Shown: piece after piece, positions 1 through 56,330 of the stretch
Layout: each line of letters starts with the position of its first letter
How positions within the stretch are numbered: the stretch's first letter is position 1
DNA from: Vulcanimicrobiota bacterium
GTDB taxonomy: Bacteria > Vulcanimicrobiota > Xenobia > Xenobiales > JADMJV01
Direction: 5' to 3'
DNA: 56,330 nt
Assembly (NCBI GenBank): GCA_017307785.1
Contig: JAFKGI010000012.1
Location: 128,001 to 184,330, forward strand
The notes under the pieces: model-generated
What the model was told of the DNA's origin: nothing
Database searches by the model: none
What the model saw: the letters and a program-made list of their open reading frames with translations, nothing else
Program-made: the position numbers and the translations under genes

Positions 1-879
1 AGGAAGCTGACCATGTTGACGCCAGGAGCGGCGATGTCCGGCTTTACCAGACCGTCGCGCGTGGTCGGACCGCGGCTGGAGAAGAAGGCCATGGTGTCGT
101 CTTCGTGACCGGGAGTGTTCTTGTCGTCATAAGCACCGACGGTCAAGGCATCTTTGGTGATGGCCGGAGTGCCGATGGTGCGCACGCCGGGTCCGGAGTT
201 GCCGGCCGCGATGATCGGCATCAAGCCGGCCGCGATGGCGTCGTTGACGGCCTGAGCGATGACGTCGTGCTTCTCGTGCAGGTTGGCGTTGGCGCCTAAC
301 GACATGCTCAGAACTTTGATGCCCAGACGATCTTTATTGGCAATGCACCAGCGGATGCCGCGAGCGATGTTGGAGAGCGAACCGCCGCCTTCCCCGCCGA
401 GCACTTTAACGCCCACGATATTGGCTTCATAGGCCGGACCTTTGAACTTGCCGTTGGCTTTGGTGCCGTCACCGGCCACCAGGCCGGCGCAGTGGCTGCC
501 GTGACCGTTGTCGTCGTAGGCGTTCTCGACGCCGTCGCGACCGTTGCAGAAATCCTTGAACTCGATCAGGCGGTCCCCCAGGTCGGGGTGGTGTGCCACG
601 CCGGTGTCGATGACGGCTACCGTCACGCCCTTACCGGTGATGCCCATGTTCCAGCAATCCTGAACCGTCAGCACTTCCTTGATGGAGTCGATGCGGTCCG
701 CCGGACGCGGCAGTGCGTAGGCCAGGGGAGTCAGCTCCATCGGCGTGTGAATGCCGGCCTCGTAGCTCTGAATGAACACCTCATCCTTGGGCTCCTGAGC
801 GCCGCTGGGAGCGGCGTGGAGCTTCTGGGCGTTCTTGAGAGCTTGCCACTGTGGAGTCTGGTTGGCCTGAACTTGCATG
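1..879 (-). CDS. Subtilisin-like serine peptidase (S8 family), N-terminal part; 3' end runs off the window
   Basis: Reverse-strand translation starts MQVQANQTPQW with GGAGG 5 nt upstream (rc of 883-887). It contains VIDTGV (Asp box), HGSHCAG (His box) and FSSRGPTTRDGLVKPDIAAPGVN (classic S8 pre-Ser segment). The Ser box lies beyond coordinate 1. Confidence 0.8.
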
Positions 880-1054
880 GGTGCCTCCGAAAATTTATCC
901 GTCGACACCATAGCAAGACCGCAACCAAGGAAATGGGACCAGAGTGTTAACAAGACGCCACCTACCGACTTGCTCGCCGTGTAACATCGCGGCAAAACCT
1001 CTGTGACTCACGGGACCCTATACTGCCATCACATACATAGGAGGCACACCCCTC

Positions 1055-2983
1055 ATGAAGGTCCAGTCCGTAAACTACCAAGTAGCCAGCAATAAGCCGG
1101 TCGCCAGCAAGGCGCCCGCCGCCCCCAAATCCGAGTCCGCACCGGTTTCCAAAGAACCGATGGACGTTGGCACCATTGCTGAGAAGAAAGACTGGACCGT
1201 GCTGGTCTACCTGAACGGCAACAACGCCACCGCCAGCCAGGCCGTGACCACGATGCGCCAGCTCGAGTTCGTGGGCAGCAACGACAAGATGCATATGGCC
1301 GCTCAGCTGGCCCGCCCGAAAGCGCTGCTCGACAAATGGTCGCACGACTGGAGCGGTGTGCGTCGCTATGAAGTGCAGAACAACGGACAGCAGTTCAACG
1401 CGGGCGCGGTGGTCATCGACGGGCTGACCGGCTTCCTCCCCGGCAAAACCAAGGGCATCAAGTCCGAAGTGCTCCAGGACATGGGCGACGTGGACATGGG
1501 CAAGTCGCAAACGCTGGCCGAGTTCCTCGAGTGGGGAGTCACCAAATACCCCGCCAAGAACTACATGGTGGTGATGCAGGGACCTTCGGAAGGCGTCTCC
1601 GGCATGATGCACGACGTCCTCCACGACTCGCAGATGAGCGTGGCCGACCTGGGCGCCGCCTTCAAGCAAGTGCACGAGAAAACCGGCAAGAAGATCGACA
1701 TCGTGGCCCTCAACGGTTCGGCCACCAACTCCCTGGAAGTCGCCAACGAGCTCAAAGACCACGCCAAACTGCTGGTCGGCTCTCAGGATATCCAGAGCGG
1801 CCAGTCGATGCCGCTGGCGATGGTGATGAACGAAATCGCCAACGTCAGCAAAGACGGCGAGCAGAGCCCTCTGACCGTCGCCCAGTATATGTTGCTGATG
1901 AACTCGATGGCTCCGGGCGCACTTTCCATCGTCGACCTGGACAAAATCGGTCCGGCCAAAGAAGCTTGGAACGACCTGGCCAAGAATTTGATCAGCGCCG
2001 GCGTCAGCCGCGAACAGCTGCACAGCATCCTCGAGAAGACTCAGGACTTCCAGGGCGCTTCCAAGAACAGCGCCTACGGGAACAGTCGCGATGCCATCCA
2101 CTTCGCCAAGCTGGTCGGCGAGGAAGTGGCCGACGACAAGGTCAAGGCTGCCGCCGCCAAGGCCGTCGAAGCCCTGGAAGCCTCGCTGGTCGGCGATGTG
2201 GCCAACGGCAAGCGTATGGAAGAAGCCAACGGCATCTCCGTCTTCGCTCCCACCAACTACGGCTTCATGCGCCCCGATGGCACGCCGGTCCTCAAAGACT
2301 CGCTACGCGACGCCGATTACTCCAAGACCAACTTCGCCCAGGAAACCCAGTGGGACGAACTGCTCAGCGGCGCCGCCCAAGACGGCAAGCTGAACAACAC
2401 TCTGAAGAAGCTGGGAATGTCCGAGAACGGCGTGGACAAAGCGCACGGTCTCTACAACCAGCACATCGGCAAGGTCAATGCCGCCCTCGGTTTTGCCGGT
2501 ATGGCCGGTTACATGAACGGCATCCAGGCCTGGCGCGGCGCGGACGCCACCGGCTTTATGCTGCTCGGACCGCAGACGGCCGTTTACGCCGGTGTGGTCG
2601 GAGCGGGCAACGAAGCCCTGAAGGGCGTCGGCCGCATCATCAATGGCGCGACCAATCTGAAAGACGGCGGCGAAGTTGCCCAAGGCGCCATGGACGTGGC
2701 CAGCGCCGCCGCCAAAGGCGTGGCCAACCTGGGATTCATCGTGCCCGGTCTCAAGCCGTATGCGCAGACCGCCGGTATGCTGATGTTTATGTCGCCCTGG
2801 CTGCGCAACATCTACGGCGTCTACGATCAGTACAAGTCCATCAAGGACGGCGTGGAACTGGGCATCGGAGACAACAAGATGTCCACTGCCGCACAGGTGG
2901 GCGCCGCCGCCGCTCAGTATTACGGCAAGCAGAATCTCCAGGACCACGCGGAACGCAGTCTCTGGCAGAAGTTCGCCGGTTAA
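1055..2983 (+). CDS. Clostripain (C11)-like domain protein, predicted catalytically inactive
   Basis: The N-terminus DWTVLVYLNGNNATASQAV...GSNDKMH matches the C11 signature (WTxxVYxxxDNNL...GS.D.VN). The position of the C11 HGGG box reads MQGPSEG, and the FDAC box reads LNGSAT. AGGAGG precedes the ATG. Confidence 0.55.
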   Translation: MKVQSVNYQVASNKPVASKAPAAPKSESAPVSKEPMDVGTIAEKKDWTVLVYLNGNNATASQAVTTMRQLEFVGSNDKMHMAAQLARPKALLDKWSHDWSGVRRYEVQNNGQQFNAGAVVIDGLTGFLPGKTKGIKSEVLQDMGDVDMGKSQTLAEFLEWGVTKYPAKNYMVVMQGPSEGVSGMMHDVLHDSQMSVADLGAAFKQVHEKTGKKIDIVALNGSATNSLEVANELKDHAKLLVGSQDIQSGQSMPLAMVMNEIANVSKDGEQSPLTVAQYMLLMNSMAPGALSIVDLDKIGPAKEAWNDLAKNLISAGVSREQLHSILEKTQDFQGASKNSAYGNSRDAIHFAKLVGEEVADDKVKAAAAKAVEALEASLVGDVANGKRMEEANGISVFAPTNYGFMRPDGTPVLKDSLRDADYSKTNFAQETQWDELLSGAAQDGKLNNTLKKLGMSENGVDKAHGLYNQHIGKVNAALGFAGMAGYMNGIQAWRGADATGFMLLGPQTAVYAGVVGAGNEALKGVGRIINGATNLKDGGEVAQGAMDVASAAAKGVANLGFIVPGLKPYAQTAGMLMFMSPWLRNIYGVYDQYKSIKDGVELGIGDNKMSTAAQVGAAAAQYYGKQNLQDHAERSLWQKFAG

Positions 2984-2993
2984 ATTCCCGAAA

Positions 2994-3024
2994 AAGCCCG
3001 CCAAATCGGCGGGCTTTTTTTTTG
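2994..3024 (+). terminator. Rho-independent terminator downstream of the C11-like gene
   Basis: GCCCGCC-AAATC-GGCGGGC stem-loop followed by a T9 run. Confidence 0.75.
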
Positions 3025-3063
3025 AAGCAGGGTCAGGACGCCCCTTGGCCAAAGCAAATTACA

Positions 3064-3612
3064 ATGAGTTTCGGTCGTCGTTTGATTTGGCTCTCGGTCG
3101 TGGCCATGCTGATGCAGCTTGGTCTGGGTTTGGCCTGGCTCGCCACCGTGTCGCTGGCCATGGGCCAGCTTACGGCCCGCCGGCCCGAGCTTCAACAAAT
3201 CTTGGAGCAGGTGCAGAAACAGCAGTCGCTCACACCGCTCACTCCCAGCAGCAGCGACGCCGAGCGAATGCTGGAAGTCATGATGCCCATCTTCAGCCAA
3301 TTGGACTGGCCGGCCATCGCCCTCTTCTGCAGCTTTTTCTCCTTTGGAATGCTGGGATTCGCCTACGCTCGGCTGAGCGGTTCTATCGACTACCTGGGCT
3401 GTCTACCCGTGCTGGCTCTGCTCTCCGGACAGAATCCGATTACTCTGGCTCTGGCCCTGACGGGTCAAGGCGTCACCCAGGCCGCCTTCTCGCACCCCTT
3501 TGAATTGGGACTTCTGGCCTTACAACTGGTCAGCGTCTATGCCTTCGGCTTGCTCGGGCAGCGACTTTATCTGCGAAAAGCGCCTCCGGGGGCGACCGTA
3601 ACAACACGGTAA
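3064..3612 (+). CDS. Hypothetical integral membrane protein
   Basis: 182 aa with several hydrophobic helices (LIWLSVVAMLMQLGLGLAWLATVSLAM, IALFCSFFSFGMLGFAY, LALQLVSVYAFGLLG). High GC3. Confidence 0.5.
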   Translation: MSFGRRLIWLSVVAMLMQLGLGLAWLATVSLAMGQLTARRPELQQILEQVQKQQSLTPLTPSSSDAERMLEVMMPIFSQLDWPAIALFCSFFSFGMLGFAYARLSGSIDYLGCLPVLALLSGQNPITLALALTGQGVTQAAFSHPFELGLLALQLVSVYAFGLLGQRLYLRKAPPGATVTTR

Positions 3613-3671
3613 CACAGCCCGATCCGGTGTGGCCTAGACTGTCGGAAGAGAAAACTCGCAGTGAGGCCGTC

Positions 3672-4811
3672 ATGAAATTACAAAGCGCCCCCCAACCGGT
3701 GCTCCCCAAAAAGCTAGGTCAGGCTCCCAAGCCCAACGGGCCCAAGAACCCTTACGCGGCCTACGAAGAGGCGGAAAAAGACGTCGATAAGCACCGCGTG
3801 ACCTACGAAACGGCCTTCAACCTGGCTCGGGGCGCTTCTTATGTGCTCGAGGGCGGTGCCCGTATCGGTCAGACCTATCAACTCGGCAGCGCCCTGTTGG
3901 GTGCGCAGGCCGGCACACTGGCCTCCAGCGTCGGCATCGTGGGCGGCACCATCGACGTGGCACGCGGTGCCTCACTGGCGCAACAAAGCGCTATCAATCG
4001 CAATCGCACCGGAGCCGTGTTGGGCGGCCTGCAAGTCGCTCAAGGCCTGGCCACCTGGGTCAGTGCCGGCACCGCTTTTGCCGGTGGTCCTCCCATCGTT
4101 TCGGCGGTGGCCGCCGGTGGCGCCGTGGCCGCTCTGGCCGGTCGCCTGATCGTAGGCGCCCATGCCAAGCATGAAGCCAGCAAGCCGACCAAGGCGGCGA
4201 CTTTTCCGACCCAGCCGGTCAGCATCAAGTTTGACGAGAAGGCCAAGCCCAAGGGCGACGGCCGTCTGCTGGAAAACTCCTTCGCTCTGGCCAAGGCCAT
4301 CAGCGATGCAGCCAGCAACACCGGCGGTATGGCCGCCGGCTGGAACAACGTCAGCGCCCTTTTCTCGGGCAACGCTCCCACCGGTATCTGGCAGGGCCTG
4401 GGTCTGGTCGGAAGCACCTACACCATCCTGCAGAGCGCCTCGATGGTCGCCCACGCGGCCGGCAATCAACATTTCAACGACACCGCTTCGGGAACCCTCG
4501 GCCTGGTCCAGGGTGCGGCCAGCCTGGCCGTCAATATGGGCATTGGTGGTCACCTGGCTCCGGGCATCGCGGTAGGAGCCTACATCGCCAAGCAAGTCGT
4601 TCCCATGCTCAACCTCAAGAAAAAATTGGGCGCCAGCGAAGAAAGCGGCGGCGACAGCCTGATGAGCCGTCTCAAAGAGAACCTGGGCTACGCCTTCTCC
4701 GGCAAGCCCGAGATTCAGGAAAACAAGAACCTGTTTAAGTCAGTCGACGAGCCCAAAGAGGCCAAGAAAGTCGACGATAAGAAGACCGACGAAACCAATC
4801 AAAAGGATTAA
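3672..4811 (+). CDS. Hypothetical Gly/Ala-rich protein with Lys/Glu-rich C-terminal tail
   Basis: 379 aa of low-complexity G/A-rich sequence with amphipathic or TM-like stretches. It ends KEAKKVDDKKTDETNQKD. I recognise no family. Confidence 0.45.
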   Translation: MKLQSAPQPVLPKKLGQAPKPNGPKNPYAAYEEAEKDVDKHRVTYETAFNLARGASYVLEGGARIGQTYQLGSALLGAQAGTLASSVGIVGGTIDVARGASLAQQSAINRNRTGAVLGGLQVAQGLATWVSAGTAFAGGPPIVSAVAAGGAVAALAGRLIVGAHAKHEASKPTKAATFPTQPVSIKFDEKAKPKGDGRLLENSFALAKAISDAASNTGGMAAGWNNVSALFSGNAPTGIWQGLGLVGSTYTILQSASMVAHAAGNQHFNDTASGTLGLVQGAASLAVNMGIGGHLAPGIAVGAYIAKQVVPMLNLKKKLGASEESGGDSLMSRLKENLGYAFSGKPEIQENKNLFKSVDEPKEAKKVDDKKTDETNQKD

Positions 4812-4815
4812 CCCC

Positions 4816-4846
4816 GAAGGGCCCGCACAGGGCCCCTTCGCTTTTC
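4816..4846. terminator. Bidirectional hairpin between convergent genes
   Basis: GAAGGGCCC-GCACA-GGGCCCCTTC stem, then a T-run on the plus strand. It sits between the stop at 4811 (+) and the stop at 4845 (-). Confidence 0.5.
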
Positions 4847-5639
4847 AGGGCAAGCGTGCTTCGATGACGTATTCGACGATGTCCGGGGAGCCGGTCGGCA
4901 CCGGCTGCTGACCAAGCACCTCGAAGAAGCGTGGACCGGGCATCTTCCTCAGCCAGCCCAGGCTGGCATAGCGCTTACGCACGGTTTTGAGCAGAAACTC
5001 CAAAAACGCCGCCGGCAAATTCCGCTCAAACTCACGATTGATCTCGGGAGCTCCAAGACACTGCACGTGTTCGACTCGGTAACCGGCATTCTCCACCAGT
5101 AGTTTCCAGGAAACCTCGTCGTAGATGTGGTGATGCTGAAAGAAACCGTCCAAAGCTCCCGTAGCCGCCATGCCAAGTCGCGGGCTAATCCCCTGCAGGA
5201 AGCGCACGGTATTTAAGACTCGGGGCCAGCCAAAAGCGGGCACAAACATCAGCAGGCGGCTGTCCGCGTTCATGGCGTGGCGCAAATTGGTCAGAGCCTG
5301 ATGAATATTGGGAATGTGCTCCATGGAGCAATTTCCGATCACGAAGTCATACGATCCTTGGGGAACGGTTTCGCTCACGTCCGAGACCTGAAGAGAGCGA
5401 TACACTCCCGTTGCTCTAGCCAACTCGACTTCATGGCTATTTAAGTCGATTCCATCTACGGTCAGGCCCTCCACCCCTGGGAAAACCTTCCAAAAGGAGC
5501 CGTCTCCACAGCCAACGTCCAACACGCTGGCCTTCTCGGGCAAGCGAGACTGAAGAGCCACCAGTCGATTGCATTCACGAACCGCCAGCGAAACGGGAAT
5601 CTTCCGCAGCATCGCCGCGAAACTGGTCTGCACGTCCAT
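4845..5639 (-). CDS. Class I SAM-dependent methyltransferase
   Basis: VLDVGCGDG motif I. I set the start at MDVQTSF. Its ATG overlaps the stop of the upstream methyltransferase (TAATG). Confidence 0.7.
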   Translation of the reverse strand: MDVQTSFAAMLRKIPVSLAVRECNRLVALQSRLPEKASVLDVGCGDGSFWKVFPGVEGLTVDGIDLNSHEVELARATGVYRSLQVSDVSETVPQGSYDFVIGNCSMEHIPNIHQALTNLRHAMNADSRLLMFVPAFGWPRVLNTVRFLQGISPRLGMAATGALDGFFQHHHIYDEVSWKLLVENAGYRVEHVQCLGAPEINREFERNLPAAFLEFLLKTVRKRYASLGWLRKMPGPRFFEVLGQQPVPTGSPDIVEYVIEARLP

Positions 5640-6274
5640 TATCCGCCCGCTTTCCGGCCGCTGGCCACCAGCGCCAACCAGAGAAAGGTTTTCTGAACTT
5701 GAACTTGCTGTAGTCCGGCTTGCTCCAGGGTATCCTTGAGCGAATTCAGAGAAAACGGAGTGGGGTGAATGCCCTTGCGCGTAAAGCCCTGCAACCTCGC
5801 TACCAGCTCCAAAAAGGTGCGTTCGACCAGCGGCAAAATGAAGTCGCCATAGTTCGGGGTGCTCAGCTGCAATCGACCCCCAGGCCTGAGCACCCGCAGC
5901 AGTTCGCGCAGCCAACGCTGCGGGTCCAGCACGTGCTCGATCACTTCCGTTGCGAAGACGACGTCGAAGCTTGCGTCCGGGAAAGGCAGTTCAAAGGGTC
6001 CGCAAGCTTCAAACCGCGCCTGTGGGAAGCGCTGCCGACACTGACCGAGACTGCGCTCGTCGACGTCAACCCCGGTATAGCGATGACGTGGGTTGATGTG
6101 CCTTAAAATCTGAGAGAATCCGCAGCCGACATTGAGAATCTCTACAGACCTCGACTCCCCTGCTTCCTCATCGATCACCTGCAACACGTGGTTGCGAATG
6201 GGATTGTGGTAAATGGTGAAAGGGAAGACGTCCACCACGGCGAGGTTCGACTGGTAGTCAGTGCTCTTGGGCAT
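5639..6274 (-). CDS. Class I SAM-dependent methyltransferase
   Basis: ILNVGCGFS motif I, DVVFATEVIEHV, LRPGGRLQLSTPN (motif post I-III). Confidence 0.75.
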   Translation of the reverse strand: MPKSTDYQSNLAVVDVFPFTIYHNPIRNHVLQVIDEEAGESRSVEILNVGCGFSQILRHINPRHRYTGVDVDERSLGQCRQRFPQARFEACGPFELPFPDASFDVVFATEVIEHVLDPQRWLRELLRVLRPGGRLQLSTPNYGDFILPLVERTFLELVARLQGFTRKGIHPTPFSLNSLKDTLEQAGLQQVQVQKTFLWLALVASGRKAGG

Positions 6275-6291
6275 GGGTCGGGATTCCCAAA

Positions 6292-6831
6292 CTAGGTATG
6301 GAAAGCCTGCCGCAAGAGATCGTCGAAAAACTGCTCGGGAGTGGGGAGTTTGACCCTTAGAAATTTCCGCTCGCTGGCCAGGTCGGCCAGCGGCACAATC
6401 AGACCCCGGCTGTTAGAGTCGCTGCCCCGGGTGGCTACCGACTTGTAGCGGCGCTCGTCCAGCCACATACGCAACTTATCCAGAGGCATCAGCAATGCTT
6501 CCTGACCCTCGCCCAGAACGTGAGCCCACCAATCGGCGGTGCTGCTCCGAATCCCGGTAGGTTTGCCAGAGCGCGGGTTTTCGGTTTCGAAATAGGCATT
6601 ACCGGTCTGGGCTGCATGCTTGTCCCACTTCACTTCAACTCGAAAGGGATCACGCCGGCCAAATTCCGGACCAGGCACGACGGTGATGTCGAAACTTTGA
6701 CCGTCGAAACCCAGCCTGGCCGCGTGCCCTCGCAACATGAAATAGAGGGCGACTCGCAACTCATTGTAGTGTCCGGAACGAAGCTGCTGCCGGAAAGCCT
6801 CGGGGGTGTTCTGCTTCAGCGATCTGTCCAC
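6292..6831 (-). CDS. Hypothetical protein
   Basis: 179-aa ORF with high GC3. FDITVV...EVKWDK may hint at a PD-(D/E)xK-like core, but this is unverified. Confidence 0.4.
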   Translation of the reverse strand: MDRSLKQNTPEAFRQQLRSGHYNELRVALYFMLRGHAARLGFDGQSFDITVVPGPEFGRRDPFRVEVKWDKHAAQTGNAYFETENPRSGKPTGIRSSTADWWAHVLGEGQEALLMPLDKLRMWLDERRYKSVATRGSDSNSRGLIVPLADLASERKFLRVKLPTPEQFFDDLLRQAFHT

Positions 6832-7148
6832 TCGGACATTTCGCGAAAGCCCTCACGTCGACGCAGGAGACGCTTCTCGCCGTGAGTCAGCTCCGCCCAG
6901 CGAGGCATCAGACGCGATCCCTGGACCAATACCCAGTCGCCTCCGAAGTCACTGTTCAGCTTCTCGGAGAGTGCGGACTCGTGCTCGTCAGTCCAGCCGT
7001 CGGGCAACGTCTCCACCAGCAGAACATGCAGGTCCGAACGCTTTCCTTCGGCCCAACCACAGCCTTCGAGATCGAGTGCGGGACCGCGCGTTTTTCCCAC
7101 CGCCGCCTTGGTCAGGTCGGTCGATAGGCTTACTTTCCAACCACGCAC
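6816..7148 (-). CDS. Hypothetical protein
   Basis: 110-aa ORF that overlaps the downstream gene by 16 nt. No motif. Confidence 0.3.
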   Translation of the reverse strand: MRGWKVSLSTDLTKAAVGKTRGPALDLEGCGWAEGKRSDLHVLLVETLPDGWTDEHESALSEKLNSDFGGDWVLVQGSRLMPRWAELTHGEKRLLRRREGFREMSEWTDR

Positions 7149-7151
7149 GTC

Positions 7152-7367
7152 TTAGAGAGAACGCGCTTTGCTGACCTGAAAGACAGAGCCCATCATCCCA
7201 ATGGTCATCATGCCTTCATCCACGCTGCCCTCGAGTTCGAGTTTGGCACCATCTTTTTGCAGGTTGGAGGGAAGCCCCTCAAGTTGATAAGAATCGCCAT
7301 CTTTAGTCCGGAAAACCCAGGTGCCCCCTTCCAGCGCCGAGTGTTCCAGTGTTCCTTGAATCGTCAT
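7152..7367 (-). CDS. Hypothetical small protein
   Basis: 71-aa ORF in the same strand string. Confidence 0.3.
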   Translation of the reverse strand: MTIQGTLEHSALEGGTWVFRTKDGDSYQLEGLPSNLQKDGAKLELEGSVDEGMMTIGMMGSVFQVSKARSL

Positions 7368-7377
7368 CGTGAGCTCC

Positions 7378-8238
7378 TTACAGTTTCAGGTAGGGTTGAA
7401 TTTCATCGAATTTGCCCTGCTTCAAGCCGGGCACGCTGGTCAAATCATCCAGCGAGGTGAAAGCGTGAGGAGGCGGTCCCTTCCGGTAGTTGACAATCTC
7501 CAGGGCGAGCTTGGGGTCCACTCCGGGAATCGATTGCAACTGGTCGACCGTGGCACGATTGATGCTGACCTTGCTGGCGGCCGGAATTTCCGGCTTGGGG
7601 GCCGGACTCGGAGGTGGCGGCGGGGTCGCCGAACCAGCGGGCGGTCGGGAATCGACAGGAGGCGGCGGTGGCACCGTTCCGGCCGCCACAGGAGAGGGGC
7701 TCTCGGCCGGGACCACTTCCACGGGAGGAGTCAACTCAGGCAGAGGCTGGTCAGCGGGAATCTCGGGATTGTCACTCAGTTCGGGGGGGAGGTCACCCTC
7801 ACCCGTGGGTGTCTCGGACACTTCCGGAGTACCCGTAGGAGTTGGCAGAACCTGGCCAATCCGCGGAACGATCAGCTTCTCCTCGTCATGCAGCTTGGCG
7901 GCCATTTTGATTTGCAGGCGGTCTGCGTCTCCTTTGAGTCCACCCGCCGAAGCGATCGCGTCAAAGACACGACTGCCCACTCGCAGGCGATAGACGCCTG
8001 GGCGCACCACGGCTCCATCTACATCCACAAAAATGTGGTTGGATTTCGAGTGACTCTGAAGGGCGGCCATATTCGTCTGCTCATCGGGTACGACTTGAGA
8101 GCCACTGAGCCTGTAAAAGAGCAGCACCACAATCGAAAGAGCCAGAATCGCGGCCACGATGTAAGGATTGTGGTTCCGCTCTTCGGGCGGTTCTTCGTCC
8201 GGCTCCGGCAAAGGAATGGCGATGGTCTGCTGAGTCAC
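7378..8238 (-). CDS. comEA: ComEA-like DNA-binding protein (SLBB + helix-hairpin-helix)
   Basis: N-terminal TM helix, SLBB-like IFVDVDGAVVRPGVYRL...RVFDAIASAGG, a Pro-rich linker, and a C-terminal HhH INRATVDQLQSIPGVDPKLALEIVNYR. Confidence 0.8.
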   Translation of the reverse strand: MTQQTIAIPLPEPDEEPPEERNHNPYIVAAILALSIVVLLFYRLSGSQVVPDEQTNMAALQSHSKSNHIFVDVDGAVVRPGVYRLRVGSRVFDAIASAGGLKGDADRLQIKMAAKLHDEEKLIVPRIGQVLPTPTGTPEVSETPTGEGDLPPELSDNPEIPADQPLPELTPPVEVVPAESPSPVAAGTVPPPPPVDSRPPAGSATPPPPPSPAPKPEIPAASKVSINRATVDQLQSIPGVDPKLALEIVNYRKGPPPHAFTSLDDLTSVPGLKQGKFDEIQPYLKL

Positions 8239-8244
8239 TGTCGG

Positions 8245-9240
8245 CTACCTACCCCGTTGATTTTCCATGATAAAGTGGGCGACCAGATCGCGCGTAATCG
8301 CACTCATCTCCTCCGGAAAGGCGACGGCCACCGTAAAACGACCGTTCGCCTCCTCGTCGCAACGCACCACCCGAGCTTTGACTTGCAAAGGAAAATTCCA
8401 TGAGAGCACTCGGACTTCCAGTTCGCGACCCATATCGAAGCCGCGAGCCAGAGTCAAAGCCAGGCCGCCTTTACTGACGTCCCGGGTGTGGCCCGACATA
8501 GGAGGAATGCTCTTACCGGCCAGGCCGGGAATCTTCACTTCTACCGGAAGCTGCAGTTCAATGCGGAAATGCTGACGACCCCCTAAAGAATCTAGCTTCG
8601 ACTTCTCGGCCATCGACTTGAGTGGCCGCCCGACCAGGACCTGTTCAGGGTTCCCGGGTTTAACCCGGATGATGGGGCAGTCGTAGCTCACCTGGCGACG
8701 TTCGTCAAACATCACCAAGGAAAGCACTTCCTTGGGCGCAACGGGCAAGGGATCGTTCTCGCCCGGAACTCGAGCGACCCAAATGCCCTCCGCATCCGTC
8801 TTCAAAACCTTGACGTTCCAGCCGCGCGGGGTCGACGGTTGCTTCTCGGGAATCGCCCGCATGACCATGCCTGGCTGCAGCGGCTCGGGGGGCTCTTCCT
8901 GGCTGCGGCTCGGCGCGGGCGGAGGAGTGGGAGCCGGCTGCTGTTGCTGCCTGGGTGGCGGCGCAGGAGCCACCGGCGGTGGTGCCGGGGCTGCCAGCGG
9001 CGGAGTTTTGACCGGCTCGGACGGGGTTTCCATCAGGCTCATCCAGTCGTCCGAACTGGGCGGTGCCGCGGGTAGAACAGGGGGCGGAACGGGTGGAGCC
9101 ATAGCCGGCACCTTGACCATGGGAGGCGTCTCTACGGGAACGTTGACCGGAGCGGCCGGAGACTCCACAGGCTCGGGCACGACTTTAGAGACAGACTCTT
9201 CCGAGTCTGCCGGTGCCTTTTTCCGGAGCCAACCAAACAT
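8245..9240 (-). CDS. PilZ domain protein with Pro-rich N-terminal region
   Basis: RQHFRIEL (RxxxR) and DVSKGGLAL (D/NxSxGG) PilZ c-di-GMP motifs. Start chosen at MFGWLRKK (cat at 9238-9240). Confidence 0.65.
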   Translation of the reverse strand: MFGWLRKKAPADSEESVSKVVPEPVESPAAPVNVPVETPPMVKVPAMAPPVPPPVLPAAPPSSDDWMSLMETPSEPVKTPPLAAPAPPPVAPAPPPRQQQQPAPTPPPAPSRSQEEPPEPLQPGMVMRAIPEKQPSTPRGWNVKVLKTDAEGIWVARVPGENDPLPVAPKEVLSLVMFDERRQVSYDCPIIRVKPGNPEQVLVGRPLKSMAEKSKLDSLGGRQHFRIELQLPVEVKIPGLAGKSIPPMSGHTRDVSKGGLALTLARGFDMGRELEVRVLSWNFPLQVKARVVRCDEEANGRFTVAVAFPEEMSAITRDLVAHFIMENQRGR

Positions 9241-9296
9241 GCCTTTCCTCGTTTCGCCGCCCGCCCCCAAACTTCCGTTTCGGGAGGCGAATGTGT

Positions 9297-10556
9297 TCAA
9301 ATCGTTTCGATGGCCAGCGCCAGTCCGTTGCCTCCACCCAGACAGAGAGTGGCCAGGCCACGACCGCCCCCCCGCTGGCGCAAGGCGTGAATCAAGGTGA
9401 CCAGGATGCGGGCGCCGGAGCAACCGATAGGATGCCCCAGAGCGACGGCGCCTCCGTTGACGTTGACCCGAGCGGGGTCCAGGCCAAGTTCTTGAATCAC
9501 GGCCAACGCCTGCACCGAGAAGGCTTCATTGATTTCCACACAAGCAAAGTCGGACAGCTTCCATTCGGGATTGCGCTTGAGCAGACCGCGGACGCTGGGA
9601 ATGGGCGTCAGCATCACCCAGGCCGGGTCCAGACCTCCCGCGTAGCTGTCCAACACGCGTGCCAATGGCGTCAGGCCCTGCTCTCGAGCGAAATCTTCAT
9701 CCATCACCAGCAGAGCGGCGGCCGCGTCATTCACGCCCGGGGCATTGCCGGCTGTAACGGTCCCGTTCTCTTTCACGAAGGCCGGGCGCAGCTTGCCCAA
9801 AGCCTCCAAACTCGTGTCGGCACGAGGGCACTCGTCCACCTCAAAGGTATTGAACTTGCCTTTACCCGCCGGCACCTGCACGGGCGCGATCTCATCCTTG
9901 AACTTGCCGGCCGCGACCGCCGCCAAAGCCTTCTGATGACTCTGATAAGCGTATTCGTCCTGCTGCTCACGACTCAGCCCGTATTTCTGAGCCACCAACT
10001 CACCGGTGTTCCCCATGTGGAAGTCATACTTTCCGTCCCAAAGCCCGTCAGATATCATACTATCCAGCATCTGACCGTGCCCGAGCCGATAGCCCGTGCG
10101 AGCTTTCTCCAGCAAATAAGGAGCGCGGCTCATGTTTTCCATACCGCCGGCCAGCACCGCTCGCTGGTCACCGGCGCGAATGGCCTGAGAAGCCAGCGAA
10201 ACCGACTTCAAGCCGGAAGCGCACACCTTGTTGATGGTAAAGGCGGAAACGCGAGGATCCATGCCGCTTTTGATGACGACCTGGCGAGTCGGGTTCTGAC
10301 CCTGACCGGCCGCCAGCACGCAGCCAAAGATGACTTCGTCGATCAGTTCCGAGGAAAGGCCGGTGTTCTGCAAAATCTGGCGGACCACAGCGGCACCGAG
10401 TTCGGGGGCCGGCACCTCGCTCAGACTACCCTGGAACTTGCCGATGGCGGTGCGTTGGGCGGCCACGATCACGGGCCGTCCGCCTCCCGCCTTGGGACGC
10501 GGATTCACGATCGGGTCCAACTTGGGCTCCGGGAAGTTCTTATAGTCAATCGACAT
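9297..10556 (-). CDS. Acetyl-CoA C-acetyltransferase (thiolase II)
   Basis: NKVCASGL active-site Cys, [22 protein letters not shown]-terminal thiolase signatures. Confidence 0.9.
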
Positions 10557-11037
10557 GAGGTTCTACTCCAAACAACAGCTGCTGGGCTCCCACCACCTGA
10601 CCCGCGCTAACTTCGATGCGGGACAACTTGCCGGCCACCGGAGCAGCCACCTCGTTCTCCATTTTCATCGCTTCCAGCACCAGAATGACCTGTCCCGCCT
10701 CCACCTGGTCACCGACCTGGGCGGAAATCTTGACGACCACGCCGTTCATCGGGCTCTTGACCAGTCCGTCCTGGGCTCCCCCGGCGGCACCCGAGCGATT
10801 CTGGCGCACCGCCTTGACCACGTAAGGCTGGCCCTGCCACTGCAAAGTCCACTCCTGAAGAGCCGACTGGTAGACCCCGCTGTAGCGGATACACCGGCCG
10901 TCTCCGAGCAGACAGAAACCGGGACGATGGTGAACCACCTCAACCGTTTCCTCGCCCACCTTCAGCACGAACGGGGCCTGCAGTTTGTCCCACTGCAACT
11001 CGCGGTTTTCGCCTTCGATCTGGAAATTCTGACGCAT
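10546..11037 (-). CDS. Biotin carboxyl carrier protein-like (biotinyl domain)
   Basis: C-terminal [11 protein letters not shown] biotinyl-Lys motif. Start at MRQNFQIEG. The long upstream extension in the ORF track overlaps the HAD gene and is rejected. Confidence 0.7.
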
Positions 11038-11107
11038 CCGGGCGCGTTCTCGCCGCCAAACTCTTCCCCCTGCAGGTTGTTGTTTCAGGACCAGGAAACC
11101 TTGGGCT

Positions 11108-11728
11108 ATGGCAGTGCAGGCGGTGCTCTTCGACATCGGCGGAGTCCTTATCCACGCCGACCTGGAATCGTACGCGGAACGCGGAGCCCGGGTCTTCAAG
11201 TCCAACCCGGAAGCCGTACGGGCCGCCGTGCAGCCGCGGGTCCCCAGACTGGAAAAAGGCGAAATCAGTTCCGAGGACTTCTGGAAAGAAGTCGGCGAGG
11301 TGCTCTGGTCCAAAGGCCAGGGAGTCCTCCCCGACCCCCATCATTTCCGGGGCCTCTGGAAACAGCTCATGGTCGACACCCTGAAGCTCGACAACCAGGT
11401 GCTCAAACTGTGCTGGAACCTGCGCGCCAAAGTCGTGGTCGGGGCCCTCAGCAACACCATCAAGGAACACGCCGAATACCTGGCCGACCTGGGCTATTAC
11501 CAGCCCTTCCGCCCGTGTGTTCTCTCCTGCCTGGTGGGCCAACGCAAACCGGACAAGTCGATTTACCAGTACGCCGCCAAGCAGGCCGGGAAATCCATCG
11601 GAAAATGCCTGTTCGTGGACGATTCCGCCGTCAACTGTCAGGCGGCCAAAGCGGCCGGCATGAAGGTGCACCACTTCACCGGCATCTACCCCCTGGTCAC
11701 CGAGCTGTCCAAATACAAGCTGCTATAG
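11108..11728 (+). CDS. HAD-superfamily hydrolase (subfamily IA)
   Basis: Motif I LFDIGGVL, motif II SNT, motif III K in QRKPD, motif IV FVDDS. Confidence 0.8.
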   Translation: MAVQAVLFDIGGVLIHADLESYAERGARVFKSNPEAVRAAVQPRVPRLEKGEISSEDFWKEVGEVLWSKGQGVLPDPHHFRGLWKQLMVDTLKLDNQVLKLCWNLRAKVVVGALSNTIKEHAEYLADLGYYQPFRPCVLSCLVGQRKPDKSIYQYAAKQAGKSIGKCLFVDDSAVNCQAAKAAGMKVHHFTGIYPLVTELSKYKLL

Positions 11729-11983
11729 GTGAACCAGTTGGGCCTCGAGCAGCAGCTCGACCAGATCGCCGCCGGTCTTGAGTTCCAGCTTGCCGTCAAA
11801 CTGCGGAACCAGGCCGGTCTCCTTGACCTCTTCCTGTAAAGCGTAAACTACCGTCTTCTCTTTCACGGGCGTGAAGTCCGACAGCAAACCCTGGCCGAAA
11901 ACCACCAGATGGGCCTCTTCGCTGCGGGCCAGCCAGGTCGCGTCCTGAGCGCGCAAACGACGGGTTAAAATGTAATAGGTCAT
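11723..11983 (-). CDS. TusB/DsrH-like sulfur relay protein
   Basis: 86 aa. VVFGQGLL and VVYALQEEVKETGL parallel TusB LLLQDGV and KVYALNEDLIARGL. Third gene of a DsrEFH-type trio. Confidence 0.6.
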   Translation of the reverse strand: MTYYILTRRLRAQDATWLARSEEAHLVVFGQGLLSDFTPVKEKTVVYALQEEVKETGLVPQFDGKLELKTGGDLVELLLEAQLVHL

Positions 11984-11984
11984 A

Positions 11985-12332
11985 CTAAAAGCTCAAATTC
12001 AGCGACGAACCGCTGCGCACTTCCCAGAATTCGTCGCCCTCTTTGACCTGCACCGACGGATGCAACTGGTCCGCCGCCACTCCCAACGACTCGAGACTGG
12101 GCTGGTCCACCCAGAGCTCTACCCTATGGGCCTTGGCCGAAGTCAGGTAGCGCTCCACCCAACCAGGATTGCGTTCCTTCAGAGCGTGCAACACGCCCTC
12201 ATCGCACAACATCACGGTCACGGTCTGACGACGATAGGCACTGGCCAGACCGATGGCCACGCGCAGCGGCGCCACCAGACTGGGAGTGCTGGGACTAAAA
12301 TGAGACAGGGTCACCACCACCGGACGACTCAT
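11985..12332 (-). CDS. TusC/DsrF-like sulfur relay protein
   Basis: 115 aa DsrE/F-fold protein in the middle of the trio. 2-nt gap to the neighbours. Confidence 0.6.
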   Translation of the reverse strand: MSRPVVVTLSHFSPSTPSLVAPLRVAIGLASAYRRQTVTVMLCDEGVLHALKERNPGWVERYLTSAKAHRVELWVDQPSLESLGVAADQLHPSVQVKEGDEFWEVRSGSSLNLSF

Positions 12333-12691
12333 CAGAGACAGAGCACCTGGTCGGTGTGTTCCAAAAGATTAGCAAGATCCGCCGGATTGCCCATCGTAAC
12401 CCCCTCGAGCATCGATTCTTTCCCATCCACGCCGCGGCTCCGGGCGCACAACTCGTTGCACACCACCCGCACCCCACGGGCCAAAAGCGCCTGCCACCAA
12501 CTCGAGGGCGAGCCCTCTTCGGAATCCGGCAGATGCTGATTGCGCAGCAACTGGTAAACGCCTTCCTGATGAGCGTAAGCCCACACCTCGTGACCTCGGC
12601 CCAGTGAGCCGACCGCCAGATGATAAAGGGTACGCGCCCCCGGAGACTCCAGTGGAGCTTTGTTGAGAATGAAGCCGACCTTCTTGGGCAT
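12332..12691 (-). CDS. TusD/DsrE-like sulfur relay protein
   Basis: 119 aa. VCNELCARSRGV parallels TusD ICVAAALRRGV, and the Cys is conserved. Stop overlaps the TusC-like start. Confidence 0.65.
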   Translation of the reverse strand: MPKKVGFILNKAPLESPGARTLYHLAVGSLGRGHEVWAYAHQEGVYQLLRNQHLPDSEEGSPSSWWQALLARGVRVVCNELCARSRGVDGKESMLEGVTMGNPADLANLLEHTDQVLCL

Positions 12692-13941
12692 TAAACGACC
12701 GCCTTGGGAGCGTAGTGACTCTGCACGTATTCCTCGACCATATCCAGGAAGCGACTCGAGATGCTCTCGGCGTCCCCCTTCAAAGTAGCCACCTTCTGGC
12801 CATCGGCGTAAACCGGAGCGGAGGGATTCTCACCCGTGCCCGGCAGCGACAGCCCGATATTGGCGCCCTTGGCCTCGCCCGGACCGTTGACCACGCAGCC
12901 CATGACGGCCACCTTCATGGTCTCGACCCCTTCAAAACCGTTGTCTTTCCAATAACTCATGCGCTCTTTCAAGCGGGTCTCCACCTGAATGGCCAGTTCC
13001 TGGAAGAGGGTCGAAGTGGTCCGTCCGCAACCCGGACAGGCGGTGACGCGCGGCGTGAAGCTGCGCAGACCCAGATTCTGCAGAATCTCGCGGCAGATCT
13101 CCACTTCCTGGGTGCGCGGAGCACCCGGAGCCGGAGTCAACGACACGCGGATGGTGTCGCCAATGCCCTCACTCAACAAAATCCCCAAAGCAAGACTCGA
13201 AGACACCGTCCCCTTCAGGGCCATACCGGCCTCGGTCAGGCCCACGTGCAGCGCGTAACGACAACGCTTGGACAGCTCGCGGTAAACGTGCACCACTTCG
13301 TTGACTTCGCTGATCTTGGTGGACAAAATAATCTTGTTGGCCGGCTGCCCATACTCTTCGGCCATCTTGGCCGAGCGCACGGCGCTCTCCACCATCGTAT
13401 CCAGGAACACCATCTGGGCGCCGCGCGGGCTGCCCTTGGCCAGATCCTCGTCAATCAACTCCTTCAACAAAGCCTGGTCCAACGAACCGCCGTTGACACC
13501 GATGCGCACCGGCTTGCCGAATTCGACGGCCGCCTCAATCATGGTGCGGAAGTTGTTGTCGTGCTGCTCGCCCACCCCGACGTTGCCGGGATTGATGCGA
13601 TACTTGTTGAGCGCCCGAGCCATGCCCGGGTGCTTCTTTAGAAGCTTGTGACCATTGTAGTGAAAGTCGCCGATCAAGGGCACGTGGCCCCAACCGCGAC
13701 GCTCCAGCAAACGGGCAATCTCGGGAACGGCTTCGGCGTTCTCGTCATCCTTGACGGTAAAGCGGACCAGCTCCGAACCGGCTTCGGCCAGGTCAATGAT
13801 CTGCTGAACGGTGCTTTCGACGTCGGCGGTGTCCGTATTGGTCATGGACTGGACGCGTACCGGATTGGCACCGCCCATATTGATGTCACCGACTTTGACT
13901 TCGTGAGTTTTGCGCAGGCGTTCCACGTCTGCTCCTTTCAA
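12691..13941 (-). CDS. ispG: 4-hydroxy-3-methylbut-2-en-1-yl diphosphate synthase (flavodoxin)
   Basis: TACPGCGRT and [10 protein letters not shown] cluster-binding motifs, and the TIM-barrel N-domain IRVSLT. Confidence 0.95.
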
Positions 13942-14141
13942 CCGAGGGGGGTCCTAGGGGGAGACGCGAGTCCCCCCTAGATCACATTGGGTAGAGGGCT
14001 TGGAGTTTTGCTCAAGGCCCGGTTCCCTCCTGCCATACCCCGCTTTGGCGCCGAACTAACGTGTCAAGGTACGAACGCTGAGTTTGAATCGACCCACCAT
14101 GAGGTATCCCATCCCAAGAGATTCAGATTCAAGGAGTTTGC

Positions 14142-15245
14142 GTGGAAACCATCACTCAGAGCACCCCCGTCGAGAAGGACAGCCTTCCCCTCAAGCGCAT
14201 CGACCACATGGAGCTATGGGTCGGCAACGCCAAACAGGCCGCCTACTTCTACCGCTTCGCCCTCGGTATGGACCTGGTCGCCTACAGCGGCCCCGAGACC
14301 GGCGTGCGTGAGCGCGCCTCCTACGTACTCCAGCGCGACAAAGTTCGCCTGGTCCTCTCCACCCCCATCCGCAGCGACCACCCCATGGCCGAGCACATCC
14401 AGCAACACGGCGACGGCGTGCGCGCCATCGCCCTGGAAGTGGACGACGCCCGCCAGTCCTTCAAAATCACCACCGAACGGGGCGCCCAGCCGGTCCAGAC
14501 CCCGACCGAAGTAGAAGGCGTCATCACCGCCTCCATCGCCATGTATGGGGACACTCTCATCACCTTCGTGCAGCGCGGCAACTACAGCGGTGCCTTCCTG
14601 CCCGGCTACGAAGCCCGCGACCTCAAAGGCCCGGACTTCGGCATCGCCGCCATCGACCACATCGTGGGCAACGTCGAACTCGGCAAAATGAACCACTGGG
14701 TCGACTTTTTCGCCCGCGTCATGGGATTCTCTCAACTGATCCACTTCGACGACGCCGACATCTCCACCGAGTACTCCGCCCTGATGTCCAAAGTGATGCA
14801 GGACGGCACCGGCAAAATCAAGTTTCCCATCAACGAACCGGCCGACGGCCGCCGCAAATCCCAGATTGAGGAATACCTCGACTTCTACAACGGCCCCGGC
14901 GTGCAGCACATCGCTCTGCTCACCGGCGACATCATCAAGACGGTGACCGCGATGCGCGACGCCGGCATGGAGTTCCTCAAAGTGCCGGACTCCTACTACG
15001 ACGAGGCTCAGAAGCGGGTCGGCGAAGTCAAAGAAGACTTCAACGCCATTCGCCAGCTGGGCATCCTGGTCGATCGCGACGAGGAAGGTTACCTGCTTCA
15101 GATCTTCACCAAACCGGTCGAAGATCGTCCCACGGTCTTTTATGAAGTCATCCAACGGCGGGGCAGCCGCGGATTTGGCAAGGGCAACTTCAAAGCGTTG
15201 TTCGAAGCCATTGAGCGCGAGCAAGCGAAAAGGGGCAACCTCTAA
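14142..15245 (+). CDS. hppD: 4-hydroxyphenylpyruvate dioxygenase
   Basis: IDHIVGNV, FYEVIQRRGSRGFGKGNFKALFEAIEREQ C-terminal HPPD signature. GTG start with AAGGAG 5 nt upstream. Confidence 0.9.
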   Translation: METITQSTPVEKDSLPLKRIDHMELWVGNAKQAAYFYRFALGMDLVAYSGPETGVRERASYVLQRDKVRLVLSTPIRSDHPMAEHIQQHGDGVRAIALEVDDARQSFKITTERGAQPVQTPTEVEGVITASIAMYGDTLITFVQRGNYSGAFLPGYEARDLKGPDFGIAAIDHIVGNVELGKMNHWVDFFARVMGFSQLIHFDDADISTEYSALMSKVMQDGTGKIKFPINEPADGRRKSQIEEYLDFYNGPGVQHIALLTGDIIKTVTAMRDAGMEFLKVPDSYYDEAQKRVGEVKEDFNAIRQLGILVDRDEEGYLLQIFTKPVEDRPTVFYEVIQRRGSRGFGKGNFKALFEAIEREQAKRGNL

Positions 15246-15358
15246 TGACAACGCTCTTGCAACTCGACCAGAATACGCTGGAAAGCGAGCAGGAGACCCA
15301 GTCAGGGAACCGAACGCGGCACCCCATCTCGAGGTCCCGAGGCAAGGAGCGCAATGGA

Positions 15359-16339
15359 ATGTTGATGCTAGGGGAACAGTCGCAACCGACATTGGTGGGG
15401 GAAAATCTGGTCCTGTTCGCGGGGAATTCTAATCCGCGGTTATCGCAGGCCATCGCAGACTATCTGGAGATTCCCCTCGGGGCGGCTCTGGTAGGCAACT
15501 TCACCAACGGCGAAACCCGGGTGCAGATCGACGAGAACGTCCGCGGCGCGGAAGTCTTCGTGGTTCAGCCCACCTGCGGTAACGTCAACGAGACGCTGAT
15601 GGAGCTGTTGATTATGATCGACGCGCTGCATCGCTCCTCGGCCAAGACCATCACCGCCGTCATTCCCTACTACGGCTACGCCCGTCAGGAAAAGAAAACG
15701 GCCGGCCGCGAACCCATCACCGCCAAACTGGTGGCCAACCTCATCACCGTGGCCGGCGCCGACCGCGTCATCACCGTCGACCTGCACGCCGCCGCCATTC
15801 AAGGCTTCTTCGACATCCCGGTGGACAACCTGATGTCGCTGCCCATCCTGGTGGAGTACTTCCAGCGCAAGGGCTTCGACTCGAGCAACCTGGTGGTGGC
15901 CTCGCCCGACGCCGGCGGCGTGAACCGCGCCCGCCTCTTCGCCGAGCGCCTCAACGCCGGCCTGGCCATCATCTTCAAACGCCGCCCCGAACCCGACAAA
16001 GCCGAAGTCATCGACGTGGTCGGTGATGTCGAAGGCAAAATCGTGATCGTGGTGGACGACATCATCTCGACCGGCCGCACCCTCATCAAGGGCGTGGAAA
16101 CGATGCTGGCCCGCGGCGCCACCAAGTGCTACGCGGCCGCCACCCACGCCATCATGGCCAGCGAAGCCATCGACATGATCAACAACTCGCCGCTGGAAGA
16201 AGTGGTGGTCACGGACACCATTCCGCTGCCCTCCTCGACCCAGCGCGGAAAGATCACCACTCTCTCGGTGGCCTCGCTGCTCGGCGAAGCCATCCGCCGC
16301 AACTACTTCCATCTCTCGGTGTCCAAGCTCTTTTCTTGA
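15359..16339 (+). CDS. prs: Ribose-phosphate pyrophosphokinase
   Basis: LVLFAGNSNPRLSQAIADYL N-terminus, DLHAAAIQGFFDIPVD, VVDDIISTGRT PRPP-binding loop. AAGGAG 9 nt before the ATG at 15359. The ORF is open back to 15245. Confidence 0.9.
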   Translation: MLMLGEQSQPTLVGENLVLFAGNSNPRLSQAIADYLEIPLGAALVGNFTNGETRVQIDENVRGAEVFVVQPTCGNVNETLMELLIMIDALHRSSAKTITAVIPYYGYARQEKKTAGREPITAKLVANLITVAGADRVITVDLHAAAIQGFFDIPVDNLMSLPILVEYFQRKGFDSSNLVVASPDAGGVNRARLFAERLNAGLAIIFKRRPEPDKAEVIDVVGDVEGKIVIVVDDIISTGRTLIKGVETMLARGATKCYAAATHAIMASEAIDMINNSPLEEVVVTDTIPLPSSTQRGKITTLSVASLLGEAIRRNYFHLSVSKLFS

Positions 16340-16674
16340 GCTTATTCATCTATCTTTGCGCAGGCGGGGTCCTCACATTGATTTGTGGGGGCCTCGTCTC
16401 TTTGTTTGCCGGCCGCCCCGCCGGCTTCCGCGTGTGCCGCATCCTCTCGGCCATCGCCACCGGCTTTCCGCTGCTCCTGCTCATCCTGTCCTTCATCCTC
16501 CCCAACCCGGATGAAGACGGCCGCTCCCTCGGCATGATGTTCGTCTCGGCTCTGGCCATGCTGCCGGCCAGCCTCAGTTGCTGGCTGGCCACCTGGTTCA
16601 TGCGCCCCAGCCCACCCGCAGCCCAGGACCATGTCGGACTCAGTCGAGAGGTTCCTCGCGACGCGAACTCGTAG
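16336..16674 (+). CDS. Possible small membrane protein (TTG start)
   Basis: Hydrophobic 112-aa frame (LSLFIYLCAGGVLTLICGGLVSLF...) with good GC3, directly after the prs stop. Only a TTG start is available. Confidence 0.25.
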   Translation: MSLFIYLCAGGVLTLICGGLVSLFAGRPAGFRVCRILSAIATGFPLLLLILSFILPNPDEDGRSLGMMFVSALAMLPASLSCWLATWFMRPSPPAAQDHVGLSREVPRDANS

Positions 16675-16706
16675 CTACCCCTCAGCTACACTTCTAGGAG
16701 GCGCGC

Positions 16707-18263
16707 GTGTCCACTTGGCAGCAATTCACCCGGTTTTTTCTGCATTCTTCGAAACTGGGGATCAGCGTCGATCTCTCGCGCATGGGCCTGGACGATGCCT
16801 TCCTGGAGCAGATGCAGCCCAGAGCCGAGAAAGCCTGGACCGCCATCAACGAACTCGAGCGCGGTGCCATCGCCAACCCCGATGAAAACCGCATGGTCGG
16901 CCACTACTGGCTGCGCGACGCGGCCCTGGCCCCCACCGCGGAAATCCGCGCAGAAATCGAGCAGATGCTCAAAGACGTGGTCCACTTCGCCAACCAGGTA
17001 CACACCGGCGCGGTCAAACCGCCCATAAGACAACGATTTACGCGCGTCCTCTCGGTCGGCATCGGCGGTTCGGCGCTGGGACCGCAGTTCGTAGCCGAAG
17101 CCCTGGGCCAGAAAGACGACAAGATGAAACTCGTCTTCCTGGACAACACCGACCCCGACGGCTTTGACCGCATCCTCGACAGCGATCTCTCGGAAACCCT
17201 GACGGTGGTCATCTCCAAATCTGGTTCCACCCCGGAGACTCTCAACGGCATGCTGGAAGCCGCCCACGCCTACAAAAAGCAGGGACTGGACTTCGCCAAG
17301 CAGGCGGTGGCCGTCACCGGCGACGGTAGCGTCCTCTTCCAACAAGCAACCCGCGATGGCTGGCTGAGCATTTTCCCCATGTGGGACTGGGTGGGCGGAC
17401 GCACCTCCATCATGTCGGCCGTGGGCCTGGTGGGCATGGCCCTGCAGGGTCTGGACGTGCAAAAATTCCTCCAGGGCGCCGCCGACATGGACGGCTGGAC
17501 CCGCGCCAAAAACTGGCAGGACAATCCGGCCATGGCGCTGGCCCTGGCCTGGTACAAAGTGGGCGACGGCCAGGGCCACAAAGACATGGTCGTGCTCCCC
17601 TACAAAGATCGCCTGGCGCTCTTCTCGCGCTACCTGCAGCAACTGGTCATGGAATCGTTGGGCAAAGAAAAAGACCTGGACGGTAAGGTGGTCCATCAGG
17701 GCATCGCCGTCTACGGCAACAAAGGCAGCACCGACCAGCACGCCTACGTGCAGCAGTTGCGCGACGGCCTCAACAACTTCTTCGCCACCTTCGTGGTGGT
17801 CCTGAAAGACCGGAACACGGAGCCCTTCGAAGTCGAAACCGGCGTCACCGCCGGGGACTTCCTCAACGGCTTCTGGCAGGGCACGCGCCAGGCCCTGAGT
17901 GAAAACGGCCGCGCCAACGCCTGCATCACTCTGCCCGAAGTGAATGCCTATCAGGTCGGCGCCCTGATCGCCCTGTATGAGCGCACCGTCAGCCTTTACG
18001 CCCAGCTCACCAATATCAACGCCTACCACCAACCCGGTGTGGAAGCCGGCAAAAAAGCCGCCAAGACCGTATTGGAGCTGCAGAGCAAGCTGCTGGCCGC
18101 GCTGCAGACCGAGCCCGGCAGCTGGTGGAACGCCGAGACCCTGGCCCAGAAGCTCGAAGCCGACCCCGAGGCGGTCTTCCTGATGATGCGCCACCTGGCC
18201 ACCAACCGCGCCAACCTGCAGGCGCGCGGTGAAGGCCTGCAGCTGGAAATCTCCGTCCACTAA
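16707..18263 (+). CDS. pgi: Glucose-6-phosphate isomerase
   Basis: [35 protein letters not shown] signatures. Confidence 0.9.
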
Positions 18264-18745
18264 TGGAATTCGCCATTGTCTCCGACACCCATTGGCGCGA
18301 AGGCGGACCGGATTTAGATCGCCTGATCCACCGTCTCTACGGGGCCAAGTACATTCTCCACGCAGGCGACGCCGTCGACGTTTCCATCATCGAAGCCCTG
18401 GAACAAGTGGCGCCGGTGCTGGCCGTCATCGGCAACTGCTGCAACTCCAGCCTGCGCAATCGCTTCCCTCCCATGCGGGTGGACGATCTGGACGGCCTCA
18501 AAGTCGGCATGACCCACGGCCACCTCATCGATCTACGCGACGGACGCAGCATCCTCGACCAGTTCATCCCCGAGGTGAAACTGGTCATTCACGGCCACAC
18601 TCATCTGCCCCGTTGCGAAGAGCACGACGGCCGCTGGGTCTTCAACCCGGGCAGCGTCTCCGAACCCCGCCACGGCACCCCGCCCACCTACGGCTGGGCC
18701 AGCTGGGAAAACGGCGAGCTCAAACTCCAGCACAAGATGTTTTAG
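18263..18745 (+). CDS. Metallophosphoesterase (YfcE/MJ0936-like)
   Basis: IVSDTH, HAGD, GNCC, MTHGH, HGHTH metal-ligand motifs. TAATG overlap with pgi. Confidence 0.8.
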   Translation: MEFAIVSDTHWREGGPDLDRLIHRLYGAKYILHAGDAVDVSIIEALEQVAPVLAVIGNCCNSSLRNRFPPMRVDDLDGLKVGMTHGHLIDLRDGRSILDQFIPEVKLVIHGHTHLPRCEEHDGRWVFNPGSVSEPRHGTPPTYGWASWENGELKLQHKMF

Positions 18746-18999
18746 TATCGAACCCGGGTTCAGGGGAGCGAAGCGCACCGAACGCGGGTTAGAGACCAAC
18801 GGAGTCGCGCGCCTGAAAGTTTCGACCTTTTGTGGTAGCGCGCGACGGAGGCTAAACAGGCCGGGTCAAGCGCAAAGCACCGACCACAAAAGCCCAGTCG
18901 TCCACGGCCTCGCGGGCCAGCTCCCCTTCGCTGACCTCCTCCACAACGGCCACATCATCATCCTCTTCCAATACATCATCCATACCCCAAGCCTAAACG

Positions 19000-19031
19000 C
19001 AAAAACGGCGCCCCGCACGGGGCGCCGTTCC
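19000..19031 (-). terminator. Rho-independent terminator for the metalloprotease gene
   Basis: The minus strand reads GGCGCCCCG-TGC-GGGGCGCC followed by TTTTT, just 3' of the stop at 19050. Confidence 0.5.
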
Positions 19032-19049
19032 TAGCAAACCGGGACAGAA

Positions 19050-21593
19050 CTACTCGGCCTTCAAAGCCCGAGCCAGCGTCTGACTGCACTGGGCCAGATG
19101 GGCCCGCGTCTCCAGACTCAACTTGCCCTTGGCGGCTGCGTCGATCTGCGTCTTCAATTCGGCCGCCTGATAGCGCATCAAGCTCACCGCATCGCCCGGA
19201 GCTTTCGTATCCGGAGACAAGAAGGGCAACATCGACTTGATGTATTCCTTCTGCAAATCGCGACGCTGCTGGGGAACCTCGGTTCCAGCCGGAAGTTCCG
19301 ACCAAATGGCCGTCTGCAGTCCGTCATACAGCTCCGACAAGCGGAAGACCGAAGCCGAAGGATCCATCTTTTCGGGCGAATCGATGATGCGCTGGGCGAT
19401 GTCGTTGGCCAACAAACCGTTCAAGACATTGGCCTGGGTGCGCACGACCGCCGAACCCACGTGGATGTTCTGGTCGCCCCAGGTGTCAAAGCGGTCCTTG
19501 GCCAGACGGGCCACGAACTCGGGCTTGAACTTGAAGCTGTCGGGCGCAAAAAACGTCGTCAAAATCGAACCCAGCGCCGCCCGCTGCTTCTCGGCCGGAA
19601 CCGGCTCATAAGTGGCCTTGTCGGTGCCGGCCCGATCGCGGTGGATGCTGACGCCACCGATGTAGCGCGTCATAATCCGGCCCGAGCTGGCCAGCTTGTT
19701 GAGACCCGAGCTAAAAGCCCCGGTCAACTCCTGGTAGGATGCGCCCTCGGGCAACACCCGGTCCTGAGCCCGGCGCCACAGCTCGCGACCCAGCACCACC
19801 TGCTTGTCGGCAAAGGCCAACGGGTCGCTACCCAGGTCGAAGCGGTTCACCAGCGGGTCCATGCCGTCAGCGGCTTCGTCGGACTCGTAAGCCAGGGCCG
19901 GATCCTTGGTGGTCTGAGCGGCGATATCGGACAGCGTATCTTTCTCGCGGGCCGGATCGATCTGCTCGTAAGCATACTTGATGGCCAAATAATCGTATTT
20001 GCCCAAACCGGACTGCACGTACTCGCCCTGCTTCTCGCCGGGAGCGGCCAGGTTGAAGGGCTGGTAGTCCATCACCGAACTGCCCAGACCGTGCTCCGCG
20101 GTGTGAGCCGCATCCTGCAGCTGCTCGTCGTTGTTCAACAACGAGCCCTTAAAGTTGTGACGCAGACCCAGCGTGTGCCCGACCTCGTGGGTGGTTACGT
20201 TGCGCACATAAGCATTGGCCAGCTTCTGACCTTCCTCACTGTTACCGCGCACGTCCAGCAACTGCTGAGCGAACTGCGACTCCATGCCGGCGTGGTGCAT
20301 ATAACCGCACTGCTCGCCGTGCTCGTGCACGTGAGCGCTCTCGGCGGGCGGATTGTCCACCAAAAACTTCTGCGCCGAACGTCCGAACACGTCGGCCATG
20401 CGAATGTCGGCATCGAGAATCTCGCCGCTGCGTGGATCCACCTGCGACGGTCCCACCGCCGCGCCCACGTCGGAAGCGGTATACCAGCGGATGGAAGCGT
20501 GGCGCGCATCCATCGTGTCGAACTTATCGGCATCAGTCTGCTGGCGCACTTCGATGGCGTTCTTGAAACCGATCTGCTCGAAAGCCTTGTTCCATTCCAG
20601 CACGCCCTCGCGCACCGACTCGCGATATTTCTCGGGCACGTCCTTGGCGATCCAGTAAGTGATGGGCTTCTTCGGCTCAGACAGAGCCGCATCAGGATCG
20701 GCTTTCTCCAGGCGCCAGCGGTTGACGTAACGAACCTTCCCATCCGTATCGTCACCGGTGTAGTCCTTGCGAGTGGTCACGAAGTGACCGATGCGCTCGT
20801 CGGCCAGACGGGGCGTCATCGGCTCGTCCGGCAACTTGGAGAAGTTGTAGCGGAACTCGGTCAACAGGCTGCGCGAATCGGGCGTAGTGGAGGGCATGCT
20901 GCCGGTCTTGGGCGGAACCGGCGGAGCCTGAAAGTGAGCTTCCACGCCAAAGCTGGTCTGCTCATCGCAGTTGTCGGTGGCGGTGAAATGGGTGTTCTTC
21001 ACGTCCAGCCCAAAGGGCGTCTCGTAAGTGCGCGCCAGACGCATCTGATAAGCCGGAATGTCGGTGAAAAGCAGCGCGTTGGCCTCCACCACCACCGAGC
21101 CGTTGGGCCGTTTGCTGCCCACCATGGGGGCGCTGGCGATCAAGCTGTCGGAAAAGCCCTCTTTGACAAACTCGGCCTGAGGAGTGCCTTCTTCCGCGAA
21201 GTAGGTCGTGTTTTTGGCCACCAGTTGCACCTGGTTGCCGGCCAACCGGAACTCGGCCAGCTGGGAATCGCCCAGCTCCGATCCGGTCAGGTATTTCTCG
21301 CCCAGGCCCTTGGCCACGTTGGCGCTGAAAAAGAAGGGCTTCTTGAGCTGCTCGGGAGTCAGCTCCAGCCAGACTTTGTCGCCCTTCTTCAGAATCTTGA
21401 TAAAGCCGGGGATCTGTTCCGCGCCCTCGGTGGGGTCGGGAGGCTGGGCGGCTACCGCGGCTTTGGTCTCCGTGGTGCCGGCAGTGCCGGGAGTAAAGGT
21501 ATCTTTCTCGGTGGTCGTCGTCGCTTTCTCGGAAGCGGGGGGAATGAAGGCTCTGGGTTGGATGGAAGCGGAAGAAATCGACGGAACTGCCAC
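19050..21593 (-). CDS. Zinc-dependent met-zincin metalloprotease (DUF5117/DUF4953-type)
   Basis: HEVGHTLGLRHNF = HExxHxxGxxH. 847 aa. The overall layout matches the large bacterial zinc-dependent metalloprotease family. Confidence 0.75.
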   Translation of the reverse strand: MAVPSISSASIQPRAFIPPASEKATTTTEKDTFTPGTAGTTETKAAVAAQPPDPTEGAEQIPGFIKILKKGDKVWLELTPEQLKKPFFFSANVAKGLGEKYLTGSELGDSQLAEFRLAGNQVQLVAKNTTYFAEEGTPQAEFVKEGFSDSLIASAPMVGSKRPNGSVVVEANALLFTDIPAYQMRLARTYETPFGLDVKNTHFTATDNCDEQTSFGVEAHFQAPPVPPKTGSMPSTTPDSRSLLTEFRYNFSKLPDEPMTPRLADERIGHFVTTRKDYTGDDTDGKVRYVNRWRLEKADPDAALSEPKKPITYWIAKDVPEKYRESVREGVLEWNKAFEQIGFKNAIEVRQQTDADKFDTMDARHASIRWYTASDVGAAVGPSQVDPRSGEILDADIRMADVFGRSAQKFLVDNPPAESAHVHEHGEQCGYMHHAGMESQFAQQLLDVRGNSEEGQKLANAYVRNVTTHEVGHTLGLRHNFKGSLLNNDEQLQDAAHTAEHGLGSSVMDYQPFNLAAPGEKQGEYVQSGLGKYDYLAIKYAYEQIDPAREKDTLSDIAAQTTKDPALAYESDEAADGMDPLVNRFDLGSDPLAFADKQVVLGRELWRRAQDRVLPEGASYQELTGAFSSGLNKLASSGRIMTRYIGGVSIHRDRAGTDKATYEPVPAEKQRAALGSILTTFFAPDSFKFKPEFVARLAKDRFDTWGDQNIHVGSAVVRTQANVLNGLLANDIAQRIIDSPEKMDPSASVFRLSELYDGLQTAIWSELPAGTEVPQQRRDLQKEYIKSMLPFLSPDTKAPGDAVSLMRYQAAELKTQIDAAAKGKLSLETRAHLAQCSQTLARALKAE

Positions 21594-21775
21594 GGCTCTA
21601 GGTTTACCTCTGAATCGTATATTTTCCCGGGAGTTTGCTCCTCTGGGCCGATGTCAGAGTAGCCAAAAAACCTGAAAGAACCCTGAAAACAAAACTGTAA
21701 CAAGCGAGTTACCTGGTGTTCAAAACACGCAGGCCCGACTAACGCCGTCGTGCGGCCGATTTCTATACTAAAACC

Positions 21776-23188
21776 ATGCAGCTGACCTCCATTCCCAGCT
21801 TCCGGCCGCTGAAGAACTACAGCCGGGCCATGGCTCCCAACTTCGCACCCGACGTCGCTCCCAACGACACGGTCAGCCTGACCGGTCAGCCCAAAGTCAG
21901 CAAACTGCAGCAACGCCGCCTGGGAATGATGGTGGCTCTGGCCATGCTCTGCCTGCCCGCCTCCAGCGCGATGCTCCCCGTTCCCCAGGCACCCGTCCGC
22001 CACGAAATTCCAGCCGACAGTTGGGCCGCCGGCATCCCCGGTCGCGACCCGGTCGCCACTCGCCTGGAAGGCATTCAGCTCAGCCTCGAGACCGGCCACC
22101 TGACCGCCAAAGAGGCCGATGAACTGCGCCACAAATTGCAAAACCTGCCCACCAACCCGGAGAAACTGGCCCAGCGCCTGACCCGTTTTGACAGCCTCTA
22201 CGACGGTTATCGCCTGCCCAGCGATCCGCCCAGCAAGGACAAAGAGAAGAAGGAAGTCCCCGACCCGGCCATGGTCCAGCTGAACCATGAAAGCTTCCTG
22301 CTCTACGACACCAACGGCGACCGCGCCGTCACCCGCCGCGAACTGACCCGGGCCCTGACCGGCGTGCAGGACGGCCGCCTGGGAGCGACCGCCGCCGCCA
22401 TGGCCCCTCTCTTTGGCGAACTCTCGGGCAAGCTCGGCTACATCACCTGGTCGGCCCTGGACAACCCCACCCTGGCCCGTTACACGGACGTCTCGCTGCA
22501 GCGCCAGGCCAAACAGCCGGAGCTCAAGGACCTGTCTGAGGAAAGCTTCGATTCCAGCCGCATTCGTCAGCGCTTCCAGGGCAGCTGCGTGCTGCTCTCC
22601 ACCCTGATTGATCTGCCCGCCAAGCAGTTGCGCGAAATGATCACCGACAACCACGACGGCACCTTTACCGTGCACTTCCGCAACGGCAAGCAGGCCACCG
22701 TCAAAGACGTCACCGAGGCCGAACGCAGCTTTTTCTCCACCACCTTCGAAGGCGAACGTTGGCCGGCGCTCTTTGAAAAAGCCGTGGGCACGGTGCGCGC
22801 CTCGGAAGGCGTGGCCGGGGGCGACATCATCGCCGCCGGACGCACCATTCCGCCCACTGAGGCGATGGCCCTGATGACCGGACGCACCGGGGAATTCCGC
22901 CGAATTTCCGCTCTCGGCCCGTCAGGACTGCGCCAATTCCTGGTGGAAGCCCAACGCAATCACGAACCCATCATCGCCGGCATTTCAGAAACCGCCGGGA
23001 GCACGGGTCTGATCGGTCATCACGAATACGCCGTCAAAAGCTTCAACCCGTTCACCAACATGGTGACCTTGCGCAATCCTCACGGCACCGGCGTCTGGAA
23101 CCAGAGCAAACTGGACGAAAACGGCCTCTTCGAAATGCCCCTCAAGGAATTCTACAATCACTATCACAATATCACCGCCCTGAAATAA
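21776..23188 (+). CDS. Calpain-like (C2 family) cysteine peptidase with an EF-hand
   Basis: QGSCVLLSTL (Cys box, cf. calpain QGxLGDCW), GLIGHHEYAV (His box, cf. GHAYSV), VTLRNPHGTGVWN (Asn box, cf. RLRNPWG). The EF-hand loop is DTNGDRAVTRRE (DxNxDxxxxxxE). TM-like segment near the N-terminus. Confidence 0.7.
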   Translation: MQLTSIPSFRPLKNYSRAMAPNFAPDVAPNDTVSLTGQPKVSKLQQRRLGMMVALAMLCLPASSAMLPVPQAPVRHEIPADSWAAGIPGRDPVATRLEGIQLSLETGHLTAKEADELRHKLQNLPTNPEKLAQRLTRFDSLYDGYRLPSDPPSKDKEKKEVPDPAMVQLNHESFLLYDTNGDRAVTRRELTRALTGVQDGRLGATAAAMAPLFGELSGKLGYITWSALDNPTLARYTDVSLQRQAKQPELKDLSEESFDSSRIRQRFQGSCVLLSTLIDLPAKQLREMITDNHDGTFTVHFRNGKQATVKDVTEAERSFFSTTFEGERWPALFEKAVGTVRASEGVAGGDIIAAGRTIPPTEAMALMTGRTGEFRRISALGPSGLRQFLVEAQRNHEPIIAGISETAGSTGLIGHHEYAVKSFNPFTNMVTLRNPHGTGVWNQSKLDENGLFEMPLKEFYNHYHNITALK

Positions 23189-23243
23189 CCGTTGTGGGAA
23201 AAATTCCCAGACAGGCCGGCTGACGACCCCTAAGCTTGACAGT

Positions 23244-25142
23244 ATGACTGAAACAACTGTCAACACCAGCCGCAAGGTGCCCCTGGGACCGGGAACCTTG
23301 CTCGCTTTCCGAGACGGTTCCCCCGCCCCCGCCCGCACCATCGGACTGCAGGCGCGCATTCGCCTGAGCGGTCCCCTGGCCGCCGTCGAACTCCGCCACA
23401 GCTTCACCAACCCCTACCCACACGCTCTGGAATTCTGCTATCTCTTCCCCTGGAACGAAGGCGCCAGTCTGTCTCGCTTTCGCGCTCAAATCGGCACGCG
23501 CACCCTGGAAACTCTGCCGGCCGCCAGCCAGGAACTGGCGGAAAACCGCCGCCCCACCGCCCTGGCCCCCTATTTCGCCGAAGAATCCGCTCCCGTCTTC
23601 TCCGTCGGGCTAGGCCTGTTAGAACCCGGAGAAACGGTCGCCATCGAGCTTTTCTACGCCGAACTCAGTCAGGACTTTCACTTTCCCCTGGCGGGCTGCC
23701 CGCAGGCGCAACTGCAGATCCTGTTGGAAGCGCCCACCGCCTACGAGTGCAACCTGCCGGTCCGCAGACAGGTTCTGGCCAACGGCGACGTGCTGCTCGA
23801 CCCCGGCCCCGGTCCCTTCTCGCAAGATCTGGTCCTGTCGCAGCACCGCCAGCTGGTGCTGCGCCAATCGCCCCACCATTTTCTGCTGCAAACGCCCGAT
23901 CCCAACAGCACCTCCCGGGACCTGGTCCTTCTGATCGACGGCTCAGAAAACGCCACGCCCGAGCGCTTTGCCGCCGCCCAACAGCTGGCTCGCCAACAGC
24001 TAACCCAACTGGACGCCCACAGCCAGTTCGCGCTGGTGAGCTTCCATCATCAGATCGAAGGCTTCGAACTGGGCGCCTTCCAGCCCCAGAGCAAAGCGGA
24101 GGCAGCCCTGCAGTGGCTGGCCCGGCAGCGCCCCGCCGGCCGGGCCGACATGGCCGTGCTGCTCGAGCGCGTCCTCAGCTTGCCCCGCCGGGGTCCCCTG
24201 GAAGTACTGCTCATCGCCTGTGGCCCCGTCGGCAACGAACCTGAGCTCTACGCCCAGGTGTGCGCTGCCCCTCAACCACCGGTGTTTCGCACCGTCGCTC
24301 TCGGTCCCGCCAACCACGCCTTCCTGCGCCGCCTGGAAGCCGTTACCCGCCCTAATCCCTGGGTCGATCAGGGCCTGCAGGCTCAGCAGGCCAGCTGCAC
24401 CGGCATTCACACCGTGCTGGGGCGCAAATCCGGCACCGGCGGAGTCTCCTGGCAAGGCCAGCCGGCCGCTCCCAACCCCTGTGCCAACCCGGCCCTTCCG
24501 ATGCTGTGGGCCAGCCACAAAGTGGCCGAAATGCTGGACGAACTCAAGCTGGTACATGGTCCACGCGCCTCGCAACTGCGCCAGATCTCTCAGGCCCTGT
24601 GCCGCGAGTATCGGCTCATGACGGAGATCTCTCCCATGACCGTGGACGGCAAGCAACTGGCCGGGCTCGACCCCCAAAGCTGGACCCGATCCACCCCACC
24701 TCCCGTCCTCAAGCCACGGATTCGACCGGTGTTGGTAAGCGAACCTCCGCCGGTGCGGGCCGGCCTGGTTCCCCCGCAAGGCTCCACCCCTTCCCCCACC
24801 GGACTCAAAGCCAAAATCAGCCAGTCCAAAAAATACGACGCCAAACGCAAACCCAGCAAGCCCGCCCTTAAAAAGACCCATCCCGTAGCCCAGGCAAAAC
24901 GATTGCTTGCAATCGATCGGGAAGCCTGGAAAAGCGAACTGCGGGCCCTGTATCGCGACCGCCAGGCCGATCAGCTGGCCATCCTGCTGGTCCGCCTGCG
25001 CTTCCTCAGCGACCGCTCGTCCGTGCTGGCCGAAGTCTATCGAATTGGCCTGGCCTGCTACCAGGGTTTGCGCGCCGGCCACCCCAAAGCGGGAGAACGG
25101 GCCGCCCAGTGGGTGGAAAAGTTCGCCAGCCTGTTCAAATAG
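23244..25142 (+). CDS. VIT + von Willebrand factor A domain protein
   Basis: N-terminal VIT-like region. LVLLIDGSENATPERF resembles a vWA MIDAS-type start. Long Pro-rich linker and helical C-terminus. Assignment is approximate. Confidence 0.5.
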   Translation: MTETTVNTSRKVPLGPGTLLAFRDGSPAPARTIGLQARIRLSGPLAAVELRHSFTNPYPHALEFCYLFPWNEGASLSRFRAQIGTRTLETLPAASQELAENRRPTALAPYFAEESAPVFSVGLGLLEPGETVAIELFYAELSQDFHFPLAGCPQAQLQILLEAPTAYECNLPVRRQVLANGDVLLDPGPGPFSQDLVLSQHRQLVLRQSPHHFLLQTPDPNSTSRDLVLLIDGSENATPERFAAAQQLARQQLTQLDAHSQFALVSFHHQIEGFELGAFQPQSKAEAALQWLARQRPAGRADMAVLLERVLSLPRRGPLEVLLIACGPVGNEPELYAQVCAAPQPPVFRTVALGPANHAFLRRLEAVTRPNPWVDQGLQAQQASCTGIHTVLGRKSGTGGVSWQGQPAAPNPCANPALPMLWASHKVAEMLDELKLVHGPRASQLRQISQALCREYRLMTEISPMTVDGKQLAGLDPQSWTRSTPPPVLKPRIRPVLVSEPPPVRAGLVPPQGSTPSPTGLKAKISQSKKYDAKRKPSKPALKKTHPVAQAKRLLAIDREAWKSELRALYRDRQADQLAILLVRLRFLSDRSSVLAEVYRIGLACYQGLRAGHPKAGERAAQWVEKFASLFK

Positions 25143-25180
25143 CCGAAGGTTGAGGCGCCCCCCTTGGAAAAGTCTATCGT

Positions 25181-26944
25181 ATGCTATCCGGCGAAGACCA
25201 GGAGGCCCTGCGTTTCGAGAGCTACCGAGAACTGGCGCGCACCACCGCGCCCACGGTACCGGTTTACCCGGCCCTGGTAGCCGGCTGCTCGTTGGCCAGC
25301 TCCTTTGGCCGGGAACACTGGGTGGCGGTGCTGGCCCTGGTGCTGAGCACCGCCGTGGCCGGCTTGATCCGACTGCTGCTGGCCCGTCGCCTGCTGGCCC
25401 AACCCGACCCCATTCCCCTCTCCCTGATCGGCAGCTATCGACTGGCCGCCATCCTGGTCGGGCTCAGCTGGGGCCTCTTCAACGCCGCCTCTGTCTATTG
25501 GTACGGCACCGGCTGGGCCTCGCAACTGGCCATGGTGGTGACGGTAGGACTGACCGCCGGTGCCACCAGCACGCTGGCCAGCGATCTCAACCTCTTCCGG
25601 GTCTACACGGTGGTCATGCTGCTTCCCGGCAGCCTGTTGCTGGCCGCGCTGGGGGGCCGTGACGCCCTCTCCAGCCTGCCGCTCTTCGTCTTCATGATCT
25701 TCATCGGAGCCACCGGCCGCCAGCACAATCACCGCTACTGGAAATCCATTCGCAGCGAACGCTTGCTCAAGCGCCGCACCGATCAGCTGGAGGAAGCCAA
25801 CCTGGCCAAAAGCCAGTTTCTGGCCACCATGAGCCACGAAATTCGCACTCCCATGAACGCCGTCATGGGAATGACCGAGCTGCTCATGGATAGCGAACTC
25901 AAGCCGGCCCAACAAGAATGGGTCAGCGCCCTGCGCGGCGGCTCCCAGACCTTACTCTCGATTATCACCGGCATCTTGGACCTGGCCAAAATTGAGTCGG
26001 GCAAGCTGGAAATGGAGCAGCAGCCCTATGATCTGGTGGCCGGTCTGCGCGACACCGTCACCCTCTTCGAAACCGCCGCGCGCCAAAAAGGCCTGGAGCT
26101 CAAGTCAGCCTGGGAGCCCGCTCCCGTCTGGCTGCTGGGAGACAGCCTGCGCGTGCGCCAGATTCTCTCCAACCTCATCAGCAACGCCCTCAAGTTCACC
26201 CAGGAAGGCTGCATTTCGGTCGAGCTCCACTGGCCGCAACCCGACCAGGCGGAACTGCGCATTCGCGACAGCGGCGAAGGCGTGCCGGCCGAAAAACTCG
26301 ACCGCTTGTTTCAGCCCTTTTCCCAGGCCGACGCCTCCATCAGCCGGCGCTACGGAGGCACCGGCCTGGGATTGGCCATCTGCTGGCAGTTCGCCCGTCT
26401 CCTCAACGGCTGGATCTGGATGGTAAGCCGCTCCGGTCAGGCCGGTCAAACTCCCCCCGGTTGGCAGCTGCAGCCCTGTGACCAGGGCTCGTGCTTCTAT
26501 TTCCGCTGGCCGGTGCAGCGCATCGAGCCGCCCGCCGTGGAAGCGGCCCAGGGTACGCCCCTACCCCCCGGTCTGCGCATTCTGGTGGCCGAGGATAACG
26601 CAGTCAACCGTCGCGTCATCGCCACCATATTGCAGAAACTGGGCTACCAGGCTCAGCTGGTGGAGAACGGCGAGCAGGCCGTGCAGGCCTGCCGACAAGA
26701 CCCTTACGAAGTCATCTTCATGGATATCCAGATGCCGATTCTCGACGTAGTTTCCGCCACCAGGCAGCTGCGGAGCCTGGAACTGAACCCGCGACCCTGG
26801 GTGGTGGCCCTCACGGCCAACGCCTTCCGCGAAGACCGCGAGGCCAGTCTGGCCGCCGGCATGGACGATTTTCTGAGCAAGCCGGTCCGCCAGATCGATG
26901 TGGAAACCGCTCTACGCCGCTACGTAGGCACACGAGTACTCTAA
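25181..26944 (+). CDS. Hybrid sensor histidine kinase / response regulator
   Basis: Multi-TM N-terminus, H-box LATMSHEIRTPMNAV, HATPase_c (NLISNALKFT, DSGEGV, GGTGLGLAI), C-terminal receiver ILVAEDNAVNRRV...FMDIQMP...KP. Confidence 0.85.
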   Translation: MLSGEDQEALRFESYRELARTTAPTVPVYPALVAGCSLASSFGREHWVAVLALVLSTAVAGLIRLLLARRLLAQPDPIPLSLIGSYRLAAILVGLSWGLFNAASVYWYGTGWASQLAMVVTVGLTAGATSTLASDLNLFRVYTVVMLLPGSLLLAALGGRDALSSLPLFVFMIFIGATGRQHNHRYWKSIRSERLLKRRTDQLEEANLAKSQFLATMSHEIRTPMNAVMGMTELLMDSELKPAQQEWVSALRGGSQTLLSIITGILDLAKIESGKLEMEQQPYDLVAGLRDTVTLFETAARQKGLELKSAWEPAPVWLLGDSLRVRQILSNLISNALKFTQEGCISVELHWPQPDQAELRIRDSGEGVPAEKLDRLFQPFSQADASISRRYGGTGLGLAICWQFARLLNGWIWMVSRSGQAGQTPPGWQLQPCDQGSCFYFRWPVQRIEPPAVEAAQGTPLPPGLRILVAEDNAVNRRVIATILQKLGYQAQLVENGEQAVQACRQDPYEVIFMDIQMPILDVVSATRQLRSLELNPRPWVVALTANAFREDREASLAAGMDDFLSKPVRQIDVETALRRYVGTRVL

Positions 26945-27217
26945 ATAGAGGATTTACCCCCATACCCGCCCGGCCCGAAACTCGCTATAGTCTCTTTAGC
27001 GGGGACGCCGCCGCGGGTGAAAAAATTCCCTCACAGGCGTCCTCGGAAGAATTTTAACGTGAACGAAAAATCAGGCGATTTCCCTTTGGGTTCGTCTCCG
27101 GCGTGATACCCGGAGCAGCTTCACAGAGCCGTAAGGCTCATCCTCGCCGTGGGTTCTTTCTGCTCGCGCTATAAATTGTAGAAGCCTCGTCAGAGTTCTG
27201 GCGGGGCTTCGAGTTTT

Positions 27218-27640
27218 TCAGGGCAAAAGCGAACATTCCAGCCAGTAGCTCAGACAACGATGCAGCATCTGCTGCAGCTTGCGCGCATCCACCGGCTTCA
27301 GCAAATGGCCCTGGGCTCCCAGGCGAAAACTACGGACCGTATTGCTCTCTCGATGCGAGCCGCTCATCATGATCACCGGGTCCAGGCGAGTCTGCGGATG
27401 CTCCCGCAAGTGGCGCAATAACTGGTGTCCGTCCAGCCCCGGTAAACCCAGGTCGATAAAAAAAATACCCGGCGGGCGCACGCAGCTCTGGTCCAAGCTG
27501 CGCAACACATCTCCCACCCGTTTCCACTGCAGCAACGAGGCATCCGGAGCAATCGAATGCAGGGCCCGGGCAAAAGCCAGCGAGTCCGCCTCGCAATCTT
27601 CCACCAGATGGACCACCCGATTCAATTCCAGAGCCATCAT
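27218..27640 (-). CDS. Single-domain response regulator (CheY-like receiver)
   Basis: VHLVEDCEAD, FFIDLGLPGLDG, conserved KP near the C-terminus. Confidence 0.8.
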   Translation of the reverse strand: MMALELNRVVHLVEDCEADSLAFARALHSIAPDASLLQWKRVGDVLRSLDQSCVRPPGIFFIDLGLPGLDGHQLLRHLREHPQTRLDPVIMMSGSHRESNTVRSFRLGAQGHLLKPVDARKLQQMLHRCLSYWLECSLLP

Positions 27641-27727
27641 AGGATGCTATACTCTGCGCCCCCGCCTGGCAAAGTACGCCAATCCCGGGTCAGAGGAATG
27701 GCCCGCCGGCCCGAAAAAGACGCTCCT

Positions 27728-28456
27728 ATGGACTCGGAACACCATCGCTCGCTCCAGGACGTGGCCAGACTGCAGGCCCTCAAGCTCACCGGCCTGATGG
27801 ATTCTTTACCCGAAGCGTCCTATGATCGCTTCGTGCGCCTGGCCTCCCGTCTGACCGGCTCGCCCAAGGCCTTTCTCTCGCTGGTGGACGATCGCCGCCA
27901 GTTCCTCAAAGCCACCCACGGCGAAGAAAACCCGGCCCGCGAAACCCCGCTCAGCCATTCTTTCTGTCAGTATGTGGCCAGCACCGGACAACCGCTGGCC
28001 ATCGAAGACGCCCGCTTCCATCCCACCGTCAAAGACAACCCCGCCATCCAGGAAAACGAGATCATCGCCTACCTCGGTTCCCCGCTGCTGGCTCAGGGCA
28101 AATGCATCGGCTCCCTGTGCGTAACCGATAAGAACCCGCGCCGCTGGGGCTGGGCCGATCGCCAGGCCCTCAACGATCTGGCCGCCTGCGTCAACAGCGA
28201 AATCGAACTGCGCACCACCAACGCCCTGAGCCAGGGCCTGGCCGAACTACTGCCGGCCGTCGTCTATCTGAGCGACCCGACCAGCGGCGAGATTTTGTAT
28301 CGCAACGAAACCGCCCGCGACTACGACCTCACAGCCCTGAGCGACCGCGACACCCTGGAGCTGACCCATCGCGACGGAAGCCACCACCGTTTCAGCCACC
28401 ACACAGCTCCCTTTGGGGACGGCCAGCTCCTGGGCGTGGCCACCCGCCTACCGTGA
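27728..28456 (+). CDS. GAF domain protein
   Basis: FCQYVASTGQPLAIEDARFHP...IAYLGSPLL...GSLCVTDKNPRRW GAF core. Start at MDSEHH. The ORF is open further upstream. Confidence 0.65.
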   Translation: MDSEHHRSLQDVARLQALKLTGLMDSLPEASYDRFVRLASRLTGSPKAFLSLVDDRRQFLKATHGEENPARETPLSHSFCQYVASTGQPLAIEDARFHPTVKDNPAIQENEIIAYLGSPLLAQGKCIGSLCVTDKNPRRWGWADRQALNDLAACVNSEIELRTTNALSQGLAELLPAVVYLSDPTSGEILYRNETARDYDLTALSDRDTLELTHRDGSHHRFSHHTAPFGDGQLLGVATRLP

Positions 28457-29199
28457 ACGAGCCCCAAGATACGGATCTGGACGAGCTCTTCGCCAGCGCC
28501 ACGCGCATCGAGCTACGACCCGTGGTCACCCTCGATCGCCTCATCGCCCCTGGCCCTCTGCTCTGCGAAATGGCCGGAATCGCCCTGGGCCGTCTGCGCC
28601 AGGCCCTGGAACTGCGCCCTCCGCAAGAGCCCTTTCACCAGATCAGCTGGGGCGATCACACCCTGCTTTTCTACGCCGAAGACACCTTACTGCACGGCCT
28701 GGAAGTCTTCGACTTCTCGGCCCTGCGCTGGAACGGACGCTGGACCTCCGATAGCGAACTGGCCGACGACGGCCTGGCCCTGGCCCAACTGCTGGCCGAA
28801 CTCGGCCTTCCCGAACCGTTGGCCAATTTCGAACAGCGCCGACAATTTCTGGAAATCGAGCGCTCCGCCCAGGCCCACTGGCTGCAGGCCATGCCCCCTT
28901 GCCTGACCGGCCAACGCTCGCAACCCGCTCAACTGGAAGCCCTCCACAACGCCTACGGAGACGAATGCGCCAGCATCCGCGCTCTGCTTCACTGGATGGG
29001 CCAGGAAACCAGCCCCGATCCCATCCGCATGGAACTCCCCCTCGGCCTTCTGGAGCGCTTCGCCGTTGAAGACCTGGTGGCCGCCCTGCAACGGGCTGAC
29101 GCCCAGACCCTGCGTGGCGCCTGGTTCTATCTCGGCGGCCACACCCGCCTCCAATACATCCCCCGCCCCCTGCGCGAAGCCATGCGATCCGCTGTTTAA
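28453..29199 (+). CDS. Hypothetical protein, translationally coupled to the GAF gene
   Basis: GTGA start/stop overlap with the GAF gene. 248 aa, high GC3, no motif recognised. Confidence 0.4.
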   Translation: MNEPQDTDLDELFASATRIELRPVVTLDRLIAPGPLLCEMAGIALGRLRQALELRPPQEPFHQISWGDHTLLFYAEDTLLHGLEVFDFSALRWNGRWTSDSELADDGLALAQLLAELGLPEPLANFEQRRQFLEIERSAQAHWLQAMPPCLTGQRSQPAQLEALHNAYGDECASIRALLHWMGQETSPDPIRMELPLGLLERFAVEDLVAALQRADAQTLRGAWFYLGGHTRLQYIPRPLREAMRSAV

Positions 29200-29302
29200 A
29201 ACGGGTACGCCCGTCCTTTCGCCCAGGGACCCCCTTGCCACGACCGCCGTCGCCAATGGTGCTACGCTCTAGGCAGAAACTGAGCCTGAGGAGCACAAAA
29301 CC

Positions 29303-29662
29303 ATGGATAACGAACACAAGATTCCCCCCACCATTGACAATCAGTTGGAAGGAATGCGCAGCCGCCGCCCCGCCGACAGCCGCAGCGAAGACTACAACGA
29401 AGGCTCGGACGACAACGACCTCGGAATCGCCATCGATCCCATCAGCGCCGACGACGGCACCCCCGACCAGATCTCGGCCGTCGAGCAAATCCAGGCCACC
29501 TGGTCCCCCGGCGCCCCCGAAACCGCCTTCGGAGCCGTCCCTCCCGAAAACGACGACGAAGAAATCTCCGCCCAGAGCATCCGCGCCGACCGCGATCCCG
29601 AAGAGAACTTCGAAGACCCCGATCTCGACAACCTCGACGCCCACTCCAGCCTCGACCTCTAA
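29303..29662 (+). CDS. Hypothetical highly acidic protein
   Basis: 119 aa rich in Asp/Glu. GAGGAG 9 nt before the ATG. Confidence 0.45.
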   Translation: MDNEHKIPPTIDNQLEGMRSRRPADSRSEDYNEGSDDNDLGIAIDPISADDGTPDQISAVEQIQATWSPGAPETAFGAVPPENDDEEISAQSIRADRDPEENFEDPDLDNLDAHSSLDL

Positions 29663-29685
29663 AACCAGGCACCCCCGGGCGCACT

Positions 29686-30160
29686 GCCGCCACCGGTGGG
29701 CGCAATGCCGACACCGGTGAGCGCGCCGGCACCCGTAGACGCGCCGACACCGGTAGGCGCAATGCCGGCACCGGTGAGCGCGCCGATACCGGTAGGCGCA
29801 ATGCCGATACCGGTGGCGCGCCGACACCGGTGGGCGCAATGCCGACACCCGTGAGCGCGCCGACACCGGTGGGCGCAATTCCGGCACCGGTGAGCGCGCT
29901 GACACCCGTAGGCGCAATTCCGACACCCGTAGGCGCGCCGACACCCGTAGACGCGCCGATACCGATAGGCGCGCCAATACCGGTAGGCGCAATTCCGACA
30001 CCCGTAGACGCGCCGACACCGGTAGGCGCAATGCCGACACCGGTAGGCGCAATTCCGCCACCCGTAGGTGCGCCGGCACCCGTGAGCGCGCCGACACCGG
30101 TAGGCGCAATTCCGCCACCCGTAGGTGCGCCGACACCGGTAGGCGCAATTCCGCCCCCCC
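29686..30160 (+). repeat. Coding tandem repeat array (18- and 21-nt units encoding PTPVGA(I/M)-type peptides)
   Basis: More than 20 imperfect units, gcgccgacaccggtaggc / gcaat(g/t)ccgacacc(g/c)gt(g/a)agc. One unit at 29811-29820 has GG where the others have GGG. An 8-C run follows at 30153-30160. Confidence 0.85.
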
Positions 30161-30220
30161 AAGCAAGCCCCAAACCCCAAAGTAGGCCCATCCGCAAAAC
30201 CGCAGAATTCCCAGCAGGAG
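29704..30220 (+). pseudogene. PTPVGA-repeat protein segment disrupted by a frameshift
   Basis: Frame 2 reads MPTPVSAPAPVDAPTPVGAMP... from ATG 29704 and then hits TGA at 29852-29854 after the G-run shortening. The same peptide repeat continues in frame 1 from 29830 to about 30160. It is either disrupted or a homopolymer sequencing error. Confidence 0.4.
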
Positions 30221-31165
30221 ATGTTCCCCTTCTTCCAGCGCCAACCGCCCACGCCCAAAGTCATCTACCTGCGCGGCGAGCCTACCAAAACCGGCCAGGA
30301 CATCCAGGAGCAACCGCAACATCTAGGCGAAATCTTGCAATCCCTGGCCCCACCTGCCCTGCTCCTGCGCCTCCCGGAAACGATCCAGGCCGCAGCCCTC
30401 CAGGTCATCCCCTGGCTCTGGCAAGAACGCGGCTTTCACTTCCCGCCCATCACCCTCGAGCGCGCCACTCACCCCACCCTGACCGTCCTCGACCAGGGCG
30501 AAACTCCGCTCCACCTGGCCCATCCCCACTTCACCGCCACCGAGCAGGCCCAACTCCAGCTGCAGAGCGCCCTGCTCGACAACCTGCCGCGCTTCCTCAA
30601 CCGCGACTACGTGCTGACCCAGGCTCCCGACCTTGACCCCAGGCTGCTCAGTCGTCTGAGCAAGTATCTGCGCACTCTCCTCCAGGCCGGCTGGACTCTC
30701 CCCTCGCCTGACCAGTGGCACGCCCTGGCCAGCCAACCCTTCGACGAAATCGCCCGGGGCCTGGAACCAGTCCACGCCCGCATTCCCCTCCAACCCCAAG
30801 AGCGCACCGAGCTACTCTTCCAGGCCCTGATCGAAGAGCGCACCGGCCCGGCGATCTTTCAGGCCATCGAGGAATTCTGGGTAGCCAGCGGCCGCATCTT
30901 CCCGCTGCTCCAGACTACTTCCCAAAATCTCATCCGCGAACTCCTGAGGAACCCGGCCGAGGACCTGCACAACTGGGCCCGCCACACTCCCGATTTCGAA
31001 GAGCAGATCCTACAAAGCCAGCAACGACCCGCCACCACTTTGCCGCGCTTCACCCGTCTGGCCATCCTGGGCCAGGACCTCAGTTCCGAAGCGAAAATCC
31101 CCTTTGCGCAAGTGCTGGCCACCCCCGCCCAGGAAAGATGGGCCCGTCAACGCCTGGGCCCCTAA
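30221..31165 (+). CDS. Hypothetical protein (possibly the C-terminal domain of the repeat protein)
   Basis: 314 aa, non-repetitive, high GC3. The same frame stays open upstream to 30143, inside the repeat array, so a fusion via a +1 shift at the poly-C tract is possible. Confidence 0.5.
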   Translation: MFPFFQRQPPTPKVIYLRGEPTKTGQDIQEQPQHLGEILQSLAPPALLLRLPETIQAAALQVIPWLWQERGFHFPPITLERATHPTLTVLDQGETPLHLAHPHFTATEQAQLQLQSALLDNLPRFLNRDYVLTQAPDLDPRLLSRLSKYLRTLLQAGWTLPSPDQWHALASQPFDEIARGLEPVHARIPLQPQERTELLFQALIEERTGPAIFQAIEEFWVASGRIFPLLQTTSQNLIRELLRNPAEDLHNWARHTPDFEEQILQSQQRPATTLPRFTRLAILGQDLSSEAKIPFAQVLATPAQERWARQRLGP

Positions 31166-31521
31166 GCCGCGCCACCCTCAAGCCGACTCAAACGACCTTC
31201 GATCCGATCCAATCGGGAATCGGTCTCCAGGTCGCTGGTAAGCAATCCGGTCTGAACCCGGTCCAAGATCTGCATGGTCCGCTTTCTCTCGACCGACCAC
31301 AAGTCGAAAGAAGAGCGCGTCATACTGGAGAATTCGCGAAACTCTTGGCTAAGCGCTCCCGTAGCCCGCTTCATTTCAGTCAGGGCGTGCTGCATCTCGC
31401 TCAGGGCGCCCTCGACTCGTTCAATGGATTGTGTCTGAGCGGCAATCCGCTCGCTATGAAGCAGGAAGTCTTCTTCCATCTGCTGCCGAAGGATTCGGAT
31501 CTCTTCGTGGATTCTTTTCAT
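31162..31521 (-). CDS. Hypothetical coiled-coil protein
   Basis: 119 aa from MKRIHEEIRILRQQMEE..., with heptad-like periodicity. The 5' extension in the ORF track is low-complexity and rejected. Confidence 0.4.
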   Translation of the reverse strand: MKRIHEEIRILRQQMEEDFLLHSERIAAQTQSIERVEGALSEMQHALTEMKRATGALSQEFREFSSMTRSSFDLWSVERKRTMQILDRVQTGLLTSDLETDSRLDRIEGRLSRLEGGAA

Positions 31522-31614
31522 GGTTGCACCCCTTGGGTCGCAATAAGCGAAGCCTTTGTCCGCTCTCTGAAATTTCCCCACAGGCCCAAGCCCCTCCTCC
31601 CCGAAGTATCCCCC

Positions 31615-31827
31615 ATGCGCAAACTCACTCTCCTGGCGCTCAGCGCCCTGCTCTGGGTCGGATGCAGCCGGCCCATCCACTACGTGGCCAGCAAAAACAG
31701 CCAGGTTTTCCACCGCTCCAGCTGCGGCGACGTCGGCCACATCAAGCCGGAAAACCTGGAACAACTGGGCGATGACCGGGCCACCGCCGCCCGCTCCCAC
31801 CGCCCCTGCGAAGTCTGCAAGCCGTGA
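31615..31827 (+). CDS. Small lipoprotein with CxxH...CxxC motif
   Basis: Signal peptide plus lipobox LLWVGC. 70 aa. SSCGDVGH...RPCEVCKP is a putative metal-binding site. Confidence 0.45.
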   Translation: MRKLTLLALSALLWVGCSRPIHYVASKNSQVFHRSSCGDVGHIKPENLEQLGDDRATAARSHRPCEVCKP

Positions 31828-32297
31828 AAATCGCCCTGTTCCTGCTGCTGCTCACCCTCACAGCCGCCGCCCGCACTCCCGCCGAAATCGTCCAGGACGT
31901 CTTCGAATACGACTTCCAGCACGGCATGACGCAAACCCTACAAGACCGCGCTCACTGCTTCACCCCCGGTTTCCTCCAACTCTTCCGCAAAGCCCTGGCC
32001 CTGCCCACGGGCGGACCGGCTTTCGTGGACATGGACTACTTTCGCAACGGCCAGGACAGCGGCCAGGTGCTCAAAACCACGGACACCGAAGTCCATGGCA
32101 AAGAAGCCATCGTCTCGCTGAAAATCTGGCAAGGCGCCTACCGGGGCGCCCCTGCCGGCCCACAACCCAAGGCTCCAACCACCCGAGTCTTCCTGACCGA
32201 TCTGGGACAGGGCTACCAAATCTGGGATATCCGCCACTCCAAACTCTCGGCCCGCCAGGACTTCCAGACCCTGCTCAAAGGCAAGTGGCCCAAGTAA
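31824..32297 (+). CDS. Hypothetical secreted protein
   Basis: GTGA overlap with the preceding gene. N-terminal signal peptide KIALFLLLLTLTAAA. Confidence 0.5.
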   Translation: MKIALFLLLLTLTAAARTPAEIVQDVFEYDFQHGMTQTLQDRAHCFTPGFLQLFRKALALPTGGPAFVDMDYFRNGQDSGQVLKTTDTEVHGKEAIVSLKIWQGAYRGAPAGPQPKAPTTRVFLTDLGQGYQIWDIRHSKLSARQDFQTLLKGKWPK

Positions 32298-32351
32298 AGT
32301 TCAGCAAAACTTCATAATCGGCTCACCCCCCGCTCATCCCGAGCGGATACG

Positions 32352-32645
32352 GTGGGGACCGTGTTGGCGATCTTCTTAACCCTGGTGGCCGTTTCCGCTC
32401 AGACTCTGGCCAATTACGCGCTACGAGACGAACGCTTCGTCCTGGGCGTGACCCTGCTGGCCTGTCATTTCGGGCTCTGGTGCCTGGCCCTGCGCCTGGC
32501 CCCCCTCACCGTGCTCATTCCCTGGACGGCCCTCAGTCACGTCCTCAATGCCTTGCTGGCCCGCGAACTGCTGCAAGAAAAAATCGGCCGGCGACGCTGG
32601 GCCGGCACCTTGCTCATCGCCTCGGGAATCGTGCTATGCAATTGA
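32352..32645 (+). CDS. EamA-like 4-TM small transporter subunit (ArnE-like)
   Basis: 97 aa, four hydrophobic helices. LQEKIGRRRWAGTLLIASGIVL parallels ArnE [23 protein letters not shown]. Confidence 0.55.
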   Translation: MGTVLAIFLTLVAVSAQTLANYALRDERFVLGVTLLACHFGLWCLALRLAPLTVLIPWTALSHVLNALLARELLQEKIGRRRWAGTLLIASGIVLCN

Positions 32646-32980
32646 GGACCGGACTGCTACTGGCCGCGCTGGCCATTTTTCTAAGCACCGAAGGCGACAT
32701 CCAGCTGGCTCTGGCCCTGCGCAAAATGGGCAGCTTCCACCTCTTCTACGCCCCCCTGTGGTTCGCCATCTTGCTGCTGGCCGCTCACTTCGCCGTCTGG
32801 CTGCAGGTGCTCAAGCGCCTGGAACTCTCGCTGGCCGTCCCCCTCACCGCCAGCTCCTACCTGCTCAACGCCCTGCTCGCCCCCGCCCAACTCTCCGAAA
32901 CCATGGGCGTCAAAAGCCTGGCCGGCTACGCCCTGGTCACCCTGGGGGTGGTGCTGGTCGTTTCCAGCGACGATCAATAA
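32636..32980 (+). CDS. EamA-like 4-TM small transporter subunit (ArnF-like)
   Basis: 114 aa paralogue that overlaps the upstream gene by 10 nt. Same topology. Confidence 0.55.
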   Translation: MQLRTGLLLAALAIFLSTEGDIQLALALRKMGSFHLFYAPLWFAILLLAAHFAVWLQVLKRLELSLAVPLTASSYLLNALLAPAQLSETMGVKSLAGYALVTLGVVLVVSSDDQ

Positions 32981-33309
32981 CTGCCGATCACCTCAATCAG
33001 CCCCACCAGGTGGTCGTTCATCTCGTCCAAATCCTCGGCCGGAATCCACCACTCGGTGTGCTGCTCTCCGCCCACGGTCTGCACCGCGTAGCGGTCCATG
33101 AATTCTCGCCGCACGAAAAACCGCGTCACATAACCCGCCCCATCGGCCGGCACATTCCATTTCACGGTAATCTCGCGCGCATACTCCTCATTGGTCACAG
33201 GATAGAAAAACGGCTGACCCAAAAGCCGCGGCGGCCAACGCCGAAAACCCGACTGCCGAACCAGCTCCAGCTCGGCCGGACCACAAGGACGAAAGCATTC
33301 CTGATGCAT
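32974..33309 (-). CDS. Hypothetical protein
   Basis: Start chosen at MHQECF to avoid overlap with the SNF2 start. The ORF extends to 33357. Confidence 0.35.
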   Translation of the reverse strand: MHQECFRPCGPAELELVRQSGFRRWPPRLLGQPFFYPVTNEEYAREITVKWNVPADGAGYVTRFFVRREFMDRYAVQTVGGEQHTEWWIPAEDLDEMNDHLVGLIEVIGSY

Positions 33310-33345
33310 AGAGGGCAGTATAGCACTCGCGTCGACATAAAGCCT

Positions 33346-35868
33346 ATGGCGGTCCAACTCACTCCCGGCGCAACCTTACGCCTGCCCGGCGACGGCGACT
33401 GGCGCGAGCTGCTGCTGGCCCTGGCCAGCGACCGCCCCTCCGAACCGGACCTGGCCTTCTGGCGCCTCTACGCCCGCCGCTACCTGACCAGCCTGTGCCA
33501 GCTCCCCCCAGGACAACAACCACCGATCCCCCCCGAAGCCGAACGCACACAGCTCAGCCAGAACGCTCCGCCCATGGAGGGCGGCGAATACCTCTCCCCC
33601 GACTCCCTGGCCCAAATCTGGACCCAGGTCGACCACTGGGTCCAACAGCAAATCGCCCAAGAAAGCCTCGACCACTTCCTCCAGGAGCACGCCCCGCGCT
33701 GGCGGCAAGTGGGCCGCGTCTACTTCCACCTGGCCGAAAACAAAGACAACGAAGAGCGGCCCTTCGCCTTCCTGGCCACCTACACCACCGGCCTCAGCCA
33801 GGGCGGCCGCCTGCAACACGTCCCCCTGAGAAAAAGCCTGGAGACCTACGCCGGCGAACGCAACCAGCAGGCCCTCATCAAGCTCCTCTCCCCCATCCAG
33901 AGGGCCGCCGAAAGCTGCCCCTGGGTCGACGAAATGCTGCAGTCCGGCCACATCTACCAGCCCCTGGCCTGGCCCATCGAAAAAGCCTACCAACTGCTTC
34001 GCAGCGCCCCCCAACTCGAAGAAGCCGGCCTCTCCATCCTGCTCCCCGACTGGTGGAAAAAACGCCCGCGTCCACGCGTAGCCGTCACCGTCGGCCCCAC
34101 TCCCGGCTCCGCCCTGGGCGCCGACGCCCTGCTGCAATTCCAGGTGCAAATCGCATACGACCAACAGAATCTCAGCCCCCAGGAAATCCAGGATCTGCTG
34201 GCCCAACAGAACCACCTGGTGCGCCTCAAAGGCCAGTGGGTGGAAGTCGACCGCGACAAACTGCAGCAGGCCCTCGATCACTGGAAATTGCTGGAAAGCG
34301 CCGGCCCCGTCTCCTTCCACGAAGGCATGCGCATGCTGGCAGGTGCCTCCCCCAACCTCAAGGACGACCCCAACGGCAGCCAGGAACGCGAATGGGTTCA
34401 CCTGCAGGCGGCCGATAGCCTGCGTCCCCTGCTTGAAGGTTCTCGCCCGCAGGATCTCCCCCCCGATCCCAACCTCAAAGCCGAACTGCGCCCCTACCAA
34501 AAGCAAGGCGTCGACTGGTTGCTTTTCCTCAGCCGCCTGGGCCTGGGCGCCTGCCTGGCCGACGACATGGGCCTGGGCAAAACCATCCAGGTGCTGGCCA
34601 CTCTGCTGGCCCAATCACAAGGCCCCTCGCTGCTGATCGTGCCCGCCTCGCTGCTGGGCAACTGGCGAGCCGAAGCCGCCCGCTTCGCCCCCAAACTCAA
34701 GCTCTACTTCGCCCACCCCTCCGAAACCAATCAATACGAACCGCAGCAAGCCGATCTGGTCCTCACCACCTACCCCCAGATCACCCGCCAACCATGGCTG
34801 CAGCAACAGAGCTGGCACCTGCTCATCCTGGACGAAGCCCAGGCCATCAAAAACGCCGGCACCCGTCAGAGTCAGACCGTCAAAAAGCTCCAGGCCACCT
34901 CTCGCATCGCCCTCACCGGCACGCCCGTGGAAAATCGCCTGGGCGATCTCTGGTCGCTCTTTGATTTTCTCAACCCCGGCCTCTTAGGTTCGGCCAAAGT
35001 CTTCTCGGACTGGGTCAAATCGCTCAACCACCAGTTCGCCCCGCTGCGCCAGCTGGTCGCCCCCTACATTCTCAGACGCCTGAAAACCGACCGCAAAGTC
35101 ATCTCCGACCTGCCCGACAAAACGGAAACACCCGCCTATTGCGGCCTCAGCAAGCCCCAGATCAAGCTCTACGAAAAGGTGCTGCAAACCCTGGCCAAAG
35201 CTCTGGAAAGCAAAACCGGCATCGCCCGCAAAGGCCTGGTGCTGCAATCGCTCATGCAGCTCAAGCAGATTTGCAATCACCCCAGCCAGTTCACCGGCGC
35301 CAGCGATTGGCTCCCCGCCGCCAGCGGCAAATTCCAGCGTCTCGGAGAACTGTGCCGCGAATTATCCGATCGTCAGCAACCGGTGCTTATCTTTACCCAG
35401 TTTCGCGAAATCATCGAGCCCCTGCACGATTACCTCACCAACATTTACCAGCGACCCGGCCTCGTGCTCCACGGCGGAACTGCCGTATCCAAACGACAAA
35501 AACTGGTGCAGCAATTCCAGGCCCCAGACGGCCCGCCTTTCTTCCTGCTCTCCCTCAAAGCCGGCGGCACCGGCCTCAACCTGACCCGCGCTTCCCACGT
35601 CATTCATTTCGACCGCTGGTGGAACCCGGCCGTGGAAAACCAGGCCACCGACCGGGCCTTCCGCATCGGCCAAAAAAACAACGTGCAGGTGCACAAGTTC
35701 ATCTGCCGCGGCACTTTGGAAGAAAAAATCGACGCCACCATCGCCGCCAAACAGAAACTCGCCCAAGAAATTCTGAGCGGCGATCAGGAAATCAACCTCA
35801 GCGAACTCTCCAACGACGAGCTGCTGCAACTCGTCTCTCTCGACGTTCGCCAGGCCAGTCTCGCGTGA
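33346..35868 (+). CDS. SNF2-family helicase (RapA/HepA-like) with N-terminal domain of unknown function
   Basis: LADDMGLGKTIQ (motif I), LILDEAQAIKN (DEAQ box), LTGTPVENRL, helicase-C FLLSLKAGGTGLNLT, QATDRAFRIGQ. Confidence 0.9.
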   Translation: MAVQLTPGATLRLPGDGDWRELLLALASDRPSEPDLAFWRLYARRYLTSLCQLPPGQQPPIPPEAERTQLSQNAPPMEGGEYLSPDSLAQIWTQVDHWVQQQIAQESLDHFLQEHAPRWRQVGRVYFHLAENKDNEERPFAFLATYTTGLSQGGRLQHVPLRKSLETYAGERNQQALIKLLSPIQRAAESCPWVDEMLQSGHIYQPLAWPIEKAYQLLRSAPQLEEAGLSILLPDWWKKRPRPRVAVTVGPTPGSALGADALLQFQVQIAYDQQNLSPQEIQDLLAQQNHLVRLKGQWVEVDRDKLQQALDHWKLLESAGPVSFHEGMRMLAGASPNLKDDPNGSQEREWVHLQAADSLRPLLEGSRPQDLPPDPNLKAELRPYQKQGVDWLLFLSRLGLGACLADDMGLGKTIQVLATLLAQSQGPSLLIVPASLLGNWRAEAARFAPKLKLYFAHPSETNQYEPQQADLVLTTYPQITRQPWLQQQSWHLLILDEAQAIKNAGTRQSQTVKKLQATSRIALTGTPVENRLGDLWSLFDFLNPGLLGSAKVFSDWVKSLNHQFAPLRQLVAPYILRRLKTDRKVISDLPDKTETPAYCGLSKPQIKLYEKVLQTLAKALESKTGIARKGLVLQSLMQLKQICNHPSQFTGASDWLPAASGKFQRLGELCRELSDRQQPVLIFTQFREIIEPLHDYLTNIYQRPGLVLHGGTAVSKRQKLVQQFQAPDGPPFFLLSLKAGGTGLNLTRASHVIHFDRWWNPAVENQATDRAFRIGQKNNVQVHKFICRGTLEEKIDATIAAKQKLAQEILSGDQEINLSELSNDELLQLVSLDVRQASLA

Positions 35869-36575
35869 GCTTCTGGGGCTACAGCTCGGCCTCCGAGCGC
35901 CGCTCCTATGCGCGCCAGATGGCGGCCAGCCTGGAAAAGTCCGGCCGCAAGCTGGAGCCTGTCACCATCCAGGGCCTCAAAATCGCCCGCAGCTTTTGGG
36001 GCAAAGCCTGGTGCGAGCACCTGGAATCCTTCTCCGACATCTTCAACCGCCTGGAGCGCGGCCGCACCTACGCCCGCAACGGATCCGTGCTCCATCTAGC
36101 GGTCACACCGGGACAAATCGAAGCCCTGGTCAGCGGCGGCAGCTTATACGACGTGCGCATCCGCATCGACGACCTCGCCCCCACACTCTGGCAGAGCATC
36201 CAGGAAAAATGCGCCGGCCAGGTCGCCACCATGCTCGAACTACTCCAAGGACAGTTCTCCAGCCAGGTCATGAAAGTCGTCACCGACCGCCATCAGGGCC
36301 TATTTCCCCAGCCCTCCCAAATCCACCTGAAATGCAGCTGCCCCGATGGCGCCCGTATGTGCAAGCACGTGGCAGCCGTCCTCTACGGCATGGGCAACCG
36401 CCTCGATGACCAACCCGAACTGCTCTTCCGCCTGCGCGGAGTCGACCCCGCCGAACTCTTCTCCACCCATCTTCACCTGCCCCAGGCCCGCGACGCGGAA
36501 GTCCTCCCCGACGATGGACTGGCCGACCTCTTCGGTATCGAACTGCTGCTCGACCCCGAAGGCCTCAGCCCTTAA
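35865..36575 (+). CDS. SWIM zinc-finger protein
   Basis: CSCPDGARMCKHVAAVLY = CxCxnCxH SWIM motif. GTGA overlap with the SNF2 stop. Confidence 0.75.
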   Translation: MSFWGYSSASERRSYARQMAASLEKSGRKLEPVTIQGLKIARSFWGKAWCEHLESFSDIFNRLERGRTYARNGSVLHLAVTPGQIEALVSGGSLYDVRIRIDDLAPTLWQSIQEKCAGQVATMLELLQGQFSSQVMKVVTDRHQGLFPQPSQIHLKCSCPDGARMCKHVAAVLYGMGNRLDDQPELLFRLRGVDPAELFSTHLHLPQARDAEVLPDDGLADLFGIELLLDPEGLSP

Positions 36576-37050
36576 AAGCCGCCTCAATGCGCGCGTGGTC
36601 GATCTTCTGCATCGTCATCATCGCGTCCATGGCCCGCTTGGCCGCCGCCCGGTCCGGGCTGCTCATACACTCCATCAGCACCCGAGGCGTAATCTGCCAG
36701 GAAAACCCCCAGCGGTCCTTACACCAACCGCAATCGCTCTCCCGACCGCCGTTGGAGACAATCGCCTCCCAGTAACGGTCCGTCTCGGCCTGATCCTCGG
36801 TAAATACCATAAAACTCACCGACTCATTGGCCTGAAACAGAGGCCCGCCGTTCAAGCCCACAAACGACTGCCCGCACACGGTAAACTCCACCGTCAGCTC
36901 CTCGCCGGCCGGAGTCGAGGGATTGTCGCTGGCCGCATCGCTGGCCCGGCCCACCTGACTATCGGGAAAGACCGAAGCATAAAACTCGGCCGCCTTGCGC
37001 GCCTCTCCGCGGTCAAACCACAGACAGGTCGTCATCTTATTCTTGCTCAT
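36565..37050 (-). CDS. VOC/PhnB-like (3-demethylubiquinone-9 3-methyltransferase domain) family protein
   Basis: MSKNKMTTCLWFDRGEARKAAEFYASVFPDS matches the family's typical M..I.PCLWFD..AEEA..FY start. The 5' extension in the ORF track is rejected. Confidence 0.65.
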   Translation of the reverse strand: MSKNKMTTCLWFDRGEARKAAEFYASVFPDSQVGRASDAASDNPSTPAGEELTVEFTVCGQSFVGLNGGPLFQANESVSFMVFTEDQAETDRYWEAIVSNGGRESDCGWCKDRWGFSWQITPRVLMECMSSPDRAAAKRAMDAMMTMQKIDHARIEAAFKG

Positions 37051-37420
37051 CAACGCTCTCCTTTGCCACATAGCCCAGCGCCTCTCGCTCGGCAAACCAG
37101 GATTCGAACTCTCCCCGGTCCACGCTCTCGTCCCCGGGCCCGTGGAAAATGCGGGCCGGCGCGTCGTCCCGCAACTCGCTGCCCGGCTCGACTTCCTCGT
37201 CATAGGACCGAATCGGATTGTGAAAGTGCATCCGCTCCCCCTCCACCCGATTCAGCGTCAGCGAATGAAAGTCGCTCTGCCCCGCGAACCAGTGCAGGCT
37301 CAATAGCACGTCCTCGTTGCCCGCCTGCACCTGCCCCCACAACACCTGCGCATCGGCCTCGGGCACCAGCTCCGATCCCGTCACCGCCTGGTGCATCTTC
37401 AACAACTGCTGATCTCTCAT
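37037..37420 (-). CDS. Hypothetical protein
   Basis: 127-aa ORF in an operon-like string. No motif. Confidence 0.35.
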   Translation of the reverse strand: MRDQQLLKMHQAVTGSELVPEADAQVLWGQVQAGNEDVLLSLHWFAGQSDFHSLTLNRVEGERMHFHNPIRSYDEEVEPGSELRDDAPARIFHGPGDESVDRGEFESWFAEREALGYVAKESVDEQE

Positions 37421-38748
37421 TTCGCCTCCGCGCGGGACACTTCCTGAAGCGCTCGCTCCATGGTCTCCAAAATATGACTCAAAGAAGCCAGAGACGGCGT
37501 ATTGATCCAGGCCTCCAGACTGTCTACCCCGGCCTTTAGCTGCTCCAACTGCAAACCCAACCGCTCATCGCCGGGCACGGCCGCCAGCAGGCTGCGCCAG
37601 CGCTCCACCTCGGCTTCCATGCTGGCCCGATCCGACTTGCCGTCCGCATACTCCTGGGCCACCGCCTGCAGATAAGCCAGATTCGGGTTGACCCCCCCGC
37701 CCACTGCCGCCTCCGACAAATCGTGCTGCGCCTTCTCGTCCACCCGCTCCAACATACGAAACCCGCAGGCCGGACAAAACTTCTGACCGCCTTCGACGGT
37801 AGCGGCACACTTGGGACAGGCCAGCTGCCCCTGCACGTCCAGCAAGGCCAGCACTTCTTGACGCCTTTGACTCAGGTCTTCGTCGATCTCGCGAATGCCA
37901 TCCAGCGAAGCCTCCGGATCCTCCAGCAGGTTCTGCAACGCTTCCGTCAGCTCGGCAAAAAGAGCCTGCAACTCCTTGCCCTTCTCCTCCAAGAGCGCGC
38001 TATCCACCGTAGTCAAAAGCGCCGATACCCCTTGACTCAAAGAATGCAACTCGGCCAGTTTGCGCCACACGAAAGCGTGCAGCTCGGTGTCGTCCTGCGA
38101 CTGCAGCAACAAGTCCAGATGCTCCAACCAGTTGGCCGGCAGCGCCGGCCCCAGCAACTCCGCGTAGCCGTGAGCCAACCGCTGCACCTGATCCAGCTGG
38201 GCCTCGCTCTCGGATCCCGCCGCCAAACGCAGCAGCCCCTCCAAGGACTCCAGCAAAGCCTGAGCGCAACGACCCAACTCCACTTCCATCCCGGGCGTGT
38301 CGATGGCGTACTGCAAACGCCGGCGCTCGGTCTCGATGCAGTGCCAGTAAAACTCCTGGTCCCCACCGCCCATCCAGGACTCGTAGGCCCAGAACATCTG
38401 ATTGATACCGGCCAACGGAGTCGGCCCGTGGAGACGCCACACCTCTTCCTGGAACTGCTGCAGGTTCTGGGTGTGCTGACGATGCAGGCGTAAAAAGAGA
38501 CCGGCCAGCTGGGGGTCGATGGCCTGCTGCAGCTCGCTGGCCCCCTGCAAGCAGTCCTGGTATCCCTGACTCACCCGCTCTTCCAGCTCGTTCAGGTTCT
38601 CGCGCAGCTCCTCGGGCATGGCCAACAAATTGGAATGCCAGCTGGCGAAGTGCTCTTCCAGACCCTGGGAAAAGGCGGCGAAATCGGGCAAGTCGGCCTC
38701 GTTGCCGCTGGCAACGTAGGCCTCAAGACGGTCCTGGAAGGAGTTCAA
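37417..38748 (-). CDS. Hypothetical helical protein with zinc ribbon
   Basis: 443 aa, mostly predicted helical. CPKC...x12...CPAC zinc ribbon. ATGA overlap with the downstream gene. Confidence 0.45.
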   Translation of the reverse strand: MNSFQDRLEAYVASGNEADLPDFAAFSQGLEEHFASWHSNLLAMPEELRENLNELEERVSQGYQDCLQGASELQQAIDPQLAGLFLRLHRQHTQNLQQFQEEVWRLHGPTPLAGINQMFWAYESWMGGGDQEFYWHCIETERRRLQYAIDTPGMEVELGRCAQALLESLEGLLRLAAGSESEAQLDQVQRLAHGYAELLGPALPANWLEHLDLLLQSQDDTELHAFVWRKLAELHSLSQGVSALLTTVDSALLEEKGKELQALFAELTEALQNLLEDPEASLDGIREIDEDLSQRRQEVLALLDVQGQLACPKCAATVEGGQKFCPACGFRMLERVDEKAQHDLSEAAVGGGVNPNLAYLQAVAQEYADGKSDRASMEAEVERWRSLLAAVPGDERLGLQLEQLKAGVDSLEAWINTPSLASLSHILETMERALQEVSRAEAK

Positions 38749-39080
38749 CGCAGGCTTTGGTGCTTCACCGATTCTACGAACTGATCCAGACTCTGCAGAT
38801 TCTTGATGGTCTGGCGGGCCTGGCCCTCGGCCTGATTCCAGTAAACGCTGTTACCGGACTTCAACTGCTTGAAGGCTTCCTCGGTGGTGGCGGACTTGTA
38901 GCCGCCCAGTAACCCCCCCTTGGCCTGATACAGGCGACCGGCGTGGTCGAGAAACTCCAGGCTCTGCTGAGCCTTCACATCCTGAGAGCTGGGCATGGTC
39001 TGGGCACTGGCGGCGGAAGCGACTCCCCCGGCCAGACTGCAGGCCAGCAGCGTCCCCGCCACCACTCCTCTCCAGGGCAT
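38745..39080 (-). CDS. Small secreted protein
   Basis: MPWRGVVAGTLLACSLAGGVASAASAQT signal peptide, 111 aa. The rest of the 652-aa ORF in the track is a shadow of the plus-strand calpain-like gene. Confidence 0.4.
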   Translation of the reverse strand: MPWRGVVAGTLLACSLAGGVASAASAQTMPSSQDVKAQQSLEFLDHAGRLYQAKGGLLGGYKSATTEEAFKQLKSGNSVYWNQAEGQARQTIKNLQSLDQFVESVKHQSLR

Positions 39081-39362
39081 CGCAAAGCCCGACTTCTTGA
39101 CTTCCGCGGCCTCTTCGGCAAAACGCATCGGCCCATATCCGGGGCCCGTCGACTCCGAGGAAGCGCGAAAGCCGTCCTGGGGAGCCGTTTCCTGGTTTCT
39201 TTCCGGGCGCTTGACGCCACTCGGAGCGGCCCCGATCAGGGAGGAATACTGCGTGGAAATCATGCAGATAGTTTCTGCTGAAGAAAAAAGACTCCTGCCC
39301 ACTAGACGGGCTAGACTTGTGGTGGGATACAGGTAGTTGGTGATTCTTCGCCTGGAGGTTTG

Positions 39363-40931
39363 ATGTACGCTCAGTACAACTTGGGGAACCCTTCGTTCTG
39401 CGCTCCCACGCCGTTCAGCCCTGGCTTTAATCAGGGCTACGGCAACTTTGGAATGACCCAGCAGATGCTCGGCAGCCCCTACGGCATGCCGCAAGGCTGG
39501 GGTGGCATGCAAAATCAGATGCAGCAAATGATGATGATGATGCAGACCATGATGATGTTCCAGCAGATGCAAATGCAGATGCAGGGCGGCGGAATGGGCC
39601 CGGGCAACTTCTACCCGCCCATGCCCCAGCCGTATGGCCCCATCCCTCCCAACCACGGTTTCCCCCCCTTCCCTCCCCAGCCGTACAACAACCAGCCTTA
39701 CAATAACCAGCCCTACAACAATCAGCCTTACAACAACAATCCTTACGGCAACGGCCCGCAGCCCTTCCCAGGGCCGCGCCCCCAGCCGTTTCCGGCGCCC
39801 GCTCCCCCTCCCTGGAACGGACCCAAGCCCACTCCCCAGCCAGCTCCCGCCCCCAAGCCGGTCCCCAAACCCGCGCCCAAGCCGCTCAATGCTCAGCAAT
39901 GGCGCACCAGCCTCAATGGCAACCCCGGCGCCCTCAAAGCCTACAACGCCATGACCCCGGAACAGCGCGCCACCGTGGATCGCCTGGGCATGAACCATCC
40001 CGCCGAAGCCGGCGGTGCCGATGCCAACTTCCTGAAGATCATGGGCAACGGTCGCCTCACCAATCGCGACCGCCAGGGCCAGACCACGCTGCAGCACCTG
40101 GATCAGCTGGATCGCCAGAAAGTCCCCAAAGAAGTCGACAAACCCACCGCCTATCGCGAACTGGTGGCCAACATCGCCGAACCCGGCAACACCAATCAAC
40201 GCGGTCGCGGCACCTGCGCCCCCACCTCGGTGGAGTACGTGCACGTCAAGAATCAGCCTTCCGACTACGCCCGCGTGGTCACCGGACTGCTCTCGGAAAA
40301 AGGCGAAGTCCGCATGAACAACGGCGAGACCATGAAGCGCAACGCCAGCGGCCTCGGCCCCGATAACAGCGGACGCACCTCGGTGGACCGCATCTATCAG
40401 TCCAGCATGATGGACTACGCCGACGGCGACAAAATGACGTACAACAACCAGACCGACCAGCACGTCGGCGCCGACGGCAAAAACTCGCACCAGGGCATGT
40501 ACCTGAACGAAGAAGCCAAGGCTCTCAACGCCGTCACCGGCGAACGCCAGACTTCGCGCGGCGTCGACCCCAACAACACCGGCTTCATGGGCATTCGCCG
40601 CTTCACCACCGATCGCGACCTGCGCCATGAACTCAGCGAAGGCCGCAATCCCATCGTCTGCATGACCTGGGACCAGAGCCCGGGAGCGCGCGACAAAGAC
40701 CACGCTCTCACCATCACCAAGATGGATGGCGACTATGTCTACCTGCGCAACCCCTGGGGCAACGACGAAAAGGGCGGAACGAACGGACCCCCGCGTGAAG
40801 TCGTCGATCCCAATACCGGACTGGTGCGCATGAAGAAAGACGACTTCTACGCCCGCCTCACCGGCATCAACCAGCGCGAAGACGACCGCAGCTTCGCCGG
40901 CCGCTGGTGGGACCGCATCACCGGCAGCTAG
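39363..40931 (+). CDS. Calpain-like cysteine peptidase with Q/N/M-rich prion-like N-terminal domain
   Basis: GGAGG 5 nt before the ATG. N-terminal QNQMQQMMMMMQTMMMFQQMQMQMQ and four QPYNN repeats plus a Pro-rich stretch. C-domain has RGRGTCAPTS (Cys), DHALTI (His) and YLRNPWGNDE (Asn box, cf. calpain RLRNPWG). Confidence 0.65.
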   Translation: MYAQYNLGNPSFCAPTPFSPGFNQGYGNFGMTQQMLGSPYGMPQGWGGMQNQMQQMMMMMQTMMMFQQMQMQMQGGGMGPGNFYPPMPQPYGPIPPNHGFPPFPPQPYNNQPYNNQPYNNQPYNNNPYGNGPQPFPGPRPQPFPAPAPPPWNGPKPTPQPAPAPKPVPKPAPKPLNAQQWRTSLNGNPGALKAYNAMTPEQRATVDRLGMNHPAEAGGADANFLKIMGNGRLTNRDRQGQTTLQHLDQLDRQKVPKEVDKPTAYRELVANIAEPGNTNQRGRGTCAPTSVEYVHVKNQPSDYARVVTGLLSEKGEVRMNNGETMKRNASGLGPDNSGRTSVDRIYQSSMMDYADGDKMTYNNQTDQHVGADGKNSHQGMYLNEEAKALNAVTGERQTSRGVDPNNTGFMGIRRFTTDRDLRHELSEGRNPIVCMTWDQSPGARDKDHALTITKMDGDYVYLRNPWGNDEKGGTNGPPREVVDPNTGLVRMKKDDFYARLTGINQREDDRSFAGRWWDRITGS

Positions 40932-40940
40932 ACCACCGCC

Positions 40941-41372
40941 TCAAGCCTGCCGGTCGCGATCGCTTTCCGCGGCGTGGCGCCAGCCCCCGCCTGCACCGGC
41001 GCGACGCTGCAAGCGAAACTCCTTGACGATACCGGCAATCTTGTCCGGGTCCGAAAAGTTGCTGCGATGCAGACTGAACTCACACTGGCCGCACTGATAA
41101 AACTCCGACCAGCCTGTCGATCCGCCCTTAGGCAGGAAGGTGGGACAATGGCAGTTCGGGCACCGCGTCTGCCCTTGCGCAGTCTCGACCACCTTGCGCT
41201 CGATGACGGGCCGGCGCAGCGCGTTGAACATGGCCTCGAGCCTCTCCAGTCCGCCGGCAGTGACGTGCCAGGTGCCCAGGCGTTTCTCGGCCGGCACCAG
41301 CCCCTCCGCCAAAAGCGCCCTGATCAATTCGGGTCGCACTTTATAAAGTGCGGCCAGCTCTTTCAAGGTCAT
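40941..41372 (-). CDS. Hypothetical HTH-like + zinc-ribbon protein
   Basis: N-terminal MTLKELAALYKVRPELIRALLAEG looks like an excisionase or MerR-type HTH. CPNCHC...CGQCEFSLH zinc ribbon. Confidence 0.4.
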   Translation of the reverse strand: MTLKELAALYKVRPELIRALLAEGLVPAEKRLGTWHVTAGGLERLEAMFNALRRPVIERKVVETAQGQTRCPNCHCPTFLPKGGSTGWSEFYQCGQCEFSLHRSNFSDPDKIAGIVKEFRLQRRAGAGGGWRHAAESDRDRQA

Positions 41373-41421
41373 CCGCGCTACTTTGACCGCGAAAGGAGAA
41401 TTCCCCTAATACGATCCGCAC

Positions 41422-42708
41422 TCAAGGAACGACCACGCCCACCTGATCCAGACCAGAAATGCCAAACCACAGGTTGCCGTCCGGCCCCGGATTGATGCCA
41501 TAAGGCCGCGACAAAGCGGTCAGTGCTGCAGAGGTAAACTCGCTCACCACACCGGTCTGCGTGATCCGCCCCAGCCGGCCTCCCTGGTACTCGGTAAACC
41601 AGAGGTTCCCGTCCGCTCCGGCACAGATGCCGACCGGCCTCGCCGCCGCGCTGATCCCCGAGGAGAACTCCGTAATCACACCGGCCGGGGTGATCCGCCC
41701 GATGCGATTCCCGCCGAACTCGGTGAACCACAGGTTGCCGTCCGGTCCCGCGCAAATCCCTTCGGGCGCGGACCCGGCCGTAATTCCAGTCGAGAACTCT
41801 GTCACCACCCCCGCGGTGGTGATACGTCCAATGCGATTCCCGCCGAAGTCGGTGAACCACAAATTACCATCCGGACCGCTGCAAATCTGGCTGGGGAGAG
41901 CTCCTCCGCTAATTCCCGCGGAAAACTCGGTGATGACGCCGGCAGGCGTGATGCGCCCGATGCGGCCGCTATTCTGCTCGGCGAACCAGAGATTTCCATC
42001 CGGTCCCGCACAAATTCCGTAAGGACCGCTTGCAGCCGTAAGTCCCGCCGAGAACTCGGTGACTACCCCGGCCGTCGTGATCCGTCCGATGCGGTTTCCG
42101 GCAATCTCGGTGAACCACAGATTCCCATCCGGTCCGGCGCAGATGACATAGGCCTGAGCGCCGCTGGTCAGGCCGGGAAATTCGGTGACAGCGCCACTAC
42201 TGGGATTCAACCGGCCAACCCGATCTCCGCCGTTCTCGATGAACCAGAGGTTGCCGTCGGGTCCCGCGCAAACGCCGGTTGGAGCAGCCCCTGCGGAAAT
42301 ACCGGTGCTCACGGCCTGAATGGTTCCGACGGGCGGAACCACCCGCAGGTTAGAGTTCGCACTCAGCCCACCGAAAGCCGCCGTAATTGTGGCCGACACC
42401 GCCGGAATCACCTGGGTCAGAGACTGGCCCGTGGCCAGGCCGCTGTTGGAAACCACACTGGCGGCCCCCGGATTGGAAGAAGTCCAGGTCGCCAGATTGG
42501 CCACGTTCGCACTCTGACCATCGCTGCTGGTAGCGGTCGCCACAAACTGCAGGGTCTCGCCCGAATGAATGCGGGCAGAAACGGGACTGACCGCCAAACC
42601 CGTCAGGGTCGGCAACGGGACGAAGCCCCGATCTCCACTCGTGCTACTGCCGCAGCCCAGTGCGAACAGCGCCAGACTTAAAATTGTCGTACGCAATGCA
42701 GAACTCAT
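41422..42708 (-). CDS. Vgb (streptogramin B lyase)-like 7-bladed beta-propeller lipoprotein with Big_2-like N-domain
   Basis: Lipobox LALFALGCGSS. The Big_2-like segment is LTGLAVSPVSARIHSGETLQFVATATSSDGQS. Seven repeats of ICAGPDGNLWFTE....IGRIT..G...EF. Confidence 0.75.
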   Translation of the reverse strand: MSSALRTTILSLALFALGCGSSTSGDRGFVPLPTLTGLAVSPVSARIHSGETLQFVATATSSDGQSANVANLATWTSSNPGAASVVSNSGLATGQSLTQVIPAVSATITAAFGGLSANSNLRVVPPVGTIQAVSTGISAGAAPTGVCAGPDGNLWFIENGGDRVGRLNPSSGAVTEFPGLTSGAQAYVICAGPDGNLWFTEIAGNRIGRITTAGVVTEFSAGLTAASGPYGICAGPDGNLWFAEQNSGRIGRITPAGVITEFSAGISGGALPSQICSGPDGNLWFTDFGGNRIGRITTAGVVTEFSTGITAGSAPEGICAGPDGNLWFTEFGGNRIGRITPAGVITEFSSGISAAARPVGICAGADGNLWFTEYQGGRLGRITQTGVVSEFTSAALTALSRPYGINPGPDGNLWFGISGLDQVGVVVP

Positions 42709-42874
42709 AACCCGGAAGATATCGCGAGACCAGCAACCACTCCTGCTTCCGGAAACAAATCGCCAGCATCATGCCCGCCTATCCCGACGGCAGCGCCCTC
42801 CTATACCAATCCACAAGGAAAACCGCCCGTCTCTCTCGACTCATGGAGAAACCATCGCAAACGAAGGAGTTCCC

Positions 42875-44146
42875 ATGAAATCAACCCTACGATCCGGCCT
42901 GCTGACCCTGGCCTTGCTGACCCTCGGATGCGGTGGCAGCACCTCGGACAACCTGGGTGTGCAAACCCCGACCCTCGCCTCCCTGACCGTAACCCCCGCG
43001 TCGGCCCGCCTCCTTTCCGGACAGACCCTGCAATTCACGGCCACCGCCACCGCCAGCGACGGACGCAGCGGCGACGTCACCTCCCTATCCACCTGGGCCT
43101 CCTCCAACAACTCGGCCGTCACCATCGTCGGCAACACCGGCCTGGCCACCGCCCAATCCATCACCCAGGTCGTGCCCGCCCTCACCGCCACCATCACGGC
43201 CGCCTTCCAGAACCTCAACGCCAGCACCAGCCTCAGACTGATCCCGGCCACGGGCACCATCCAGCGTCTCACCACCGGCCTCACCGCCGCCGCCGGCCCC
43301 ACCTGCATCTGCACGGGCCCCGACGGCAATCTCTGGTTCACCGAAAACGGCACCAGCAGCATCGGCCGAATCAACCCGACCACCGGAGAGATCACGGAAT
43401 TTTCCGGCCTGAGCGGAGTCCGCCGGCCCAACTTCATCTGCGCCGGACCGGACGGCAACCTCTGGTTCACCATCGGCAGCATCGACCGCATTGGCCGCAT
43501 CACCCCCGCCGGCGTGATCACCGAATTCTCCACCGGCATCTCCGCCAAGTCCTACCCCTACGGCATCTGTGCCGGTCCCGACGGCAACCTCTGGTTCACC
43601 GAAATCGACACCAACCTCATCGGCCGCATTACCCCGGCCGGAGTGGTCACCGAATTTCCCGTCCCCACGGCCGGCGTCGAACCGTTCCAGATTTGCAGCG
43701 GCCCGGACGGCAACCTGTGGTTCACCGAGCATGTCGGAAATCGCATCGCCAAAATCACCACCGCCGGCGTGGTCACGGAATTCTCCGGCCTCACCGCCAA
43801 CAGTGGCCCCGACGGAATCTGCGCCGGCCCCGACGGCAACCTCTGGTTCACCGAAAGAGACCGCGACGCCATCGGCCAGATCACCACCGCCGGCGTCATC
43901 AGCGAATTTAGCGCCGGCATCACCGCCGGCGCCTTGCCCCACACCATCACCCCCGGACCCGACGGTAATTTCTGGTTTGTCGAACTGGCCGGCCGCATCG
44001 GACGCATCACCCCCGGCAGCGATGTCACCGAATTCACCGGCCCCCTCACCAACAACTCGATTCCCTTCGCCATCACCCCCGGACCCGACGGCAATCTCTG
44101 GTTCACCGAACTGGTCGGAAATTCGGTCGACGTCCTCGTCCCCTAA
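42875..44146 (+). CDS. Vgb-like beta-propeller lipoprotein (paralogue, divergently transcribed)
   Basis: AAGGAG 5 nt before the ATG. LALLTLGCGGS lipobox, Big_2-like segment, and the same GPDGNLWFTE/IGRIT repeat seven times. Confidence 0.75.
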   Translation: MKSTLRSGLLTLALLTLGCGGSTSDNLGVQTPTLASLTVTPASARLLSGQTLQFTATATASDGRSGDVTSLSTWASSNNSAVTIVGNTGLATAQSITQVVPALTATITAAFQNLNASTSLRLIPATGTIQRLTTGLTAAAGPTCICTGPDGNLWFTENGTSSIGRINPTTGEITEFSGLSGVRRPNFICAGPDGNLWFTIGSIDRIGRITPAGVITEFSTGISAKSYPYGICAGPDGNLWFTEIDTNLIGRITPAGVVTEFPVPTAGVEPFQICSGPDGNLWFTEHVGNRIAKITTAGVVTEFSGLTANSGPDGICAGPDGNLWFTERDRDAIGQITTAGVISEFSAGITAGALPHTITPGPDGNFWFVELAGRIGRITPGSDVTEFTGPLTNNSIPFAITPGPDGNLWFTELVGNSVDVLVP

Positions 44147-44249
44147 AATACAGCAGCGCAACCGCTCACCGGTAACAAGGGAACCGCTGAGCGGTTGCCC
44201 GCCCCACACCCCCAGGGGAGCCCCAACCCCCCGCCGAATCCGCATTCCC

Positions 44250-46739
44250 ATGCTGCTCGTGCAAACCGCCGACGACCTCCTCTACGTCCCCGACCGGGAC
44301 ATCGCCAGCATCATGCCCACCTACCCCGACCGCTGGCGCATCGTCCTGCAAGACGGCCGCGTCGGCCACCGCACCGGCCCCGCCCCCCAAGGTCCCTGGG
44401 TCCCCCTGCAAAACGGCTGGGTCCGCCCCGAGCATCTGAAGAAAGAAGACAACCACTGGGTTGACCCGGCCGGCTTCCGCTACCCCTACCAACCCCTCGA
44501 CATCCCCGAAGAAGAAGAACCAGCCAGTGACCTCCCGCCCGGCCTGCTCACCGTCGAAAGACGCGATAAAACCTGGTTCTGGTGCACCGACAGCGGAGAA
44601 CTCCCCTGCGAAGGCCCTCCCCAACCCCACCCGGACCTGGCCCAACTCACCCCCCATCAGCTGGTCTACCTTCCGCGCGTGCGCCGCCTGTACACCACTC
44701 CCCCGGGTCCGTGCGCCGCCCTCGAACTGGACAACGGCCGGCAACTCAAAGTCCTGGGCGGCCTCTACTTCCGCCTGGCCAACCGGCTGGGCCTGGAAAG
44801 CTTCGTCTCCCTCGACCTCAGCGTCCCCGAGACCATGTGGAAACTGCGCGACTTCCCCTACGACCTTACCAGTGCCGACCCCGACAAAATCCTAAAAGAC
44901 CTCCCCACAGAACTGGCCTTCCTACAAAACCTGCTCTGGCAAGTGGCCACCCAGAACCGAACCAATGACTACGACAAAGCCGGCTTCGCCCAGCATCCCA
45001 TGCTCAGCTCGGCCCGCCGCTGCGGCTACCATCCCACCAAAGGGCGCATCTACATGCTCCTCCATCAATTGACCGTGGAACAAGAACTCTTCACCCTGCG
45101 CCAGCTCGGCTTCCGCGAAATCAGTCCCGAGCGTCGCCTCACCGGCAGCCGCCACCCCAACGTCGTGCTGCTCGCCCCCCACCCCGAACTCCAGGCAGCC
45201 CGCAAAGCCGCCCGGGAACACGGCATCAGCCTGCTCATCACCGGCAACTCCGGGGCCATCACCCAAGAATACCTGGCCGCCGAACTCAGCGGACCCATCC
45301 AAATTCTCCGCTACAACGTCCCCGACAACGAAATCAAAACCCTGCGCAAACGCTTCGCCCAACTCGGCTTGCCCAGCGGCCCGCCGATCCTGGTCCAAAA
45401 CCTGCAAAACATCCCGTCCCACCAACCGACCGCGCTCACTCCCCAACCCTTCAGCCGCATCCCCCTCCAGGACTTCACCGGCCTCTACTACGCCGACCCC
45501 CAGGAAATCGCCGCCTGGACCCCCACTCGCCCCGAAGGCTACCGGGTCGACCTCCACAACGGCCGCATCCTCCACCACCCCGGCCCCCCGCCACCCATCC
45601 CGCCACAAAGCCCGGTCGACCCCCGCCTCCAGCTCAAGAAACACCAATGGCACCTCGATGACGGCACCCAACAGAAAACAGGGCTCGACTTCCTGGACGC
45701 CGCCGCCCAACATCCCAGCCTGGCCGGCCGCACCAAAGACCACCGCTTCAACTACAACCGCCTGCGCTCCAGCGACCCCCTGCATCTGCACCTGGACGAC
45801 GGCACCGCCCTGCCCGTTCCCCAGCGCCTGTGGCGCCATAAACTACAAACCATCCTGGGCATCGACAACCTGGCCGAACTCTCCCCCGACCCCCATTGCC
45901 GCCGCTACCTCCAACTACGCGATCTACCCTACGAAATCGTGCGCGCCAAAGCAGACAAACTTCAAGCCGACTTCCCCGACTGGACCCAGCTCATCGCCAA
46001 CATCGTCTGGCAAGTCTATTGCGAACGCTACCAATACGCAGATACCTTCCAGGGCTTCTTCTACCGCCCCCTGCAGGCCGTGCTCTACCGCGCCGGCTAC
46101 CTCACCCGCGCCCAACTCAGAAGCCCCAGCGCGGCCAAAGACAGATTCTACGCTCGCTACTGCACCCTGCTCACCCGCATGGTCCGCCACTACCGCCTCT
46201 TCCACTATCACCAGATCGGCTTCGTCGACCCCTTTCCGGCCAGCCGCATCCTGGGCGACCGCCATCCCCAGCGCATCCTGCTGGTGGAAAAAGGCGACTT
46301 GCTGGAAGAACACGCTCTGCAACTCCAAAAAGAATTCGGCCTCACCGCCCTCATCCTCAAAGGCTGCCCCTCGCTGCTGGCCACCGAATACTTCTGCAAA
46401 GCCCTGCGCGAAATCTATCAAGGCCCTGTGGAAGTCTACTACTACGGCGACTTTGACGATGCCGGCTGGGATATCGGACCCGCCTTTGTCAAGCAGTTGC
46501 TCTTCTACGGCATCCAGTGCGTCCGAATGGAACGACTGGTTCTCCCACAGATCTTCACCCCCGAAGAGCAAATGCTCTACTCCCGCCCCCTGGATGCCCA
46601 AGCCCCCCACCTGATCACCCGCCAGCAACGCTTCCTCCAAGAAAGCGGCGGCGTCCAGGGCCAGCTGCGCGGCATCCACGGCAACTGGCTGCAGCCCTAC
46701 AGCCGCCTGCGCACCCGCCTCGAGGAACTCATGCCATGA
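44250..46739 (+). CDS. Gene A: tandem-duplicated protein, N-module with degenerate TOPRIM and C-module with intact Spo11/TopoVI-A/JetD-like TOPRIM
   Basis: 829 aa. Two homologous modules of about 415 aa (LRDFPYDL...LLWQV and LRDLPYEI...IVWQV). Module 2 has RILLVEKGDLLEE, then YYYGDFDDAGWDI about 55 aa later, then ESGGVQGQLRGIHGNWLQP. Module 1 has VVLLAPHPELQAA and ILRYNVPDNEI at the same places. Confidence 0.6.
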   Translation: MLLVQTADDLLYVPDRDIASIMPTYPDRWRIVLQDGRVGHRTGPAPQGPWVPLQNGWVRPEHLKKEDNHWVDPAGFRYPYQPLDIPEEEEPASDLPPGLLTVERRDKTWFWCTDSGELPCEGPPQPHPDLAQLTPHQLVYLPRVRRLYTTPPGPCAALELDNGRQLKVLGGLYFRLANRLGLESFVSLDLSVPETMWKLRDFPYDLTSADPDKILKDLPTELAFLQNLLWQVATQNRTNDYDKAGFAQHPMLSSARRCGYHPTKGRIYMLLHQLTVEQELFTLRQLGFREISPERRLTGSRHPNVVLLAPHPELQAARKAAREHGISLLITGNSGAITQEYLAAELSGPIQILRYNVPDNEIKTLRKRFAQLGLPSGPPILVQNLQNIPSHQPTALTPQPFSRIPLQDFTGLYYADPQEIAAWTPTRPEGYRVDLHNGRILHHPGPPPPIPPQSPVDPRLQLKKHQWHLDDGTQQKTGLDFLDAAAQHPSLAGRTKDHRFNYNRLRSSDPLHLHLDDGTALPVPQRLWRHKLQTILGIDNLAELSPDPHCRRYLQLRDLPYEIVRAKADKLQADFPDWTQLIANIVWQVYCERYQYADTFQGFFYRPLQAVLYRAGYLTRAQLRSPSAAKDRFYARYCTLLTRMVRHYRLFHYHQIGFVDPFPASRILGDRHPQRILLVEKGDLLEEHALQLQKEFGLTALILKGCPSLLATEYFCKALREIYQGPVEVYYYGDFDDAGWDIGPAFVKQLLFYGIQCVRMERLVLPQIFTPEEQMLYSRPLDAQAPHLITRQQRFLQESGGVQGQLRGIHGNWLQPYSRLRTRLEELMP

Positions 46740-48022
46740 TCCAAATCCAGGACGAAAACGGCCTCAGCCTCTGGCCCGAGCAACTCATCGTTTCCATCAC
46801 CCCCGCCTACCCCAACCGCCTGTGCGTCACCTGCGCGGACGGAACCGTCGGCTACATGCCCCACCCCATCCCCCCGGACTGGCCCAGCTCCACAGAATAC
46901 CAGCCCGAGCCTCACTGGGGCCTGCTACGCACTCCCGACGCCCTGCTCTGGGACGGCAGCCAGCTCTGCCTGCAAAGCCTGGAGGAAGCCACTCAGAATC
47001 TCTTCCAGGCCGGCCGCCACCTCTGGCTCCATCCCCGCCGCATACGCCGCGTCAGCAAACAAAGCGGCGGCCTGCTGCTTCTCACCGATGAAGGCACCGA
47101 ACTCGTCATCACCCCCCACTGGAGCCAGCAAGTGCTGAAGGCCCTGCACATCCCTTACCTCCCCGACGCCCCCAGCGGACCCTTTCTGCGCGACTATCCC
47201 TTCGAACTCGCCCGCGCCTCGGCGGCCGTCCTGCGCCAACACTTCGCCGACCCCAACACCCTCATCGCCAACCTCATCTGGCAACAACTCGTCTACCACC
47301 AGAGCGGCATCCACAAGGGCTACGGCACCAGCCCCCGAGGCTTCTGGTACGTCCCCGGGGCGGCCACCCTGGCCCGCCTCGGCAGCATCAGCGCCCATCA
47401 AGCGGAAATGATCTACTACCGCCTGCTCGTCAAACTCATCGACGACGATCGCCTCTTCGGCTACCGCGACCTTGGCTTCGCGGACCCCGGCGCCGACAGT
47501 CGAGAAATCGGCACCCACCACCCCGGCATCCTTCTGGTCATCGAAAAAACCGACCTGGCCAAAACTGGTGTCGCCGCCGCCCGCCACTTCGGCCTCAGCT
47601 GGCACATCACCGGCGGAATCTCCCGCCTGTTCACCGCCGAATTCTGCGCCTACGCCCTCCAACAAGCCGGCCAACAAAGCCTGCGCACCCTCATCTTCGG
47701 CGACTACGACCCCGGCGGCCGCGTCAACGGCCGAGCCATCGTGGCCCACCTCGACCGCTTCGGCACCCCCACCCCCGCCGGCCCCGAATTCCTCATCGAC
47801 GCCTCCGCCTTCACCGAAGAAGAACTCGAACTCTTCTCCCATCCCCTCAGCCAGGACGACGAACGCGTCCAAAAATGGCTCCAAGAAACCGGCGGAATCC
47901 ACGGCCAACCCAACGGCATCCACGCCGACTGGCTTCAGCCCCCCGAACGCCTCCTCCCCCTGATCGAGGCCAAACTTAGCCTGGCAGCTCCGGCGGCGCC
48001 ACCAGCCGACTCCGCACCTTGA
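46736..48022 (+). CDS. Gene B: single-module paralogue of gene A with intact TOPRIM-like motifs
   Basis: 428 aa. ATGA overlap with gene A. GILLVIEKTDL ... LIFGDYDPGGRVNGRAI ... ETGGIHGQPNGIHADWLQP. The N-region aligns to both A modules (SITPAYPNRLCVTCADGTVGY vs SIMPTYPDRWRIVLQDGRVGH). Confidence 0.6.
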   Translation: MIQIQDENGLSLWPEQLIVSITPAYPNRLCVTCADGTVGYMPHPIPPDWPSSTEYQPEPHWGLLRTPDALLWDGSQLCLQSLEEATQNLFQAGRHLWLHPRRIRRVSKQSGGLLLLTDEGTELVITPHWSQQVLKALHIPYLPDAPSGPFLRDYPFELARASAAVLRQHFADPNTLIANLIWQQLVYHQSGIHKGYGTSPRGFWYVPGAATLARLGSISAHQAEMIYYRLLVKLIDDDRLFGYRDLGFADPGADSREIGTHHPGILLVIEKTDLAKTGVAAARHFGLSWHITGGISRLFTAEFCAYALQQAGQQSLRTLIFGDYDPGGRVNGRAIVAHLDRFGTPTPAGPEFLIDASAFTEEELELFSHPLSQDDERVQKWLQETGGIHGQPNGIHADWLQPPERLLPLIEAKLSLAAPAAPPADSAP

Positions 48023-49541
48023 CCTCCACCTCACTGCGCCGCGTCGCCCAGGCCGGAAACGGAAACGTCACCACCAGCGGCAACGGCACTTCCGGCTGAG
48101 CCACAATCATCGTCCCCGGCGCCAACAACGTCGCCCGCCGCCGCAAACTCTCGCCCAACCAGGCATACTGCTCGCGCGCCGCCTCCGCCGATTCCAAGCG
48201 GCCCACCACGCGCAGCGCCGAATTCCCCACCACCCGCTCCTCCACTTGAGAAGCCGTCTGCTCCGCCCCTACCAGCACCACTCCCAGACTACGCCCGCGT
48301 TCGGCCACATCCAACAACATCTGACGAATGGCATCGCCTCCATCGCGAGGCGCATACTTATTCAACTCGTCCACCATCAAATAGGTGGTGGGAAACCCGT
48401 CCGGCATCGACTCCCGCGCCAGAAACACCGTCTGCAGAACCGCCCCCAGCACAAAGGCCCTGGCCCGATCCGAAAGCCGATGCACATCCACCACATTCAT
48501 CTGCCCCTCAAACGGATCAAACCGCCCCTCGGCCCCGACCAATCCCGCAATCTGCGGACCCAACGCCTTCAAACGCCGCGCCAACGCCCGCCGAGTCGGC
48601 GTGGTCACATTCTCATACCACTTGCTATCGGCCTTGCCAGACTCCGCAATCAAAAACTGCACCAGCCCCGCCATATCGCTCACCGACTGCCCACCCAGCA
48701 ACAAACCAGAACCCTCGGAAACGGACGCAGCCTCACGCAAACACTCCAGCAACCGCTCCACTCCGAATTCCATCACCCCGGTCTGTTCCGTATCCGCCAG
48801 CAAATAGCGCAAAAACTCCCGTTCGGCAAACTCGCGCAACGTCCACAACGGCCGGCTCACCCCATGAAAAACAACCTCAGAAAACGGCTCGCATGGCAAC
48901 TCCAACTGCTCATAAACCGCCCGCTGCTCCGCGCTCAAGCGGGCATTCGGACGATCCAAATACAACAAATCATCGCCCTTCACATTGAACAAAATGGCCC
49001 GCGAATTTCGCCCCGCCTCGCTCTGAAACAAGCTGTAGAGCAAAAACAAAGCATAACTCGTCTTGGTGGCCACCCCGGAAATCCCGGCAATGTTCACGTG
49101 AGCCCCCTTCACCCCGGAAAGAAAGTCCACATTCGCATAGGCCGCCATCCCATTTCTCATCACCCCAACCGGAATACGCCGAGTCATCGAATCAAAGCGC
49201 ATCGCCCAATTCACATTTGCCACCGAACAACGCTTTACCGACATCCCTGGCAAGGGCGGCAAATAAACCTCCGGATACGTCCGAATCACTCTCACCAAAG
49301 CCCGATAATGCTTGCCCACCCCGATGGCATCCACCACCCCGAAATGCCCCACCCAGCCCACATTCTCTACCTTCCGCCAGGTCTCCACCACCGCCCCCAG
49401 CTCCAGCTCCTGCGGCGAACGCACCTCCACCGTAAACTCCAGCGGCGACGCCACCGGCCGCGCGGAAACAACCATCGGAAACCCTGCATCATCACTCATC
49501 CCCGCCCATTCGCCCCGCCCCCTCAGACCTCCCGCGCCCAA
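47976..49541 (-). CDS. Gene C: HerA/DUF87-like P-loop ATPase
   Basis: N-terminal barrel-like region, P-loop variant HVNIAGISGVATKTSYAL, Walker B TTYLMVDELNKYAP (cf. HerA hhhDEAHxxxP). 47-nt convergent overlap with gene B. Alternative starts at 49499 or 49475. Confidence 0.55.
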   Translation of the reverse strand: MGAGGLRGRGEWAGMSDDAGFPMVVSARPVASPLEFTVEVRSPQELELGAVVETWRKVENVGWVGHFGVVDAIGVGKHYRALVRVIRTYPEVYLPPLPGMSVKRCSVANVNWAMRFDSMTRRIPVGVMRNGMAAYANVDFLSGVKGAHVNIAGISGVATKTSYALFLLYSLFQSEAGRNSRAILFNVKGDDLLYLDRPNARLSAEQRAVYEQLELPCEPFSEVVFHGVSRPLWTLREFAEREFLRYLLADTEQTGVMEFGVERLLECLREAASVSEGSGLLLGGQSVSDMAGLVQFLIAESGKADSKWYENVTTPTRRALARRLKALGPQIAGLVGAEGRFDPFEGQMNVVDVHRLSDRARAFVLGAVLQTVFLARESMPDGFPTTYLMVDELNKYAPRDGGDAIRQMLLDVAERGRSLGVVLVGAEQTASQVEERVVGNSALRVVGRLESAEAAREQYAWLGESLRRRATLLAPGTMIVAQPEVPLPLVVTFPFPAWATRRSEVEVKVRSRLVAPPELPG

Positions 49542-49582
49542 AGCAGGGCCAAGAAACCCAATTCCCGAAAGCCAATTCCCTC

Positions 49583-52500
49583 ATGGCGGGTGGAGCAAAT
49601 TTCGGATTCCTGGAACAACACGATCCCCAGCTCATGCACCTGGCCCAGCGCGCCGAACGCTACCTGGCCGACGACCCCAACACCTGCCTCATCAAATTGC
49701 GCCAATTCGGCGAATTGCTCATCAAGCACGTAGCCGCCCAGCACCGCCTTCAGGAAGCCGAGAACTTCGCCGCCACCATCCATCTGCTCCAACGCGAAGG
49801 CGTCCACGCCAGCGTCATTCAGGGCTTCCACGACCTGCGCCGGGCCGGCAATGACGCCGTCCACGGCTTCCGCGGCGACCACCAAGAAGCACTGCTCAAA
49901 CTCAAAACCGCCCGCGCCATGGGCACCTGGTATCACCGCGTCACCAAAGACCGCAGCTTCGAACCCGGCCCCTTCGTCCCGCCCCCCAGCGACGACGAAC
50001 AACTCCAGCAACTCCAGGACCAGCTCCAACAAGCCCTGCTGGAAAAACAACGCGCCCAGAACGTCGCCGAAACCGAAGCCCAGGCCCGCGCCCAGGCCGA
50101 ACTCAAAGCCTTGCAGGCGGCCGAAGAAGCCGCCAGCTGGAAAAGCCTGGCCGAAGAAACCACCTCACCAACCCCTGTGGCCACCGTCCCCCTCGAGGAG
50201 CTCAAAACCGCCACCGCCCAACAACCCCTCGACGAAGACGAAGCCGACACGCGCATCAAAATCGACGCCCAACTGCGCGCCGCCGGCTGGCAGGTGGACA
50301 GCGTCGAGCTCCGCTACGCCAAAGGCGCCCGCCCCCAGCAAGGCAAAAGCCTGGCCATCGCCGAGTATCCCACCCCCAAAGGACCAGCCGACTACGTCCT
50401 CTTCCTGGGCCTCACCCCGGTCGCCATCGTCGAGGCCAAGCGCAAAACCAAAGACGTCTCGGCCAGCCTGGAACAAGCTCGCCGCTATGCCAAAGCCCTG
50501 CCCGACCCCATCCCCTTCCTCTTTGCCACCAACGGCCGCCCCTACCTCAGACAGCTGATCGAGAAAAGCGGCGTCTGGTTCCGCGACGAACGCCGTCCCC
50601 AAAACCGCGCCCACGCCCTCAAAGACTGGTACACCCCCAAAGGCCTGGAAGCTCTACTCGCCCAGGACCTCGACCAGGCCCACCAAAAGCTCGAAAAAGA
50701 GCCTTTCGCCTACCTGCAACTACGCGACTACCAGATCCAGGCCATCCAATCGGTGGAAGCCGCCATCGCCGAAGGCAAACAGGACATCCTGCTGGCCATG
50801 GCCACCGGCACCGGCAAAACCCGCACCGCCATCGGCCTCATCTACCGCCTGCTCAAAAGCAAACGCTTCCGCCGCATCCTCTTCCTGGTCGACCGAACCG
50901 CCCTGGGCAACCAGAGCTTCAACGCCTTCGAGCACTTCCGCCTGGAACAAAACCAGACATTCACCGAGACCTACGACGTCAAGTCCCTGGGCGACGTCAC
51001 CCCCGACGAAACCACCAAAGTCCACATCGCCACCATCCAGGCCACCATCCAACGAGCCCTGGAAAGCGACGAGGCCAACGCCCCCGTCGACCAGTACGAC
51101 TGCATCCTGGTCGACGAATGCCATCGTGGCTACAGCCTGGATCGCGAACTCACCGACAACGAGCTCACCTACAAAAACGAGCAAGACTACATCTCCCAAT
51201 ACCGCCGCGCCCTCGACCACTTCGACGCTGTGCGCATCGGCCTCACCGCCACTCCCGCCCTGCACACCACCGAAATCTTCGGCCCGCCCATCTTCCTCTA
51301 CAGCTACCGCCAGGCCGTCATCGACGGCTACCTGGTCGACCACGAACCCCCCCTGCAAATCGTCACCAAACTTGCTCAAGATGGCATGGTCTGGCCCGCC
51401 CAGTCAGAGATGCTCCTCTACAACACCCAAACCCAAATGCCAGAAACCACCTGGCTACCCGACGAAGTCAAAATCGACCTGGAAAAGTTCAACAAGACCG
51501 TCCTCACCGAGAACTTCAATCAGGCCGTCTGCCAGGAACTGGCCCGCCACATTGACCCCACCCTGCCCGGCAAAACCCTGGTCTTCTGCGCCACCGACCT
51601 GCACGCCGACATGGTCGTACGCCTGCTCAAAGAAGCCTTCGAAGACGCTCCCGAACAGGCGGTCGTCAAAATCACCGGCGCCTCCGACAAACCCAACGAA
51701 CTCATCCGCCGCTTCAAAAACGAACAATACCCCAGCGTGGCCGTCACCGTCGACCTGCTCACCACCGGCGTCGACGTCCCGCAGATCTGCCACATCGTCT
51801 TCCTGCGCCGCGTCAAAAGCCGCATTCTCTACCAACAAATGATCGGCCGCGCCACCCGCCTGTGCAAAGACTTCCTCAAAGAAAGCTTCCACATCTACGA
51901 CGCCGTCGAACTCTACAAAGACATGGACGAGTTCTCCGACATGAAGCCGGTGGTGGTCAACCCCAAAACCACCGTCGAGCAGCTGGTGCGCGAACTCACC
52001 ACCGCCCCCGAAGAGGCCCGCCACGAAGTCTTAGACCAGCTGCTCGCCAAACTCCAGCGCAAAAAACGCAGCCTCCAGGGCAACACCTTCCAAGAACTCG
52101 CCGGCCAGACCTTAGCCGACCTCATCGAGCAACTGCGCGGCCAGACCCCCGAACAAGTCGCCACCTACTTCGGCGAACGCTTCGCCCTGGTCAGCTACCT
52201 CGACACCCACAAACCCAACCCCGCCCTCTATGTCGTCTCCACCCACGAAGACGAAGTCGCCTACACCGCCCAAGGCTTCGGCCCCGGCAACCAGCCCCCG
52301 GCCGACTACTTAGAAGGCTTCGCCCACTTCATCCAACAAAACCTCAACGAAGTCGCCGCCCTCACCCTGGTCACCCAACGCCCCAGAGACCTCACCCGCG
52401 AAGACCTCCGCCAATTACGCCTCCTCCTGGATAACGCCGGCTTCTCCGAAACCCAACTCAAAGCCGCCTACCGCAGAACCACCAACCAGGACATCGCCGC

Positions 52501-52801
52501 CAGCATCATCGGATTCATCCGCCAAAAAGCCCTCGGCTCCCCCCTCATCCCCTACGAAGAACGCGTCGACAAAGCCCTCAAAAAGGTCCTCTCCACCCGC
52601 CCCTGGACCGACCCCCAACGCAAATGGCTCGACCGCATCGCCAAACAGCTCAAAAAAGAAGTCATCGTCGACCACCACGCCCTCGATCAAGGCGAATTCG
52701 CCGCCCACGGCGGCTTCCAAACCATCAACAAAAAACTCGACGGCCAGCTCGCCAACCTCCTGGCCCAGTTCCAAGACGCCATCTGGGACGACGTCGCCTG
52801 A
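49583..52801 (+). CDS. hsdR: Type I restriction enzyme R subunit with DUF4145-like N-terminal domain
   Basis: EADTRIKIDAQLRAAGW (HsdR N-motif), LLAMATGTGKTRTAI (Walker A), ILVDECHRG (DECH), helicase C-domain QMIGRATR. About 200 aa N-terminal extension: FGFLEQHDPQLMHLAQRAERYL... Confidence 0.9.
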   Translation: MAGGANFGFLEQHDPQLMHLAQRAERYLADDPNTCLIKLRQFGELLIKHVAAQHRLQEAENFAATIHLLQREGVHASVIQGFHDLRRAGNDAVHGFRGDHQEALLKLKTARAMGTWYHRVTKDRSFEPGPFVPPPSDDEQLQQLQDQLQQALLEKQRAQNVAETEAQARAQAELKALQAAEEAASWKSLAEETTSPTPVATVPLEELKTATAQQPLDEDEADTRIKIDAQLRAAGWQVDSVELRYAKGARPQQGKSLAIAEYPTPKGPADYVLFLGLTPVAIVEAKRKTKDVSASLEQARRYAKALPDPIPFLFATNGRPYLRQLIEKSGVWFRDERRPQNRAHALKDWYTPKGLEALLAQDLDQAHQKLEKEPFAYLQLRDYQIQAIQSVEAAIAEGKQDILLAMATGTGKTRTAIGLIYRLLKSKRFRRILFLVDRTALGNQSFNAFEHFRLEQNQTFTETYDVKSLGDVTPDETTKVHIATIQATIQRALESDEANAPVDQYDCILVDECHRGYSLDRELTDNELTYKNEQDYISQYRRALDHFDAVRIGLTATPALHTTEIFGPPIFLYSYRQAVIDGYLVDHEPPLQIVTKLAQDGMVWPAQSEMLLYNTQTQMPETTWLPDEVKIDLEKFNKTVLTENFNQAVCQELARHIDPTLPGKTLVFCATDLHADMVVRLLKEAFEDAPEQAVVKITGASDKPNELIRRFKNEQYPSVAVTVDLLTTGVDVPQICHIVFLRRVKSRILYQQMIGRATRLCKDFLKESFHIYDAVELYKDMDEFSDMKPVVVNPKTTVEQLVRELTTAPEEARHEVLDQLLAKLQRKKRSLQGNTFQELAGQTLADLIEQLRGQTPEQVATYFGERFALVSYLDTHKPNPALYVVSTHEDEVAYTAQGFGPGNQPPADYLEGFAHFIQQNLNEVAALTLVTQRPRDLTREDLRQLRLLLDNAGFSETQLKAAYRRTTNQDIAASIIGFIRQKALGSPLIPYEERVDKALKKVLSTRPWTDPQRKWLDRIAKQLKKEVIVDHHALDQGEFAAHGGFQTINKKLDGQLANLLAQFQDAIWDDVA

Positions 52802-52886
52802 GGAGGCTCGACTCGTCAAAAGAGATTGTCTACACAATGTGTAGACAATCTTAGCGGGTAAGCCCCTACAACTTCGACTGGTCCAA

Positions 52887-53258
52887 TTAAGCCGAGGCCC
52901 CGCGATTCTTTCTGGGGAGACCGGTGAACTTCTTCAGCAACGAAGGTTCTTCCAAAAACTCCAGAATTCGCGCAGCCGAGCGCGACGGATTTCGAAGCCC
53001 CTGCTCCCAACTACTGACCGCGTCCGTCGACACCCCCACCACTCGAGCAAGAAACGCCTGACTGTAACCCAGCTGCTCGCGCAGCTGCCGAACGCCCGCT
53101 GCACCATAAACCTTTGGAGGATCAGGCACTTCGACTTCTCGCGTTTTCAGGCTGATCTTGCCCTGCTCGAAAGCCAGAACCTCCTCGAGCCCCTGCAGAA
53201 TCTCGCTAGCAACGCTAGAGCGTTTTTTCATCGTGACCACTCCTTCTTTTGACTTCAA
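52887..53258 (-). CDS. HigA-like antitoxin (XRE-family HTH)
   Basis: LREQLGYSQAFLARVVGVSTDAVSSWEQGLRNPS helix-turn-helix. Lies downstream of and overlapping the toxin gene. Region GC is lower than the surroundings. Confidence 0.7.
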   Translation of the reverse strand: MKSKEGVVTMKKRSSVASEILQGLEEVLAFEQGKISLKTREVEVPDPPKVYGAAGVRQLREQLGYSQAFLARVVGVSTDAVSSWEQGLRNPSRSAARILEFLEEPSLLKKFTGLPRKNRGASA

Positions 53259-53583
53259 GTTGTATCGCTTCCGCCAGAGAACGAAAGGCCTTTTTGTCGT
53301 CTGAACTCAGGTCGTCGCATTCATCCTTACTGTAGAGCGTGAGGAGATAGATTCTTTTAGCCGCAACAATCGGCAGATAGACGATGCGCAAACCGCTGCG
53401 CTTACCTTTGCCCCTGGCGCTCTCCGCCCATCGAATCTTGCGTATGCCACCACACCCCGGGATAACGACTCCAACCTCCGGATTCCTGACCAGCTCCTCC
53501 TGAAACCTGGCAAACTCGTCATCTCGCGACATCAGCTTGAGAAGCTTCTGCGTAAAGATGCGAGTTTCTACAAAAAGATACAC
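53215..53583 (-). CDS. HigB-like (RelE/ParE superfamily) toxin
   Basis: GKGKRSGLRIVYLPIVAAKRIYLLTLYSKDECDDLSSDDKKAF matches the GKsGGyRvIY...IYLLxIYxKxExxDLs killer-protein motif. The toxin-first gene order is HigBA-like. Confidence 0.65.
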   Translation of the reverse strand: MYLFVETRIFTQKLLKLMSRDDEFARFQEELVRNPEVGVVIPGCGGIRKIRWAESARGKGKRSGLRIVYLPIVAAKRIYLLTLYSKDECDDLSSDDKKAFRSLAEAIQLEVKRRSGHDEKTL

Positions 53584-53896
53584 CCCGAACTATACGACAA
53601 AGTCGCACAGATTGCCTACCGTCCCTGTAATATCCGGACTGCCCGGATCGTCTAAGAAAATGAGAAAACTACAAACGGAGGCGATCGTGAGACCACGCGT
53701 TGGACTAAATAGAGCGATAGCAAACACTTCCCCAGAGGAAGCTGAGCAGAGATTGGCGGCCAGGGGCCTCGATCTCGAACAATACCGCGCCGAGTCCCGC
53801 TCTCACGCCCGTACGAGGGCCGGCGGATTTGCTGGCGCGTCTTGCTGTGCAGCCTCCCCTTGCAGGACTAAGCCCGCCAACGCGAATCCCCGCCCT

Positions 53897-55303
53897 ATGT
53901 CACTCGTCGCCCCAACCCAAGACATCGTCGCCAAACTCTGGAACCTCTGTCACGTCCTGCGCGACGACGGCATCACCTACCACGAATACGTCACCGAGCT
54001 CACCTACCTGCTCTTCCTCAAAATGGCCCAGGAGACCAAAAAAGAAGACCAGTTGCCGCCCCACTACCGCTGGGCCGACCTCGCCTCCAAAGACGGCATC
54101 GAACAGCTCGACTTCTACCGCGCCATGCTCCTCCACCTCGGCACCGACTCCGAGTCCCCCCGCGTGCGCGCCATCTTTGCCAACGCCAACAGCGCCCTGC
54201 GCGCCCCCAAAAACCTCAAAACCCTCACCGACAGCATCAACAGCCTCGACTGGTACAGCGCCCGCAGCGAAGGCCTCGGCGACCTCTACGAAGGCCTGCT
54301 CGAGAAGAACGCCAACGAAACCAAATCCGGCGCCGGCCAATACTTCACCCCAAGACCCCTCATCGACACCATCGTCCACCTCATGGATCCCCAACCCGGC
54401 GAACTCATCCAGGACCCCGCCTCCGGCACCGGCGGCTTCCTCATTGCCGCCAACCGCCACATCCGCGAAAAAACCGACGACCTCTTCGAACTCAAAGAAG
54501 ACCAACAATACTTCCAGCGCAACCGCGCCATCTACGGCATGGAACTCGTCCCCGACGTCCAACGCCTCGCCCTCATGAACCTCATGCTCCACGACCTCGA
54601 CTCCGACATCACCCTCGGAGACGCCCTCAGCCCCGACGGAGCCAACCTCCCCAAAGCCGACCTCATCCTCACCAACCCACCCTTCGGCTCCAAAAAAGGC
54701 GGCGGCCTCCCCACCCGCGACGATTTTACCTATCCCACCTCCAACAAACAATTAGCCTTCCTCCAGCACATCTACCGAGGACTAAAACCCGGAGGCCGCG
54801 CCGCCGTCGTCCTCCCCGACAACGTCCTCTTCGAAGGCAACGTCGGCGCCAAAATCCGCGCCGACCTCATGGAAAAAACCAACCTCCACACCATCCTCCG
54901 ACTCCCCACCGGCATCTTCTACGCCCAAGGAGTCAAAACCAACGTCCTCTTCTTCACCCAAGGAACCCCCACCACCACCACCTGGATCTACGACCTCCGA
55001 ACCAACATCCCCCAATTCGGCAAACGCACCCCCCTCACCCGAGGCCACTTCGCCGACTTTGAAACCGCCTACCACAACCGCACCGATCAAGGAGAAACCG
55101 GCCGCCTCCGCCCCTACACCCGCGACCAGATCCGCGACCGCGGCGAAAACCTCGACATCACCTGGCTCCGCGACGAAAACGCCGACCACGCCGACGACCT
55201 CGGCGAACCCGCCGAGATTGCCGCCGAGATCATGTCGAATCTCCGGACCGCAATGGAAGAAATGGAAGCGCTGATGGAAGCTCTTGAGGGTGGCAAAAGT
55301 TAA
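53897..55303 (+). CDS. hsdM: Type I restriction-modification N6-adenine DNA methyltransferase subunit
   Basis: N-terminus IVAKLWNLCHVLRDDGITYHEYVTELTYLLFLKM parallels EcoKI HsdM. FTPRPLIDTIV (motif I region), LILTNPPFG (NPPF, motif IV). The upstream extension in the ORF track is rejected. Confidence 0.9.
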   Translation: MSLVAPTQDIVAKLWNLCHVLRDDGITYHEYVTELTYLLFLKMAQETKKEDQLPPHYRWADLASKDGIEQLDFYRAMLLHLGTDSESPRVRAIFANANSALRAPKNLKTLTDSINSLDWYSARSEGLGDLYEGLLEKNANETKSGAGQYFTPRPLIDTIVHLMDPQPGELIQDPASGTGGFLIAANRHIREKTDDLFELKEDQQYFQRNRAIYGMELVPDVQRLALMNLMLHDLDSDITLGDALSPDGANLPKADLILTNPPFGSKKGGGLPTRDDFTYPTSNKQLAFLQHIYRGLKPGGRAAVVLPDNVLFEGNVGAKIRADLMEKTNLHTILRLPTGIFYAQGVKTNVLFFTQGTPTTTTWIYDLRTNIPQFGKRTPLTRGHFADFETAYHNRTDQGETGRLRPYTRDQIRDRGENLDITWLRDENADHADDLGEPAEIAAEIMSNLRTAMEEMEALMEALEGGKS

Positions 55304-56330
55304 TGGATGCAACGGAGAGCCTGCATGAGAGCATCCAACAAAACCTTGGCCAAGATTTGCCTCCAATCCCCAAACACTGGTCGTGGGCGACGGCAGACCA
55401 AGTATGTCTCAACAAAATTTCCTCGGGGGGGACTCCAACCGGTCGGATGACGCAGGACGGACAGGTTCCATTCCTCAAAGTCTATAATCTGACGTTTACT
55501 GGAGAATTGGACTTCACTCGAGAGCCCACATTCATCGACTTTGAAACCCACGAAAAGGTCTTAAAAAAGTCCCGTCTATTGCCTGGCGACGTCCTGATGA
55601 ATATTGTTGGCCCCCCCTTGGGCAAAGTCTCTATCGTTCCCGACGACTATCCAGAGTGGAACATGAACCAGGCCATCGTGTTCTTCCGGACCTCTCACCT
55701 CTATTCGAACAAACTGCTCTGTCTTTGGCTCAGAGGCGAGTTTGCGAAGAAGTTCTTTGGCCAGGAAGCAAAAGCTACCGCCGGGCAGTACAATGTTCGA
55801 ACTTCCAAATGCCGGCAGCTACCGATTCCGGTCCCGCCAGCGGACGAGCAACGCCGCATCGTCGCCCGCATCGAAGAACTCACCGCTCGCAGCAAAACCG
55901 CCAAACAAGCCCTCCAAGCCATCCCCCCCCTCCTGGAAAAATTCCGCCAATCCGTCCTGGCCGCTGCCTTCCGCGGCGACTTGACCGCCGACTGGAGGTT
56001 GAAGAACGTAGGCACCCCCTCTGCGGATACATTTCTTGCTGGGGTTCGGGAAGAGCTTGCAAGGAACCGGCTCGATAAATCTCAGGCAAAACGTAGCAAC
56101 GATGATCGGCAATTGTTGGGACCAGCAGGCTCTCCAGCACTGCCAACTGGATGGGCATGGGCCAAGCTGGAAGACATTACGTATAATCTTGACGGGCGCA
56201 GGATCCCGTTGGTAGCTAGCGAGCGCGCGAAGCGCCGCGGTCCTTATCCCTACTACGGAGCATCGGGTGTCATTGATGGACTAAATGACTTCATCTTCGA
56301 AGGTCCGCATCTACTTGTAGCAGAGGATGG
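55303..56330 (+). CDS. hsdS: Type I restriction-modification specificity subunit, 3' end beyond window
   Basis: TAATG overlap with hsdM. Target-recognition domain followed by the conserved central coiled-coil PVPPADEQRRIVARIEELTARSKTAKQALQ, then a second TRD starting PALPTGWAWAKLEDI. Confidence 0.85.
   Translation, partial: MDATESLHESIQQNLGQDLPPIPKHWSWATADQVCLNKISSGGTPTGRMTQDGQVPFLKVYNLTFTGELDFTREPTFIDFETHEKVLKKSRLLPGDVLMNIVGPPLGKVSIVPDDYPEWNMNQAIVFFRTSHLYSNKLLCLWLRGEFAKKFFGQEAKATAGQYNVRTSKCRQLPIPVPPADEQRRIVARIEELTARSKTAKQALQAIPPLLEKFRQSVLAAAFRGDLTADWRLKNVGTPSADTFLAGVREELARNRLDKSQAKRSNDDRQLLGPAGSPALPTGWAWAKLEDITYNLDGRRIPLVASERAKRRGPYPYYGASGVIDGLNDFIFEGPHLLVAED

What the first reader, a model, noticed from the sequence alone, without database searches (positions are those of the whole stretch)
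21776..23188. Bacterial calpain-like protease with a canonical EF-hand, next to a VIT-vWA protein and a hybrid histidine kinase
All three calpain catalytic boxes are present and intact: QGSC, GHHEYAV and LRNPHG. A 12-residue loop DTNGDRAVTRRE satisfies the EF-hand pattern D-x-N-x-D-x6-E. That would make it a Ca2+-regulated calpain analogue in a bacterium.

The downstream genes encode a VIT+vWA domain protein and a hybrid sensor kinase (23244-26944), which may form a signalling unit.
Basis: partly seen in the sequence, partly recalled or inferred. Interest (0 to 1): 0.55.

Follow-up and report, generated by a model that had tools for sequence, protein, structure and literature searches.

The report
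Bacterial calpain protease with conserved EF-hand
This gene from an uncultured Eremiobacterota bacterium encodes a calpain-type cysteine protease fused to a calcium-binding EF-hand pair; the same fusion occurs in well over a hundred bacterial protein clusters, although published surveys say bacterial calpains have no EF-hands.

Summary

It is a true calpain (peptidase C2) homologue:
- Pfam PF00648 scores 35.9 bits (cut-off 23.8).
- hhalign to human calpain-1 gives 99.3% probability.
- Gln265, Cys271, His416 and Asn434 are invariant in 91 relatives.

The EF-hand is real and conserved. DTNGDRAVTRREL matches PROSITE PS00018 exactly (16 of 20,000 shuffles do). Asp1 and Glu/Asp12 of the loop are about as conserved as the catalytic residues. 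The modelled sub-domain matches two-EF-hand proteins. Its partner loop is degenerate, and the calcium sites of the classical calpain core are not intact. This one loop is therefore the only recognisable Ca2+ site.

The window's clade also has an N-terminal signal-like hydrophobic segment, so the protease is probably exported or membrane-anchored.

EF-hand pair plus calpain core is a large, undescribed bacterial family. Of 149 cluster representatives, 113 have the canonical loop. Members come from Melainabacteria, Sericytochromatia, Eremiobacterota and others.

The proposed calpain/VIT-vWA/histidine-kinase unit is not supported, because the adjacency disappears in orthologues. Ca2+ regulation is untested.

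Verdict: a new variant of a known kind, of moderate interest.

The parts
21776..23188 (+). Whole gene: 470-aa EF-hand/calpain-like cysteine protease (the stop codon is included)
   Evidence: ORF list. The same gene is called on ENA/NCBI contigs. A near-identical NCBI protein, MBN9416336.1, is named 'hypothetical protein [Candidatus Eremiobacteraeota bacterium]'.
21776..21919 (+). N-terminal tail, residues 1-48. Predicted disordered and basic just before the hydrophobic segment (K..K..RR).
   Evidence: pLDDT is 32-36 for residues 1-40. The motif APNF.PD...SD[ST]V[AS][IL] is conserved with in-frame indels among orthologues, so this region is translated.
21920..21976 (+). Hydrophobic segment, residues 49-67 (LGMMVALAMLCLPASSAML). 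It looks like a signal peptide (h-region, then Pro, then small-x-small) or a signal anchor.
   Evidence: Kyte-Doolittle 17-residue maximum is 1.97 at residue 51. The segment is present in all orthologues P0001-P0013 but absent from 76 of 91 family members. A helix is modelled at 43-57. Topology (N-terminus in, C-terminus out) is inferred from the positive charges on the N-terminal flank.
22043..22225 (+). Helical region, residues about 90-150 (three helices), of unknown role
   Evidence: AF2 helices 92-105, 111-120 and 128-146 with pLDDT 85-95. A test of whether it is a degenerate EF unit found no significant similarity (E >= 0.2).
22265..22510 (+). EF-hand pair, residues about 164-245. The first hand is canonical. 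The second is degenerate (Ala227 at loop position 12).
22307..22342 (+). Canonical 12-residue Ca2+-binding loop D178-E189 (DTNGDRAVTRRE)
   Evidence: Exact PS00018 match. D178 and E189 are at least 90% conserved in both A1 and A2. Pfam EF-hand_6 scores 16.6 bits, below the cut-off of 25.
22529..23185 (+). Calpain-type protease core (CysPc, PC1+PC2), residues 252-470
22568..22588 (+). Oxyanion-hole Gln265 through catalytic Cys271 (QRFQGSC)
   Evidence: Q265 and C271 are invariant in 91 sequences and align to CAPN1 Q109 and C115.
23021..23077 (+). Catalytic His416 through Asn434 (and Pro435)
   Evidence: H416, N434 and P435 are invariant in 91 sequences and align to CAPN1 H272 and N296.
23244..25142 (+). 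Neighbour only: VIT + vWA protein (632 aa). Not part of a conserved unit with the protease.
   Evidence: Pfam. The orthologue (67% identical) lies about 5.5 kb from the calpain gene in L008/L012 and is absent from more distant orthologue loci.
25181..26944 (+). Neighbour only: membrane hybrid histidine kinase (587 aa). It stays next to the VIT gene in relatives, not next to the protease.
   Evidence: Pfam and NCBIfam. tblastn gives 76% identity over the first 198 aa, directly after VIT in L008. The only terminator-like hairpin downstream on the + strand is at 27181-27210.
19050..21593 (-). Divergent neighbour: Met-zincin (DUF5117 + DUF4953, 847 aa). Conserved only in the closest relatives.
   Evidence: Pfam E=4.7e-73. 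It is 83% identical and in the same position in L007/L008/L012 and absent from other orthologue loci.

Best explanation
The gene encodes a single-chain calpain-family (peptidase C2) cysteine protease. Its catalytic core is preceded by a two-EF-hand domain with one functional-looking Ca2+ loop.

Domain order:
- a basic N-terminal tail
- a signal-peptide-like or signal-anchor hydrophobic segment
- a helical region
- the EF-hand pair
- the CysPc core

Shown here: homology and fold of the core; an intact Gln/Cys/His/Asn active site; a canonical, strongly conserved EF loop; and loss of the Ca2+ sites that switch on the core of classical calpains.

Inferred:
(a) The EF-hand and protease portion is exported or displayed on the outer face of the cytoplasmic membrane.
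(b) Ca2+ binding at D178-E189 orders the EF pair, which packs on the core, and thereby stabilises or activates the protease. The enzyme would then become competent only after leaving the low-Ca2+ cytoplasm.
(c) It acts alone on unknown envelope or extracellular protein substrates, not as part of a conserved operon.

It belongs to a large bacterial family in which the EF-hand pair plus CysPc core is the conserved module. Most members lack any export signal and would be cytoplasmic Ca2+-responsive proteases.
For: Calpain core:
- PF00648 35.9 bits against a cut-off of 23.8.
- hhalign to CAPN1 (sequence verified 100% against PDB 7x79_A): 99.3% probability, E 1.1e-20, covering CAPN1 residues 101-350.
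- Foldseek: the top 36 PDB hits are all calpains (protease-core or full-length structures).
- Q265, C271, H416 and N434 are invariant in 91 sequences at 20-71% identity.

EF-hand:
- Exact PS00018 match, reached by 16 of 20,000 shuffles.
- Loop columns in 91 relatives: D88, N45/D43, D69/N18, G61/R10, L/V/I 91, E84/D7.
- 113 of 149 cluster representatives have an exact PS00018 loop 60-130 residues upstream of the catalytic Cys; 136 have a relaxed one.
- The family profile hits calmodulin.

Core Ca2+ sites lost: CAPN1 D106->R262, E302->V440, D309 falls in a 19-residue deletion, D331->N449, E333->L451. Only E185->E327 is kept.

Export: the hydrophobic segment is conserved in all orthologues, with basic residues on its N-terminal side and a P-A-[AS]-S-A-like motif after it.

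Solitary gene: neighbours differ among orthologues.
Against: - No biochemical data exist, so Ca2+ binding and Ca2+ dependence are predictions.
- In this protein the Pfam EF-hand score is below the curated cut-off (16.6 against 25).
- This clade has Arg, not Gly, at loop position 6, and the partner loop is degenerate (Ala227). Affinity may therefore be low or the site purely structural.
- Topology was judged by hydropathy and charge only; no dedicated signal-peptide or TM predictor was available. The roughly 48-residue n-region is atypical for a Sec signal.
- The alignment used for the AF2 model was shallow (16 sequences), and no coordinates or PAE could be inspected, so the EF-core packing was not examined.
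- In the window the three genes are co-directional with 55- and 38-bp gaps and no terminator between them, so local co-transcription with VIT and the kinase is not excluded.
Confidence: 0.6

Rival explanations
1. The EF-hand is only a structural relic. The protease is constitutively active, or is regulated by something other than Ca2+, such as autoprocessing or an inhibitor. The loop either binds Ca2+ permanently as a structural ion or does not bind it at all.
For: - This clade has Arg at loop position 6, where 61 of 91 relatives have Gly.
- The partner loop has lost its acidic position 12 (Ala227, against Asp in 72 of 91).
- The Pfam EF-hand score is sub-threshold.
- If the domain is extracytoplasmic, ambient Ca2+ would usually saturate a site, leaving little room for signalling.
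Against: - Loop positions 1, 3, 5, 8, 9 and 12 all keep liganding or structural residues and match PS00018, which allows Arg at position 6.
- D178 and E189 are about as conserved as the catalytic residues across 91 sequences. That argues for selection on metal binding.
- Structural and regulatory roles are not mutually exclusive.
Confidence: 0.25
2. One reading: the protease, the VIT-vWA protein and the hybrid histidine kinase form one functional signalling unit. For example, the protease would process the VIT-vWA protein or the kinase.
For: - In the window the three genes share a strand with gaps of 55 and 38 bp.
- No terminator-like hairpin lies between them; the first on the + strand is at 27181-27210.
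- VIT and kinase orthologues stay adjacent to each other in relatives.
Against: - In L008/L009/L012 (68% identical protease) four phosphorelay genes (about 5.5 kb) separate the protease from the VIT-kinase pair. In L007 (71%) the same kind of phosphorelay genes (REC/Hpt) follow the protease, and the contig ends before any VIT or kinase gene.
- Orthologues at 64%, 61%, 56% and 44% identity and a 30-36% relative have no VIT or kinase gene in their flanks.
- In the close relatives collinearity extends to housekeeping genes (PGI 91% identical). It therefore reflects recent common ancestry, not selection for linkage.
Confidence: 0.08
3. It is a cytoplasm-facing, membrane-tethered Ca2+ sensor protease (N-terminus out, C-terminus in) that responds to rises in intracellular Ca2+, as classical calpains do.
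For: - 76 of 91 family members have no hydrophobic N-terminal segment. The ancestral setting of the module is therefore probably cytoplasmic.
- A single canonical EF loop is typical of sensors.
Against: - The basic residues (K, K, R, R) lie on the N-terminal side of the hydrophobic segment, while its C-terminal flank carries about no net charge in this protein (R75, H76, E77, D82) and is acidic in orthologues. By the positive-inside rule the N-terminus stays in the cytoplasm.
- The h-region is short (about 12 residues before the Pro) and is followed by a small-x-small motif, like a cleavable signal peptide.
Confidence: 0.07

Closest known systems
Bacterial calpain homologues (MEROPS family C2; surveyed by Rawlings 2015, PMC4631099, and for cyanobacteria by Veselenyiova et al. 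2022, PMC9380684)
   Same: A CysPc-type core with the Gln/Cys/His/Asn active site. No calpain-III/CBSW domain and no penta-EF-hand domain. The core Ca2+ sites are largely lost. Some members are predicted secreted or membrane-associated. Distribution across phyla is patchy.
   Different: Those surveys state that no bacterial homologue possesses an EF-hand domain and that bacterial calpains share only CysPc with other calpains. Here a canonical EF-hand pair sits immediately N-terminal to the core and is conserved across a large family. The protease-only bacterial homologues (Myxococcota, Gemmataceae, Calothrix, Lysobacter) match only the core part of the profile.
Classical eukaryotic calpains (CAPN1/CAPN2 large subunit)
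   Different: - In classical calpains the EF-hands form a C-terminal penta-EF-hand domain used for dimerisation and follow a CBSW domain. Here a single EF pair lies N-terminal and the protein ends with the core.
- Activation of classical calpains depends on two Ca2+ sites inside the core (established knowledge; residues listed in PMC4631099). These are not intact here.
- There is a 19-residue deletion after the Asn box, and His replaces the Trp of NPWG.
- Classical calpains are cytosolic, whereas this one is probably exported.
Bacterial EF-hand proteins fused to other domains (survey in PMC7016017), and membrane-anchored EF-hand proteins such as Pseudomonas aeruginosa EfhP (own knowledge, not checked here)
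   Same: A calmodulin-like EF-hand pair used as an accessory module on a bacterial protein. In EfhP it is combined with an N-terminal membrane anchor.
   Different: In that paper the only occurrence of the word 'calpain' is in an unrelated passage (wolframin), and none was found in the discussion of bacterial EF-hand fusions. Here the partner is a protease core.

Membership tests
Peptidase family C2 (calpain, CysPc core) | Significant match to the family profile (Pfam PF00648) above the curated threshold | tested here: met
   35.9 bits against a gathering score of 23.8, E 5.6e-9, residues 252-444 on model positions 39-250 of 297. 90 of 91 relatives also match.
Peptidase family C2 (calpain, CysPc core) | Catalytic Cys, His and Asn plus the oxyanion-hole Gln, in calpain order and aligned to those of calpain-1 | tested here: met
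   Q265/C271/H416/N434 align to CAPN1 Q109/C115/H272/N296 and are invariant in 91 sequences.
Peptidase family C2 (calpain, CysPc core) | Two-subdomain calpain core fold, closer to calpains than to other papain-like clans | tested here: met
Peptidase family C2 (calpain, CysPc core) | Proteolytic activity sensitive to cysteine-protease inhibitors (E-64, leupeptin) | not testable with these tools
   Needs a biochemical assay.
Classical (Ca2+-activated, PEF-containing) calpains | C-terminal penta-EF-hand domain and a calpain-III/CBSW domain | tested here: not met
   The protein ends at residue 470 with the core. There are no Calpain_III or C-terminal EF-hand hits. The only EF-hand is N-terminal (residues 164-245).
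Classical (Ca2+-activated, PEF-containing) calpains | Two Ca2+ sites within the protease core (CAPN1 V99/G101/D106/E185 and E302/D309/M329/D331/E333; own knowledge. The equivalent rat calpain-2 residues are listed in PMC4631099) | tested here: not met
   From the hhalign mapping: D106->R262, E302->V440, D309 deleted, D331->N449, E333->L451. Only E185->E327 is retained.
Canonical EF-hand (calmodulin-like) | 12-residue loop with liganding residues at positions 1, 3, 5 and 12, a hydrophobic residue at 8 (PROSITE PS00018), and flanking helices | tested here: met
   DTNGDRAVTRREL matches PS00018 exactly. Helices 164-177 and 187-196 flank it. Position 6 is Arg, which the pattern allows, rather than the usual Gly.
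Canonical EF-hand (calmodulin-like) | Profile match above the curated threshold | tested here: inconclusive
   The window protein scores 16.6 bits on EF-hand_6, below the cut-off of 25. However, the family profile A1 hits about 170 calmodulin chains at E about 2e-7 to 5e-6, and 23 of 91 relatives hit EF-hand_6 at E <= 1e-3.
Canonical EF-hand (calmodulin-like) | Paired EF-hand four-helix fold | tested here: met
Canonical EF-hand (calmodulin-like) | Measured Ca2+ binding | not testable with these tools
   Needs ITC, 45Ca overlay or a structure with the ion.
Conserved protease/VIT-vWA/histidine-kinase gene unit | Gene adjacency maintained among orthologues beyond general genome collinearity | tested here: not met
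   Adjacent only in the window and in identical contigs. In 68% relatives they are separated by about 5.5 kb. In five more distant loci the VIT and kinase genes are absent.

The most novel reading that the evidence does not exclude
Bacteria independently built a Ca2+-gated calpain. In this family an N-terminal EF-hand pair, rather than intrinsic core sites or a C-terminal penta-EF-hand domain, would be the sole Ca2+ switch of the CysPc core. That would give Melainabacteria, Sericytochromatia, Eremiobacterota and others genuine Ca2+-regulated limited proteolysis, cytoplasmic in most members and triggered after export in this clade. Coupling a calpain core to EF-hands would then have arisen at least twice, or would predate eukaryotes.
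Probability: 0.3. Interest if true: 0.7.

Novelty: new variant of a known kind. Interest (0 to 1): 0.5.

Why it matters
Calpains are the textbook Ca2+-activated proteases of eukaryotes. The published view is that bacterial homologues are rare, lack EF-hands and are mostly Ca2+-independent (PMC4631099; PMC9380684).

This gene points to a large bacterial family that contradicts the 'no EF-hand' part:
- 167 cluster representatives match at E <= 1e-30 and 1,457 at E <= 1e-10.
- Among the best 150, three quarters carry a canonical EF-hand loop fixed at the same place in front of the core.

If the loop gates activity, the family offers three things:
- a minimal single-chain model (about 300 residues, one Ca2+ site) for how an EF-hand can control a calpain core;
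- a new candidate effector of bacterial Ca2+ signalling;
- a data point on whether EF-hand/calpain coupling is convergent or ancient.

If the loop is only structural, the finding is a useful correction to domain-architecture surveys and little more.

Tried and rejected
- **Single-sequence search against PDB sequences:** phmmer found nothing at E <= 1. Profile and fold searches were needed.
- **NCBIfam:** no family for the protease.
- **Residues 73-160 as a degenerate second EF-hand unit:** the idea came from relatives that have canonical loops spaced about 91 residues apart. An HMM of the EF unit against the N-terminal parts of 16 family sequences gave E >= 0.2, so the idea was dropped.
- **Lipoprotein signal (Cys59):** the Cys is not conserved in orthologues, which have F, A, G or S there. 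Rejected.
- **Tat signal (the RR at residues 47-48):** the twin Arg is not conserved in orthologues. Not supported.
- **Conserved operon with VIT-vWA and the kinase:** rejected on synteny.
- **A second calpain paralogue in the window:** none found.
- **Foldseek against AFDB50**, to see how UniProt names such proteins: the library was unavailable.
- **Literature:** searches for a described bacterial EF-hand calpain found none in the held library. This is an absence in that library, not proof of absence.
Full report
**1. The observation**

The window holds an ATG-started ORF at 21776-23188 (+) of 470 aa. Gene callers call it identically on two public metagenome contigs.
- QGSC, residues 268-271
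- GHHEYAV, residues 414-420
- LRNPHG, residues 432-437
- DTNGDRAVTRRE, residues 178-189

The downstream genes are as described:
- 23244-25142 encodes a VIT protein (36.8 bits, cut-off 26.5) with a VWA domain just under threshold.
- 25181-26944 encodes a HisKA/HATPase_c/receiver hybrid kinase.

A near-identical NCBI protein (MBN9416336.1) is labelled 'hypothetical protein [Candidatus Eremiobacteraeota bacterium]'. A 56% orthologue is labelled 'C2 family cysteine protease [Vulcanimicrobiota bacterium]'. The closest genome hits are Vulcanimicrobiota MAGs, a phylum that NCBI places in Bacteria.

**2. It is a true calpain homologue with an intact active site**

- Pfam Peptidase_C2 matches above its gathering score (35.9 against 23.8 bits, E 5.6e-9).
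- A profile of 91 relatives aligns to residues 101-350 of human calpain-1 with 99.3% probability and E 1.1e-20.
- An AlphaFold2 model (mean pLDDT 81.8, pTM 0.76, residues 90-470 confident) finds only calpains among its top 36 Foldseek PDB hits (best E 8.8e-10).
- Gln265, Cys271, His416 and Asn434 align to CAPN1 Gln109, Cys115, His272 and Asn296. With Trp329 and Pro435 they are the only invariant columns in 91 sequences sharing 20-71% identity.

**3. The EF-hand is real, conserved and the only recognisable Ca2+ site**

*Chance.* The loop plus the next residue matches PROSITE PS00018 exactly. Only 16 of 20,000 composition-preserving shuffles of the protein produce any match. It is the single match in about 60,000 residues of six-frame stop-free stretches (>=100 aa) in the window.

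*Pfam.* For this protein alone the EF-hand models are sub-threshold (EF-hand_6 16.6 bits against 25). Conservation therefore carries the argument.

*Conservation.*
- All 14 full-length relatives (28-71% identity) keep a PS00018 loop at the homologous place. The most distant ones are the most canonical: DLDHNGSLSREE and DENGDGRLGASE.
- In 91 diverse relatives the loop columns read as follows:
  - position 1: D in 88
  - position 3: N in 45, D in 43
  - position 5: D in 69, N in 18
  - position 6: G in 61, R in 10
  - position 8: L/V/I in 91
  - position 12: E in 84, D in 7
- Phe174, Asp178 and Glu189 are at least 90% conserved.

*Profile and fold.*
- The family profile hits about 170 calmodulin chains (E about 2e-7 to 5e-6) through this segment.
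- The model shows two helix-loop-helix units with short paired strands.

*The partner loop.* It is degenerate across the family (the N-terminal half is variable and often shortened). In this protein it has Ala227 where 72 of 91 relatives have Asp at position 12.

*The core Ca2+ sites.* The residues that form the two Ca2+ sites inside the classical calpain core map as follows:
- D106 -> R262
- E185 -> E327 (kept)
- E302 -> V440
- D309 -> lost in a 19-residue deletion
- D331 -> N449
- E333 -> L451

The core switch of classical calpains is therefore not intact, and one EF loop is the only predicted Ca2+ site.

**4. A large family that the literature does not describe**

Scoring the 16-sequence profile against 1.84 billion cluster representatives gave 4,522 hits at E <= 1e-3, 1,457 at E <= 1e-10 and 167 at E <= 1e-30. 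Nearly all of the best 150 align from about profile position 150-175 to the end, which is the EF pair plus the core.

Among the 164 proteins then in hand (P0001-P0164, which include those best 150), 149 have room upstream of a QxxxGxC motif:
- 113 have an exact PS00018 loop 60-130 residues before the catalytic Cys.
- 136 have a relaxed loop.

Across all 164 proteins, 29 have two or more loops and 3 have four or more (up to eight).

In species-representative bacterial genomes the EF-plus-core module occurs in these groups, some on contigs of 2.9-6.9 Mb:
- Vulcanimicrobiota/Eremiobacterota
- Obscuribacterales/Melainabacteria
- Sericytochromatia/Blackallbacteria
- some MAGs labelled Deltaproteobacteria, Planctomycetales and Armatimonadetes

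Myxococcota, Gemmataceae, Calothrix, Lysobacter and Dyella homologues match the core only.

Pfam detects Peptidase_C2 in 90 of 91 relatives and EF-hand_6 in 23 of 91. Automatic annotation therefore already shows the architecture for part of the family.

Rawlings (2015) states that no bacterial homologue possesses the EF-hand domain. Veselenyiova et al. (2022) state that bacterial calpains share only CysPc with other calpains. My literature searches found no paper describing the fusion.

**5. Location**

Residues 49-67 (LGMMVALAMLCLPASSAML) form a hydrophobic segment. It is preceded by K/K/R/R and followed by Pro and a small-x-small motif. This arrangement is conserved in all orthologues down to 44% identity. 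The 48-residue tail before it is conserved with in-frame indels, so it is translated.

By the positive-inside rule (inference) the EF-hand and protease portion is outside the cytoplasm, either released by signal peptidase or anchored. By contrast, 76 of 91 family members have no hydrophobic N-terminal segment. The module is therefore probably cytoplasmic in most lineages and was secondarily exported in this clade.

**6. The neighbourhood does not define a unit**

In the window the three genes are co-directional with 55- and 38-bp gaps. The first terminator-like hairpin on their strand is at 27181-27210, so local co-transcription is possible.

Relatives break the linkage:
- The 68-71% relatives share the upstream PRPP synthase, PGI, phosphoesterase and divergent Met-zincin genes.
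- In the 68% relatives (L008, L009, L012) a four-gene REC/Hpt/hybrid-kinase block of about 5.5 kb lies between the protease and the VIT gene.
- The 71% relative's contig (L007) shows the first three genes of such a block and ends before any VIT or kinase gene.
- In the 68% relatives VIT remains followed by the kinase orthologue.
- Orthologues at 64% and 61% are followed by a small ORF plus a PIN-domain gene.
- Those at 56% and 44%, and a 30-36% relative, have unrelated neighbours.

The stable pair is VIT-kinase. The protease is a solitary gene that sits next to that pair in this genome only.

**7. Mechanism proposed**

Shown: an active-site-complete calpain core, one canonical conserved EF loop in an EF pair directly upstream, and loss of the core Ca2+ sites.

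Inferred:
- After export, Ca2+ occupies D178/N180/D182/E189.
- The EF pair becomes ordered and stabilises or activates the adjoining core.
- Activity is thereby restricted to the Ca2+-rich outside.
- In the cytoplasmic majority of the family the same module would make proteolysis respond to intracellular Ca2+.

Main rival: the site is only structural, or weak in this clade (Arg at position 6, degenerate partner loop). Substrates are unknown.

**8. Verdict**

Relative to what is known this is a new variant of a known kind: a bacterial C2 peptidase with a conserved N-terminal EF-hand pair, contrary to published generalisations, and a different architecture from classical calpains. Interest is moderate (0.5). 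It would be higher if Ca2+ gating were demonstrated.

Noticed in passing
window 29678-30153: A tandem array with an 18-nt period (about 24 copies; also scored at periods 39, 57 and 192). It lies between two genes called on the matching public contig (window equivalents 29303-29662 and 30221-31165). Several frames on both strands stay open across it; one reads as PTPVGA-like hexapeptide repeats (ORF 29830-30636).
   Followed up: no
window 41663-44118: Tandem repeats of 126-129 nt (2-5 copies per scored array, 67-74% matches). In one frame the consensus reads GPDGNLWFTE, which suggests a repeated roughly 42-residue propeller-like unit in large ORFs there.
   Followed up: no
window 21764-21778: A TATACT hexamer ends 6 nt before the protease's ATG, and no Shine-Dalgarno-like sequence is visible between them. 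This may mean a leaderless or very short-leader mRNA. The promoter scan did not call it because it lacks a good -35 element.
   Followed up: partly
L008 7971-13281, L009, L012 and L007 9458-12107: Relatives with a 68% identical protease (L008, L009, L012) carry a four-gene phosphorelay block (REC-Hpt-REC-Hpt protein, Hpt, REC, 864-aa hybrid kinase) between the protease and the VIT gene. The window lacks it. L007 (71%) shows the first three of these genes, and then the contig ends.
   Followed up: partly
L027, L029, L035, L045, L046, L047, L051 (Melainabacteria/Obscuribacterales MAGs): Calpain homologues of about 1,100-1,220 residues (stop-free stretches) with 7-8 canonical EF-hand loops. They are flanked by separate proteins of 570-760 residues that carry 4-6 EF-hand loops and match only the EF part of the profile, forming local clusters of EF-hand repeat genes.
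   Followed up: no
L017 7305-9830 and L022 4332-7040: Two EF-hand/calpain paralogues sit in tandem in a Sericytochromatia MAG and in a Planctomycetales MAG. One Vulcanimicrobiota MAG (bin.189_sub) has at least three paralogues on different contigs (L012, L028, L040).
   Followed up: no
window 16707-25142 compared with L007/L008/L012: Neighbouring genes diverge at very different rates between the same genomes: PGI 91-92% identical, Met-zincin 83%, protease 68-71%, VIT-vWA 66-67%. The protease and VIT genes evolve much faster than their housekeeping neighbours.
   Followed up: partly
window 27218-27640 (-) and 27557-28456 (+): The longest ORF for the GAF protein overlaps the convergent... rather, the oppositely oriented receiver-domain gene by 84 nt. 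Gene callers on the public contig start the GAF gene later (252 aa, window equivalent 27698). The true start is therefore probably downstream of 27557.
   Followed up: no
whole window: GC skew is negative in all but the first 2-kb bin (+0.002), reaching about -0.35 at 44-50 kb, and most long ORFs lie on the + strand. This is a strongly C-rich coding strand at about 61-65% GC.
   Followed up: no
L005 7292-7929 and L010 4493-5109: In the 61-64% orthologue loci the protease gene is followed directly by a 77-84-aa ORF overlapping a 130-aa PIN-domain gene (VapBC-like toxin-antitoxin arrangement).
   Followed up: no

Follow-up and report, generated by a model that had tools for sequence, protein, structure and literature searches.

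The locus described here lies within a window of 56,330 nucleotides (the whole stretch of DNA that was analysed) and centres on a gene whose 522-aa product joins a charge-free, Met- and Gln-rich N-terminal tail, through a repeat array and a Pro-rich linker, to a domain with a predicted papain/calpain-like core, with a three-gene operon lying divergently beside it (Table 1). The open reading frame spans 39360/39363–40931 (+), a TTG at 39360 being the only in-frame ATG, GTG or TTG upstream of 39363, and the Shine-Dalgarno sequence GGAGG at 39353–39357 is followed 5 nt further downstream by the ATG at 39363. Every orthologue begins with the residues MYAQYNLGNP. The tail is translated and under purifying selection, with dN values of 0.11–0.15 and dS >1 over residues 1–105 (four orthologues), and because of this a mis-assigned start is excluded; the alternative of a mis-assigned start or non-coding tail was thus rejected on the GGAGG and ATG, the shared MYAQY start and a dN far below dS. 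The ~50 nt before the ATG are nearly unchanged in five orthologous loci in which the synonymous sites of the CDS are saturated, and this leader matched no Rfam family and no sigma-70 promoter. All motifs that a first-pass annotation had reported for this reading frame were found in the 522-aa product, namely the string QNQMQQMMMMMQTMMMFQQMQMQMQ (residues 50–74), the QPYNN repeats followed by a Pro-rich PxP stretch (Table 1), and RGTCAPTS, DHALTI and YLRNPWG, which hold Cys285, His447 and Asn463 respectively; its placing of the low-complexity region inside the real CDS agrees with the start signals and dN/dS values given above.

Table 1. Features of the protease gene and the adjoining divergent operon (positions are those of the window).
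Feature	Position	Strand	Remarks
CDS	39363..40931	+	522 aa + stop; J0I12_13010 100% identical (MAG hypothetical protein, Ca. Eremiobacterota)
Conserved leader including Shine-Dalgarno GGAGG	39310..39362	+	Near-invariance across orthologous loci
Charge-free conserved N-terminal module, residues 1–105	39363..39677	+	Rich in G, F, Y, N, P, M, Q
Met/Gln-rich core, residues 47–74	39501..39584	+	46% Met, 36% Gln; predicted alpha-helix at residues 49–73
QPYNN pentapeptide tandem repeat	39677..39746	+	Tandem Repeats Finder: 15-nt period, 4.7 copies, 83% matches
PxP/KP-rich linker, residues 132–174	39756..39884	+	51% Pro; first charged residues here
Six-helix N-terminal subdomain of the conserved domain, residues 175–275	39885..40187	+	AF2 pLDDT mostly >90
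Predicted papain/calpain-like catalytic core, residues 276–522	40188..40928	+	Fold model and conserved residues
Gln279	40197-40199	+	Putative oxyanion-hole residue, 6 residues before Cys
Cys285	40215-40217	+	Within RGTCAPTS
Arg338	40374-40376	+	Family-specific invariant
His447	40701-40703	+	Within DHALTI
Asn463	40749-40751	+	Within YLRNPWG
172-aa protein, one hydrophobic segment	38745..39263	-	Divergent; opens the neighbouring operon; close orthologous loci only
443-aa all-helical acidic zinc-ribbon protein (CPKC...CPAC)	37417..38748	-	Pfam Zn_Ribbon_1 E 3.6e-5, under cut-off
127-aa stand-alone His/Asn-lobe homologue (J0I12_12995)	37037..37420	-	hhalign against the protease family

Residues 1–138 contain no D, E, K or R, and, at the 26.7% of charged residues seen in the C-terminal domain, a run this long has a naive probability of ~2e-19. 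Residues 31–78 are 35% Met and 27% Gln, and in the core 13 of the 28 residues are Met, with many MxM and MxxM spacings. The window protease has 19 Met in its first 110 residues and the 11 tail-bearing relatives all have between 13 and 21, the Met-rich, nearly charge-free composition being kept even in relatives whose catalytic domain is just 46–53% identical. Among the 1946 ORFs of the window and the first eight related loci (L001–L008), to which this comparison of composition applied, no comparable Met/Gln segment was found outside the orthologues. AF2 modelling of the tail gave a pLDDT <50 for residues 1–49 and 74–144 and a moderate value (~68) for the helix predicted at residues 49–73, the amphipathic or coiled-coil character of which was no greater than that of shuffled controls. 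Amino acid identity to the orthologues is 79–82% over residues 1–105 and 69–75% over the catalytic domain; residues 106–174 evolve fast (dN 0.4–0.68), the orthologues carrying the repeat units PQPGFGG or GPQPQPGW in place of QPYNN. Being better conserved than the enzyme domain, the tail probably does a specific job, and for the same reason a specific interaction is favoured over purely compositional aggregation. DNA-pattern scans of metagenomes returned no match for QTMMxFQQMQM and a single match for MYAQYNLGNP, which proved to be this gene again with unchanged surroundings, so these scans gave no sign of the tail as a mobile module on other enzymes.

The C-terminal part of the protein (residues 175–522) was modelled by AF2 with a pLDDT of 88.7 and a pTM of 0.90, and very probably represents a clan-CA enzyme with a calpain fold. 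The model has the papain-like alpha plus beta two-lobe arrangement, with the Cys at a helix N-terminus and the His and Asn on the beta-lobe, in the calpain order Cys-His-Asn with an upstream Gln, and it is nearest in fold to the calpain PC1/PC2 core. The best Foldseek matches in the PDB were the cores of calpain-3, -9 and -1, which gave both the best structural match and the longest alignment, at 12–16% identity. Cys285 and His447 are present in every one of 77 diverse family members, Gln279 and Asn463 in at least 90% of them. In multi-copy paralogues Q..GTC, H and RNPWG are retained in one copy alone, and the Cys has been lost from the additional copies of the N-half. A search of PDB sequences with the family profile placed calpain-9 first (E 0.032), pairing gHA with GHA and rNPwG with RNPWG; the protease alone returned Pro-rich noise only from PDB sequences, and a 22-sequence profile one spurious ankyrin-like motif match only. 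No meaningful match to the protease was obtained with Pfam, NCBIfam or PADLOC, there being no Pfam EF-hand or calpain_III domain in the protease and no Peptidase_C2 match either in the protease at E<=1 or in any of the 77 relatives at E<=0.1. Peptidase_C39_2 matched nine of the 77 relatives (sub-threshold to weak, best E 3e-6) and DUF3335 three; Gln_amidase (papain-fold toxin 1), C70 and C39-like families are among the weak Pfam matches of the relatives. The earlier description of a calpain-like cysteine protease consequently stands as regards the clan-CA fold, the Gln/Cys/His/Asn set and calpain cores as the nearest solved structures, but by sequence the protein is not a Peptidase_C2. Judged from its sequence, it belongs to a separate, large and unnamed family (1554 clusters at E<=1e-3, clustered at 50% identity), and it is probably a cysteine peptidase. 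Family members are all annotated as ‘hypothetical’. The papain-like fold is shared by deamidases, transglutaminases, acyltransferases and isopeptidases as well.

The first-pass annotation had also noted a second calpain-like gene in the window (21776-23188) and proposed a small paralogous family. That gene is a true Peptidase_C2 match (Pfam E 5.6e-9, 35.9 bits, cut-off 23.8), but its similarity to the protease is marginal, with a BLASTP E of 0.5, a family HMM E of 0.52 and an hhalign E of 1.4e-3 at 17.6% probability, and close paralogy of the two genes was rejected on these values. True paralogues of the protease sit elsewhere in Eremiobacterota genomes.

The gene for the 443-aa zinc-ribbon protein overlaps its neighbour by 4 nt both at its start and at its stop, and stays adjacent to the protease gene in tail-bearing loci although gene order is rearranged. 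All seven distinct loci with a tail-bearing protease gave a match to an HMM of this protein, and none of 14 loci whose paralogues lack the tail did, a co-occurrence that is confounded by phylogeny, the tail-bearing proteins forming one clade. With PADLOC the 443-aa protein gave a very weak ZorA-like coiled-coil match (E 2.9e-4), beyond which PADLOC offered no support for a defence system, and that reading was set aside. The 127-aa family aligned with the protease family over 78 columns (hhalign probability 76.7%, E 2.1e-5), with the His and the F/L-x-N-P motif in register; its 39 clusters are all stand-alone and annotated as hypothetical, and its members adjoin the protease in many loci, both tail-bearing ones and those of distant paralogues. 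PDB sequence searches with the 127-aa and 443-aa proteins gave no matches. A TolC-like outer-membrane (OEP) gene comes after the partner operon in four of the five close orthologous loci, and is lacking both in the window and in L002 and L006, two tail-bearing loci at a greater distance; its place behind the operon hints at a connection to the envelope.

The best reading of the locus, in our opinion, and one to which we would give nearly even chances, is that of a regulated cytoplasmic protease with the tail as its docking or self-association module. The enzyme is probably cytoplasmic, given that inspection finds no basic residue in residues 1–138. Gln279 (in the oxyanion hole), Cys285, His447 and Asn463 would serve catalysis in a two-lobed calpain/papain core, to which, in one Eremiobacterota lineage, a charge-free N-terminal extension of ~175 residues would have been added. 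This extension would consist of the conserved module 1–105 around the Met/Gln-rich helix, a fast-evolving array of aromatic/Pro/Gln/Asn pentapeptides, and a stiff PxP spacer. A docking or self-association role for the tail is itself put forward tentatively, as a possibility of somewhat less than even weight. In a sticker-and-spacer manner, module 1–105 would most likely serve as an element for specific docking or self-association, recruiting or concentrating the protease in a way that may depend on methionine oxidation, its likeliest partner being the helical zinc-ribbon protein of 443 aa that co-occurs with the tail. The 127-aa lobe copy would most likely regulate the core, one way being to compete with the enzyme's own lobe or to take its place. 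The roles of the tail and of both partner proteins are given here as the most likely ones that we infer.

By the classical Michelitsch-Weissman criterion a prion domain has 30 or more Q+N within 80 consecutive residues, and the first-pass annotation had regarded the tail as prion-like and its composition as very unusual for a bacterial enzyme, whether secreted or cytosolic. The best 80-residue window of the tail holds 27 Q+N, short of 30, and 42 Q+N+M. If the tail were truly prion-like it might flip the protease into an amyloid state that templates itself and resists SDS, the Sup35 parallel being a Q/N-rich nucleating region followed by oligopeptide repeats, a linker and a functional domain. 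In favour of this, short tandem repeats come after a part of the tail that has no charge and abounds in Q, N, G and Y. Domains that form prions are known from bacteria, such as that of C. botulinum Rho (PMC6400439, PMC4703818), and a PAPA-like re-implementation with provisional propensities scored 0.21 near residue 56, the usual cut-off being 0.05 and a Sup35N control scoring 0.10. In the same script, however, the FoldIndex-like value was >0 at the Met/Gln core, so that the disorder filter of PAPA is failed there, and scores over the repeat and linker were strongly negative because Pro makes up 26% of residues 1–174. The core is moreover predicted to be helical, and conservation above that of the enzyme domain is atypical for prion domains selected on composition. 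We consider an amyloid switch decidedly unlikely. The term prion-like holds for the absence of charge, the Q/N/G/Y content and the repeats, but not for a tail that is below the Q+N threshold, rich in Met and Pro and strongly conserved in sequence. Prion-like regions are uncommon in bacteria, though by no means unknown, occurring in 0.15–0.38% of proteins, or 4–11 per proteome (PMC6400439).

Three other explanations set the tail or the enzyme to different work. The tail could be an export or targeting signal with an envelope-spanning spacer, following a non-classical route via the neighbouring membrane protein and, in relatives, the TolC-like protein. A protein with a hydrophobic segment opens the divergent operon, the OEP gene lies behind that operon in most close orthologous loci, some distant family members (e.g. 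P0014) have N- or C-terminal hydrophobic segments, and the PxP/KP-rich spacer recalls envelope-spanning linkers such as that of TonB. Export is nonetheless unlikely, given an N-terminus that resembles neither a Sec nor a Tat signal and has no basic residue up to position 138, the missing OEP gene in the window, L002 and L006, and a cluster that holds no gene for an ABC transporter, for membrane fusion or for any other secretion system. The Met-rich segment might alternatively bind Cu(I)/Ag(I) or scavenge oxidants, the protease then answering copper, oxidative or chlorine stress. Such a role would fit the density and the MxM and MxxM spacing of its Met residues, as well as the His/Asp-rich insert DHDHDHHHDHGHDH and several Cys in the tail of one relative (P0011), and has parallels in CueO-type detoxification proteins, whose Met-rich domains recruit Cu(I) (PMC11494321), and in MrpX, a Met-rich peptide that scavenges hypochlorite (PMC4436054). 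Such Met-rich elements as are known for Cu(I) (CueO/PcoA type) and for HOCl lie, however, in the periplasm, and by inspection the N-terminus MYAQYNLGNPSF... lacks the basic n-region of a signal peptide, with no K or R in residues 1–138; His and Asp are absent from the tail in most orthologues, and the neighbourhood has no gene for copper homeostasis or for a methionine sulfoxide reductase (Msr), which makes this role as improbable as an amyloid switch. The enzyme could also be another kind of clan-CA protein, such as a glutamine deamidase, a transglutaminase-like cross-linker or an acyltransferase, or a toxin with its small neighbour as immunity factor. Gln_amidase and C70 do appear among the weak Pfam matches of relatives, L002 has a small conserved gene directly downstream of the enzyme gene, and, speculatively, the Gln-rich tail and Lys-rich linker are potential transglutaminase substrates. 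Against this, Gln/Cys/His/Asn with RNPWG is the calpain/papain peptidase set (PMC4631099) and calpain cores align best and longest; the small protein shares homology with one half of the enzyme and varies in position and orientation between loci, both atypical for a toxin-immunity pair, and PADLOC detected nothing for either protein. A non-peptidase function is, on this evidence, quite unlikely.

A more elaborate form of the regulated-protease reading would be a calpain-fold protease with a two-part regulatory module, in which an oxidation-sensitive, Met-rich, self-assembling tail docked on a dedicated zinc-ribbon scaffold is combined with a stand-alone copy of the His/Asn lobe acting in trans; the condensate- or prion-like tail would switch or localise the enzyme, and lobe exchange or competition would control its active site. 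We regard this as very unlikely, but if true it would be previously unrecognised and a prokaryotic counterpart to the regulation of calpain by lobe alignment. The family, with ~1500 clusters at 50% identity and a calpain-like fold, has neither a Pfam/NCBIfam model nor a studied member, and annexin-repeat fusions among its relatives widen the set of bacterial proteins that join eukaryote-associated modules. In one lineage the family enzyme is joined to a Met/Gln-rich region that is extreme in composition, lacks charged residues and is subject to strong purifying selection; should the tail govern assembly or a redox response, this would be a bacterial case of enzyme regulation by a low-complexity domain. 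The conserved ‘half-protease’ beside family members suggests an undescribed mode of protease control, and the divergent three-gene operon and the protease gene form a compact four-gene unit for study.

Among known systems, the calpain core (family C2, PF00648; PMC4631099) resembles the protease in its two-lobed papain-like form and Gln-Cys-His-Asn order, and the Asn motif RNPWG is identical in the two. Bacterial calpain homologues (Rawlings 2015, PMC4631099) likewise share with it the absence of EF-hand or C2-like accessory domains, which, like Ca2+-binding sites in the core, are typical of classical calpains and not of bacterial ones. Unlike calpain, the protease and its 77 relatives gave no Peptidase_C2 HMM match, identity in the structural alignments is 12–16% only, and the six-helix N-terminal subdomain and the invariant SGRxSxDRIYQSSMM (with Arg338) belong to the protease family; the PF00648 gene at 21776-23188 in turn has no detectable sequence kinship to the protease beyond active-site motifs. 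C39-like and other clan-CA peptidases (Peptidase_C39_2, DUF3335, streptopain C10 and staphopain) are of the same clan but gave shorter alignments (120–157 residues) than calpain, and the protease itself has neither a C39 match nor the attached ABC exporter. The Sup35 N-domain and the C. botulinum Rho prion-like domain (PMC6400439, PMC4703818) share with the tail the lack of charge, the Q/N/G/Y content and the succession of repeats, linker and functional domain, whereas the tail is under the Q/N threshold, Pro/Met-rich and strongly conserved, with a core predicted to be helical. The tail also resembles the low-complexity, Met-rich domains found in Pbp1/ataxin-2, TDP-43 and Pab1, which self-associate in a manner reversed by Met oxidation (PMC8394241). 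As in these proteins, a Met-enriched, low-charge region lies beside a folded domain, the region is nearly uncharged and built of Met, Gln, Pro, Gly and aromatics, and a short helical Met-rich core (predicted, in the case of the tail) is set between disordered flanks. Pbp1/ataxin-2, TDP-43 and Pab1 are, however, eukaryotic RNA-binding proteins, whereas the tail sits on a predicted bacterial protease and its Met density (46% over 28 residues) is much above theirs.

The focal gene (39360/39363–40931 in the window, + strand) is genuine as first annotated, with a GGAGG lying 5 nt before the ATG at 39363 and no in-frame start codon upstream of this ATG except the adjacent TTG. Its product is 100% identical to the MAG ‘hypothetical protein J0I12_13010 [Candidatus Eremiobacteraeota]’ and contains all of the strings quoted by the first-pass annotation, i.e. 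the Met/Gln run (residues 50–74), the QPYNN repeats, the proline stretch and the catalytic motifs RGTC(285)APTS, DH(447)ALTI and YLRN(463)PWG, and that observation was confirmed as a whole. Although synonymous sites are saturated in five orthologous loci, the ~50 nt before the start (GGTGGGATACAGGTAG.TGGTGA....GCCTGGAGGTTTG) hardly vary among them; this leader matched no Rfam family and no sigma-70 promoter.

The C-terminal domain (residues 175–522) very probably belongs to clan CA and has a calpain-like fold. The focal protein matched nothing in Pfam, NCBIfam or PADLOC, a Pfam domain was found in none of 22 relatives recovered by word-index search with this domain, and all source-named relatives, among them members of ten clusters drawn from an exhaustive profile search (1554 clusters, formed at 50% identity, with E ≤ 1e-3 and 288 of these with E ≤ 1e-30), are called ‘hypothetical protein’. 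Cys285, His447, Arg338 and Pro464 show no variation across 77 diverse members, in which conservation of Gln279 and Asn463 is at least 90%. Calpain membership is defined by a Peptidase_C2 domain plus a Cys/His/Asn triad with oxyanion Gln (PMC4631099); triad and fold were found, but none of the 77 members matched Peptidase_C2 at E ≤ 0.1, and we therefore regard the protein not as a calpain but as a member of a separate clan-CA family, so far without a name, that shares the calpain-like fold. Nine of the 77 matched Peptidase_C39_2 weakly, and the family profile reached E 0.032 at best against the calpain-9 sequence. The earlier interpretation thus stands for fold and triad but not for C2 membership, nor for paralogy with a second gene of the window (21776–23188). 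The latter is calpain-like as claimed, with a true Peptidase_C2 match (E 5.6e-9), but its similarity to the focal gene is confined to active-site motifs and close kinship was rejected (BLASTP E 0.5; family HMM E 0.52; hhalign E 1.4e-3, 17.6% probability); true paralogues occur at other sites in Eremiobacterota/Vulcanimicrobiota genomes, each genome having several. The product of this second gene is hydrophobic in one N-terminal segment and has, at residues 172–195, an EF-hand-like match below threshold (EF-hand_6, E 0.0064); EF-hand domains were reported to be absent from all bacterial calpains (Rawlings 2015, PMC4631099).

In nine loci (L013, L015, L016, L018–L020 and L023–L025) paralogues repeat the N-terminal half (helical part plus Cys lobe) as one to four tandem pseudo-copies, none of which has the catalytic Cys, ahead of a single complete catalytic unit with the Q..GTC / H / RNPWG set. 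Cys loss in the extra copies, with one set left intact, is what would be expected if the enzyme works. That the domain is a non-peptidase clan-CA enzyme or a toxin is an unlikely reading. Some members of 1200–1800 aa (P0042, P0051, P0098 and the proteins of L014, from a MAG labelled Burkholderiales, and L017, from the unclassified bacterial MAG_50) combine the protease domain with multiple annexin repeats, recognised in L014 and L017 by eye in the translated ORF only; P0042 also has a C-terminal DnaJ domain, and a small lobe protein is encoded nearby in both L014 and L017.

Upstream of the focal gene is a divergently transcribed operon of three genes, for proteins of 172, 443 and 127 aa, with mutual overlaps of 4 nt. 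The 443-aa protein adjoins the protease in all seven distinct tail-bearing loci examined, divergently in the window, L001, L007, L009 and L010 and co-directionally, just upstream, in L002 and L006, whilst 14 loci holding tail-less paralogues gave no match to its HMM. This co-occurrence suggests a functional partner of the tail, a signal confounded by shared ancestry; identity between distant loci is only about 23%, and linkage is kept despite rearranged gene order. The 127-aa protein is, by profile comparison, a homologue of the protease’s own His/Asn lobe: hhalign of the two families gave 76.7% probability (E 2.1e-5), pairing HSL/HAL, F-x-NP/LRNP and GP-R/GPPRE, and its HMM matched the protease ORFs of L004 and L012 (E 5e-5). 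Free-standing copies are also encoded no more than a few kb from distant paralogues (L013–L017, L024), and 39 clusters of the small protein were recovered, all of 113–130 aa and all hypothetical. In the close orthologous loci L001, L007, L009 and L010 the gene for the small protein is followed by one for a TolC-family outer-membrane protein; the window lacks this gene and has an unrelated small one in its place. Other window neighbours include an SNF2 helicase and SWIM zinc-finger protein, HsdR and HsdM of a type I restriction-modification system and, on opposite strands, two proteins with Big_2 and a virginiamycin-B-lyase-like beta-propeller.

Coordinates of features in the window and in related loci
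Feature	Sequence	Coordinates	Strand
Nearly invariant leader	window	39310–39362	+
QPYNN-encoding 15-nt tandem repeat, 4.7 copies	window	39677–39746	
172-aa protein, one hydrophobic segment	window	38745–39263	-
443-aa acidic helical protein with zinc ribbon	window	37417–38748	-
127-aa protein	window	37037–37420	-
Unrelated small gene	window	about 36568–37000	-
MerR/HTH-like zinc-ribbon protein	window	40941–41372	-
Second calpain-like gene	window	21776–23188	+
ORF with charge-free run	window	29445–30260	-
Genes around focal gene	window	32548–36575, 41422–44146, 49583–55303	
TolC-family gene	L001	4338–5627	
TolC-family gene	L007	2361–3662	
Tail-bearing P0011	L002	6001–7728	
883-aa protein	L005	7424–10075	+
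Annexin-repeat fusion	L014	2737–7536	
Annexin-repeat fusion	L017	2668–7479	

The N-terminal tail contains no Asp, Glu, Lys or Arg in residues 1–138, against 26.7% charged residues in the C-terminal domain; residues 31–78 are 35% Met and 27% Gln, and residues 132–174 are 51% Pro. Compared with four orthologues (L001, L007, L009 and L010), amino-acid identity was 79–82% for residues 1–105 (dN 0.11–0.15, dS above 1), 69–75% for the catalytic domain (dN 0.19–0.23, dS 0.8–1.1) and 46–60% for the repeats and linker, residues 106–174 (dN 0.40–0.68, dS above 1.5), which makes residues 1–105 the most strongly conserved stretch of all. These substitution patterns indicate that the tail is translated and under constraint, the drift typical of low-complexity sequence appearing, within this protein, only in the repeats and PxP spacer, where the unit is QPYNN in the focal protein and PQPGFGG or GPQPQPGW in orthologues. 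In P0011 and P0012, whose catalytic domains are 46–53% identical to the focal one, the tail has diverged in sequence but kept its composition (13–19 Met in the first 110 residues, nearly chargeless). The full-length AF2 model has pLDDT below 50 at residues 1–49 and 74–144 and a helix of moderate confidence at 49–73 (pLDDT about 68), with no amphipathicity beyond shuffled controls. The tail motif was found on no other protein, one further search being uninformative, probably through low-complexity masking. Elsewhere, an 883-aa protein without a Pfam hit, encoded directly downstream of the tail-less paralogue P0014, has in its interior a stretch without charged residues that is rich in Met, Gly, Pro and Gln (…MMMGMVGLNDPLMGLMGMGMMLPSMMGMNNYYNMMPQQPW…), and Met-rich low complexity may recur beside this protease family. 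In one further ORF of the window, GIAPTGVGAPTGG-like repeats form a run of 131 residues free of charge; this ORF may be spurious, antisense to a coding region that is repetitive.

The focal protein is most likely a regulated, probably cytoplasmic, putative clan-CA peptidase, with the zinc-ribbon protein and the free His/Asn lobe as its likely accessory proteins. We tentatively propose that the conserved charge-free tail acts as a specific docking or self-association module, which would be tethered to the enzyme by the repeats and polyproline spacer. The label ‘prion-like’ fits the tail only in part, its Q/N content, 27 per 80 residues, falling short of the classical criterion. A script re-implementing PAPA-like scoring with unverified parameters gave 0.21 at the Met/Gln core, a lead only; the Pro-rich parts were negative and the disorder filter failed. 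The bacterial prion-like class is rare but known, since such regions occur in 0.15–0.38% of bacterial proteins (PMC6400439); that the tail is a true prion we consider improbable. An export signal is somewhat less improbable but still doubtful. Bacterial Met-rich segments serve as Cu(I) recruiters (PMC11494321) and hypochlorite sinks (PMC4436054), in both cases in the periplasm, and a role of the tail as metal or oxidant sensor seems improbable. In the P0011 tail an insert that is acidic and His-rich (EEDDHDHDHHHDHGHDHGG), together with several Cys, suggests metal binding in that lineage. In composition, the tail has its closest precedents in Pbp1/ataxin-2, TDP-43 and Pab1, whose Met-rich low-complexity domains self-associate in a way that Met oxidation reverses (PMC8394241).

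Follow-up and report, generated by a model that had tools for sequence, protein, structure and literature searches.

Genes A and B, from an uncultured soil bacterium of the Vulcanimicrobiota (also named Eremiobacterota), most likely represent a bacterial branch of the topoisomerase VI-A/Spo11 superfamily that has not previously been named, and the adjoining gene C is predicted to encode a bacterial HerA-type hexameric ATPase. We consider it probable that A-B(-C) constitutes a HerA-assisted, Spo11-like DNA-cleaving conflict module. As a preliminary description of this DNA had supposed, HerA next to Spo11/Top6A-like cutters appears to be a pairing of no described system; we found no paper on HerA together with Spo11-like modules.

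Organisation of the A-B-C locus

Within the window, i.e. the whole stretch of 56,330 nucleotides that was analysed, the open reading frames of gene A (44250-46739, + strand) and gene B (46736-48022, + strand, 428 aa) were confirmed. The two genes are coupled by an ATGA overlap at 46736-46739, and gene C (47976-49541, - strand) is convergent to B with an overlap of 47 nt (47976 to 48022), in agreement with the earlier coordinates. The closest relative, L034, shows the same convergent arrangement with an overlap of 53 nt. An inverted repeat at 44158-44198 (+ strand; 16-bp arms, 94% complementary, 9-nt loop) in the gap that separates gene A from the Vgb-like gene upstream forms a terminator-like hairpin with no T-run and marks A-B as a separate transcription unit. 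Two Vgb_lyase-family genes (41422-42708, - strand; 42569-44146, + strand) lie on this side of the trio. On the other side follows a type I restriction-modification (R-M) locus (49583-56330, the end of the window), composed of hsdR (49583-52801), hsdM (53537-55303) and hsdS (from 55300), all on the + strand, with a RelE-like toxin/HTH antitoxin pair inserted on the - strand (52887-53583). This setting is as previously described, and the R-M locus is context outside the conserved unit. A histidine kinase 18 kb away is the sole HATPase_c protein detected in the scan of window ORFs.

Genes A and B are paralogues built from one module of ~420 aa, as had been proposed: residues 404-829 of A align with B at 33% identity over ~440 columns (E 5e-46), and residues 1-403 represent a third, weaker copy (24% identity, E 4e-15), so that gene A holds two modules in one reading frame. 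In B, a LytTR-like domain (residues ~1-140) is followed by a helical CAP-like domain (~160-240) carrying R201-x3-Y205 (47336-47350) and by a Toprim domain (~260-420) with E270-K271 (47543-47548, motif LLVIEK) and D323xD325 (47702-47710, motif GDYDPGG); by these predicted catalytic residues, B is a fully equipped, intact module. The C-terminal module of A (45459-46739, + strand), likewise composed of LytTR-like, CAP-like and Toprim domains, retains Y605 (46062-46064), E680-K681 (46287-46292, motif ILLVEK) and D734xD736 (46449-46457, motif GDFDDAG), and the arginine of its R-x3-Y motif is changed to glutamine, a position at which arginine is replaced in every A orthologue. The N-terminal module (44250-45458, + strand) follows the same fold plan with a truncated Toprim and has lost all catalytic residues (AGFAQ for RGFWY, VVLLAPH for LLVEK, no DxD). 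These losses are the same in all A orthologues compared, and the N-terminal module is predicted to be a pseudo-enzyme. Gene A would accordingly read as a fusion of a catalytically dead module with an Arg-less one.

Relationship to topoisomerase VI-A and Spo11

The predicted structure of B (pLDDT 91.3, pTM 0.80; for A, pTM 0.43) retrieved Top6A at the top of a Foldseek search against the PDB (1d3y with E 4e-6, 9o7o and 2zbk), and Spo11 (8urq) was also matched. These fold matches bear out the Glu...DxD TOPRIM signature noted earlier and place it in a Top6A-like architecture, in which the R-x3-Y tyrosine motif sits in a CAP/winged-helix-type domain upstream of a Toprim fold with its Glu and DxD metal ligands. 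Among 144 representatives of 50%-identity clusters, R201, Y205, E270, K271, D323, D325 and G328 (B numbering) are invariant or nearly so, which puts the catalytic signature far beyond chance; two further alignments agree. A profile of the diverse family matched Top6A of S. shibatae marginally (E 0.065, HMMER), aligning EK onto EK and DxDPxGW onto DADPYGW; RgfwY was co-linear with RDLYY, but in a sub-threshold stretch. The same profile matched LytTR (3d6w) with E 0.001, and each module is accordingly modelled to open with a LytTR-like, putative DNA-binding domain. Pfam and NCBIfam, Top6A/Spo11 profiles included, gave no match to A or B at E <= 1, and PADLOC recognised neither gene, as had been predicted. 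RxxΦY (R99/Y103) is the catalytic motif of Top6A and Mini-A (PMC7671362). Motif, order and spacing suggest Y205 as the counterpart of the Top6A catalytic tyrosine.

The A/B family shares R-x3-Y, the Toprim glutamate and DxDxxG with Top6A/Spo11, and its modules occur in pairs, as fused or tandem genes, like these dimeric enzymes. The spacing from Glu to DxD is 53-54 residues in A and B, and 53 in the family compared with 55 in Spo11 (E233 to D288). In contrast to Top6A/Spo11, the modules carry the extra N-terminal LytTR-like domain and a shorter CAP region, their pair is an asymmetric heteromer that includes a dead and an Arg-less module, and the recurrent partner is a HerA ATPase rather than a GHKL Top6B/Top6BL subunit.

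Of the likeness to TopoVI-A, Spo11 and JetD proposed in the preliminary description, the Top6A/Spo11 part stands and the JetD/DUF2220 part does not. The CAP-equivalent domain of MksG lacks a catalytic tyrosine, and the protein is a hydrolytic nuclease (PMC10123090), whereas the A/B family retains an invariant tyrosine; because the CAP R-x3-Y motif is absent from MksG/JetD, we assign A/B, from sequence, to the Top6A/Spo11 type. A match to JetD (DUF3322 + DUF2220) was confined to PADLOC JetD3 at E 0.03 over 25 residues around DxD, with none in Pfam. Wadjet JetD/MksG nevertheless offers the best functional analogy, being part of a conflict system whose ATP-driven DNA motor is a separate component. 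The motor near A/B is HerA and not SMC: none of JetA, JetB or JetC (SMC/kleisin-type) was found in the related loci or among the 33 window ORFs scanned with Pfam, in line with the earlier reading of the window.

Like the Mini-A/Topo VIII A-domains of mobile elements, A and B are Top6A-like proteins that stand alone or are otherwise unusual and lie outside archaeal chromosomes. RxxΦY, Glu and DxDxxG are present in both groups, and the first half of 5Y-CAP is missing (PMC7671362); Mini-A also has no identified B subunit (PMC7671362). The A/B proteins differ from Mini-A in length (~430-520 rather than ~300 aa), in their LytTR-like N-terminus and paralogous pairing, and in a C-terminal signature, GG(I/V)xG...G(I)HA(D/N)(W/H)LxPxER, that is neither xWELDAL (T2BI) nor RVELNAM. 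Identity with Mini-A was rejected, as the xWELDAL signature is missing and searches of viral contigs and viral structures yielded no virus or provirus relative.

Gene C and HerA-effector systems

Gene C is similar over its full length to HerA of D. radiodurans (7f6d_B, E 7.6e-91) and has a Walker A motif GISGVATKT (49059-49085) and a Walker B motif LMVDELNK (48357-48380), which supports its earlier description as HerA-like and identifies it, at the level of sequence, as a genuine bacterial HerA rather than an FtsK or coupling protein. The 499-aa length of its database homologue indicates that translation probably begins at 49475 or 49499 and not at 49541. Compared with canonical HerA, the protein is shorter and its helical insert is reduced, and PADLOC HerA profiles matched it only partially (residues 349-493, E 7.6e-6).

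A HerA hexamer with a DNA-cutting effector is an established pattern, known from HerA-NurA and from HerA-effector defence systems, which gene C would fit. The latter include Sir2-HerA, DUF4297-HerA/Hailibu and DndH-type 'HerA/FtsK capture systems' (PMC10853773). Here, in contrast, the partner is a Tyr/Toprim protein and not a NurA, Sir2, DUF4297, PD-(D/E)XK or HKD nuclease. The genes on either side of C are B and hsdR; Sir2 and DUF4297 were not found as neighbours, nor was a NurA among the flanking ORFs scanned. MADS, an eight-gene operon (mad1-mad8) that brings its own genes for methylase, kinase and specificity functions, was also rejected: only mad8 (E 9e-11) and, weakly, mad1 were matched, the latter on an HTH-like ORF; the mad HMMs, derived from HHpred/PDB alignments, are generic.

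Proposed mechanism

If A/B works like Top6A and Spo11, two modules would pair on duplex DNA, and in each composite active site the tyrosine (with the arginine) of one would act together with the Mg2+ site of its partner; a cut would leave a 5'-phosphotyrosyl protein-DNA link. The observed residue pattern suggests an asymmetric pair in which B would be competent, while A would provide an Arg-less module and a dead copy with a probable scaffolding or regulatory function. We infer that A/B is a DNA breaker or nicker and not a topoisomerase; strand passage is unlikely, as no GHKL B subunit is present beside A/B in the window or in any related locus examined. HerA may thread or capture DNA for the cutter, or gate its activity, a role modelled on that of the SMC-type JetABC with JetD and of HerA with NurA, Sir2 and DUF4297 effectors.

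Distribution and genomic context

The modules are found in accessory regions of Eremiobacterota. A pattern-based scan of 185,579 species representatives, which gives a lower bound, yielded only 6 loci, and a word-indexed protein search returned 38 B homologues. One metagenome-assembled genome (MAG) carries several copies (L009 and L010), and others are degraded or pseudogenised (L012, L020, L028 and L032). Flanking genes differ in every locus. In three loci the immediate neighbours are defence systems, namely the type I R-M locus with its toxin-antitoxin pair in the window, IetA/IetS in L034 and BrxHI-BrxD-PglZ in L037; some neighbours elsewhere are housekeeping-like (PHO4, rhodanese, amylase). 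None of the homologues examined sits in a Wadjet operon, and in fold, HerA identity and the absence of an exclusive Wadjet or housekeeping context, the computed results side with the preliminary description. Because the neighbourhoods are variable and defence-rich and the distribution is patchy, a conflict role (anti-phage or anti-plasmid) appears most likely; the case for defence is one of guilt by association, from gene neighbourhood.

The same patchiness, multi-copy MAG and degraded copies would also suit a mobile element whose own DNA-processing machinery comprises the modules and the HerA-like ATPase. The Tyr/Toprim protein would then be a LytTR-targeted, site-specific nicking-joining enzyme (relaxase-, resolvase- or recombinase-like), and HerA a DNA pump for transfer or segregation, like TraB/FtsK-like or TdtA-type ATPases. 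Phosphotyrosyl chemistry is reversible and employed by relaxases and recombinases, and the LytTR domain suggests sequence-specific binding. In L013/L014, a close HerA-like relative has a phage-type integrase on one side and an RPA replication initiator with HTH_17 on the other, a setting that in L013 resembles an integrative element. L040 has a serine resolvase upstream, and HerA-family ATPases are reported to drive DNA donation in Thermus (PMC5365140). However, the trio is not bounded by terminal repeats, inverted or direct, and the scan of window ORFs between 25 and 56 kb revealed no integrase and no gene for replication or transfer; nor, the L040 resolvase apart, did the few ORFs scanned in other A/B loci. 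Moreover, the varying flanks show no recognisable element boundary, 2.9 million viral contigs yielded no match, a viral structure library gave no significant match, and defence systems are the immediate neighbours in the three loci above. We regard a mobile-element role as unlikely, and favour the conflict module.

Linkage between HerA-like genes and the modules

Four gene orders, from independent loci, place a HerA-like gene beside the modules: convergent (window and L034), divergent (L003), module followed by HerA with a 13-nt overlap (L037), and HerA followed by two modules with overlapping starts (L040, located starting from the HerA side, with modules only 28-30% identical to B). HerA is missing from many A-B loci, and we therefore view it as a recurrent but facultative partner. 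Among the A/B loci whose flanks could be used, about half (L001, L035, L018, L008, L036, L029 and the P0011 locus) have no HerA nearby, and in L005 the modules are paired with other ATPases (AAA_16-like and ParA-like). The earlier proposal that A, B and C travel together thus held for A and B, which are always paired, but for C in only about half of these loci.

Such loci would also be expected if A-B were a self-contained two-gene unit and C an independent HerA-type gene of the same variable region, serving the neighbouring R-M system or acting alone. Gene C is convergent to B and divergent from hsdR, and HerA-like homologues far outnumber those of B (> 7,330, against 38 for B in the word-indexed search). 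Against such incidental adjacency, modules are the immediate neighbours in 5 of the 7 loci examined for the Eremiobacterota HerA-like subfamily, two of the four gene orders involve overlapping reading frames, the linkage persists where modules are only 28-38% identical, and hsdR adjoins the HerA-like gene in no other locus. We hold chance neighbourhood to be improbable and retain HerA as a partner of the proposed cutter.

A housekeeping or stress pathway, in which the Spo11-like pair makes programmed breaks that HerA processes for recombination or repair, as Mre11-Rad50 processes Spo11 breaks in eukaryotes, would suit the ordinary chromosomal genes in the first 27 kb of the window, but is very improbable: 6 loci, even as a lower bound, are far too patchy for a core pathway, pseudogenised copies exist, defence genes are neighbours, and no NurA, Mre11 or Rad50 was found beside gene C or in other module-linked loci, nor a NurA-type Pfam match in those scanned. 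Gene C is nonetheless closest to the D. radiodurans protein, which is reported to be a DNA-repair HerA (PMC9960219). Canonical relatives, as in L015, belong to a HerA-SbcD-SbcC operon; the next gene, at the place where NurA would be expected, is unannotated and codes for 309 aa.

Genes A, B and C lie between Vgb_lyase-family genes and a type I restriction-modification locus

The three open reading frames of the trio were recovered at the coordinates and on the strands given in the preliminary description: gene A (44250-46739, plus strand, 829 aa), gene B (46736-48022, plus strand, 428 aa), which shares a coupling ATGA overlap with A, and gene C (47976-49541, minus strand), which converges on B with a 47-nt overlap. 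The true start of gene C is probably 49475 or 49499, because database homologues begin 22 codons further in. A hairpin with 16-bp arms (44158-44198) is located between gene A and its upstream gene. Gene B is 100% identical to the NCBI entry 'hypothetical protein J0I12_13035', and the window derives from a Candidatus Eremiobacterota (Vulcanimicrobiota) MAG. The neighbours were likewise as described, with Vgb_lyase-family genes upstream and hsdR, a RelE-like/HTH pair, hsdM and hsdS downstream, and the observation as a whole was upheld.

Genes A and B consist of three copies of a module with a Top6A/Spo11-like fold

Comparing the two proteins showed that residues 404-829 of A align with B at 33% identity (E 5e-46). 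Residues 1-403 match B at E 4e-15 and form a further, degenerate copy, so that the same module occurs three times in A and B. Searches of A and B against Pfam, NCBIfam and PADLOC returned as sole match PADLOC JetD3, with an E-value of 0.03 over 25 residues around the DxD motif. An AlphaFold2 model of B, based on a 26-sequence alignment, reached a pLDDT of 91.3 and a pTM of 0.80. Foldseek comparison of this model with the PDB retrieved Top6A (1d3y; E 4e-6, probability 1.0) and, next in rank, Topo VI (9o7o, 9o8p and 2zbk), with Spo11 (8urq) also among the matches and a LytTR domain (3d6w) matching the N-terminal part. The matches to Top6A, Topo VI and Spo11 confirm the TOPRIM fold proposed for A and B. 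In the predicted structure, the module is arranged in the order LytTR-like, CAP-like and Toprim domain. In the model of full-length A, both modules fold alike and are individually well predicted, and the overall pTM of 0.43 means that this model does not decide whether they form an intramolecular Top6A-like dimer.

The Glu and DxD residues are invariant across the family (E270-K271 and D323xD325xxG328 in B), as is a tyrosine in the domain preceding the Toprim domain, where it sits at the beginning of a helix and belongs to the motif R201-G-F-W-Y205. R-x-x-(Y/F)-Y is precisely the motif that carries the catalytic tyrosine in Top6A, Mini-A and most Topo VIII enzymes (R99 and Y103 in M. jannaschii; PMC7671362), and a co-linear HMMER alignment places RgfwY onto RDLYY of S. 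shibatae Top6A, a stretch that on its own is below significance. In contrast, no candidate tyrosine is present in the CAP-equivalent domain of MksG/JetD, the Toprim nuclease of Wadjet (PMC10123090), which assigns the A/B family to the Top6A/Spo11 rather than the JetD type. Of the Spo11/TopoVI-A/JetD-like reading proposed initially, the Top6A/Spo11 part was therefore retained, whereas membership in JetD/Wadjet was rejected on account of this difference and the negligible JetD3 match.

The catalytic residues are unevenly distributed among the three copies. The N-module of A has lost the Arg, Tyr, Glu-Lys and DxD in all orthologues; the C-module of A keeps the Tyr, Glu-Lys and DxD in its orthologues with the Arg always replaced (by Q, S, A, G or M); and B and its single-module relatives carry the full catalytic set, the Arg missing in a few. 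A and B represent a new branch, found in bacteria, of the Top6A/Spo11 superfamily; it retains the full set of catalytic motifs, each of its modules has an added LytTR-like domain, and the paralogues form asymmetric pairs.

The modules form an unannotated family of mostly paired genes

A word-indexed protein search identified 38 homologues of B, and a third round with a diverse profile in the same search added one further protein. Searching 1.84 billion cluster representatives exhaustively with an HMM yielded 754 matches at E <= 1e-3, of which 487 reached E <= 1e-10. Most consist of a single module and are 450-520 aa long, and some, with a length of 850-950 aa, contain two; the 754 representatives constitute a protein family missed by current Pfam, NCBIfam and PADLOC profiles. 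A pattern-based scan revealed at least six loci among 185,579 species genomes, hosted by Vulcanimicrobiota/Eremiobacterota MAGs and MAGs labelled Burkholderiales. Scans of this type located 18 further loci in metagenomes from JGI and nothing in viral contigs. A relationship to viral Mini-A was discarded, as viral contigs and BFVD gave no match.

The modules are nearly always paired, either as an A-type fusion with B or as two tandem single-module genes (related loci L021, L024, L027, L036 and L040), and A and B are inseparable, always travelling together. Four loci (L012, L020, L028 and L032) hold broken or deletion-bearing copies. In L012 (10001-11809), a dead N-module is kept and the start of the A C-module is joined to the end of B, resembling the outcome of a deletion from one paralogue into the other, while stop codons or frameshifts split the modules in the other three.

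Gene C encodes a HerA that recurs next to the modules

The assignment of gene C to the HerA-type ATPases was borne out by its match to D. radiodurans HerA (PDB 7f6d; E 7.6e-91), which covers the HAS/RecA-like core, with intact Walker A and Walker B motifs and a shorter helical insert in C. Gene C has more than 7,330 homologues. Its PADLOC match to mad8 (E 9e-11) arises because that profile, constructed from PDB alignments, is a generic HerA-like one, and membership in the eight-gene MADS system was rejected for this reason and because the remaining mad genes are absent.

Within the Eremiobacterota subfamily, HerA-like genes with 48-86% identity to C adjoin modules in four arrangements: convergent, the 3' ends overlapping (in the window and in L034), divergent (L003/L004), module followed by HerA with a 13-nt overlap (L037/L038), and HerA followed by two modules with overlapping starts (L040). 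The L040 locus was discovered by starting with HerA; identity between its modules and B is only 28-30%. Overall, modules adjoin HerA in five of the seven HerA-subfamily loci examined, the exceptions being L013 and L039. L013 (4807-9518) and L014 encode a HerA-like protein that shares 55% identity with C and is flanked by a phage-type integrase on one side and by an RPA replication-initiator and an HTH_17 excisionase-like gene on the other, a layout that resembles an actinomycete-type integrative element and contains no Top6A-like module.

Conversely, HerA is absent within the available flanking DNA of seven module loci (L001, the P0011 locus, L035, L018, L008, L029 and L036). The proposed pairing of A and B with HerA thus stands as a linkage that recurs in four arrangements, but not as an obligatory one, and HerA is a recurrent, probably functional and, given the module loci lacking it, facultative partner. 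An all-against-all ORF comparison of the loci through L033 revealed no recurring partner gene other than modules and HerA, and the small flanking ORFs and a 427-aa gene after HerA in L037 had no Pfam match. The modules are genomically linked to a NurA-less HerA, a combination for which our literature search found no paper describing HerA together with Top6A/Spo11-like proteins.

In L005/L009 (GCA_964649085.1, contig CAZYPN010000010.1), AAA_16-like and ParA-like ATPases and kinases take the place of HerA, which may represent an alternative ATPase partnership for the same cutters. There, the AAA_16-like and ParA/CbiA-like ATPase genes, on the opposite strand, separate two single-module genes, and Ser/Thr kinase genes precede the module pair. 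The same MAG also has a module-HerA locus (L010/L037).

A putative Spo11-like cutter with a HerA motor

We infer that A-B(-C) is a conflict module combining a nuclease with an NTPase, in which the modules, a new branch within the type IIB A-subunit superfamily, have a putative role in conflict or defence. This agrees with the interpretation in the preliminary description and sharpens it to enzymes of the Top6A/Spo11 type with a facultative HerA. The modules would dimerise on DNA as Top6A or Spo11 do, cutting it by way of a 5'-phosphotyrosyl intermediate; as they lack a GHKL subunit, the DNA would be broken or nicked with no strand passage, and HerA might feed DNA to the cutter or gate it. Tentatively, A-B-C could be a new type IIB-derived enzyme class, in which a Spo11-like heterodimer of a competent, a crippled and a fused pseudo-subunit makes protein-linked breaks and a HerA ring translocase replaces the GHKL B subunit.

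An alternative in which the modules are a mobile-element nicking-joining enzyme and HerA its DNA pump appears unlikely; no terminal repeats bounding the trio were found. The window contains no tRNA genes. That gene C lies next to A-B by coincidence has some room in the module loci without HerA, and we consider it improbable in view of the four arrangements. A break-and-resection repair pathway is highly improbable, as none of NurA, Mre11 and Rad50 flanks gene C in the window. In favour of such a pathway, a canonical HerA relative with 43% identity to C belongs to a HerA-SbcD-SbcC operon (L015), after which an unannotated gene for 309 aa stands where NurA would be expected.

Spo11 and topoisomerase VI-A have central roles in meiosis and in the DNA topology of archaea and plants, and how partners switch on their cleavage is still under study. 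With its full catalytic set, its natural asymmetric pairs including a pseudo-enzyme, and a HerA motor in place of the GHKL partner, the bacterial branch offers a tractable system to study the licensing of Spo11-type cleavage. If the heterodimer-HerA reading holds, it would provide a naturally simple model for how partner proteins and asymmetric active sites license Spo11/Top6A cleavage, and define a new mechanistic class of immune effector with covalent, topoisomerase-style DNA breakage as a weapon. Should the modules be a defence system, nuclease-plus-NTPase immunity would gain an effector using a covalent phosphotyrosyl intermediate instead of hydrolysis.

Known defence genes neighbour HerA-linked loci

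Three HerA-linked loci, independent of one another, have known defence genes directly beside them: type I R-M with a toxin-antitoxin pair in the window, IetA/IetS in L034 and BrxHI-BrxD-PglZ in L037. The vicinity of L036 contains a Mrr_cat/GIY-YIG protein and a Macro-domain protein, and L003 a DUF4238 protein; the remaining flanks of module loci are unremarkable. L034 is the closest relative of the window's B-C arrangement, and its IetA/IetS pair (AAA+ ATPase and subtilase; 3238-6743) stands where the window has hsdR, so that the flank beside HerA behaves like a swap site for defence systems.

In the window, hsdR (49583-52801, plus strand) encodes an N-terminal DUF4145 region, which also matches the PADLOC candidate PDC-M16A (E 7e-27) and marks HsdR as an extended type I restriction subunit. 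The insertion separating hsdR from hsdM consists of the RelE-like toxin and HTH_3/MqsA-like antitoxin genes (52887-53583, minus strand), which have the opposite orientation. A gene for a large SNF2 helicase with DUF3670 (32548-35868, plus strand; PADLOC ZorD/DpdE-like, E 1e-118) is located about 8 kb upstream of A, and a second DUF3670-SNF2 gene adjoins the module-HerA locus L037 (13373-13678). Between the SNF2 gene and the Vgb-like genes are genes for a 443-aa zinc-ribbon protein (37417-38748, minus strand), with a weak ZorA-like match (E 3e-4), and a 523-aa ORF with no family match (39360-40931, plus strand). The two Vgb_lyase-family beta-propeller genes with Big_2 (41422-42708, minus strand; 42569-44146, plus strand) are divergent, with a 140-nt 5' overlap of their maximal ORFs, and the second contains 126-nt internal DNA repeats, one per propeller blade.

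The island differs in synonymous composition from the housekeeping region

The A and B proteins are very rich in C, P, H and Q, and their genes are unusually rich in C-containing codons. An antisense artefact was excluded, since the plus-strand frame is a single 830-codon ORF, the proposed ATG is where homologue alignments begin, the structure model is confident and the composition follows a strand-wide synonymous skew. Measured on the plus strand, GC3 skew is close to -0.6 in every gene from 42 to 56 kb, irrespective of the coding strand: it ranges from -0.57 to -0.67 in the plus-strand genes Vgb2, A, B, hsdR and hsdM (42000-56330) and is +0.64 for gene C on its own coding (minus) strand. The first 27 kb of the window comprise ordinary chromosomal genes, for example those for PGI, IspG, PRPP synthetase and thiolase, and in this housekeeping part (9000-27000) GC3 skew is only about -0.25 in plus-strand and 0 in minus-strand genes. 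The strong synonymous GC skew may indicate that the island has had a compositional history of its own.

What the first reader, a model, noticed from the sequence alone, without database searches (positions are those of the whole stretch)
44250..46739. Gene A is an internal tandem duplication with one TOPRIM copy degenerate (built-in pseudo-dimer?)
The 829-aa protein consists of two homologous ~415-aa modules, each equivalent to the whole of gene B. In module 1 the Glu strand reads VVLLAPHPELQAA, so the VEK motif is lost, and the DxD site reads ILRYNVPDNEI, with both Asp replaced. Module 2 keeps ILLVEKGDL and GDFDDAG.

TopoVI-A, Spo11 and JetD act as dimers. A fused active/inactive pair plus a separate active monomer (gene B) suggests an asymmetric nuclease assembly, analogous to pseudo-enzyme partners in other systems.
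Basis: seen in the sequence. Interest (0 to 1): 0.7.

Follow-up and report, generated by a model that had tools for sequence, protein, structure and literature searches.

The report
Three-module bacterial Spo11-like DNA-breaking enzyme pair
Gene A really is two fused copies of the neighbouring gene B, with the first copy catalytically dead, and the pair belongs to an undescribed bacterial family that joins a LytTR DNA-binding domain to a core resembling the DNA-cutting subunit of topoisomerase VI and Spo11.

Summary
Gene A (44250-46739, 829 aa) contains two modules that are homologous to each other and to gene B (46736-48022, 428 aa; ATGA start/stop overlap). Module 1 has lost the TOPRIM Glu and the DxD motif in every homologue. 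It has also lost the Arg/Tyr pair of the winged-helix domain and the whole C-terminal subdomain.

The interpretation needs correcting in two ways.

Second, unfused relatives usually occur as translationally coupled pairs of active paralogues, and Spo11-type active sites are hybrid across the dimer. The catalytic dimer is therefore most likely module 2 plus B. Module 1 would be a conserved, non-catalytic DNA-binding or regulatory appendage, not the partner in a built-in pseudo-dimer. No multimer model could be run, so this is inferred, not shown.

The family has no Pfam, NCBIfam or literature record. It is known mainly from Eremiobacterota metagenomes. Its biological role is unknown.

The parts
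44250..46739 (+). Gene A, 829 aa: two fused homologous modules
   Evidence: ORF and translation. The start is fixed by alignment with 10 homologues that all begin M(L/V)xVQTA. AF2 model: pLDDT 90.9, pTM 0.71.
44250..44789 (+). Module 1, N-terminal beta-rich LytTR-like region (aa 1-180)
44817..45134 (+). Module 1, degenerate winged-helix (5Y-CAP-like) region (aa 190-295). The R/Y motif is replaced by GFAQHP; the Arg equivalent to B R214 is kept (SARRCGY).
   Evidence: Site patterns from HMM alignments: 'AQR...' for module 1.
45135..45365 (+). Module 1, truncated dead TOPRIM remnant (aa 296-372). VVLLAPHP replaces LLVEKGD (45162-45200). ILRYNVPDNEI replaces the DxD loop (45303-45335).
   Evidence: Only three beta-alpha units in the model: E302-310 to H359-371. 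'LLAP' is conserved in 9 of the 11 aligned homologues; two have LLTP/LVTP.
45366..45458 (+). Inter-module linker (aa 373-403), the least conserved part
   Evidence: 34% mean pairwise identity. Mostly coil in the model.
45459..46736 (+). Module 2 (aa 404-829): LytTR-like region plus winged helix with Y605 (FQGFFYRP, 46047-46070; the Arg at -4 is replaced by Gln), TOPRIM with E680-K681 (46275-46301) and D734xD736 (46446-46466), and a C-terminal GIHGNWLQP box (46671-46697)
   Evidence: Full TOPRIM plus C-terminal subdomain in the model.
46736..48022 (+). Gene B, 428 aa: single fully equipped module. R201/Y205 (PRGFWYVP, 47333-47356), E270-K271 (47531-47554), D323xD325 (47696-47719), GIHADWLQP box (47915-47941).
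44158..44198 (.). 16-nt inverted repeat (9-nt loop) in the 103-nt gap between the upstream NHL-repeat gene and gene A. Possibly a terminator of the upstream gene or an operator.
   Evidence: the repeat finder I1, 94% complementary. Function not tested.

Best explanation
A and B are the two subunits of a self-contained, B-subunit-less relative of the topoisomerase VI-A/Spo11 DNA-cleaving enzymes.

Each module has three parts in order:
- an N-terminal LytTR-type DNA-binding domain;
- a winged-helix domain carrying the nucleophilic tyrosine;
- a TOPRIM metal-binding domain.

Proposed working enzyme (inferred): a heteromer in which module 2 of A pairs with B, as two Top6A/Spo11 protomers do. The tyrosine of one would sit over the Mg2+ site of the other, giving two hybrid active sites. 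These would cut DNA through a covalent 5'-phosphotyrosyl intermediate and could in principle reseal it.

Module 1 of A is an ancient, permanently inactivated third copy. It has lost Arg/Tyr, Glu, DxD and the C-terminal subdomain, but its LytTR region stays under strong constraint. Its inferred roles are to supply extra DNA recognition and/or to control when the catalytic pair closes on DNA.

Shown: the duplication, the fold, the residue patterns and the obligatory gene pairing.
Inferred: the A2:B pairing, the covalent chemistry and the role of module 1.

The biological role is not established. The patchy, multi-paralogue distribution next to restriction-modification, BREX-like, toxin-antitoxin and nuclease genes fits best with a function in conflict with foreign DNA.
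For: Duplication and dead module.

Fold:

Sequence-level links: a profile of 94 relatives hits LytTR 3d6w at E=7e-5 and S. shibatae Top6A 2zbk at E=0.0096.
- HMMER aligns LvvEK/DfDpgGW on VVEKD/DADPYGW.
- It also aligns, weakly, RgfwY on RDLYY.

Catalytic set:
- Y205, E270, K271 and D323 are invariant, and R201 and D325 are present in at least 90% of the 94 sequences.
- The pattern 'RYEKDD' is found in 113 of 134 single modules.
- R and Y are 4 residues apart, at the start of predicted helix 200-215, like Spo11 R131/Y135 (PMC11746154) and the RxxY/FY motif of type IIB enzymes (PMC7671362).

Hybrid active sites have been demonstrated for SPO11 (PMC11922745).

Pairing:
- A-B with a 4-10 bp overlap occurs in at least 8 independent contexts.
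- Tandem single-module pairs with both members active occur in L016 and L006, and adjacency is also seen in L018-L020 and L023.
- A1, A2 and B are each monophyletic, which indicates one ancient fusion.

Module 1 is under constraint: 47% mean pairwise identity against 54% for module 2, and its LytTR part is more conserved than that of module 2.

No conserved third gene accompanies the pair.
Against: - No multimer model or interface analysis could be run, so A2:B pairing is an argument from analogy.
- The residue-level match of Y205 to the Top6A tyrosine rests on a sub-threshold HMMER stretch (i-E 6e2) plus spacing and helix position, not on a superposition.
- The Arg at -4, essential in yeast Spo11, is missing from module 2 in this clade. 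It is missing from both partners in L028. The active-site chemistry may therefore differ from Spo11.
- Some relatives are solitary (L010, L012), so homodimers are possible.
- The AF2 model of A alone has pTM 0.71, which implies some defined inter-domain packing that could be a cis module 1:module 2 arrangement.
- The defence-like neighbourhood is seen in only about half of roughly 12 contexts.
- There are no hits in PADLOC apart from a 25-residue JetD fragment at E=0.03.
Confidence: 0.55

Rival explanations
1. Modules 1 and 2 of A fold back on each other as an intramolecular pseudo-dimer with a single live TOPRIM site. This would act as a nickase or asymmetric nuclease in the JetD/MksG hydrolytic manner, and B would act separately or dock as an extra active monomer.
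For: - Fused homologous modules often pack as pseudo-dimers.
- The AF2 model of A alone is confident, with pTM 0.71.
- A weak PADLOC JetD3 hit lies at the DxD loop.
Against: - With hybrid Top6A/Spo11-type sites, a module lacking both Tyr and metal ligands leaves no complete site in a module 1:module 2 dimer (principle shown in PMC11922745).
- The invariant Tyr would be unexplained in a purely hydrolytic enzyme.
- Module 1 lacks the fourth strand and the C-terminal subdomain of the TOPRIM half.
- Unfused relatives pair two active modules.
- No JetABC/MksBEF genes are present.
Confidence: 0.2
2. B forms the active homodimer and A is a non-cleaving regulator, either a targeting subunit or an inhibitor/antitoxin-like partner. 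In this model the retained motifs of module 2 serve only DNA or metal binding.
For: - B has the complete R/Y/E/DxD set, while module 2 of A lacks the Arg in this clade.
- Solitary single-module relatives exist, which implies that homodimers can work (L010, L012).
- In L014, A is truncated and B is reduced to a remnant.
Against: - Y, E, K and DxD of module 2 are conserved in every aligned double-module protein across deeply divergent clades, apart from one apparent alignment shift in P0009. Some of these proteins keep the Arg as well (L011, L015).
- In L011 it is B, not A2, that has lost the Arg.
- The WH/TOPRIM part of module 2 is the most conserved part of A, at 58-60%.
Confidence: 0.12
3. 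A-B is the breakage-reunion core of a genuine strand-passage topoisomerase, or of a site-specific recombinase or mobile-element enzyme. It would work with an ATPase or ligase encoded elsewhere, for example the adjacent HerA-like ATPase in this window.
For: - A HerA/FtsK-like ATPase lies convergent to B (padloc mad8 9e-11).
- In L011 the pair follows a KaiC/RecA-like ATPase and an ATP-dependent DNA ligase on the same strand.
- PD-(D/E)XK transposase-like genes are nearby in L004 and L016.
- SPO11 can reseal nicks.
Against: - No GHKL/Bergerat ATPase and no other partner recurs in about 12 contexts.
- The HerA-like gene is on the opposite strand and is absent from all other loci.
- Two paralogous pairs in one genome differ by more than 50%, whereas transposon copies would be near-identical.
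- No terminal repeats flank the pair.
- No hits were found in plasmid or phage collections.
Confidence: 0.1

Closest known systems
Topoisomerase VI subunit A / Spo11 (type IIB topoisomerase A subunits)
   Same: - R-x-x-x-Y on one helix, a Glu at the end of TOPRIM strand 1, and DxD about 53 residues later. The E-to-D spacing is 52-55 in Top6A and Spo11, using residue numbers.
- HMMER aligns the EK and DxDxxGW motifs to S. shibatae Top6A.
- Acts as a dimer of paralogous or identical protomers.
   Different: - No Pfam TP6A_N/Toprim hit.
- No Top6B/GHKL partner gene.
- An N-terminal LytTR domain replaces the Top6B-binding N-terminus.
- The Tyr-to-Glu distance is shorter: 65-75 residues against 94-98.
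- It has its own C-terminal GIHADWLxP box.
- The Arg is dispensable in some lineages.
- There is a fused dead third module.
Mini-A (phage-encoded stand-alone Top6A-like proteins; Takahashi et al. 2019, PMC7671362)
   Same: - A stand-alone 5Y-CAP plus TOPRIM protein without a B subunit.
- Carries RxxY/FY, E and DxDxxG.
- B gives a weak hit to a 303-residue phage 'DNA topoisomerase' PHROG (phrog_6247, E=0.01).
   Different: - Mini-A is about 300 aa, virus-borne, single-gene, and carries a WELDAL box.
- The family here has 430-530 aa per module, has LytTR domains, and is usually encoded as a pair.
- It has no tblastn hit in 50,697 phage records.
- It has no BFVD fold match beyond LytTR.
JetD / MksG nuclease of Wadjet / MksBEFG
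   Same: - Top6A-like TOPRIM with Glu and DxD.
- Dimeric DNA-cleaving enzyme of bacteria.
   Different: - MksG/JetD have no catalytic tyrosine in the 5Y-CAP-equivalent domain, and they work with an SMC-like JetABC/MksBEF motor (PMC10123090).
- Here the Tyr is invariant and no SMC-like genes are present.
- The PADLOC JetD model matches only 25 residues at E=0.03.
Plant SPO11-1 / SPO11-2
   Same: Two diverged Spo11 paralogues that are both required in functional form for break formation (abstract of PMC8430568). This is the best precedent for an obligate paralogue pair of Spo11-like protomers.
   Different: Eukaryotic, meiotic, dependent on TOPOVIBL and accessory factors. No fused pseudo-module and no LytTR domain.
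LytTR response-regulator DNA-binding domains (AgrA, ComE, PF04397)
   Same: - Profile E=7e-5.
- Faint PF04397 hits on P0010 and P0050.
   Different: Here the domain is fused to a DNA-cleaving core instead of a receiver domain. The window proteins themselves do not reach any Pfam threshold.

Membership tests
Type IIB topoisomerase A subunit / Spo11 superfamily | Winged-helix (5Y-CAP) domain followed by a TOPRIM domain | tested here: met
   [not shown]
Type IIB topoisomerase A subunit / Spo11 superfamily | Catalytic Tyr with an Arg four residues before it on the same helix (RxxY/FY) | tested here: inconclusive
   - B has RGFWY; Y205 is invariant and R201 is present in at least 90% of 94 relatives.
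- A module 2 has QGFFY: Tyr kept, Arg lost.
- A module 1 has neither.
- Equivalence to the Top6A Tyr rests on a weak HMMER alignment (RgfwY on RDLYY) and on helix position. No superposition was available.
Type IIB topoisomerase A subunit / Spo11 superfamily | TOPRIM acidic triad (Glu, DxD) | tested here: met
   Met in B (E270, D323, D325) and in A module 2 (E680, D734, D736), and aligned to Top6A VVEKD/DADPYGW. Not met in A module 1.
Type IIB topoisomerase A subunit / Spo11 superfamily | Match to the curated sequence models (Pfam TP6A_N, Spo11/Top6A Toprim; NCBIfam) | tested here: not met
   No Pfam or NCBIfam family at E<=0.1-10 for A, B or 31 relatives.
Type IIB topoisomerase A subunit / Spo11 superfamily | Covalent 5'-phosphotyrosyl DNA intermediate formed at hybrid active sites of a dimer | not testable with these tools
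   Needs biochemistry or a multimer structure.
Topoisomerase VI holoenzyme | Adjacent Top6B (GHKL/Bergerat ATPase plus transducer) subunit gene | tested here: not met
   No such gene next to the pair in the window or in about 12 other contexts.
JetD / MksG (Wadjet) | Operon with JetABC/MksBEF SMC-like genes, and a match to the JetD model | tested here: not met
   PADLOC JetD3 matches only 25 residues at E=0.03. No SMC-like neighbours.
JetD / MksG (Wadjet) | No catalytic tyrosine in the 5Y-CAP-equivalent domain (metal-dependent cleavage by TOPRIM) | tested here: not met
   The family has an invariant Tyr in the winged-helix domain. The MksG feature is taken from PMC10123090.
Mini-A | About 300 aa, virus-encoded, C-terminal WELDAL box | tested here: not met
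   - Modules are 430-530 aa.
- No tblastn hit in phages or plasmids.
- No BFVD fold match.
- The C-terminal box is GIHADWLxP.
- Only a weak PHROG hit, E=0.01.
LytTR DNA-binding domain (PF04397) | LytTR beta fold and profile similarity | tested here: met
   - Family profile against 3d6w: E=7e-5.
- The Pfam model itself gives only faint hits on relatives.
- DNA binding was not tested.

The most novel reading that the evidence does not exclude
[quoted passage not shown] They would be ATPase-independent, LytTR-guided enzymes that make protein-linked DNA breaks at specific sequences, possibly resealable. In the three-module form, a permanently dead protomer fused to one subunit would act as a built-in regulator or targeting arm of the catalytic heterodimer. 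That would be a prokaryotic, sequence-targeted analogue of Spo11, and a natural experiment in controlling Spo11-type dimerisation.
Probability: 0.35. Interest if true: 0.85.

Novelty: new variant of a known kind. Interest (0 to 1): 0.72.

Why it matters
Stand-alone Top6A/Spo11-like proteins are rare. How Spo11-type enzymes are kept off DNA until needed is an active question, and weak dimerisation is thought to be the safety catch (PMC11922745).

This bacterial family offers three things:
- a compact two-gene system with soluble-looking, confidently modelled proteins;
- a sequence-reading LytTR domain on every module;
- natural variants with two active protomers, or with two active protomers plus one dead one.

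It could therefore make hybrid-site catalysis, heterodimer asymmetry and pseudo-enzyme control directly testable in vitro. It also adds a domain architecture (LytTR plus 5Y-CAP plus TOPRIM) that is absent from Pfam, NCBIfam, PADLOC and the searchable literature. If it proves to be a defence or programmed-break system, it would be a new functional use of the Spo11 fold in bacteria.

Tried and rejected
- **Curated libraries.** Pfam, NCBIfam, PADLOC and PHROGs scans of A and B returned nothing significant.
- **PDB by sequence.** The shallow profiles A2 and A1 gave only sub-threshold LytTR hits. A 94-sequence profile was needed to reach LytTR and Top6A.
- **Phages and plasmids.** tblastn found no match. 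BFVD fold search found no Top6A-like viral relative. An origin from Mini-A or plasmid Topo VIII is therefore not supported.
- **AFDB50.** The fold library was unavailable.
- **Wider locus scans.** The genome contigs and metagenome-contig scans returned only 6 and 10 loci, too few for neighbourhood statistics.
- **'Each pair keeps at least one Arg(-4)' as evidence for trans-complementation.** Rejected: the L028 pair lacks the Arg in both partners.
- **HerA-like ATPase next to B as a system component.** Rejected as a conserved partner: it is absent from all other loci.
- **Mobile-element reading.** No flanking terminal repeats, and paralogous pairs within one genome are highly diverged.
- **Recent DNA-level duplication.** Rejected: only short patches of 64-82% identity between modules, and A1, A2 and B are old clades.
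Full report
**1. The observation**

Gene A occupies 44250-46739 on the + strand and encodes 829 aa. Gene B starts at 46736, so its ATG overlaps A's TGA as ATGA, and it runs to 48022, encoding 428 aa.

Homology between the parts is clear:
- BLASTP of A[1-415] against A[416-829]: E=2e-19 (28% identity over 257 aa, plus a second hit in the N-terminal strands).
- Module 1 against B: E=4e-15.
- Module 2 against B: E=2e-46, 33% identity end to end.
- An HMM built only from B homologues hits A twice, at residues 1-353 (1.9e-52) and 406-828 (2.4e-91).

The duplication and the loss of the Glu and DxD sites in module 1 are therefore real.

Three refinements apply:
- One Asp of module 1 (D359) aligns with the second Asp of DxD, but it is not conserved in any homologue.
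- Module 1 ends after three beta-alpha units of the TOPRIM fold and lacks about 90 C-terminal residues that module 2 and B have.
- Module 1 has also lost a conserved Arg/Tyr pair upstream.

**2. What the modules are**

Pfam, NCBIfam and PHROGs give nothing significant for A or B. PADLOC gives only a 25-residue JetD fragment at E=0.03.

The AF2 models are confident: B has pLDDT 91.9 and pTM 0.81, and A has pLDDT 90.9 and pTM 0.71.

A profile of 94 diverse relatives reaches the PDB by sequence:
- LytTR 3d6w at E=7e-5.
- S. shibatae Top6A at E=0.0096.
- HMMER aligns the family's LvvEK...vDfDpgGW on Top6A's VVEKD...TDADPYGW.
- In a sub-threshold stretch it aligns shRgfwY on TIRDLYY.

Each module is therefore a LytTR-like domain, then a 5Y-CAP-like winged helix, then TOPRIM.

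**3. Catalytic residues**

In 94 relatives, Y205, E270, K271 and D323 (B numbering) are invariant. R201, R214 and D325 are present in at least 90%. Among 134 full single modules, 113 read R-Y-E-K-D-D at these sites.

R201 and Y205 are four residues apart, at the start of predicted helix 200-215. This matches Spo11 R131/Y135, which sit on one winged-helix helix (PMC11746154), and the RxxY/FY signature of type IIB enzymes (PMC7671362). The Glu-to-Asp spacing (53-54) matches Top6A and Spo11 (52-55, from the residue numbers).

MksG/JetD, by contrast, have no tyrosine in the equivalent domain (PMC10123090). The family therefore looks like a tyrosine transesterase of the Top6A/Spo11 kind and not like a JetD-type hydrolase. 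The Tyr equivalence is not proven by superposition.

In the window:
- B has the full set.
- A module 2 has Y605, E680, K681 and D734/D736, but Gln in place of the Arg.
- A module 1 has none of these. It retains the Arg equivalent to B R214.

**4. How general the architecture is**

The word-indexed search found only 10 other A-like proteins among 5.8 billion. Of these, 9 are full-length double-module proteins of 844-890 aa; the other two (P0001 and P0011) are shorter. It found 38 B-like proteins, named only as hypothetical proteins of Candidatus Eremiobacteraeota. B is 100% identical to a protein of an Eremiobacteraeota MAG, which identifies the source of the window.

The exhaustive profile search found 683 cluster representatives at E<=1e-3 and 217 at E<=1e-30. 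Most are single modules of 450-530 aa, and about a dozen are double modules of 844-956 aa.

Every double-module protein examined has a dead module 1 and a live module 2. A neighbour-joining tree places all module 1, all module 2 and all B sequences in three separate clades. The fusion and inactivation therefore happened once, long ago.

Module 1 is not decaying. Mean pairwise identity among ten A proteins is 47% for module 1 and 54% for module 2. Its N-terminal LytTR-like region (51%) is better conserved than that of module 2 (44%). Its winged-helix and TOPRIM remnants (42-44%) are less conserved than the live ones (58-60%).

**5. Gene pairing and context**

An A-like gene followed by a B-like gene with a 4-10 bp overlap recurs in:
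- the window;
- L001-3, L007/8, L009, L011, L015 and L028;
- the contig of P0006.

More distant relatives occur as two tandem single-module genes:
- L016/17: both members read RYEKDD.
- L006: the contig ends before the DxD of the second gene.
- L018-20 and L023: adjacency is seen at contig starts.

A few relatives are solitary (L010, L012) or lie 3 kb apart (L004).

Nothing else is conserved around the pair. The flanks include:
- in the window, a HerA-like ATPase and a type I restriction-modification system;
- a DUF499 protein plus a phosphodiesterase-like (BREX-like) gene in L001;
- AAA_16 NTPases;
- MazE/PIN and PD-(D/E)XK genes in L016 and L004;
- a KaiC-like ATPase plus an ATP-dependent DNA ligase in L011;
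- plain metabolic or pilin genes in L007, L010 and L015.

No GHKL ATPase and no SMC-like genes appear. There are no relatives in 50,697 phage or 72,556 plasmid records. No terminal repeats flank the pair. One genome (SCN 62-11) carries two pairs that are only 42-49% identical to this one.

**6. Mechanism**

In Top6A and Spo11, each strand is cut by a hybrid site: the tyrosine of one protomer over the metal pocket of the other. This was shown directly for mouse SPO11. Y138F or E224A alone is inactive, while a mixture of the two nicks DNA (PMC11922745).

Applied to this system:
- A cis dimer of module 1 (no Tyr, no metal site) with module 2 would have no complete site.
- A dimer of module 2 with B would have two complete sites.

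Three points support the second arrangement. Unfused relatives pair two active paralogues. Module 2's Tyr, Glu-Lys and DxD are conserved in every aligned double-module protein, with one apparent alignment shift in P0009. A and B are translationally coupled. I therefore consider module 2 plus B the catalytic pair, with module 1 a conserved non-catalytic arm. Module 1 most plausibly provides extra LytTR/winged-helix DNA recognition or gates closure of the catalytic pair. This is inference, because no multimer model could be run.

Weak points:
- The Arg at -4 is absent from module 2 here. In L011 it is B that lacks it. In L028 both partners lack it. My test of an 'at least one Arg per pair' rule failed, and the chemistry may differ in detail from Spo11.
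- The pTM of 0.71 for A alone leaves room for a defined cis arrangement of the two modules.

**7. Comparison with known systems, and novelty**

The family shares fold, domain order and catalytic signature with type IIB topoisomerase A subunits and Spo11. It fails their sequence models and has no B subunit.

- It resembles Mini-A in being stand-alone. It differs in size, pairing, the LytTR domains, the C-terminal box and being chromosomal in bacteria.
- It differs from JetD/MksG in keeping the tyrosine and in lacking the SMC partner.
- The nearest precedent for an obligate paralogue pair is plant SPO11-1/SPO11-2.
- No paper in the searchable library combines LytTR with topoisomerase VI.

I classify it as a new variant of a known kind: a new family and architecture within the Top6A/Spo11 superfamily. 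It is notable for the fused, anciently inactivated third module.

**8. Verdict**

The probable pseudo-dimer partner, and the JetD-type chemistry, are probably wrong. The biological role is open. Defence-like neighbourhoods and a patchy, multi-paralogue distribution favour a role in conflict with foreign DNA, but this is weakly supported.

Noticed in passing
window 47976-49541 (-): A HerA/FtsK-like P-loop ATPase (PADLOC mad8 9e-11, HerA 7.6e-6; PHROG FtsK/SpoIIIE-like 2.7e-7; no Pfam hit). It is convergent with gene B, and its 3' end overlaps B's 3' end by 47 nt. It is a lone gene on its strand between B and hsdR, and it is absent next to A-B pairs elsewhere.
   Followed up: partly
window 49583-52801 (+) and 53537-55303 (+): A type I restriction-modification system. 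The EcoEI-like HsdR carries an extra N-terminal DUF4145 domain (residues 23-101), and HsdM has N6_Mtase and HsdM_N domains. The roughly 730-nt gap between them was not examined for hsdS.
   Followed up: no
window 41422-42708 (-) and 42875-44146 (+): Two divergently transcribed paralogous secreted beta-propeller proteins (Vgb_lyase/NHL-type repeats 'GPDGNLWFTE' with a Big_2 domain), immediately upstream of gene A.
   Followed up: partly
L011 3064-5984 (+): In a distant A-B locus (a MAG labelled Burkholderiales), the pair is directly preceded on the same strand by a KaiC/RecA-like ATPase (345 aa) and an ATP-dependent DNA ligase with a roughly 295-aa unknown N-terminal extension (627 aa). This is a possible break-and-rejoin operon, seen in one context only.
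   Followed up: partly
L014 9932-11596 (+): In another Eremiobacterota (Vulcanimicrobiota) genome, the A homologue (P0011, 533 aa) stops shortly after the start of module 2, and only fragments of a B-like sequence follow. This is an apparently decayed copy of the system.
   Followed up: partly
A aa 600-607 (window 46047-46070); L011, L006, L028: The Arg four residues before the conserved Tyr is lost from different partners in different lineages: module 2 of A here, B in L011, the second gene in L006, and both partners in L028. The Tyr, Glu-Lys and DxD never vary. This is unexplained.
   Followed up: yes
window 32548-35868 (+): A large SNF2-family helicase with a DUF3670 domain (1106 aa), about 8 kb upstream of the A-B pair. 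It may be part of another DNA-transaction or defence-type module.
   Followed up: no
window 39360-40931 (+): A 523-aa protein with a striking Q/M/P/N-rich low-complexity N-terminal half (runs such as 'QMQQMMMMMQTMMMFQQMQMQMQ' and 'NNQPYNNQPYNNQPY') and no Pfam match.
   Followed up: no
L004 (P0046 at 10001-11470; second copy at 14635-16092): The same MAG that carries L011 and L012 has at least four family loci. Here, two single-module genes lie 3 kb apart, separated by AAA_16 and ParA-like genes on the other strand. One follows a Ser/Thr kinase gene and the other precedes a PD-(D/E)XK transposase-like gene.
   Followed up: partly
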